From Leptolyngbyaceae cyanobacterium (GTDB lineage: Bacteria > Cyanobacteriota > Cyanobacteriia > Phormidesmidales > Phormidesmidaceae): a DNA stretch of 20,947 nt. This document shows positions 1-20,947 of the stretch, piece after piece. Under the pieces are notes generated by a model. The model saw nothing but the letters and a program-made list of their open reading frames with translations, did not search any database and was not told the origin of the DNA. Within the stretch, counting starts at the first letter, position 1. The number at the start of each line of letters is the position of its first letter. The translations under genes and the position numbers were made by a program. The stretch covers positions 1 to 20,947 of the forward strand of contig CBDHHL010000004.1 of assembly GCA_965263355.1 (NCBI GenBank), given 5' to 3'.

Positions 1-574
1 CCTGCTGAGCAATTCTTAGTCCATTAGCCCTATTTTCAATTTCAAGAGATATTTTCTCTGATTCTTCTATTCGTCCAACCTCTTGCATGACTCGACAAAG
101 TCTATCACCAGAGTAATCCAGTAATACTTCTTCTTTGACTTCACCACAAAAATAATAGGACAAAAAGAAATCTAAACCTCGCTCATCAAAAATTCGTGCA
201 ATCGCATCTAGACCTGGAACAACTCTGCCCATATCGTCAAGAAATTGTTCTCCGAGCAACAAATACTTAATTTCGTACTCTAAATCAAGCTCATAAGTGT
301 TCTGAATGACATGCAGAAAAAACTGGGAATAAGTACATATCCAGTTGTAGTAATGCTCTGACTCCCAATGTCCAGAGACAGCAGACCAAAGTGATCGCAG
401 AAGAAATACAGCTTCTCGAAGTGCTTCAGTAGTATTTTTCTGTTGTATTTGCTTTATATACTCAATAGCCTTTATTACAATCTGAGGATCACCGTATCTT
501 AATCCGAAGTGTTCGTATGTCTCGGTAAGAGCCTCTTCGCGTGTGTAAATTAGTATTCCGTCGATGTATTCCAT
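1..574 (-). CDS. Hypothetical protein (3'-truncated by window edge), cassette-like gene directly downstream of the group II intron/attI-like site
   Basis: Manual translation from ATG at 574 is open for 191 codons to the window start (MEYIDGILIYTREEALTETYEHFGLRYGDPQIVIKAIEYIK...NRANGLRIAQQ). AT-rich; no family recognised. Absent from the ORF track because its stop is outside the window. Confidence 0.75.
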   Translation of the reverse strand, partial: MEYIDGILIYTREEALTETYEHFGLRYGDPQIVIKAIEYIKQIQQKNTTEALREAVFLLRSLWSAVSGHWESEHYYNWICTYSQFFLHVIQNTYELDLEYEIKYLLLGEQFLDDMGRVVPGLDAIARIFDERGLDFFLSYYFCGEVKEEVLLDYSGDRLCRVMQEVGRIEESEKISLEIENRANGLRIAQQ

Positions 575-621
575 AACTTCATAACTTTACGCAAGATGGC
601 TTTAGATTGCCATGATTTTGT

Positions 622-1388
622 CTCGGGTAAGGAAGCAGGTTTTAAATATATCCCGCTTCCTCCCCTCAGAACCGTACGTACAACTTTCACTGTATACGGC
701 TCAAGCAATGTCTTGAAATTCAGTTTTTCCGATTCTTAACAACCTTTTCAGATTGTCCTGATGGTTACGTTTACAAGCCGAAGCTTGCACCTAACTTTTC
801 CCAATCAGTTAAGTTTCATCTCACCTTCATTCAAGTCCATCACCTATCCCACGTCAGCCCCCTTTCAGGTTGGGCAAATGCCCTATCTGCCCCGTTATGA
901 ATTCCGGTTGCCTTTCGGCTGGCAGCTTTCGCTTCTTGGGATATCCTGTGCCCGCTAGAGAGTTCAGCTTTGGTTGCCCTCCGCTTACCTGGAAAATAAA
1001 GTATTTTCAGGACTCTATCGGGGTTTCCTCGTTCCGCACGGGGTGGAGATATGATTGCTTTAGGATTCCTCTTTACTCCGAGAGCGGGATGTTCTGATTG
1101 GCATTTAGACGCTACCAACCCCCATATGCTCCAATATTCTCGTATCAGCCATTTCGAGAACTCACATTAACGAAGCCTCATCAAGGATTCACTTGCGTTA
1201 TCCTTAGCAATCTTGCCCTAGCCTGCACCCTCTTGTTGGCTCAGAAGATACTGCGACATTTAACCTCGTCTGCTGATGCTGCCCTCCCATTACTGGTCGA
1301 ACATTCCGAGGCGGACATCCGCCTGAACACTGGCGGGGAGAGTCATTTGGGAGTCTCTCCAACTCCCCCGAACGACTTCGAGTCGCGC
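622..1388 (-). mobile_element. ORF-less group II intron (IIB / chloroplast-like type)
   Basis: 5' end GCGCGACTCGAAGTCG at 1388 (GUGYG variant). Canonical 34-nt domain V GAGCCGTATACAGTGAAAGTTGTACGTACGGTTC (702-669) with AGC triad, GAAA loop and AC bulge. Domain VI hairpin GGGGAGGAAGCGGG...CCTGCTTCCTT-A-CCC with bulged A at 628. EBS1 GTCTAA (1110-1105) in a hairpin loop pairs with exon TTAGAC; EBS2 TGTGAGTT (1166-1159) pairs with exon AACTCATA. No RT ORF. The 3' boundary (622 vs 620) is uncertain. Confidence 0.93.
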
Positions 1389-1408
1389 GTCTAACTATGA
1401 GTTATCCA
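1389..1408 (-). other. attI-like tyrosine-recombinase simple site (also the intron target, IBS2/IBS1)
   Basis: Minus strand reads TGGATAAC TCATA GTTAGAC: a GTTRRRY core plus an inverted TAAC box, with 7 nt between TAA and TTA, the same geometry as attI1 (CCCTAA-AACAAAG-TTAGG). Functional identity is inferred. Confidence 0.55.
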
Positions 1409-1531
1409 GACTAAGTCTGGATAAATACCTTCCAGCCGGAGTTATCCAGAAACTTTCTGGATAAACACCTTATAAGCAATTAACCCAGAAACTTTCTGGA
1501 TAATACCCCCAGAGTCGGAGTTATCCAGAAA
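1399..1531. repeat. Tandem palindromic repeat array 1, ~40-bp period, 3.5 units of TTATCCAGAAACTTTCTGGATAA
   Basis: Units begin at about 1401, 1441, 1480 and 1520 (last one partial). Each has a 23-bp inverted repeat; linkers are ~17 nt and partly variable. Confidence 0.9.
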
Positions 1532-1746
1532 GCTTTAACCTCGCTTTAATAGTTCAAATAAACTATTGAGCCATCTACCAAGACTTATCGTGAGTGTGAT
1601 GTTTTAGGGGGTCGCTAAGACTATCCTTGTTCGATGGGGTCAATATCTACCGTTTTTGACGGTTAAACCAGTGAAATGAGCATTTTTCCGGCCAGAAGCA
1701 TCTCCTCAGTGCCTTGATAACAGCGTGATACAGCCCATTTGCTAGC

Positions 1747-1776
1747 TTGACGAAAGCCTAACCCCCGGTCTAAAGT
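1747..1776 (+). promoter_or_regulatory. Putative sigma70-type promoter for the structured leader/small ORF
   Basis: TTGACG (1747-1752), 18-nt spacer, TAAAGT (1771-1776), upstream of the hairpin-rich leader. Confidence 0.3.
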
Positions 1777-1784
1777 AACCCAAT

Positions 1785-1992
1785 GCTGCAAGTGCAGCTG
1801 TTCTACTAGAACCTAATAACTTGGCACCATCGGCAGGTGCTCGCAACACCTAACCGATGGCTGACCCGCGGATTACCTAGCAATCCTTGGGATGGGCTTA
1901 TTATGCCTCAGCCCCTGCGATTTGCCATGCATCGCGGGGGCTGAGCCGTTAGGTTCTGGCTTTCCTTGTCGTTTCTCTGGAGAACCAGAACC
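1785..1992 (+). promoter_or_regulatory. Highly structured 5' leader (candidate cis-regulatory RNA)
   Basis: Hairpins at 1827-1860 (CCATCGGCAGGTG...CACCTAACCGATGG) and 1907-1945 (15-bp stem). The hairpin at 1952-1992 occludes the GGAG RBS. An alternative pairing is possible between 1808-1816 and 1949-1957. Confidence 0.55.
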
Positions 1993-2232
1993 ATGTTTCA
2001 AGACCCAACCCAGGGCGCATCAGCGCTCACCCGTCAGCCTGACCCGCTACCAGAATCTTCCTACGAAATGGGACGACATCTGCTGCTGGGCAGTTTGACC
2101 TTTGTGCAGACCACCATCAAGCTGCTGCATAAACTCAACTACACTGAGCCCAACGACTGGAGCCGTCCGCTACCCACCGGACGACCCAATGAGGTGATGG
2201 CGATTTTGACTAAAAAAGTGAAGATTAGCTAG
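1993..2232 (+). CDS. Small conserved-type cyanobacterial hypothetical protein (79 aa)
   Basis: ATG at 1993 with GGAG at 1979-1982. The motif RHLLLGS...TIKLLHKLNYTEPNDWSRPLPTGRPNEVMAILTK resembles a small cyanobacterial protein family I recall; not verified by search. Confidence 0.7.
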   Translation: MFQDPTQGASALTRQPDPLPESSYEMGRHLLLGSLTFVQTTIKLLHKLNYTEPNDWSRPLPTGRPNEVMAILTKKVKIS

Positions 2233-2238
2233 GGCGAT

Positions 2239-2266
2239 GCGATCGCATCTGAGCAGGTGCGATCGC
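2239..2266. repeat. Paired HIP1 sites forming a hairpin (possible terminator)
   Basis: GCGATCGC at 2239-2246 and 2259-2266 within GCGATCGCATCTG-AG-CAGGTGCGATCGC, immediately after the stop at 2232. Confidence 0.6.
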
Positions 2267-2282
2267 TCTGAATATCTACCGC

Positions 2283-2545
2283 TTACAAACAATCTTCAGC
2301 CAACACACAAACAAGCACCAAGGCAATGTGTATAAATGGCAAGATAGAGATAGAGGCAACAACAACTGCAATCAGACTGACAGCTATTCTGCTTGAATCT
2401 AAAAACTCTGCTGGTGTAATAGCATTTATGCCAAACTGCTCAATACCCACAAAATCACGAGTTACGAGCCATGCTGGGTTGGTGATTGTCAGTGTGGATG
2501 CGATTTCACTTTGAGCTGATTCTGCATGAACTTTCTGATGAGGCT
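2283..2545 (-). pseudogene. Possible PIN-domain-like gene fragment
   Basis: Open frame without a good start encoding ...AWLVTRDFVGIEQFGINAITPAEFL..., reminiscent of the PIN C-terminal motif (IVTR..DF...I.TP.EFL), followed by a hydrophobic tail. Confidence 0.25.
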
Positions 2546-2604
2546 ACTATCACTGAGAATATTACTATCATTAACTCTAATATCCGGAGGTTAAACGGAC
2601 AACG

Positions 2605-3171
2605 ATGCCCCAAGATAATTCCTCGAGCGCTCTCCAACAGAAGATGGCTTCTCTAAAACAAGCCCTAGCAGAGTCACAGGCTGAAGTACAAGCACTCAAG
2701 CAAAACAATATTGCATTACATACTTTAAACCAAGAACTTGAGCAGCAAGTTCTCACCTGAGTAAACAAGGTACAACAATTACAGACATCTCACTCATCAC
2801 CTATTCCAGAAAATATTAGGCTTGCCCTCGGTACCTCACTAGCTTCACTAGCCCATGACATCATGAAACCATTAAGTTTTCTAATAGGTAATACACAATT
2901 TGTACAAGACAGCATTCGAGAACTGTTTACCGTAATTGATTTGTATCAAAAGGCATTTCCCAATCCAGGCAAAGACCTTGAAGAATCAATCGAGGCCCTT
3001 GATTTAGAGTTTCTCCGTGATGATATCCCAAGACTATTCTCTTCAATACAGCTAGGTTTTCAGAGTGTCGAAAAAGCCGTTAAGCAGCTCAGAGGGTTGT
3101 CTAGCACCGATTATATATCCACACTCCTTCAGACTTTTGATGAACAGCCAGATAACCCAACCAGACCCTAA
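2605..3171 (+). pseudogene. Degenerate histidine kinase fragment (coiled coil + HisKA, no HATPase) with an in-frame TGA
   Basis: GGAGG at 2586-2590, ATG at 2605. TGA at 2758-2760 interrupts an otherwise continuous frame to 3171 containing LGTSLASLAHDIMKPLSFLIGN...LYQ..FP.P...LDLEFLRDDIPRL, which matches the cyanobacterial HisKA pattern LGQLVAGVAHEINNP...DLPKL. Confidence 0.75.
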
Positions 3172-3297
3172 ATACTAAAATAATGTTATCTCTTCTTTGA
3201 AATTAGTGAGGTATTATAAGTCGCTGCAAGAACCGCGTCCTACAGTATGTTGTTATGTAGAATTACGATTGGTGGCCTTGTAAAATTACTCATGTCG

Positions 3298-3397
3298 TTA
3301 GAACACAGGGATTTTATTTCCGTCAAGGTCTCTAAAGCACGCACCAAAGAATGTCCCCCTCGTTCCTTTCTCCTGGAACACCTTCACATGAAGCTCC
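3298..3397 (-). pseudogene. C-terminal remnant of a VOC/glyoxalase family gene
   Basis: With one frameshift in a G5 run it reads GASCEGVPGERNEG-TFFGACFRDLDGNKIPVF*, the typical VOC C-terminus (G..EG.PG.R...FYGAYFRDLDGNK). The 5' part is missing and abuts repeat array 2. Confidence 0.65.
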
Positions 3398-3399
3398 TG

Positions 3400-3590
3400 G
3401 GGGTGATTAGGTGGAAATGTGGCAGCCTCCTACCCATGATTAGAGGGAAAGTTTCCACCTATCTGCCTTATACGGATGATTAGGTGGAAATATTTCTGCC
3501 TAAGATCCCAATGTGGGCGATTAGGTGAAAATGCATCAGTTTAATCATCCAATACAGGTGATTAGGCAGAAAGTTTCAGTATAACCATCC
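3400..3590. repeat. Tandem palindromic repeat array 2, ~40-41-bp period, 5 degenerate units of GATTAGGTGGAAA-N-TTTCCACCTAATC
   Basis: GATTAG starts at 3405, 3438, 3478, 3519 and 3560. Same TTA-N4-GAAA-N-TTTC-N4-TAA architecture as array 1. Confidence 0.85.
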
Positions 3591-3616
3591 CTACTATTTT
3601 GAGCTAATGTTTTCCT

Positions 3617-4288
3617 CTAGAAAGGAAAATCAACTGCGACATAACCCATCACCGTATCCAACCCTGGATTCGGACTATATAACCCCGCATTCGAAATATG
3701 ATGCCAGCGTACCCCCAGCATCATCCGCTGCTCATCATTAATATTAAATGTCGACCCCAAACCCACCTGGGGCGTAAAATTAAACGTCGAACCCGGAGCT
3801 GGAACAGACTCTGTAGTACCTAGAATCCCAGCACCGCCATCAATATAAACAGACCAATTCTCACCCCGAATCCAGTGCGATCGCACCAAAAAGTTCAAAT
3901 TCGCACCAACCGCATCATCCCCCGGTTGATCAAACGCCAACCCATTCAGTTCCAGATTTACACTATGCCCTTTCGCAAAAAAGTGAGAAGCCCCAGCACC
4001 CACTAACCCAAACGTATCATCATCCCGATCCGTCGCACCGGCTGCCTGGATATACCAACGGTTTTGTCCCCGCTCACCATAGTCAGCAGACTCTTCTTCC
4101 TCATCTGCTTGAACCACCTCAACAGGGATACTATCAGCATCAGCAAGACGAAAATCAGTGGTTCTTGCCGCAGGCACGTCTTCATCCAGGATAGGCATTG
4201 CATAGGCCCCAGTATTAGCCATAATGCCGATACCCAACGCACCCAAGAGAATAGTCAACGCTTTCTTTTGCATAGTGATGATAATCAT
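3617..4288 (-). CDS. PagL-family outer-membrane acyloxyacyl hydrolase / lipid A 3-O-deacylase-like beta-barrel
   Basis: Signal peptide; GSTFNFTPQVGLG; RWHHISNAGL..PNPGLD (H-x-S-N catalytic motif); C-terminal Phe. Confidence 0.85.
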   Translation of the reverse strand: MIIITMQKKALTILLGALGIGIMANTGAYAMPILDEDVPAARTTDFRLADADSIPVEVVQADEEEESADYGERGQNRWYIQAAGATDRDDDTFGLVGAGASHFFAKGHSVNLELNGLAFDQPGDDAVGANLNFLVRSHWIRGENWSVYIDGGAGILGTTESVPAPGSTFNFTPQVGLGSTFNINDEQRMMLGVRWHHISNAGLYSPNPGLDTVMGYVAVDFPF

Positions 4289-4354
4289 TAGAGTGAATAT
4301 AAATGATGGCGATCTAGGACTGCTCGATAATTTAGGGCATTTCTGACAAAGAAG

Positions 4355-5455
4355 CTACCTATTATTATCCAGTTGTTTAGGTAGACGTCCCATGGCATCA
4401 ATAAACAACGCGACCAGTTCATCCGTTGTCACCCTGGTTTGCTTCTGAGATGACATCGCGTTTTCCCCCTGATTAAACAAATCATTGGGTCTATATCCCT
4501 GGGCCAGTAGCTGATCCTGAATAAAAATCAGCCGTTTAGCCGCCTGGTGTTCTCCCCATTGATTCAGCATCAAGATAACACCCGCTAACGTCCCCAGGGG
4601 ATTCGCTATGCCTCTTCCTGCAATGTCCGGGGCAGTACCATGCACCGCCTCATACATACCAAAGCCATCGGCATTTAAACTGGCCGAGCCCAACAGACCA
4701 ATCGAGCCAACCAATGCCCCCCCTAAATCACTGAGAATATCGCCAAACAAATTACCAGCCAAAACCACATCAAACGTTTGGGGCCGCATCACCAGCTGCA
4801 TCGCCAGGTTATCCACCAACATGGGTTCTACCACAATATCGGGAAATGCCTGGGCTTCCGCCTGCACCAATTGACTCCAGGGTAAATTAGGCAATGCATT
4901 TTCCTTGTGGGCGACGACCAGGTGCCGCCGACGGTGTTGAGCATAGCGTAGCGCCACCCTAGCAATTCGCCGAATTTCGGCATCGGCATAGTCCATGGTG
5001 TGAAACCCATAGGCCCCCCGCTGATCGCTGCCCCGCCCCGAGGCACCAAAGTAAATGCCACTGACCAACTCACGGACAAACAAGAGATCCACCCCTGCCA
5101 GGCGGTCTGCCTTAATGGGAGAAACCTCCTGCAGGCTGGGCGATGGTCGCACAGGGCGTAGATTGATAAAGAAATCAAAATGTCGTCGCAGTTCCAACAA
5201 ACCACCACGGGTGACTGCGCCAAATAAAATACCGTCAGAGCCCTCACAGAGCGCCAGGGTTTCTGGCGGCAGGGGCTGCCCAAATTTTTGTCGTGCTGGT
5301 TCTCCGATCCAACCGCGCTCAATGGTGAGGGTAAATCCTTCCTGATCCGCCAGTGCCTGCAAAATGGTTAGACTTGCCTCTACTACTTCCGGTCCAATCC
5401 CTTCACCTGGTAAGGCCACAATCCGATAGTGGCGTTCAGCACCATGACGACTCAT
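4355..5455 (-). CDS. Isocitrate/isopropylmalate family beta-decarboxylating dehydrogenase (atypical LeuB-like)
   Basis: LPGEGIGPEV, NLRP, RELVSGIYFG, VDN, NLFGDILSD and EAVHGTAPDIAGRGIANP. The start overlaps the PKS stop (ATGA at 5455-5452). Confidence 0.9.
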   Translation of the reverse strand: MSRHGAERHYRIVALPGEGIGPEVVEASLTILQALADQEGFTLTIERGWIGEPARQKFGQPLPPETLALCEGSDGILFGAVTRGGLLELRRHFDFFINLRPVRPSPSLQEVSPIKADRLAGVDLLFVRELVSGIYFGASGRGSDQRGAYGFHTMDYADAEIRRIARVALRYAQHRRRHLVVAHKENALPNLPWSQLVQAEAQAFPDIVVEPMLVDNLAMQLVMRPQTFDVVLAGNLFGDILSDLGGALVGSIGLLGSASLNADGFGMYEAVHGTAPDIAGRGIANPLGTLAGVILMLNQWGEHQAAKRLIFIQDQLLAQGYRPNDLFNQGENAMSSQKQTRVTTDELVALFIDAMGRLPKQLDNNR

Positions 5456-8400
5456 GTGGCCGCCACCGTTTTGAGAATCATCAGTTCATCTGCGATGGTC
5501 TGCACCGTATGTCGAATTTGTTCTTCTGTATGCAAAGAACTGACAAAGAATCGCAGTCGGGCTGCATCGTAGGGCACCGATGGATACACCATGGGCTGTA
5601 CGTTAATGCCCTGCTGGAATAGGGTATGGCATAACTGCACCGCTTTGTAGGGTTCACCCACAATCACCGGGATAACTGGGGAGTCGTGGCTATCCCCTGT
5701 ATTGAGGCCATGGTCTTTAGCTAGGGAAAGGAATAGTTGCGATCGCTCCTGCCCCTGCTTCACCCGTTCAGGCTCCTGCTGAATAATCCGCAATGACTCT
5801 AACGCTGCCGCCGCATTGGCGGGCGACATACCCACGCTAAACACAAACCCAGGAGCCGTATATTTCAGATATTCCACCAGGGCTGCACAACCTGCAATAT
5901 AGCCACCACAGCTGGCAAAGGTCTTGCTCAATGTACCCATCCATAAATCCACACTGGCGGCCACCACCTCAAAGTGCTCGCCCACACCGCGTCCCGTTTT
6001 GCCCAATACCCCAATTGAATGGGCCTCATCCACCAAAAGCATTGCCTTATGGGCCGTTTTCACCCGAATAAAGTCCGGTAGCGGAGCCAGGTCACCATCG
6101 GTACTGTAAACCCCTTCAATGGTGACCAACACTTTTTCATAGTGGCGACGGTGTTCGCATAGCAATTGATCCAGCGCTTGCCAATCATTGTGGGGAAACT
6201 CGATCATCGTTGCCCCCGAGAGCCGACAGCCCTCTCGAATACTGTTGTGACTCAGAGCATCGTAGAGAATCAGATCTTTTTCTCGGAAGAGATGACCAAT
6301 GGTGGTGACATTGGTAGCATGGCCACCGATATAGGTAATACAATCTTCTGTGCCTAAAAACTGGGCTAACCCCTGTTCTAGCTGACGGTGGAGGGGGCGC
6401 TCACCAGACGACACTCGGCTCGCTGACACAGAGGTACCATATTGGCTAATGGCCGACTGCGCGGCAGAATTCACCCGAGGATCGCCCGATAGGCCTAAAT
6501 AGTTATAGCTAGAGTAGTTAATTAACGATTGACCATTAATTTCCGTCGTATCCTTCGCAGTGCCCCCATGGACCATAAAGAAGGGATTGCCTAACCCTTC
6601 TACCCGATCCAGGTCCTGCCGCAAGCGGCGATAGTCAGCCATTTGAGAGAACTGGTAATGTTCCGGTGGTGGTGTATAGGTGGGTGTGTTTAGTCTCGGT
6701 GGAACTTCTTTAATCACTGTTTTGACATTCTCTTGTTTGGGAGCATGCATAACTATAGGAGATGGTTTTGGGCTTACCTCGGGGGTAGCGCCCTTCGTTG
6801 TTGGTGCAGGAACTGTTTGGTCGATGCTTTCTGTAACCGTTACCATAGGCAGTACAGGGGCAATATCTTGTACCAAATAGTTGGCCAGAGAATTAATGGA
6901 GGGATAGTCAAAGGCCAGGGTTTGGGACACTGGATGATTGAGATTCTTTTGCAGACGGTTGGTAAATTCAACTGCCATGAGAGAATCCATCCCCAGATCG
7001 CCAAACTGTTCGTCGGGGTCAATGGCATCGGCAGTCGTAAAGCCCATCACCTTAGCCAGCTGTGCTTGTAGGTAGGTGGCCAATATCGCTGAGCGTTCAC
7101 CGTCGGACGTTTTTGCCAGCTGTTGCAAGATTTCAGGATTGGTCGCAGTGCCTTTAGATGTCTCGGTCACCGCAGGCATTAACGCCGTTAATAAGGGAGA
7201 ACTGGCACCACTGGCCTGACCACTGGCTGAGTTTATAAACTTAGCCCAGTCCATGGGGATAATGCCGACCTGGGCCCTGGCTTGACGCATCATTTGGCTC
7301 ATCAGTTGCAGTCCCAAGTCTGTCGGAATGGGGGTTAACCCTTGCTCTGTAAAGCGCTGCTGGCTACGGTCATCTAGCTGGGCGACCATCCCTGCATCGG
7401 CCCAGGGACCCCAGTTGAGGCTAAGGCCCGGTAACCCAAGGCTACGGCGATATTGGGCGAATCCATCTAAAAATGCATTGGCCGCTGCGTAGTTACCCTG
7501 GCCGAGGGAACCCATAAGAGACACCATGGAGGAGAAACAAACAAAGTGATCCAGGTCATGTTTTTGGGTCAGCATATGTAGGTTCCATGCACCCGTCAGC
7601 TTAGGAGCCATGACGGCATTAAACTGTTGCCAAGACTGATTGACTAGCAAGCCGTCTGCGAGAGTCCCTGCGAGATGGAAAATTCCCTTAAGTGGCCTAG
7701 AGTTTTTGGCAGAGAGTAGCGGAGAGAGCACTGTTTTGAGTGTGTCTAAATCAGCAACATCTGCCTGAATGACTTGAACTGTAACATCCTTTTTTTGGAG
7801 TTGATCAATAGTTTGCTGAGCCATCTCAGAGGGGGCTCGTCGGCTCAACAGAATGAGCTGACGGGTGCCCTGGTCTGCTAGCCACTGGGCTATGGTTAAC
7901 CCCAATGCACCTAAACCGCCGGTTACAAGATAGGTCGCGTTGGGGTGAATTAGGGATTGGCGGGGTGCGATCGCAGGCAGGGTTAACACCACTTTGCCCA
8001 CATGCCGGGCCTGGGCCATATAGCGAAATGCATCAACAGCCGCTTCAATGGGAAAGACTGTTTTGGGCAATGGGTATAGCGTCTTTGCCTCAAACTCCGC
8101 CATTAAGTGGGTCAAGATGTTGGCAATCAGCTGTGGCTCTGCATCGGAAATATCTAACAGATCAAAGGGAAAATACGCCACATCGGGTCGGGCCGCTTGC
8201 ATTTGTTCAGGTTCCCAGACACCGATTTTGCCAATTTCCACAAATCGTCCCTGGGGTGCTAAGACCTCTAGGCTTTTATCAATAAAGTCTCCATTTAAGC
8301 TGTTAAATACGACATCCACCCCCTGCCCATCGGTGATTGTCAGAATCTCCTCGGCAAAGTCCAAGGTGCGAGAATTCATCACATGGTGAATTCCCATGGA

Positions 8401-11400
8401 TTGTAAAAAGGACCATTTGGGAGGACTCGCGGTTGCAAAAATCTCTGCCCCAATTTGCTGGGCGATTTGCACCACTGCCTGACCCACCCCCCCGGCAGCA
8501 GAGTGGATCAAGATTCGATCGCCCGCTTTGAGCTGCGCACAGTGCACCAGCCCATAGTAAGCCGTTAGAAACGTAGTCGGTACCGTTGCTGCCTCGGCAA
8601 AATCGAGTGTGGAAGGTTTGAGCACCAAAAAGTCCGTGGGCACCGTCACAAATTGACTCAATGTTCCCAGGGTCTGGGCCAGGACCACTTCATCACCTAC
8701 TTGTAATGTGGTCACATCAGGTCCCACAGCCGTGATCACCCCTGCGCATTCTCCACCAAACGGCACGTCCTCGGGGGTGGCAAATCCCATGGCTTCGGCC
8801 ACTGCCTGCAATAGTCCCAGGGCATTTAATACATCACGAAAGTTAAGCCCAGCTGCCTTGACCTGAATCTCTACTTCTCCCGATTGAGGAGCCTGTCGTT
8901 CTGTTGGCATCAGGGTGAGATGATCGAGCACACCGTAGCTGGTCAGACCCACGCGAAATGAATCAGCCTTGGGAATCTCTAATAACGGTTGGGAGGCAGC
9001 TGCTGTAGGGGCAACCAATCGTGCTACAAAGCGATTGTCTTGATGATACGCAATCTGGTCTTCATTATCTGGGTAACACAGATCATCTAGTAGCATCTCC
9101 CAGGTGGGGGCAGTGAGCACCTGGGGCAGATCCAAACAAGTACAGGCCAGATGGGGTTGTTCTAACCGTAGGCTGCGGGCCAGACCCCATAAGGGCATTT
9201 GCTGCAGCTGTACTGAGGACTGTACTTCTACCGCCTGAGTTGCCTGGGTAATTAACCATAGCCGAGCCGATAAGGCAGGCATCTGAGCCAGGGCCAACAC
9301 CAAATGCAGTAAACCACCACAGTTCTGTTGTTGGTCTACGAGGGTGACTTGTTCTTGAGCCGTATCTAATGCCCAAAGATAACCAATCTGACAGTTTAGT
9401 TTTCCCTGCTGTTCGGCAATCAGTGTTGGTAATAAATCGGTAAATAATTGGTCAAAGTCGTCTGGCTTTGACGGATTTAACCTGTAGATATTGTCCTCTA
9501 ACGAGGCCTGATATTGTTCTCCAGCTTGAATTATAAAGCAGCGATTACCTTGTTCACGTAAAGCAGTGGCCAGCCTATTGCCAATCCCTTGGGTATCTGT
9601 AAACAATAGCCAGGTGGCATTATCTGTAGTCGATGTTTGGGGTGCTTTGGTGTGGGGTTGCCAGGTCAGGCTATAGACCCAGTCTTGCCCAACCACTTGG
9701 GGCGACGGCTGCAGCTTGGGTGTCCCGACTAACTGTTTGAGGGCATCATGTTTAACATATTGCAAAGTCATGCCAGTCATCTGGGCGGCCAAGGAGCCTG
9801 TGTCATCCCAAATTAATACATTGGCTTTGAGGGTTTTGACAGTGGCTCCGTTCTTCTGTTCAGGCGGTTGCAATCGTACCCAGCACCACCCTGTAGACCT
9901 GAGGGGACGATAGAAATGGAGCTGGTCTATGCCGACTGGCAAATAGGTTCCCAGGGAGACGTCAGCCTTGACCGCTGCGCCAATGGTTTGAAAACAACCA
10001 TCCAAAAGTGTTGGATGCAGACAATAGGCATTGCTCCTGGGGGTATCAGTCATCTGTAAATGACTGAGAGACTGGTCGTCATGTTGCCAAAGTTGTTGAA
10101 TGGTACGAAAGTGAGGGCCATAGTTTAAGCCCTGCTCGCTGAGTGCCTGGTAGTAGCTGTCTACCGCCACTGGATAGGGCAGCAACGATGTCTGGAGAGA
10201 GGCTAATGACACGGACGGAGCGGTAATCTGGCTTAGGGAGGTGACGCCGGCAGTGGCATGGCGAGTAAATGTGGCATCCTCTATATTGTTTAAGCTAAAG
10301 ACTTGGACAGTGCCTGTTTCCTGTTCTCCCGGTGTCAATACCAATTGTAGAGCTGTAGAGCTGTTCTCAGATAAGGTGAGGGGACGTTCAATGGTTACTT
10401 GGGTCAAGGTGATGGCCTCACTGTTGTGCCAGCGGCAGGCGGCTGCGATCGCACCCTCCACATAGGCCGCCCCCGGTAAAATAACCTGATCTAGTACCTG
10501 ATGATCCTTGAGGTAGCCAGGTCGCTGAGGACTAATCTCACTTTGGTAGCGCTGTTTTGTTGTGCCTGCCAACAACAACCGTTGCCCAATCAACGGATGA
10601 TCGGTAGACATTGCCATAGCTGATACAGGGGCTGCTGGCCGCATGGCCGGAATGGGCGGACCTGACCACCAGTAGCGCTGTCGCTGAAATGGATAGGTGG
10701 GCAGAGTGATGCCAGCACCAGACCGATGAGGAAATATCTCAGCCCAATTAATGGTTGCTCCTTGGGTGTATAGGGCTGCCAGACTAGTTAACAGGCCTGC
10801 CTGCTCTGCCTGGTTTGGACGCAGGCTGGGCAGCCACTGTATATCTTCCACATTGGGCAAACAGCTACGCGCCATACCCAACAAAATTGGCTTAGCCCCA
10901 ATTTCTAAAAAGATGCGTTCCTCTCGTGTACCAAGCGTTTTTACTGCATCTAAACACTTAACGGGTTGGCGCACATGGCTGACCCAATAATCAGCGGTGG
11001 CAATTTCGTCACTGGCCAAGTCCCCCGTTAGCATTGAGATAATTGGCAGTGTGGGTAGTTGAAATGTAATCGATTCTGCCACCTGGCGAAACTCATCTAA
11101 CATGGGCTCCATCAGGGCTGAATGGAAGCCATGGGAAACCGTCAGTTGCTTATGCTGGATGCCTTTAGCCTCAAACTGTTGGATCAGGTTAGCAATCGCC
11201 TCCGCTGTGCCAGAAATTACCGTGCTTTGAGGGCTATTGATGGCTGCGATCGCAGCCCCATATTCCTCTACATAGGGTCTACACTGCTCTACATCTGCCA
11301 TTACAGAGACCATAGCCCCCTCTGCTGGCAATGCTTGCATCAAGCGTCCGCGTTCAGCAATTAACCGCAGGCCGTCTTCCAGACTAAACACCCCTGCTAC

Positions 11401-13329
11401 ACAGGCGGCTACATACTCCCCGAGGCTATGGCCCATCACAACAGTGGGCCAAATTCCCCAAGATTGCCACAGCTGCGCTAAGGCATATTCAAACGCAAAG
11501 AGAACCGGTTGTGTATAGATGGTATCGTCAATGGTGTATTCTGCTGGACCCTTGCGGTACAAAATCTCTATCAAAGGCACATGATAGGATTTTAGAATCT
11601 CCGCACAGCGATTTAAAGCCTCTCGAAACACAGATTGGGTCTCATAGAGTTCTTTGCCCATGCCCACGGATTGAGAGCCCTGCCCCGTAAAGAGAAAGGC
11701 AACATCATCGGCAGTGGATGACTGCCTCGAAACCGCCATGCCTGCTGTTTCTTGTTCGCTGAGCCAGTTCGTTAACTGTGTTTTTAACTGATTGCTGGAT
11801 TCGCTAACGCAGGCTAGCCGATGAGAGAAATGAGAGCGCCGAAGGCTGGCAGCTGCACATAGCTCTCCCACATCTAGATCAGATTGTTCGTCTAATAATT
11901 TGACATAACGCTCTGCTGTTACTCTTAACGCATTACGTCCCTTGGCAGATAGGACTAATAGATGAGGGTGAAGAACATCTAGATTGGTTTTATCTCTCTC
12001 TGGAACCATATCAGAGAGAACAACATGGGCATTGGTACCACCAAACCCAAAGGAATTGATTCCGATATAGGTGGTTTGGGTATCGCCATCTTGAGAAACT
12101 CTCTTTGGTAAAGGGGCTAACTCGGTCTGCACCCGTAATCGCAATTGTTCAAAATTAATCGCGGGATTTGGCTGATAGCAATGGAGACTTGGCGGCATCT
12201 CACGATGTTTTAACATTAGTGCCGCTTTAATCAAACCAGCTACCCCAGCCGCCGTCTCCGTATGGCCGATATTTGTTTTAACTGAACCAATTAGACAAAC
12301 ATCATCCGCTGCTCGTCCCGGCGACAGAACAGCTCCCAAGGCCTGGGCTTCAATGGGATCACCCAGCTTAGTCCCGGTGCCATGGGCCTCCACGTACTGC
12401 ACCGCTGTCGGATCAATATTAGCCTGACGATAGGCGGCTTGAATCACGGCAGTCTGCGCTGTAGCACTTGGGGCTGCCATCCCTTGACTGCAACCATCTT
12501 GATTAACCGCACTACCACGAATCACCGCATAGATAGAATCATCATCCGCTAAGGCCTGGGCCAGGGGTTTTAACACCACCAAACCTGCCCCTTCGCTACG
12601 TACATAGCCATCAGCACTGGCATCAAAGCTTTTACAACGGCCATTGCTCGACATAAAGCCACCTTTCGCAAACCCAGCCGTGACCGTTGGCAACAGCAGC
12701 ACATTGACACCACCGGCAATCGCCACCCTCGACTCCCCTGCCCACAGGCTTTGGCAGGCCAGATGAACGGCCACCAGGGAAGATGAACAAGCCGTATCCA
12801 CTGCCAGACTGGGTCCTTTAAAGTCAAATAAATAGGAAATCCGATTGGCTGCGATACAGTTACCGGTCCCCGTGGTTGCATAGGGATCATTGACTGGTTG
12901 CTGCCACAGCATAATCGAGTAGTCATGGGTACCAATGCCAATAAACACCCCCGTTTGTGACCCGCGCAAAGTGTCAGGAATGTGGCCTGCATCTTCCAGT
13001 GCTTCCCAGGTCACCTCCAGTAAGAGACGCTGCTGGGGATCCATGGTGGTCACTTCCCGAGGCGCAATGCCAAAAAACTGTGGGTCAAACTGATCGACCT
13101 GGGATAAAAAGCCACCCCAGCGAGTATTGGCCTTATCGGGGACAGTCGGGTCAGGATCGTAAAACTTATCCACGTCCCAACGGCTTTCAGGGACTTCCGT
13201 CACACAATCCTGGCCATTGCGCATCATTTGCCAAAAGGCGTCGGGCGTATCTGCCCCTCCGGGATAACGGCATCCAATACCAATGATCGCGATCGGCTCA
13301 GGGGATACAGAAGGGCGAGAAGCACTCAT
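5452..13329 (-). CDS. Type I PKS fused to alpha-oxoamine synthase: KS-AT-DH-ER-KR-ACP-AONS/SPT-like
   Basis: KS: DTACSSS, HGTGT, NIGH. AT: GHSLGE, HGFHS (malonyl-type). DH: HQVLDQVILP, LLDGCFQ. ER: IHSAAGGVG. KR: TGGLGALG, GQGNYAAAN. ACP: LGMDSL. PLP domain: SYNYLGL, SHNSI, EGVYSTDGD, DEAHS, GTLSK. The probable start is ATG 13329 (MSASRPSVSPEPIAIIG) rather than 13464. Confidence 0.95.
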   Translation of the reverse strand: MSASRPSVSPEPIAIIGIGCRYPGGADTPDAFWQMMRNGQDCVTEVPESRWDVDKFYDPDPTVPDKANTRWGGFLSQVDQFDPQFFGIAPREVTTMDPQQRLLLEVTWEALEDAGHIPDTLRGSQTGVFIGIGTHDYSIMLWQQPVNDPYATTGTGNCIAANRISYLFDFKGPSLAVDTACSSSLVAVHLACQSLWAGESRVAIAGGVNVLLLPTVTAGFAKGGFMSSNGRCKSFDASADGYVRSEGAGLVVLKPLAQALADDDSIYAVIRGSAVNQDGCSQGMAAPSATAQTAVIQAAYRQANIDPTAVQYVEAHGTGTKLGDPIEAQALGAVLSPGRAADDVCLIGSVKTNIGHTETAAGVAGLIKAALMLKHREMPPSLHCYQPNPAINFEQLRLRVQTELAPLPKRVSQDGDTQTTYIGINSFGFGGTNAHVVLSDMVPERDKTNLDVLHPHLLVLSAKGRNALRVTAERYVKLLDEQSDLDVGELCAAASLRRSHFSHRLACVSESSNQLKTQLTNWLSEQETAGMAVSRQSSTADDVAFLFTGQGSQSVGMGKELYETQSVFREALNRCAEILKSYHVPLIEILYRKGPAEYTIDDTIYTQPVLFAFEYALAQLWQSWGIWPTVVMGHSLGEYVAACVAGVFSLEDGLRLIAERGRLMQALPAEGAMVSVMADVEQCRPYVEEYGAAIAAINSPQSTVISGTAEAIANLIQQFEAKGIQHKQLTVSHGFHSALMEPMLDEFRQVAESITFQLPTLPIISMLTGDLASDEIATADYWVSHVRQPVKCLDAVKTLGTREERIFLEIGAKPILLGMARSCLPNVEDIQWLPSLRPNQAEQAGLLTSLAALYTQGATINWAEIFPHRSGAGITLPTYPFQRQRYWWSGPPIPAMRPAAPVSAMAMSTDHPLIGQRLLLAGTTKQRYQSEISPQRPGYLKDHQVLDQVILPGAAYVEGAIAAACRWHNSEAITLTQVTIERPLTLSENSSTALQLVLTPGEQETGTVQVFSLNNIEDATFTRHATAGVTSLSQITAPSVSLASLQTSLLPYPVAVDSYYQALSEQGLNYGPHFRTIQQLWQHDDQSLSHLQMTDTPRSNAYCLHPTLLDGCFQTIGAAVKADVSLGTYLPVGIDQLHFYRPLRSTGWCWVRLQPPEQKNGATVKTLKANVLIWDDTGSLAAQMTGMTLQYVKHDALKQLVGTPKLQPSPQVVGQDWVYSLTWQPHTKAPQTSTTDNATWLLFTDTQGIGNRLATALREQGNRCFIIQAGEQYQASLEDNIYRLNPSKPDDFDQLFTDLLPTLIAEQQGKLNCQIGYLWALDTAQEQVTLVDQQQNCGGLLHLVLALAQMPALSARLWLITQATQAVEVQSSVQLQQMPLWGLARSLRLEQPHLACTCLDLPQVLTAPTWEMLLDDLCYPDNEDQIAYHQDNRFVARLVAPTAAASQPLLEIPKADSFRVGLTSYGVLDHLTLMPTERQAPQSGEVEIQVKAAGLNFRDVLNALGLLQAVAEAMGFATPEDVPFGGECAGVITAVGPDVTTLQVGDEVVLAQTLGTLSQFVTVPTDFLVLKPSTLDFAEAATVPTTFLTAYYGLVHCAQLKAGDRILIHSAAGGVGQAVVQIAQQIGAEIFATASPPKWSFLQSMGIHHVMNSRTLDFAEEILTITDGQGVDVVFNSLNGDFIDKSLEVLAPQGRFVEIGKIGVWEPEQMQAARPDVAYFPFDLLDISDAEPQLIANILTHLMAEFEAKTLYPLPKTVFPIEAAVDAFRYMAQARHVGKVVLTLPAIAPRQSLIHPNATYLVTGGLGALGLTIAQWLADQGTRQLILLSRRAPSEMAQQTIDQLQKKDVTVQVIQADVADLDTLKTVLSPLLSAKNSRPLKGIFHLAGTLADGLLVNQSWQQFNAVMAPKLTGAWNLHMLTQKHDLDHFVCFSSMVSLMGSLGQGNYAAANAFLDGFAQYRRSLGLPGLSLNWGPWADAGMVAQLDDRSQQRFTEQGLTPIPTDLGLQLMSQMMRQARAQVGIIPMDWAKFINSASGQASGASSPLLTALMPAVTETSKGTATNPEILQQLAKTSDGERSAILATYLQAQLAKVMGFTTADAIDPDEQFGDLGMDSLMAVEFTNRLQKNLNHPVSQTLAFDYPSINSLANYLVQDIAPVLPMVTVTESIDQTVPAPTTKGATPEVSPKPSPIVMHAPKQENVKTVIKEVPPRLNTPTYTPPPEHYQFSQMADYRRLRQDLDRVEGLGNPFFMVHGGTAKDTTEINGQSLINYSSYNYLGLSGDPRVNSAAQSAISQYGTSVSASRVSSGERPLHRQLEQGLAQFLGTEDCITYIGGHATNVTTIGHLFREKDLILYDALSHNSIREGCRLSGATMIEFPHNDWQALDQLLCEHRRHYEKVLVTIEGVYSTDGDLAPLPDFIRVKTAHKAMLLVDEAHSIGVLGKTGRGVGEHFEVVAASVDLWMGTLSKTFASCGGYIAGCAALVEYLKYTAPGFVFSVGMSPANAAAALESLRIIQQEPERVKQGQERSQLFLSLAKDHGLNTGDSHDSPVIPVIVGEPYKAVQLCHTLFQQGINVQPMVYPSVPYDAARLRFFVSSLHTEEQIRHTVQTIADELMILKTVAAT

Positions 13330-13424
13330 GCGGGCTAAGGGATGTACAGCAGACAGGGTTGAATAAACTGGACTAAATGTAAAAGACCCTTTATTGGAAG
13401 TCAACGGTTGACTGGGTGGGCATT

Positions 13425-14675
13425 CTACCCCATGGCAGAGCTGCTTAAACTCTCCTGTTGCCAAATATTGAGTAACTTATTCACAACCCCCTTCCAACTG
13501 TAATCAGCCATAGCCTGCTGGCCTTGTTGCCCTAAAGTTTTGCGCCACGGTTCATCGGCCAATAGGCGGGTGAGCGATTGCCCAAAACTCACCACATCTT
13601 GCGGTTGAAATAGCAGTCCATTCTGCTCTGGTTGAATGAGGGTGGTCACTCCACCTGCATCCGGGGCCAGTACTGGAATGCCAGCGGCAAATGCCTCCAT
13701 TACTGTCAATCCAAAGGTTTCTTTTTCAGACGCGGTCACATGGATATCACTATTGACCAGTAGGGCAGGTACTTCGTCTGGAGAAATGCGCCCCAACATA
13801 TGAACGTCCAGACCTAATGTCTGTAGCCCGTGATAAACTTCGTTTTTCAGTTCGCCATCCCCGGCAATGACGATGGTTACCCGTTTAACCCAGAGGGCAT
13901 TGTTTGGCTCGTTGACCCAATGGGCAAAGGCTTTTAAGGTAAAACGCCAGCCTTTGTCGGGGGTTAAGCGCCCTAGAAATGTTAGTGTCAGGCTATCCTG
14001 AGGTGCTTCAATGCCATACTGGGTCTGAAAAAAATCGGGCTGACGCTGCAGGGGTTGGAATTTGCTAAGGTCCACACCGAGTAAGCGATCGCACATCACA
14101 TTCCGCAACCCCAACTGCTCTACCCGTGCCTGGGTCACCGGGCTGGAGACCAAAATCGCATCATAGGCATGGAATACGGGCCGCATCACCAACATAGAAG
14201 CCCACTGGAGCAGGGCAATCAGCCAGCCTGGTAGAGGAAAAAAATCCTCAATGTAGTCAATAAAATTTGTATGATAAAAGCCTATACAGGGAATGCCCAG
14301 GGCTTTAGCGTAGGTCACTCCCGGTGCCTGCAATAGTCCTAAAAACAGGCGATCCGGTTCATCCACATGGATTACATCTGGGCCAAATGCCTGCAGTGCC
14401 TGATGTAATCCAGACCGAGCCTGCAGGTTCATATTGCGCTCAAATGCAACCCCCATAAAGGGTTCACTGGGCAAGTTTACCACCTGCACCCCCGGCAAAA
14501 TGTCGCCTTGAAACTCACGCCAGTTGGGATAAACCGCTTCTATGGGCTGGTAGTCAGGACAGAGTACTAATACCTGATGACCTAGTTCGCTCAGGACTCG
14601 CAATCGTTGAGCTAGTGACACCGTCACTCCATCGACAACGGGAAAAAATCCAGAACTTATAATCGCAATTTTCAT
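13425..14675 (-). CDS. Glycosyltransferase family 4 (GT-B, SqdX/PimA-like lipid glycosyltransferase)
   Basis: MKIAIISSGFFPVVDGV, FYHT, GRLTPDKG and ETFGLTVMEAFAAGIPV (EX7E motif). ATG 14675 is preferred over GTG 14687. Confidence 0.9.
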   Translation of the reverse strand: MKIAIISSGFFPVVDGVTVSLAQRLRVLSELGHQVLVLCPDYQPIEAVYPNWREFQGDILPGVQVVNLPSEPFMGVAFERNMNLQARSGLHQALQAFGPDVIHVDEPDRLFLGLLQAPGVTYAKALGIPCIGFYHTNFIDYIEDFFPLPGWLIALLQWASMLVMRPVFHAYDAILVSSPVTQARVEQLGLRNVMCDRLLGVDLSKFQPLQRQPDFFQTQYGIEAPQDSLTLTFLGRLTPDKGWRFTLKAFAHWVNEPNNALWVKRVTIVIAGDGELKNEVYHGLQTLGLDVHMLGRISPDEVPALLVNSDIHVTASEKETFGLTVMEAFAAGIPVLAPDAGGVTTLIQPEQNGLLFQPQDVVSFGQSLTRLLADEPWRKTLGQQGQQAMADYSWKGVVNKLLNIWQQESLSSSAMG

Positions 14676-14848
14676 GATCTGAGGCACAAGTTTGCGAATA
14701 CTTTAGTCGATGTGCTGTCCCTATAGAGCATTATGACCACTGCTTACCGGACCCAAGCAACGGATACCGCCATATCCGACCTGGAAAGCGGTAGATGTAG
14801 CTCAGAGATTAATTTCTACTGTCCGTTATCTCAGCTAGAGGTGACCGT

Positions 14849-17173
14849 ATGACGGCCCTGCGCGTTCTCTTGCTAGAAGATAATTCTTTAGATGCGGAAG
14901 TAGTGCGTGTCACCCTGGCTGACGGAGGGATTGATTGTGATATTCAAGTCGTCAATACCTGCACCAAGTTTGAAGCGGCCCTGGCAACTAAGTTATTTGA
15001 TCTGATTTTAGCCGACTATATCCTGTCTGAATTGGATGGTCTGACAGCATTAGATATGGCTCAAACTATGTGCCAGGATGTACCGTTTATTTTTGTCACG
15101 GCCAATTTGGGCGAAAAGTTGGCCGTTAAATCCCTCAAACTGGGTGCGACGGACTATGTGCCGAAGCAGCAGTTAGGACGGTTGGTACCCTGTGTGAAAC
15201 GGGCTTTGCGGGAAGTTCATGAACGTCGTGCTCGCCAAGCTGCTGAAGCTACCCTGGCTGCAAATCTGCGAGATGCCCAGCGACTCTGTGACCTGGGAGC
15301 ACGCCTGGTAGCAGAGGATGACATTCACACCCTGTATGAAGAGATCTTGGAGATCGCAATTGCGTTAATGCATGCCGATGCTGGCACCATGCAATTTTTT
15401 GATGCCTCTACTCAAGAGTTAGTATTTTTAGTAGCTAGAGGGTTTGACCGCAGTCTTACGGATGGTTTTTTGCGTGTCGGTGCTTGTTCTAAAACCAGTT
15501 GTGGTCGAGCATTAGCAGCAAATAAGCAAGTTTTTATCGACTACGAGACCGTTTTTAGAGAAGATCCCGACGATGCCTGGCGATTGGTGTTAGAAGCAGG
15601 GTATCGATCAGGCCAGTCCACGCCGTTGCTTGCCCGATCAGGCCATCTGATTGGCATGATTTCTACCTATTGGCGCGAGCAGTATCAATCGAATGAGCGC
15701 GAACTGCAATTTCTGGACTTGTTGATTCGCCAAGCTGCTGACCTGATTGCTCAATGGCAAGCTAGAAATGCCCTACAACGCTACAACGAAGAACTTGAGA
15801 CAAAGGTCGTCGAACGCACCAGCGCACTATCCCAGAGCTTGGACGCACTGGAGAGATCTAGAGAACAAATCCACCACCAAGCCCATCACGATGCTTTAAC
15901 GGGTTTGCCCAATCGTTTATTGCTCAATTTACGGCTGGAGTTAAGCCTGCAACAGGCCAGTCGCCAGCAAACCCAACTGGCCGTCGTATTTATCGACCTG
16001 GATCGCTTCAAACAGGTTAACGATAGTTTGGGCCACCGTCTGGGAGATGAACTATTACGGCAGGTCGCTGGTCGCCTACATCAAGCGATTCGGAGTAACG
16101 ATACGGTTGCGCGCCTGAGCGGTGATGAGTTTGTGGTCTTATTCACAGACATTCAAGAGCATCAGCAGGTGGTTAATGCTACAAACCGGCTCATGGCATG
16201 CTTTGAGTCGCCCTTTGATCTGTTAGGACAGATGATCCATGCCACTGCAAGTTTAGGGATTTGCCTGTTTCCCAATAACGGTACGGATGCCGATGTGCTC
16301 ATGCGCAATGCCGATACGGCTATGTACAATGCTAAAGAAAAGGGACGCAACAATTATTGTTTTTATGACGAAGCAATGACCGTTGCCGCCATCAAGCAGG
16401 GGGCGCTGAAAAATGCCCTACGGATGGCGCTGAATCAGCAGGAGTTTAGTCTGGTCTATCAACCCCAGATTGATCTGCAATCCCAAACCTGGATAGGGTT
16501 GGAGGTGTTTCTATGCTGGCAGCACCCAAAATTAGGAATGATCTCTCCAGTCCGATTTATTCCGATTGCCGAACAAAGCGGCTTGATTCGGGATATTGGG
16601 GCCTGGGTGTTGAGAACTGTTTGTTTCCAAGGTAGAGCTTGGCTTGATCAGGGGCTGAACGTTGGTCGCATCGCCATCAATATTGCTGCCTCACAGTTCA
16701 AAGATAAAAATTTTATGCATGTGGTTGAGTCCGCATTGGCAGCCAGTGGCCTCCCGCCGAGTTGCCTGGAATTCGAGGTCACAGAAAGCCTCCTGATGGA
16801 TTGTGCAGACGAGAAAATTGAGCTGTTGGACCGGCTACGCCAACTCGGGATTCAACTATCCATTGATGATTTTGGCACCGGCTATTCATCCCTAAGCTGT
16901 TTAAAGCGCCTCCCGATTGACAAACTCAAAATTGATCAGTCCTTTGTTCGAGATATCCCTAAGGATCGAAATGCCAAGGCAATTGCGGCAGCCATCATTG
17001 CCTTGGGACAGGCGTTGGATATTAGAATCATTGCTGAAGGCGTCGAAACCGAGGAACAAGCTGAATTTCTCAAGATGAAAGGGTGTCAAGAGGCCCAAGG
17101 TTATCTTTACAGTCACCCATTGTCAGCAATCGCAATCGAACAGCAATACCCAACACCCATGAGTTTGACTTAA
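14849..17173 (+). CDS. Response-regulator diguanylate cyclase/phosphodiesterase (REC-GAF-GGDEF-EAL)
   Basis: REC: LLEDN, LADY, DYVPK. GAF: QSTPL...LIGMISTYW. GGDEF domain: HDALTGLPNR, DLDRFKQVNDSLGH, RSND...SGDEF. EAL domain: EVF, DDFGTGYSSL, KIDQSF, AEGVET. Confidence 0.95.
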   Translation: MTALRVLLLEDNSLDAEVVRVTLADGGIDCDIQVVNTCTKFEAALATKLFDLILADYILSELDGLTALDMAQTMCQDVPFIFVTANLGEKLAVKSLKLGATDYVPKQQLGRLVPCVKRALREVHERRARQAAEATLAANLRDAQRLCDLGARLVAEDDIHTLYEEILEIAIALMHADAGTMQFFDASTQELVFLVARGFDRSLTDGFLRVGACSKTSCGRALAANKQVFIDYETVFREDPDDAWRLVLEAGYRSGQSTPLLARSGHLIGMISTYWREQYQSNERELQFLDLLIRQAADLIAQWQARNALQRYNEELETKVVERTSALSQSLDALERSREQIHHQAHHDALTGLPNRLLLNLRLELSLQQASRQQTQLAVVFIDLDRFKQVNDSLGHRLGDELLRQVAGRLHQAIRSNDTVARLSGDEFVVLFTDIQEHQQVVNATNRLMACFESPFDLLGQMIHATASLGICLFPNNGTDADVLMRNADTAMYNAKEKGRNNYCFYDEAMTVAAIKQGALKNALRMALNQQEFSLVYQPQIDLQSQTWIGLEVFLCWQHPKLGMISPVRFIPIAEQSGLIRDIGAWVLRTVCFQGRAWLDQGLNVGRIAINIAASQFKDKNFMHVVESALAASGLPPSCLEFEVTESLLMDCADEKIELLDRLRQLGIQLSIDDFGTGYSSLSCLKRLPIDKLKIDQSFVRDIPKDRNAKAIAAAIIALGQALDIRIIAEGVETEEQAEFLKMKGCQEAQGYLYSHPLSAIAIEQQYPTPMSLT

Positions 17174-17339
17174 GCAATGGCTATTCGCAGATGACCCATG
17201 CAATCGCATGGTATCCACGGCTCTAGTCATCGCTCATTTTTAGAAGAATCAGAGTAGTGGTCTATCAACCCGAATCTTGAGCTTTGACGATGAAAGAGGG
17301 CTAATTTACGAAATCGTGCTTGATAGCGCCCGGTATCGA

Positions 17340-17366
17340 AGGGCATCCACAAGGGAGTGCCCCTGC
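17340..17366. repeat. REP-like palindrome between convergent genes
   Basis: AGGGCATCCACAAGGGAGTGCCCCTGC, a degenerate GTAG-type REP hairpin (reverse strand GCAGGGGCAC...GATGCCCT). Confidence 0.5.
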
Positions 17367-17380
17367 AGGATGGTCCATTT

Positions 17381-19027
17381 TTAATCGGGTTTAATGAATT
17401 CGGATTTGGGATTAGACTCTAAAAACCAAAGATTTAAGCCGAACTCCCCAGACTTTAGCTTGTTTGCCTGGTAGACGGAGCGTAATGTGCCTAATTGCTG
17501 ATTTTTGACGATGGTTTTTATCCGTTCGGACGGCGTAAAGAAAAATGTGGGTCTGTCGGGATCGACAATTTTTGCCAGGGTCTCTTCTGGAAAGTTAGGA
17601 CTCGGCAAAATATAGAGACTGACATCAGGATTTAGGTCATAGCTAAGGGAAATCGTATCCTGGATGTAGTGGGGAATCGTAATTACCTGGGGTGCTTCTG
17701 TTTGGTTTATGAGTGTCGTAATGGTTTCATTACTTAGACTACGGCTTTTCTGATAAGGGGATGTCTCCGTTAGCCCAAAGAGGCAAGACATCAGACCCAC
17801 TGACAGCAATAAAGCCATGATTATGCGGCCTCTCTTTTCCCAAAGACAATGACTTAACCAGTAGGCAAGGGCCACTAATACTCCTAAATGTGTCGGCATC
17901 ATATAACGCGCACCGGCAGACGACTGGCCATTGCGCACCAAGTCCCCCAAGAACAACACGGTGGGAACAGCCAGAGCACCCGCCAGCACGTATCCCCAAA
18001 CTGCTTGCGGCGCACGACGCACTAAATAGAAAACGGCATAACCCATCAGGGATAGTGTGGCCGCTGCAATGACGACCTGTATCCCTAGCACCATGGGGTT
18101 ATTGATGGCGATGGGTACATCAAAAAAGAGTACTGCCAGACCATACAGCCAGGCTCCAAAAATCTCCCAGATAGGTAAGGGCAGATACATCCAGCTGGTG
18201 TTGCTTTGGAGGGTTTGCCATTGGCTCACAATAATCCAGGCCCAGGGCAGCATGGTTACTAAGGCTGTGACTGTTGCGATCGCATATCCCCGCCATCGCT
18301 TAGGCTGAAAAAGCAAAACCGCCAGACTTTGCCCCCATACCACCAGCACAGAAAGAATTGACGTATACAGAGTAGGAATTAGCAACAGCGAATAGACGAC
18401 CCAGTGAGTCCAGTGGTTGGTCTGCAACGCCCGCCACAGCCATTGACCAGATAGCAACAGCAGCCAAACCCATAGGCTATAGGGCCGTGCTTCCTGAGCA
18501 TAGGCGACAAAAAAAGGTGAAATGGCCAGTAATCCCATGGCACTCTGGCCGATCACAGACCCATAGCGCGGTTTAGTGTCATCGCTAAAGAGTGTTTGGC
18601 CAAAACCGTACATGGCCAGCAGCGACAGCACACTAAAGATGACAGATAGACTCCGCATCGCCACTACAGAGGTGCCCCATAGTTCTGCCCAGACGCGGGC
18701 TAAGATAAAGTACAGCGGGGCATGTTCAGGGCTTTTGCTCAGTACCCGTAGCAGGTCAGTGCTGTCGCGAGGGACCCTAGAACCAGCGCTTGCGCCATCG
18801 TGCCGAATCCGCTGAAATTTCTGTAAATCGTCTACCGTGAGTGCTTTCCCTGTGGCTACCTGTTCGACTACCTCGGCCTGAGTGTAGCCAGACACCCGCA
18901 TTGAGGTGGCCACCTCGTCTACCCAGTACACCGGTTGTCCCAGGTTGGCGACCCGAAATAAAACACCCAGGCCCACCAGTATGGCCACGATAAAACTCCA
19001 ACGTCGAGACTGGCGAGGGGATATCAC
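17381..19027 (-). CDS. GT-C membrane glycosyltransferase (family 39 / ArnT-PMT-like)
   Basis: Multiple TM helices; YWVDE, EHAPLYF, MRSLS and YAQEARPYSL motifs. Confidence 0.88.
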   Translation of the reverse strand: MISPRQSRRWSFIVAILVGLGVLFRVANLGQPVYWVDEVATSMRVSGYTQAEVVEQVATGKALTVDDLQKFQRIRHDGASAGSRVPRDSTDLLRVLSKSPEHAPLYFILARVWAELWGTSVVAMRSLSVIFSVLSLLAMYGFGQTLFSDDTKPRYGSVIGQSAMGLLAISPFFVAYAQEARPYSLWVWLLLLSGQWLWRALQTNHWTHWVVYSLLLIPTLYTSILSVLVVWGQSLAVLLFQPKRWRGYAIATVTALVTMLPWAWIIVSQWQTLQSNTSWMYLPLPIWEIFGAWLYGLAVLFFDVPIAINNPMVLGIQVVIAAATLSLMGYAVFYLVRRAPQAVWGYVLAGALAVPTVLFLGDLVRNGQSSAGARYMMPTHLGVLVALAYWLSHCLWEKRGRIIMALLLSVGLMSCLFGLTETSPYQKSRSLSNETITTLINQTEAPQVITIPHYIQDTISLSYDLNPDVSLYILPSPNFPEETLAKIVDPDRPTFFFTPSERIKTIVKNQQLGTLRSVYQANKLKSGEFGLNLWFLESNPKSEFIKPD

Positions 19028-19050
19028 AGATTAGGCTGCAGCAACAAACG

Positions 19051-19890
19051 TCACTCAGCATACCGTGCCATAAAGGTCTGAACGGCATGGTCATAGTGTT
19101 TGCCTGCTACCGTCGGTAGATTACTATGGCCAGCATGCTTGACCCAAACTAATGTTTTGCTGGTAGGCCATGTGTCATAGAGTGTGCGACTCATGGCGGC
19201 GGGCACTACTCGATCAGCGGTGCCATGCATTAGTAAAACTGGCATTGAGAGTGAGCGCACCTTGTCCAATGAGGCAAACTGCTGAGTCAGCAGCTGATCC
19301 AGCGGCAAAATCGGTAGGGGCAGATAATGCTGCACCATGGCTTTCATGGAGGTAAATGTACTTTCGAGAATCAGTCCGGCTACGTTGGGGTGGGATGTGG
19401 CTAGGTGGATTGCGATCGCACCCCCAATCGATCGCCCATAGAGAACAATCCGCTGTGGTGGTATACCCCGCTGGTCATTGAGATAACGCCAAGCTACCTC
19501 AGCATCTTCATACACCTGCTGTTCACTGGGGAACGGACCTGCACTGCGACCGTAACCACGATAGTCAATTACAAATACGCCATAGCCCCACTGATAAAAG
19601 CGCTGCAGTCGATGGGGCAAGTCTCCTAAATTACTACCATTACCATGCAGATACAAAATGACGGGGGAGTCAGTAGGTTCGATAGCAGGGACCCACCAGC
19701 CGTGGATTTTTCCGTCCTGCAGCCAGACATCTGTGTAAGGTATCCCCACATCAGCTGGTGTGCTTTTTAAGACCAGCGATGGAAAAAACATAAATCGTGT
19801 CTGGTAACGCCACAGGCCCCAGCAGGTTAAAAAATAGAGGCCAACCAGGATGCCCATTACTCGGATGGGCCAACGTTGCTTGAATCTCAC
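19051..19890 (-). CDS. Alpha/beta hydrolase (Bem46/ABHD-like serine hydrolase) with N-terminal membrane anchor
   Basis: YLHGNG, DYRGYG, GRSIGG nucleophile elbow, HGTAD and GH catalytic triad motifs. Confidence 0.9.
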   Translation of the reverse strand: MRFKQRWPIRVMGILVGLYFLTCWGLWRYQTRFMFFPSLVLKSTPADVGIPYTDVWLQDGKIHGWWVPAIEPTDSPVILYLHGNGSNLGDLPHRLQRFYQWGYGVFVIDYRGYGRSAGPFPSEQQVYEDAEVAWRYLNDQRGIPPQRIVLYGRSIGGAIAIHLATSHPNVAGLILESTFTSMKAMVQHYLPLPILPLDQLLTQQFASLDKVRSLSMPVLLMHGTADRVVPAAMSRTLYDTWPTSKTLVWVKHAGHSNLPTVAGKHYDHAVQTFMARYAE

Positions 19891-19927
19891 TGGACGACAT
19901 GCTGGTTAATAGCGCTTAATCCTGGAG

Positions 19928-19952
19928 GGGTGGCACAGTGTACACACCCTAC
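19928..19952. repeat. Degenerate REP-like palindrome
   Basis: Reverse strand GTAGGGTGTGTACACTGTGCCACCC: GTAG plus an imperfect inverted repeat in an intergenic gap. Confidence 0.35.
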
Positions 19953-19989
19953 TTAAGAACGGCACAAGGCACCCATATAAGGCATTTTT

Positions 19990-20505
19990 TTAGAGCCATT
20001 TAATTGCCCAATAGCCTTGTTTTGGCATATTTTTCTCTACTTCTGTGTACCATTCCTGGGGCTGATAGGTGCCAAACACCCGGTCCCACCAATCTACTGC
20101 CAAACCAAAGTTATGGTGCCACTGGTTGTACTTGTGATGAACATAGTGCACTGGCATCTCCATCCAATCGCACTTGACTGGGTTATCATGCTGCAACTGA
20201 TGGGCATAGGCAGCAAAGATGGCGTAGGTAATGCCGCCCAGGGTGCAGCACACGCCAATCCGCCAGCCCATTACAAACGTATTGGCCATCATCGGTGAGG
20301 TGCCCACAACATAGTTGCGAAGTTCCAGCCAAAAGCCCTGTCCAGTATTTTCCCGATGGTGCTCCACATGCACCTTACCAAAGGTACGTGGGAAAAAGTG
20401 CATAAGGCGATGCAGCCAGTATTCGACAAAGCTGGCAAATATAAAAGTGGCTACAAACCAGCCGAAATATCCTATGTTTTCAACAATATATGCCTTAATG
20501 TCCAT
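19990..20505 (-). CDS. Fatty acid hydroxylase / sterol desaturase family di-iron membrane enzyme
   Basis: His boxes HRLMH, HVEHH, HQLQH and HYVHH, plus NFG...WWDRVFGT. Confidence 0.9.
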   Translation of the reverse strand: MDIKAYIVENIGYFGWFVATFIFASFVEYWLHRLMHFFPRTFGKVHVEHHRENTGQGFWLELRNYVVGTSPMMANTFVMGWRIGVCCTLGGITYAIFAAYAHQLQHDNPVKCDWMEMPVHYVHHKYNQWHHNFGLAVDWWDRVFGTYQPQEWYTEVEKNMPKQGYWAIKWL

Positions 20506-20660
20506 GGACCCGTTTTTCTAAACACTCCTCGCGCATAAGTTAATGCCCGACCTGTATATTAAACGTTGGCCATGTCCAGAACTGTAGTTTTGCCGTAGAG
20601 GATAGGACCAGTTGAACTTGGACATGGTTTATCTATTAAAGCGTAATCCATACAGGTCAG

Positions 20661-20947
20661 ATGTTTCAGCTTTTACAGATGGGGCGGCGTCGCGCGCTCA
20701 CTTGGATGCGCCCGCAGTATTTGCATCGCACACTTGTCTTTGGTTTGAATTTATTTCTGGGTTGGGGTGTGGTATTCGCCACCGCTGGGCAGACAGCGGA
20801 TAATATTTACCTGCAGTATGGCCCCTTGGAACTATCCATTACTCGACAACAGCTAGAAACCTTTGCTGAAACCGGTGAGGCGACCGGGTCTTTAAAGTTT
20901 ATTCTTACCAGACTTAATCCTGAACTTCAGACGCAGTTTCGGCAAGC
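20661..20947 (+). CDS. DUF1400-type alpha/beta hydrolase, N-terminal part (3'-truncated by window edge)
   Basis: Manual translation: signal-like N-terminus, then ADNIYLQYGPLELSITRQQLETFAETG, typical of DUF1400. Start may be 20661, 20679 or 20706. Confidence 0.7.
   Translation, partial: MFQLLQMGRRRALTWMRPQYLHRTLVFGLNLFLGWGVVFATAGQTADNIYLQYGPLELSITRQQLETFAETGEATGSLKFILTRLNPELQTQFRQ

Follow-up and report, generated by a model that had tools for sequence, protein, structure and literature searches.

The DNA analysed here is a 20,947-nt stretch from a Leptolyngbyaceae cyanobacterium (hereafter the window), and it carries a group II intron without an ORF, seated directly behind a site of the integron attI type (Table 1). 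Downstream of the intron the window holds 620 nt only. The first ORF on that side is a probable integron cassette gene: it shares 79% identity with a gene further along contig L101, which has the same attI type as the window, and 25% (E 1e-6) with the ORF that comes first behind the attI in L076. The remaining window encodes a 2670-aa polyketide synthase with an aminotransferase domain, glycosyltransferases, a GGDEF/EAL protein and a PagL-like protein, and looks like ordinary cyanobacterial chromosome. A search of 401 genomes of the phylum with the isocitrate/isopropylmalate dehydrogenase-like protein of the window returned no syntenic locus and nothing above 68% identity.

Table 1. Position of the intron, its target site and neighbouring features in the window
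Feature	Position	Strand	Basis or remark
First ORF 3' of the intron, open at the window edge (191 aa or more)	2..574	minus	no Pfam/NCBIfam family
ORF-less group II intron, IIB1-like ribozyme, domains I to VI	620 (or 622)..1388	minus	Rfam, homology, fold
Domain VI, bulged A at 628	621..666	minus	RF00029 alignment
Domain V, catalytic hairpin with AGC triad	669..702	minus	34 nt identical to 24 cyanobacterial loci
EBS1 GTCTAA, hairpin loop with covarying stem	1105..1110	minus	six Watson-Crick pairs with TTAGAC
EBS2 region	1159..1169	minus	8-nt EBS2 TGTGAGTT 1166-1159; canonical EBS2 1167-1163, EBS2a 1169
IBS1 TTAGAC	1394-1389	minus	
IBS2 AACTCATA	1403-1396	minus	
attI-type simple site	1389..1407	minus	GGATAAC-TCATA-GTTAGAC, layout as in L118, L101, L111 beside intI
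R box GTTAGAC	1395-1389	minus	
Spacer TCATA	1400-1396	minus	
L box GGATAAC	1407-1401	minus	
attI-type region, three and a half copies of TTATCCAGAAAGTTTCTGGATAAC at about 40-bp spacing	1389..1570	minus	homology to intI-adjacent arrays
Conserved flank in the expected place of intI	1546..2270		85-87% identity over 728 nt to L085, L098, L083
88-aa ORF within the conserved flank	1966-2232	plus	no family match

The intron starts with GCGCGAC at 1388, abutting GTTAGAC, and the 5' exon immediately before it reads ...TCTGGATAACTCATAGTTAGAC. Its length is 769 nt when the end is placed by homology (620) and 767 nt with an end at 622. The Rfam model RF00029, which describes domains V and VI, matched 704-620 on the minus strand with 63.1 bits and an E value of 1.6e-10 (gathering score 40), and was the sole Rfam family above threshold across the whole window. 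At permissive thresholds, the search returned domains V/VI, weak plastid domain V matches and chance miRNA-like matches on palindromes, and the D1-D4 subclass and class C families gave no match in the window. An ORF scan found no ORF longer than 98 aa overlapping the intron, the two longest overlapping ORFs contained no Pfam family, and domain IV is a short hairpin only. The RNAalifold consensus of five ORF-less copies comprises 234 pairs, and compensatory changes occur in 37. Of the 234, the window intron retains 227 and the four relatives retain 223-230. The ribozyme is real and structurally intact. The earlier note on this DNA had described a complete ORF-less ribozyme of about 767 nt after GTTAGAC. 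Its group II assignment was borne out by both the Rfam search and the covarying fold, with the 3' end lying at either 620 or 622. The range it gave (622..1408) covers a real element, but this element lies on the minus strand and the range takes in 20 nt of 5' exon.

Both ends of the intron were compared with those of its relatives. The group II boundary rule is 5'-GUGYG...AY-3', from which the window intron departs, starting with GCGCG and ending ...GAGAC. The GCGCG start in place of GUGYG is a family trait and not a peculiarity of the window: the intron begins with GCGCGAC in 32 of 33 distinct 5' junctions and with GCGCAAC in the other one. The introns of the relatives terminate in AC. Their 3' ends read ...CCCGA followed directly by C in 25/25 cases, three of them with a one-base variant. 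The window reads ...CCCGAGAC, with an extra GA at 621-622 relative to all 25 relatives (alignment columns 819-820), and the distance from the branch A to the homologous end is 9 nt instead of the 7 nt found in 25/25 relatives. A cut after 622 restores the 7-nt spacing, but the intron would then terminate in AG; a cut after 620 retains the terminal AC of the family. Judged from this alignment, the window has gained two bases or its splice site has shifted, which leaves the 3' splice site ambiguous. The ligated exons expected for the alternative 3' ends are GTTAGAC|AAAATC or GTTAGAC|ACAAAATC. One base at 1094 is also absent from the window compared with sequencing run X1 and the relatives. Because of the two extra 3' bases and this missing base, the window intron may be a decaying copy. 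Given the 2-nt anomaly, its present-day splicing and mobility appear uncertain.

Relatives were sought by matching the exact 34-nt domain V against a collection of species-representative genomes. The 24 loci obtained all came, by their titles, from filamentous cyanobacteria, including Leptolyngbya, Nodosilinea, Alkalinema, Leptothoe, Phormidesmis, Acaryochloris and other genera. Full-length ORF-less relatives (L002, L007, L008a and L020) share 80-85% identity with the window intron, and in L008b, L014, L022 and L023 the matching ribozyme is interrupted by an ORF of about 1.7 kb. The encoded protein contains RVT_N, RVT_1, GIIM (maturase) and HNH domains, and among solved proteins it is closest to that of T.el4h (6ME0_C, E 2e-132, full length). 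T.el4h is classed as IIB1/CL1 (PMC8643678). With the protein closest to that of T.el4h, the intron family is probably IIB1/CL1-like, in agreement with the ORF-less, IIB-type intron proposed earlier. All ORF-less copies have a common domain IV remnant, which suggests that they descend from one deletion lineage. In a plasmid collection only distant relatives of the intron were found, the best being an Acaryochloris plasmid intron with 67% identity.

An attI1-type site combines L and R boxes, which make up the simple site, with additional repeats bound by the integrase. The region upstream of the intron resembles this arrangement in its repeats, followed by an L box, a spacer and a GTTRRRY-like R box, and in the divergent intI of homologous loci. 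Unlike attI1, the window copy has lost intI, and its repeats are palindromic and about 40 bp apart. The repeat copies are putative integrase binding sites. The region also contains a conserved outer segment, and homology to intI-adjacent arrays ceases near 1570. The window repeat TTATCCAGAAAGTTTCTGG was found at 45 loci in a metagenome collection. Ten of them carry IntI coding sequence beside the array, the repeat lying about 100 nt from the IntI start in divergent orientation, and none of the 45 holds the intron. In L118, IntI residues 3-193 are followed by the outer segment and repeats seen in the window, ending ..TCTGGATAACTCATAGTTATAC|GGCATGC. Its L box, spacer and R box (..GGATAACTCATAGTTATAC) are nearly identical to those of the window and are intron-free.

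No intI or IntI remnant was detected in the window by tblastn (E<=1) or by Pfam searches of 15 ORFs. The window flank and array type occur in L085, L098 and L083, which are intron-free and read ..GGATAAAGCATAGTTGTAC|CGCAAAG and ..ACATAGTAGTTAACC|TGCAAGG. Since this flank recurs beside intron-free arrays, the window is best read as holding an orphan attI of a recurrent kind of which empty versions exist. The integrase gene appears to have been replaced by other DNA. The attI-like target claimed in the earlier note is thus supported by the ten IntI-adjacent loci and the layout of L118, but not by an intI in the window itself. Intron-less counterparts, which the note had suggested looking for, were found in L118, as a near-identical site, and in L085, L098 and L083, as the same locus type. 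The array contains a promoter-like site (1527-1500, 9/12 matches), but such sites numbered 3 versus 1.6 +/- 1.4 in shuffles, which is not above chance.

Arrays occupied by other members of the family were also found to adjoin integron integrases. Integrase genes or their 5' fragments lie upstream of these arrays in divergent orientation. L008 carries at 2194-2997 (minus strand) a match to TIGR02249 of 353 bits (cut-off 265), and integrase remnants occur as N-terminal pieces in L014 and L020 and a C-terminal piece in L016. By tblastn, integrase sequence was located beside the arrays of L008/L026, L014, L020/L030, L027, L042 and L048, the gene in L042 being full length (333 aa). Additionally, 18 regions adjoining integrase genes or fragments were chosen blind to introns. 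In 17 of the 18, the integrase was found together with, where the flank reached the boundary, the same succession of array, L box, spacer and GTT. None of the 18 contained the intron, and their arrays terminate in an L box, 5-6 nt and GTTAGNC. Since intron-free intI-adjacent arrays share this layout, the heptamer with its context is a property of the site rather than of the intron. Intron-free counterparts of occupied array types were also identified (L063 and L064 for L020; L059 for L034 and L052). These observations support the interpretation of the occupied arrays as probable attI sites, and the association of the flank with integrases that had been anticipated was found both at the ten loci with the window repeat and, through TIGR02249, at other array types. 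Readings of the palindrome array as DnaA boxes, operators or Tn7-like ends were considered and dropped, integrase genes standing beside homologous arrays.

To describe the insertion sites of the family, five of the genomes with a domain V match were searched with the first 150 nt of the intron, and the first loci were added. Intron 5' ends numbered 2-21 in each of the five genomes. The set kept comprised 33 distinct 5' junctions, that of the window among them, all in filamentous cyanobacteria and each flanked by 25 nt or more; many come from genome G003 and all share common descent, so that they are not independent. GTT occupies positions -7 to -5 in 30 of the 33; a compilation of flanks had been suggested in the earlier note. 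The exceptions are L045 and L050, shifted by one base, and L046, which is different. The junction heptamers are GTTAGAC (6), GTTAGGC (6), GTTAGCC (7), GTTAGCT (3), GTTATGC (4) and a few others, and 15/33 fit GTTRRRY strictly. The first bases of the 3' exon differ among family copies.

By their surroundings, 21 junctions are attI-type, 10 are attC-type and 2 are unclear. The attI-type junctions are preceded by an array of three or four repeats at about 40-bp spacing, the last repeat leading into an L box (TCTAAT, CTGAAT or GGATAAC), a 5-6 nt spacer and a GTTAGNC box. At the attC-type junctions, an imperfect palindrome with unpaired bases in one arm extends from RYYTAAC to the GTT box. The occupied attC sites show the R''/L''/L'/R' layout with bulged bases. 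The palindrome of L035 starts with TATGAC and was counted as probably attC-type. These calls were made from inverted-repeat scores and inspection, minimum-free-energy folding being too noisy as a classifier. Taken together, the junctions showed a family that appears restricted to integron R and R' boxes.

The pairing between intron and exon was examined at the window site and in other copies. EBS1 pairs with TTAGAC perfectly (6/6), and EBS2 TGTGAGTT forms eight contiguous pairs with AACTCATA, one of them G-U. This helix covers the spacer and part of the L box. Both pairings agree with those proposed in the earlier note. The window EBS2 pairs better with its own exon than with the exons of any of 13 other copies, and its 8-bp helix was equalled in 136/5000 exon shuffles. 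For IIB1 introns, a 5-nt EBS2 pairs with positions -13 to -9 and EBS2a pairs with -14 (PMC8643678). In this register, the window forms 4/5 EBS2 pairs, with an A-T pair at IBS2a. The attI-located copies (n=10) form a mean of 4.0/5 EBS2 pairs with IBS2a Watson-Crick in 8/10, and the attC-located copies (n=4) form 2.75/5 with IBS2a Watson-Crick in 0/4, on small counts of mutually related copies.

Most copies have GTCTAA as their EBS1; four copies, all from one genome, have GGCTAA. Among the 14 copies compared, EBS1-IBS1 positions -6 to -4 are always paired and -1 is paired in all (Watson-Crick or G-U), while -3 is unpaired in two and -2 is mismatched in six. With this -2 mismatch (6/14), the covariation of EBS1 with IBS1 is not clean. 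The EBS2 segment differs between copies, and the version in the window is unique in the family. Because EBS1 is invariant except for the GGCTAA variant, only EBS2 looks tuned to the attI type of the window. The description of both elements as programmed against attI consequently appears to hold for EBS2 and not for EBS1, which is a constant of the family. In the attI-located copies L027, L032 and L036 of G003, the EBS2 helix with their own exon is no better than with the exons of others. In L008 one copy, without an ORF, sits at attI and another, with an ORF, follows the attC of the first cassette; they have a common EBS2, and it matches the attI flank only.

The most probable explanation, in which we place considerable confidence, is that 1388-620 is a non-autonomous, ORF-less member of an IIB1/CL1-like family of filamentous cyanobacteria whose home is the attI site of chromosomal integrons. 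The intron RNA would read the top strand of the attI simple site through base pairing: EBS1 would pair with the part of the R box past the G|TT crossover (TTAGAC, six bases), and EBS2 together with EBS2a would pair with the spacer and the adjoining end of the L box. Insertion would take place directly 3' of the R box, in sense to cassette transcription, presumably by reverse splicing and target-primed reverse transcription. As judged from the family, the RT-maturase-endonuclease would most likely come in trans from a relative that carries the ORF, as described for the Thermosynechococcus elongatus family (PMC8643678). Were the intron transcribed from the attI side, splicing would remove it from the 5' leader preceding the first cassette gene (2-574).

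Integron recombination crosses over at G|TT. With the crossover taken at this position, the intron would lie on the cassette side and could be carried by the integrase. The integron may then serve the intron as both vehicle and target generator, the intron riding along as the 5' end of the first cassette and each capture recreating an attI that is empty and fully matched. We put this forward tentatively and would rate it somewhat short of an even chance. If it is true, the integrase can excise, shuffle and export the intron with its cassette, and no reverse transcriptase is required. Each capture would push the occupied junction down the array, so that introns pile up behind attC sites. This would explain the attC-located copies without IBS2/IBS2a pairing, the EBS2 common to attI and attC copies in L008, and the presence of one ORF-less deletion lineage across many cyanobacterial genera. 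The attC-located copies without IBS2 pairing would be accounted for equally well by insertion through EBS1-IBS1 pairing alone.

Other explanations were also weighed. The intron may once have homed to attI and now be a dead passenger in a decayed platform, neither splicing correctly nor moving. The two extra bases between domain VI and the 3' end, with a branch A 9 nt away instead of the 7 nt of 25 relatives, agree with such decay, as do the one-base difference at 1094 from run X1 and the relatives, the missing intI and the lack of a helper ORF within the window. The ribozyme, however, has kept its helices as its relatives have (227/234), its domain V is identical to that of 24 other loci, EBS1 and EBS2 match the flank, and splicing after 622 would bring the branch A back to a distance of 7 nt. 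We consider a dead intron possible, though on balance rather doubtful. The intron could also have entered the cassette elsewhere and arrived as its 5' end through the integrase acting at G|TT. With the insertion point on the cassette side, 6 nt past the crossover, intron and cassette would make up a single recombination unit, and ten junctions follow attC R' boxes, the four testable ones without IBS2/IBS2a pairing. An origin elsewhere is nevertheless unlikely for the window copy: its family-unique EBS2 can pair with the spacer and L box of this attI type, on the attI side of the crossover, a helix that chance yields in 136/5000 shuffles, and L118 has the same AACTCATA without an intron.

The array itself might not belong to an integron and could represent an operator array, iterons or a transposon end, with GTTAGAC kept by the demand of EBS1 alone. 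The window has no intI, and no attC is seen in the 620 nt downstream of the intron. In the DNA available per locus, 35/45 metagenome loci with the repeat have no IntI match, the array is multi-copy in run X1, and only 15/33 heptamers fit GTTRRRY strictly. Against this, the repeat stands about 100 nt from a divergent IntI start in 10/45 loci, other array types occupied by the family likewise adjoin integrases, and intron-free intI-adjacent arrays also terminate in an L box, 5-6 nt and GTTAGNC. The family is also found behind attC sites with the R''/L''/L'/R' layout and bulged bases. An array foreign to integrons is highly improbable on this evidence.

Group II introns have been linked to integrons before. 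The IIC-attC introns (e.g., S.ma.I2) insert into the attC bottom strand, antisense to the cassettes, and recognize a stem-loop with a 3-4 bp EBS1 and no EBS2, their proteins having no En domain (PMC7923331, PMC4424553). Like them, the present family is a lineage specialised on integron recombination sites with copies within cassette arrays. It differs in using the top strand in sense orientation after an R or R' box, in its 6-bp EBS1 with EBS2/EBS2a, in being IIB1-like with an HNH protein in its relatives, and in having attI rather than attC as its best-matched site. The suggestion that the intron follows a strategy of its own, distinct from that of the class C introns at attC, is thereby supported by its use of EBS2, its sense orientation and the En-containing protein of its relatives.

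The nearest case found is UHB.I2, a IIB1/CL1 intron located just 3' of an attC on a soda-lake metagenome contig (Sonbol & Siam 2021, PMC7923331). It is the one full intron of its kind in that paper, which presents it as the first link of IIB introns with integrons and adds two class E IIB fragments, both 5'-truncated and lying in a CALIN; non-conserved flanking exons and the unusual boundaries UUGCG..GU are described (PMC7923331). The class, the cassette-sense orientation and the position directly after an integron recombination site are common to UHB.I2 and the present family. Compared by description only, they differ in that the paper reports neither a case at attI nor ORF-less forms and does not mention cyanobacteria.

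In the IIB1 family of Thermosynechococcus elongatus (Th.e.I3/T.el4h), a few ORF-bearing copies splice and mobilise many ORF-less ones in trans (PMC8643678). The present family shares with it the cyanobacterial host, the IIB1/CL1 type, the ORF-less copies and, as nearest protein, that of T.el4h, and its EBS2a-IBS2a layout fits 8/10 of the attI-located copies here. The T. elongatus family is described as colonising its own genome, the consulted portions of the source making no mention of integrons (PMC8643678). The present family, unlike it, targets a single class of site, the R boxes of integron attI and attC, in many genera. A 2015 review gives bacterial group II introns only three kinds of target, ordinary homing sites, transcription terminators and attC hairpins (PMC4424553). 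In the full-text literature searched, outside which lie subscription journals and supplements, neither this cyanobacterial family nor a group II intron at attI was found to be described. Among integron-associated group II introns, the present one is set apart by its class, strand, site and recognition mode.

Such an intron would represent a base-pairing-guided specialisation on attI, in sense orientation, by a IIB1-type intron with a large ORF-less lineage. A retroelement would thereby be coupled to a gene-capture machine at the point of entry and expression of each newly captured gene. That the relatives in other cyanobacteria nearly all sit at one and the same seven-base integron motif suggests a little-known alliance of two kinds of mobile DNA. 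The questions raised are whether introns are transferred between genomes on cassettes, whether they affect expression of the first cassette, and whether recombination between copies scatters attI sites away from integrases, as in the window. Natural IIB1 ribozymes with a defined short target may also be of use for gene targeting.

Sequencing runs provided a further view of the locus. Three runs of one organism contain 77-83% of the sampled words of the window. Among the assembled contigs of four runs, none joins both exons, a result that has no bearing on splicing or expression. The contigs of run X1 break at 623, 1389, 1440 and 1538. Added up, their depths over the intron and the array exceed those over 1-560 several-fold, in keeping with multi-copy elements. 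One X1 contig carries the array followed by unlike sequence where the intron would stand. Additionally, in one contig from RNA library X22 and one from run X4 (labelled "DNA?"), the 3' end of the family is joined directly to its 5' end.

Multiplied attI modules, cut off from their integrase, were found in three cyanobacterial genomes that hold copies of the intron family. In G001, G003 and G004 (loci L059–L076), many copies of an integrase N-terminal fragment joined to an attI array were present beside one or two full-length intI genes. The integrase fragments of G001 covered, for example, positions 1–199, 1–197, 1–95, 1–73 and 1–66 of the integron integrase profile TIGR02249. Several of the fragment and array copies are near-identical to one another (L020, L062, L063 and L064). 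Beside the attI-type array of the window, intI is replaced by other DNA. This replacement DNA was found again in three metagenome contigs at 85–87% identity, adjoining the same type of array, and it looks multi-copy in sequencing run X1. It includes an 88-aa ORF, which matched no family.

Further unusual arrangements around attI sites were observed. On metagenome contig L095, an attI array of the window type is followed by a second, inverted copy of itself that takes in the outer segment adjoining intI, and the two form a long palindrome. Two platforms arranged head to head could account for this palindrome, as could an artefact of assembly. Locus L007 is another rearranged platform, in which a transposase gene sits between an integrase fragment and an intron-occupied simple site.

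Features with their coordinates on the window and on related loci
Sequence	Position	Strand	Feature
Window	620–1391		Joint of the X22 and X4 contigs, placed between 1391 and 639/659
Window	after 1094		Extra T in X1 contigs
Window	1389–1570	−	attI-type array
Window	1546–2270		DNA replacing intI
Window	1966–2232	+	88-aa ORF
Window	5452–13464	−	Polyketide synthase
L095	1953–2283		attI array and inverted copy
L007	4959–5501		REP-associated tyrosine transposase gene (NF047646, 207 bits)
L002	~395–445 (alignment A1 columns 238–287)		50-nt palindromic insert

In one contig from each of two sequencing runs, X22 (a metatranscriptome; contig depth 12.5) and X4 (labelled "DNA?"; contig depth 6.8), the 3′ end of a family intron (...TTTACCC + GAC) was fused directly to a 5′ end (GCGCGAC) in head-to-tail orientation. 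This junction could reflect an intron circle or a tandem pair of introns at one site; it derives from relatives at at least 88% likeness, not necessarily from the intron copy of the window itself.

Small sequence oddities were detected within intron copies. After window position 1094, all X1 contig depth carried one extra T, restoring a base that other family members have in the stem region of the EBS1 hairpin. The window record may have lost one nucleotide there or been misassembled. Additionally, in one ORF-less relative, L002, the hairpin that directly follows EBS2 has a palindromic insert in its loop. This insert resembles a miniature inverted-repeat element nested inside the intron.

Elsewhere, the window encodes a polyketide synthase of 2670 aa with a single module (KS-AT-DH-ER-KR-ACP), to which a class I/II aminotransferase domain is fused. 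A gene of the isocitrate/isopropylmalate dehydrogenase family flanks it; in a search of 401 cyanobacterial genomes, the best matches to this flanking gene were only 65–68% identical.

Follow-up and report, generated by a model that had tools for sequence, protein, structure and literature searches.

Locus architecture and gene content

The 20,947-nucleotide stretch of cyanobacterial DNA analysed here (the window) carries, on its minus strand, a gene in which a type I PKS module is fused to a C-terminal alpha-oxoamine synthase (AOS). The open reading frame spans 5452..13464 and opens with TTG; its first ATG, at position 13329, gives a protein of 2625 residues, and the frame ends at position 5452. 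The gene is accompanied by candidate genes for glycosylation, outer-membrane function and 2-oxoacid metabolism (Table 1).

Table 1 Genes and protein domains identified in the window.
Feature	Position	Strand	Basis or remark
Fused type I PKS-AOS gene	5452..13329	-	2625 aa, KS-AT-DH-ER-KR-ACP-AOS; translation, Pfam, motifs
KS domain, residues 11-384	12178..13299	-	PF00109 8.3e-101, PF02801 3.7e-43
AT domain, residues 545-858	10756..11697	-	PF00698 1.5e-62
DH domain, residues 911-1197	9739..10599	-	PF21089, PF14765
ER domain, residues 1483-1782	7984..8883	-	PF08240, PF00107, PF13602
KR domain, residues 1798-1978	7396..7938	-	PF08659 3.4e-67
ACP, residues 2086-2152	6874..7074	-	PF00550 1.5e-14
SgaB-type alpha-oxoamine synthase (SPT-like), residues 2269-2612	5494..6525	-	PF00155 (Aminotran_1_2) 6.2e-48
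PagL-like outer-membrane protein	3617..4288	-	PF09411 3.9e-17
3-Isopropylmalate-dehydrogenase-like (IPMDH-like) paralogue	4355..5455	-	PF00180 3.6e-90
GT4 glycosyltransferase, directly upstream of PKS	13425..14687	-	PF00534, PF13439
GGDEF/EAL (c-di-GMP signalling) gene	14849-17173		Inside the window's cluster
GT39-type (GT-C, PMT/ArnT-like) membrane glycosyltransferase	17381..19027	-	Weak PMT_2 match 8.8e-4; Atlas neighbours named glycosyltransferase family 39, score 0.99
Alpha/beta hydrolase	19051..19890	-	PF12146, PF00561
Fatty-acid hydroxylase gene	19990-20505		

Pfam and motif searches of the translation recovered all the catalytic motifs of a fully reducing type I PKS module, in canonical order. 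The KS retains its Cys and both His residues (DTACSS at residue 178, HGTGT at 316 and NIGH at 353), and the AT contains GHSLG (633) and HGFH (733), the latter of which we take to be a malonyl-type motif. The DH motif HQVLDQVILP (943) reads HxxxDxxxxP, with Asp replacing the textbook Gly, and is accompanied by DGCFQ (1110). The remaining domains carry HSAAGGVG (ER, 1609), TGGLGALG (1803) and YAAAN (1947) in the KR, and GMDSL (ACP, 2113). A Pro-rich linker of about 80 residues follows the ACP and leads into the AOS domain, and no thioesterase family was matched by Pfam in the 2625-residue protein. With a 7.9-kb open frame and seven ordered domains, each matched at E <= 1.5e-14, the PKS-AOS is not a product of chance. 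The coordinates 5452..13329, the domain string, the intact motifs and the lack of a thioesterase had all been described in an earlier sequence-only reading of this DNA, which gave no strand, and are confirmed here on the minus strand; the placement of the AOS, suited to freeing the ACP-bound chain as an alpha-aminoketone, is likewise supported.

The release domain

The C-terminal domain has the hallmarks of the AOS superfamily (PLP fold-type I enzymes, comprising BioF, KBL, ALAS and SPT), namely the PLP-binding Lys, the stacking His, the Asp/His pair and the C-terminal carboxylate-binding Arg, with motifs SHNS at residue 2360, DEAHS at 2434 and TLSK at 2466. Its best match among solved structures is the serine palmitoyltransferase (SPT) of S. 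multivorum (1.3e-67), whose residues His138, Ser185, Asp210, His213, Thr241, Ser243 and Lys244 are identical in the aligned window domain. Scores on the NCBIfam SPT models NF047599, NF047600 and NF047603 (290.0, 313.1 and 221.3 bits) lie below every cut-off (500, 640 and 670, respectively).

In a tree of 62 AOS-family rows, which does not include the characterized enzyme PfSgaB of Pseudomonas fluorescens MYb115, the window domain belongs to a 100/100 clade together with 33 cyanobacterial PKS-AOS proteins, one stand-alone cyanobacterial AOS, five split PKS+AOS systems and four planctomycete rows. BioF and the alphaproteobacterial SPTs that pass their model cut-offs fall outside this clade. Judged by its sequence, the domain is neither a BioF nor a canonical SPT, and membership of the latter family was rejected on the sub-threshold scores and the separate clade. 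The sequence-only reading had named SPT, BioF, SxtA and Fum8 as the family; the AOS assignment stands, and the tree sets the domain apart from SPT and BioF and beside split PKS+AOS enzymes, but the directly homologous PKS and AOS system, SgaAB, had been missed.

The split loci in the clade belong to Achromobacter, Amphritea and Rhodocyclaceae, each of them named among the holders of SgaAB homologues in Supplementary Data 4 of Peters 2025. The printed PfSgaB sequence, read by eye, contains the segments YNYLG, YGTSVSASR, IHNS, DEAHS, GTLSK and GFLYSVGM as they occur in the AOS domains of the clade, where they vary little or not at all across the 44 rows; the window domain shares YNYLG, YGTSVSASR, DEAHS and GTLSK with PfSgaB. 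The segment YGTSVSASR corresponds to GSGTTGSR in canonical SPT and GTGSTGSR in BioF. The shared clade, the genus-level match and the motifs indicate that the AOS domain belongs to the SgaB lineage. PfSgaB is an SPT with a nearly exclusive preference for L-Ser when compared with L-Ala and Gly; it makes 3-ketosphinganines from L-serine (PMC12134224). On the basis of these assays and of the clade-wide pocket segments, the window enzyme would be expected to use L-serine and to yield a long-chain base.

A partner synthase in related genomes

The window protein begins directly with the KS, and no loading domain was found by Pfam in the window. All five relatives' genomes checked (G001-G005) encode a partner synthase with the order A-ACP-KS-AT-DH-ER-KR-ACP (PKS1), which in one of them (G005, locus L108) lies directly upstream of, and collinear with, the PKS-AOS gene. 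We therefore propose a two-protein, two-module assembly line, and the PKS-AOS is probably not a one-protein synthase. The claim of a one-protein synthase for a 3-ketosphinganine-like base is thus upheld in part: the activity of PfSgaB, the closest characterized relative, favours the product, whereas the KS start and the partner speak against a single protein.

Against models of fatty-acid ligase subfamilies, the A domain of the partner reaches just 233-286 bits and falls far short of their cut-offs. A small starter unit extended without iteration would give a short product rather than a long-chain base; an iterative mode like that of SgaA, which is described as an iterative PKS (PMC12134224), is possible for the window PKS. 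Sequence identities of the module differ between domains. The KS is closer to those of the split PKS+AOS loci (41-49% identity) than to that of the partner (38-39%), whereas the AT, DH, ER and KR are 31-52% identical to the modular partner and 25-45% to the split-type PKS.

Conserved neighbours

The GT4 gene adjoins the PKS-AOS gene in 14 of 45 loci, across three different arrangements. A GT39-like gene is linked to GT4 and PKS in nine of the 45 and is also present in G003 and G004, and a PagL-like gene follows the IPMDH-like gene in 11. Hydrolase orthologues, 53-60% identical, lie upstream of GT39 in G003 and G004, and both genomes keep the gene order of the window, hydrolase included. The GGDEF/EAL and fatty-acid hydroxylase genes were rejected as members of the cluster, as neither was found beside it in the 45 loci or in the extended flanks. 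Around the split homologues lie genes of capsule-type export (ABC-2 transporter, KpsC/KpsS-like and Poly_export). Because the conserved context comprises the hydrolase, GT39, GT4, PKS-AOS, IPMDH-like and PagL-like genes, a glycosylated envelope lipid is the likely class of product; gene order points to a glycolipid fate.

Neither an SDR nor an N-acyltransferase was found in the window, the former by a Pfam scan of ten window ORFs. An SDR family occurs near the AOS in three loci (L010, L035 and L037, the last from Acaryochloris), and each of G001-G005 encodes, elsewhere in the genome, one orthologue of the L037-type SDR (58-71% identical). NCBIfam assigns this candidate ketoreductase generic SDR names only.

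The IPMDH-like gene is translationally coupled to the PKS gene, its start sharing 4 bases with the PKS stop, and in 16 of 45 loci a gene of this type comes directly after the AOS. The protein scores 309.7 bits on the leuB model TIGR00169, under the cut-off of 353.2, and G001-G004 each encode, elsewhere in the genome, a true leuB (524-538 bits) as well as an IPMDH-like paralogue (295-328 bits); its identification as the housekeeping leuB was rejected on both counts. Aligned with solved IPMDHs, it has a 13-residue deletion and an Arg in place of the Glu of the PExGLL segment, and its catalytic Arg, Tyr, Lys and Asp align. Together with an IPMS-like enzyme and a fused LeuD-LeuC-like (aconitase-like) enzyme it forms a trio that would extend the chain of a 2-oxoacid by a single carbon. 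Of the 29 PKS-AOS genomes examined, 23 have the complete trio and the other six lack all three genes. An orthologue of the aconitase-like gene was found in 10 of 251 sampled cyanobacterial genomes, and since six of these ten have no SgaB-type AOS at E <= 1e-110, the trio is not dedicated to the PKS-AOS. The IPMS-like gene stands divergently beside the partner PKS1 in G002, G003 and G004, and for this reason a role in starter supply fits better; we tentatively favour provision of the starter unit as the function of the trio.

Proposed pathway and alternative readings

The window enzyme is probably the chain-releasing last module of a polyketide-type route to a sphingoid base, with an SgaA-like fully reducing PKS module and an SgaB-like SPT naturally fused in one protein. 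Judged by sequence, the KS, AT, DH, ER and KR domains would elongate an acyl chain with malonyl units and reduce it fully to a saturated ACP thioester, the acyl primer being provided, as the relatives suggest, by the separately encoded A-ACP-KS-AT-DH-ER-KR-ACP synthase in a two-protein line. By the chemistry of the family, the PLP domain would bind an amino acid, most likely L-serine, and the resulting carbanion would attack the ACP thioester; loss of CO2 would free a 2-amino-3-keto long-chain base of the 3-ketosphinganine type, so that a thioesterase would be unneeded. From the conserved neighbours, the base may then be reduced by an SDR encoded elsewhere and acquire sugars from GT4 (cytoplasmic side) and GT39 (periplasmic side). 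The end product would be a glycolipid of the envelope or outer membrane, and a possible substrate of the PagL-like protein.

The same chemistry could operate on an amino acid other than serine, either alanine or glycine, giving 1-deoxy-type bases, or one homologated by the trio, giving a non-sphingoid aminoketone lipid. Homo-amino acids are made in cyanobacteria with such trios (HphABCD). The overlap of the IPMDH-like gene with the PKS stop codon, its position behind the AOS, its conserved catalytic residues and the all-or-none occurrence of the trio in PKS-AOS genomes would all suit this reading. We nevertheless consider it unlikely, as lineages with and lineages lacking the trio do not differ in the amino-acid pocket segments of their AOS, which recur in the split PKS+AOS enzymes and the serine-specific PfSgaB, and as the aconitase-like gene occurs in sampled genomes that lack the AOS; on these two grounds the trio was down-weighted as a supplier of the amino-acid partner. 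The position of the IPMS-like gene beside the partner PKS1 also agrees better with a starter role.

That the product is a diffusible metabolite or signal (an amino- or hydroxyketone like CAI-1 or LAI-1, or a toxin-like sphinganine analogue) and not a structural glycolipid of the envelope seems quite improbable. The PfSgaAB products are termed secondary metabolites (PMC12134224), the AOS family includes the CqsA and LqsA autoinducer synthases, a c-di-GMP signalling gene lies inside the cluster of the window, and a small starter unit is possible. On the CqsA-type model, however, the domain scores 168 bits against a cut-off of 428, on which a CqsA-type autoinducer synthase was rejected, and the GGDEF/EAL gene is not at the same position in G003 or G004. 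The conserved neighbours are instead two glycosyltransferases and an outer-membrane protein, and the capsule-type export genes around the split homologues also speak against a diffusible product. There is next to no chance that the AOS is the BioF of biotin synthesis or the fusion an artefact of assembly or annotation. The bioF model (TIGR00858) does give the top NCBIfam score of the domain (354.8-360.1 bits), but its cut-off of 426.45 is not reached, BioF rows lie outside the clade and a separate bioF scoring above the cut-off is present in every one of G001-G005; moreover, 102 of 119 homologues, among the matches listed and from many assemblies, are at least 2400 residues long.

Comparison with known systems

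The closest parallel is SgaAB, in which an AOS acting as an SPT receives its chain from a fully reducing type I PKS of one module, again without a thioesterase; PfSgaAB yields C24-C28 sphinganines (PMC12134224). The split-type loci L042, L043 and L045 share the KS-AT-DH-ER-KR-ACP order of the window. Whereas SgaAB is encoded by two genes, the window enzyme is a single polypeptide joined through its Pro-rich linker; its relatives have the additional A-ACP-PKS partner, in contrast to the iterative SgaA; and its AT, DH and ER share just 25-37% identity with those of the split-type PKS. The gene neighbourhood, with GT4, GT39, IPMDH-like and PagL-like genes and no SgaC-type (KDSR-type) SDR, also differs, as does the cyanobacterial host. 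The genera listed for the 6101 SgaAB-homologue clusters include no cyanobacterial genus, and a term search of the main text of the same paper returned neither 'cyanobacteri' nor 'fused' (PMC12134224).

Canonical bacterial SPTs (Sphingomonas, Caulobacter and Sphingobacterium; PDB 3A2B/8GUH) share the PLP fold-type I, the aligned His/Asp/His/Lys and C-terminal Arg residues, and a carrier-protein-bound acyl donor (PMC10196870). They differ from the window enzyme in their separate clade, in the substrate loop (TGCAGSR or GSGTTGSR, compared with TSVSASR) and in the origin of the chain, for which they rely on the fatty-acid pool, an acyl-ACP synthetase and a dedicated ACP, whereas that of the window would be built by the PKS.

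SxtA (saxitoxin) and RedL and PigH (prodiginines) are carrier-protein-AOS fusions of natural-product assembly lines. Fungal Fum1 and Fum8 (fumonisin) and the sphingofungin and myriocin clusters combine a highly reducing PKS chain with an amino acid, through an AOS-family enzyme, into a sphinganine-like backbone. These fungal pathways, likened here by description rather than by sequence, differ in being eukaryotic, in using separate proteins and in condensing alanine or aminomalonate; their products are toxins that inhibit sphingolipid metabolism. In TamD (tambjamine; PMC4698589), too, an AOS stands behind an ACP and performs a decarboxylative condensation with an amino acid, by which the chain is released or derivatised. 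The lines of PigH, TamD, SxtA and RedL, however, lead to toxins or pyrrole pigments and not to saturated long-chain bases. The A-ACP-AOS proteins of Bacteroidota and Planctomycetota are also carrier-protein-AOS fusions, and none of the seven AOS-containing lines in Table 2 of Milano 2013 has the order KS-AT-DH-ER-KR-ACP-AOS (PMC3870968). The planctomycete A-ACP-AOS proteins (L036 and L038) fall in the same AOS clade as the window but lack the PKS part.

Implications for cyanobacterial lipids

The fused PKS-AOS form is common in cyanobacteria, with a relative in Moorena (P0226), and a full-text literature search found no paper on a cyanobacterial fused PKS-AOS enzyme. In a term search of Calteau 2014 (PMC4247773), the text covered contained neither 'amino-7-oxononanoate' nor 'sphingo', and its lone 'aminotransferase' stood in an unrelated figure legend. 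The window enzyme is probably a fused form of the PKS-dependent SPT pathway known since 2025 from one Pseudomonas; the two-gene search for SgaAB homologues (PMC12134224) would not necessarily count such a fused gene.

Only two reports of cyanobacterial sphingolipids are recorded in PMC8895605, an acetylsphingomyelin (Scytonema julianum) and a cerebroside (Moorea producens), and no enzyme or gene is tied there to these lipids; the view that cyanobacterial sphingolipids are poorly established, already expressed in the sequence-only reading, thus holds in that they lack a known genetic basis. Being common in cyanobacteria and set amid two glycosyltransferases and an outer-membrane protein, the fused enzyme is a concrete candidate source of cyanobacterial sphingoid or cerebroside-like lipids. 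More tentatively, the operon might be this missing genetic basis as a whole, with the fused SPT making the base, GT4 and GT39 converting it to an outer-membrane component resembling a glycosphingolipid, and an unusual acid from a dedicated 2-oxoacid-elongation trio as primer, although we hold this full version to be doubtful.

As a single polypeptide that would build, carry and release its chain, the enzyme is a handy subject for studying the mechanism of AOS-mediated release and for its engineering. Should the operon as a whole indeed be the genetic basis of cyanobacterial sphingolipids, filamentous and pleurocapsalean cyanobacteria would possess a class of envelope lipid that is widespread yet has escaped notice, a glycosphingolipid-like component comparable to the lipids that sphingomonads have in place of LPS or alongside it.

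Architecture of the PKS-AOS protein

The window is a complete contig of 20,947 bases. A minus-strand open reading frame (ORF) extends from a TTG codon at 13464 to 5452; its first ATG, at 13329, gives a polyketide synthase (PKS) protein of 2625 residues in which the KS domain starts at residue 11. The Pfam domain order and a motif search agree with the sequence-only reading of a KS-AT-DH-ER-KR-ACP synthase with intact motifs and a C-terminal α-oxoamine synthase (AOS) domain; as that reading also held, no thioesterase was detected in the protein by the Pfam scan. Every catalytic motif it named was found, together with further ones, the sole departure being Asp for Gly in the DH motif HxxxGxxxxP.

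Domains of the PKS-AOS protein and features of the window, with conservation of neighbours across 45 related loci
Feature	Position	Placement	Loci (lower bound)	Method
KS	residues 11-384	PKS-AOS protein		Pfam
AT	residues 545-858	PKS-AOS protein		Pfam
DH	residues 911-1197	PKS-AOS protein		Pfam
ER	residues 1483-1782	PKS-AOS protein		Pfam
KR	residues 1798-1978	PKS-AOS protein		Pfam
ACP	residues 2086-2152	PKS-AOS protein		Pfam
Class I/II aminotransferase-fold domain (AOS)	residues 2269-2612	C-terminal		Pfam
IPMDH-like	4355-5455 (-)	directly 3' of AOS	16/45	tblastn
PagL-like	3617-4288 (-)	3' of IPMDH-like gene	11/45	tblastn
GT4	13425-14687 (-)	beside PKS	14/45	tblastn
GT39-like	17381-19027 (-)	beside GT4	9/45	tblastn
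Response regulator-GAF-GGDEF-EAL	14849-17173 (+)	between GT4 and GT39		Pfam
Fatty-acid hydroxylase superfamily	19990-20505 (-)	adjoins hydrolase gene		Pfam
Group II intron 3' part (domains V/VI)	620-704 (-)			Rfam
Short repeat families	1399-1531, 3401-3542

The AOS domain is of the SgaB type

On NCBIfam models the AOS domain scores highest with bioF (360 bits), followed by serine palmitoyltransferase (SPT; 313, 290 and 221 bits) and KBL (299 bits), and lies under the curated cut-off of each. Among solved structures, Sphingobacterium multivorum SPT is the closest (1.3e-67), with ThAOS and human SPTLC2 next. The PLP and carboxylate residues of S. multivorum SPT, as given in the text of Ikushiro et al. 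2023 (PMC10196870), namely His138, Ser185, Asp210, His213, Thr241, Ser243 and Lys244, are identical in the aligned AOS domain; the loop lining the amino-acid side chain reads TSVSASR, compared with TGCAGSR in the SPT.

The sequence-only reading had set the domain beside SPT and BioF, and a tree of the family places it apart from both. The tree comprises 62 rows after removal of one duplicate and two truncated sequences: the window domain, 33 other cyanobacterial PKS-AOS domains, one cyanobacterial stand-alone AOS, five cyanobacterial BioF proteins and six alphaproteobacterial SPTs passing their cut-offs, five AOS proteins from split loci (PKS and AOS as two genes), four planctomycete AOS domains and seven other paralogues. 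The window, the cyanobacterial fused and stand-alone forms, the split-locus proteins and the planctomycete domains form one clade (support 100/100, branch length 1.81). The alphaproteobacterial SPTs form their own clade (100/99), and the BioF rows are placed elsewhere. The fused domains of cyanobacteria, 34 rows in all, group as a monophyletic unit (100/99). The deep order among groups is not resolved in this tree. Canonical SPT and BioF identities are thus ruled out by the curated cut-offs and the tree, and CqsA by its curated cut-off.

A characterized relative is found in Pseudomonas fluorescens MYb115, in which a two-gene cluster that codes for an iterative type I PKS (SgaA) and an AOS (SgaB) yields C24-C28 sphinganines and phosphoglycerol sphingolipids, as described in the text of Peters et al. 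2025 (PMC12134224). According to the same text, purified PfSgaB condenses acyl-CoAs with L-serine, with a virtually exclusive preference relative to L-Ala and Gly, and 6101 homologous two-gene clusters were counted. Achromobacter (71), Amphritea (12) and Rhodocyclaceae (2) figure in the genus table of that paper (Supplementary Data 4); they are the taxa of our split loci L042, L045 and L044, respectively, in which a KS-AT-DH-ER-KR-ACP synthase (2519-2534 residues) is followed by an AOS (440-448 residues). This genus table contains no cyanobacterial genus, and 'cyanobacteri' and 'fused' are absent from the main text. The segments ASYNYLG, YGTSVSASR, IHNS, DEAHS, GTLSK and GFLYSVGM of PfSgaB, as printed in the supplementary information, are invariant or near-invariant in all 44 rows of the AOS clade that contains the window; the corresponding loop is GSGTTGSR in canonical SPTs and GTGSTGSR in BioF. 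From these sequence comparisons, we conclude that the window domain is an SgaB-type AOS, and L-serine is its most likely substrate, given the pocket sequence shared with PfSgaB. The window enzyme is related to SgaAB and probably works in a similar manner; it differs in being fused, cyanobacterial, apparently bimodular and set in another gene context.

Distribution of fused and unfused forms

When residues 2080-2625 were used as the query against proteins of 1443-4594 residues, 1745 of the 8000 candidates scored matched at E ≤ 0.001. Among the matches listed, with the window's own protein excluded, 102 of 119 have at least 2400 residues, with Pfam lists running from KS to Aminotran_1_2; carriers include Synechococcus sp. 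PCC 7335, Stanieria PCC 7437, Pleurocapsa PCC 7319, Thermoleptolyngbya, Hydrococcus and Aphanothece. Stand-alone AOS forms of up to 470 residues account for 61/120 among the matches listed and longer forms of 471-686 residues for 59/120, most of the latter with an ACP domain; such unfused or longer forms, seen for instance in Nostoc, Calothrix, Chroococcidiopsis and Moorena, are 60-78% identical. Of 251 cyanobacterial genomes sampled evenly, 15 contain an SgaB-type AOS (E ≤ 1e-110), which in five of them lies in a frame of at least 2400 residues.

ACP-AOS didomain proteins 62-64% identical to the window domain are present in Moorena (P0226, Moorena bouillonii), Calothrix, Nostoc and Chroococcidiopsis (P0157, P0177 and P0184 among them). 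Since Moorea producens is reported to contain a cerebroside (work cited in PMC8895605), the didomain proteins of Moorena and others may be the enzymes that make it.

Several loci depart from the common form. The PKS-AOS frame is in two to five pieces in L002, L007, L030, L032 and L034, which could reflect gene decay, frameshifts or errors of assembly. In L002 and L007, moreover, no IPMDH-like or PagL-like gene lies downstream. The AOS domains of L019, L024, L026 and L033 nest within the cyanobacterial clade under contig labels of Gracilibacteria, Alphaproteobacteria, Tatlockia and 'uncultured bacterium', and these are most likely cyanobacterial contigs in wrong bins. In L041 (Thermogutta, 5166-9854), the AOS is N-terminal, rather than C-terminal, in a 1562-residue ORF.

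A probable partner synthase and a predicted 2-oxoacid elongation module

The PKS-AOS protein opens with KS and has no loading domain, and an adenylation-domain (A) homologue is present once in each of five relatives' genomes (G001-G005). It belongs to an A-ACP-KS-AT-DH-ER-KR-ACP series, which is one protein in G001 (2874 residues) and G005 (2798 residues) and is in pieces in G002, G003 and G004. With no loading domain of its own and a partner series in 5/5 genomes checked, the PKS-AOS protein is probably not the one-protein synthase proposed from sequence alone. The partner ends 7 bases upstream of the PKS-AOS start in G005 (L108), and a DH-ER-KR-ACP end is likewise upstream in L021, L027 and L034. 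The window KS is 41-49% identical to split-type KS, compared with 38-39% to partner KS; for AT, DH, ER and KR, identities are 31-52% to the partner, compared with 25-45% to the split type. The partner adenylation domain scores highest on long-chain fatty-acid ligase and FAAL subfamilies (233-286 bits), far under their cut-offs.

The IPMDH-like gene, whose start overlaps the PKS stop codon, encodes a protein scoring 309.7 bits on the NCBIfam leuB model (cut-off 353.2). G001-G004 each carry a true leuB elsewhere (524-538 bits) and an IPMDH-like paralogue (295-328 bits); G005 has leuB only, and its PKS-AOS has no IPMDH-like neighbour. Aligned with solved IPMDHs, the protein retains the catalytic Arg, Tyr, Lys and Asp; 13 residues ahead of the GLL segment are missing, and Arg replaces the Glu of PExGLL. 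The gene co-occurs with those for a LeuD-LeuC-like fusion protein assigned to the HacA family (subfamily cut-off passed) and an IPMS/NifV-like protein (under all cut-offs). This trio is complete in 23 of 29 PKS-AOS genomes examined, and all three genes are absent from the other six. The IPMS-like gene is divergent beside the partner PKS in G002, G003 and G004; in G003 (L074) and G004 (L077), a gene for an Mqo/DAO-like FAD oxidoreductase forms a divergent pair with the fused LeuD-LeuC-like gene, and a Wzy_C gene comes next. The latter is O-antigen-ligase-like, and in G003 an alpha/beta hydrolase gene comes after it.

The trio would be a module that lengthens 2-oxoacids by one carbon; it is enriched with the pathway and not exclusive to it, as only 4 of 10 genomes with the aconitase-like (fused LeuD-LeuC-like) orthologue in the 251-genome sample have the AOS. 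Starter supply is tentatively favoured over amino-acid supply as its role, since the AOS pocket stays the same whether or not the trio is present.

Gene context and the predicted product

Neighbours were counted by tblastn of the window proteins; many of the 45 loci end at contig ends, and the counts are therefore lower bounds. GT4 keeps its place near the PKS in three layouts: upstream and co-directional, upstream but divergent (L015 and L025), or downstream (L022-L024 and L026). This variety speaks for selection to maintain the linkage. A contiguous series of alpha/beta hydrolase, GT39, GT4, PKS-AOS, IPMDH-like and PagL-like genes is present in G003 and G004. Because GT4 and GT39 adjoin there, the opposite-strand GGDEF/EAL gene between them in the window looks like an insertion.

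Capsule-type genes flank the AOS in split loci of Proteobacteria, Geobacteraceae and Nitrospira. Those of L040 and L042-L045 (Nitrospira, Achromobacter, Geobacteraceae, Rhodocyclaceae and Amphritea) comprise an ABC-2 permease and ATPase, GT4 or KpsC/KpsS-like Capsule_synth, GT2 and Poly_export; in L040, L043 and L044, a conserved protein of 367-409 residues with no Pfam family is directly 3' of the AOS. The position of the split pair inside capsule-like loci suggests that its lipid could anchor an exported glycan. Taken together, the conserved neighbours and these capsule-type genes point to a glycosylated cell-envelope lipid as the product.

The PagL-like protein contains HHISNAG near its C terminus and an Asp 12 residues past the Ser, in agreement with the His-Ser-Glu catalytic arrangement of PagL, and on this motif it may be an active outer-membrane deacylase. 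Neither an N-acyltransferase nor a short-chain dehydrogenase/reductase (SDR) was detected in the window by Pfam. The SDR family located close to the AOS in L010, L035 and L037, to which NCBIfam gives only generic names, has one orthologue (58-71% identical) in each of G001-G005. The fatty-acid hydroxylase superfamily, which includes sphingolipid hydroxylases, is represented in the window by a 171-residue protein; no homologue of it adjoins the cluster in any of the 45 loci or in the extended flanks.

The group II intron part scores 63.1 bits (gathering score 40). The surrounding ~3 kb (575-3600) contains one ORF of at least 100 residues (2863-3171, no family match) and no apparent reverse-transcriptase ORF.

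According to Belton et al. 2022 (PMC8895605), the genetic basis of cyanobacterial sphingolipids had not been reported, and Nostoc punctiforme has a single AOS, which clusters with BioF and does not produce KDS. No account of a cyanobacterial fused PKS-AOS enzyme was found in full-text literature searches. With the fused PKS-AOS, the question of cyanobacterial sphingolipids can be tested directly.
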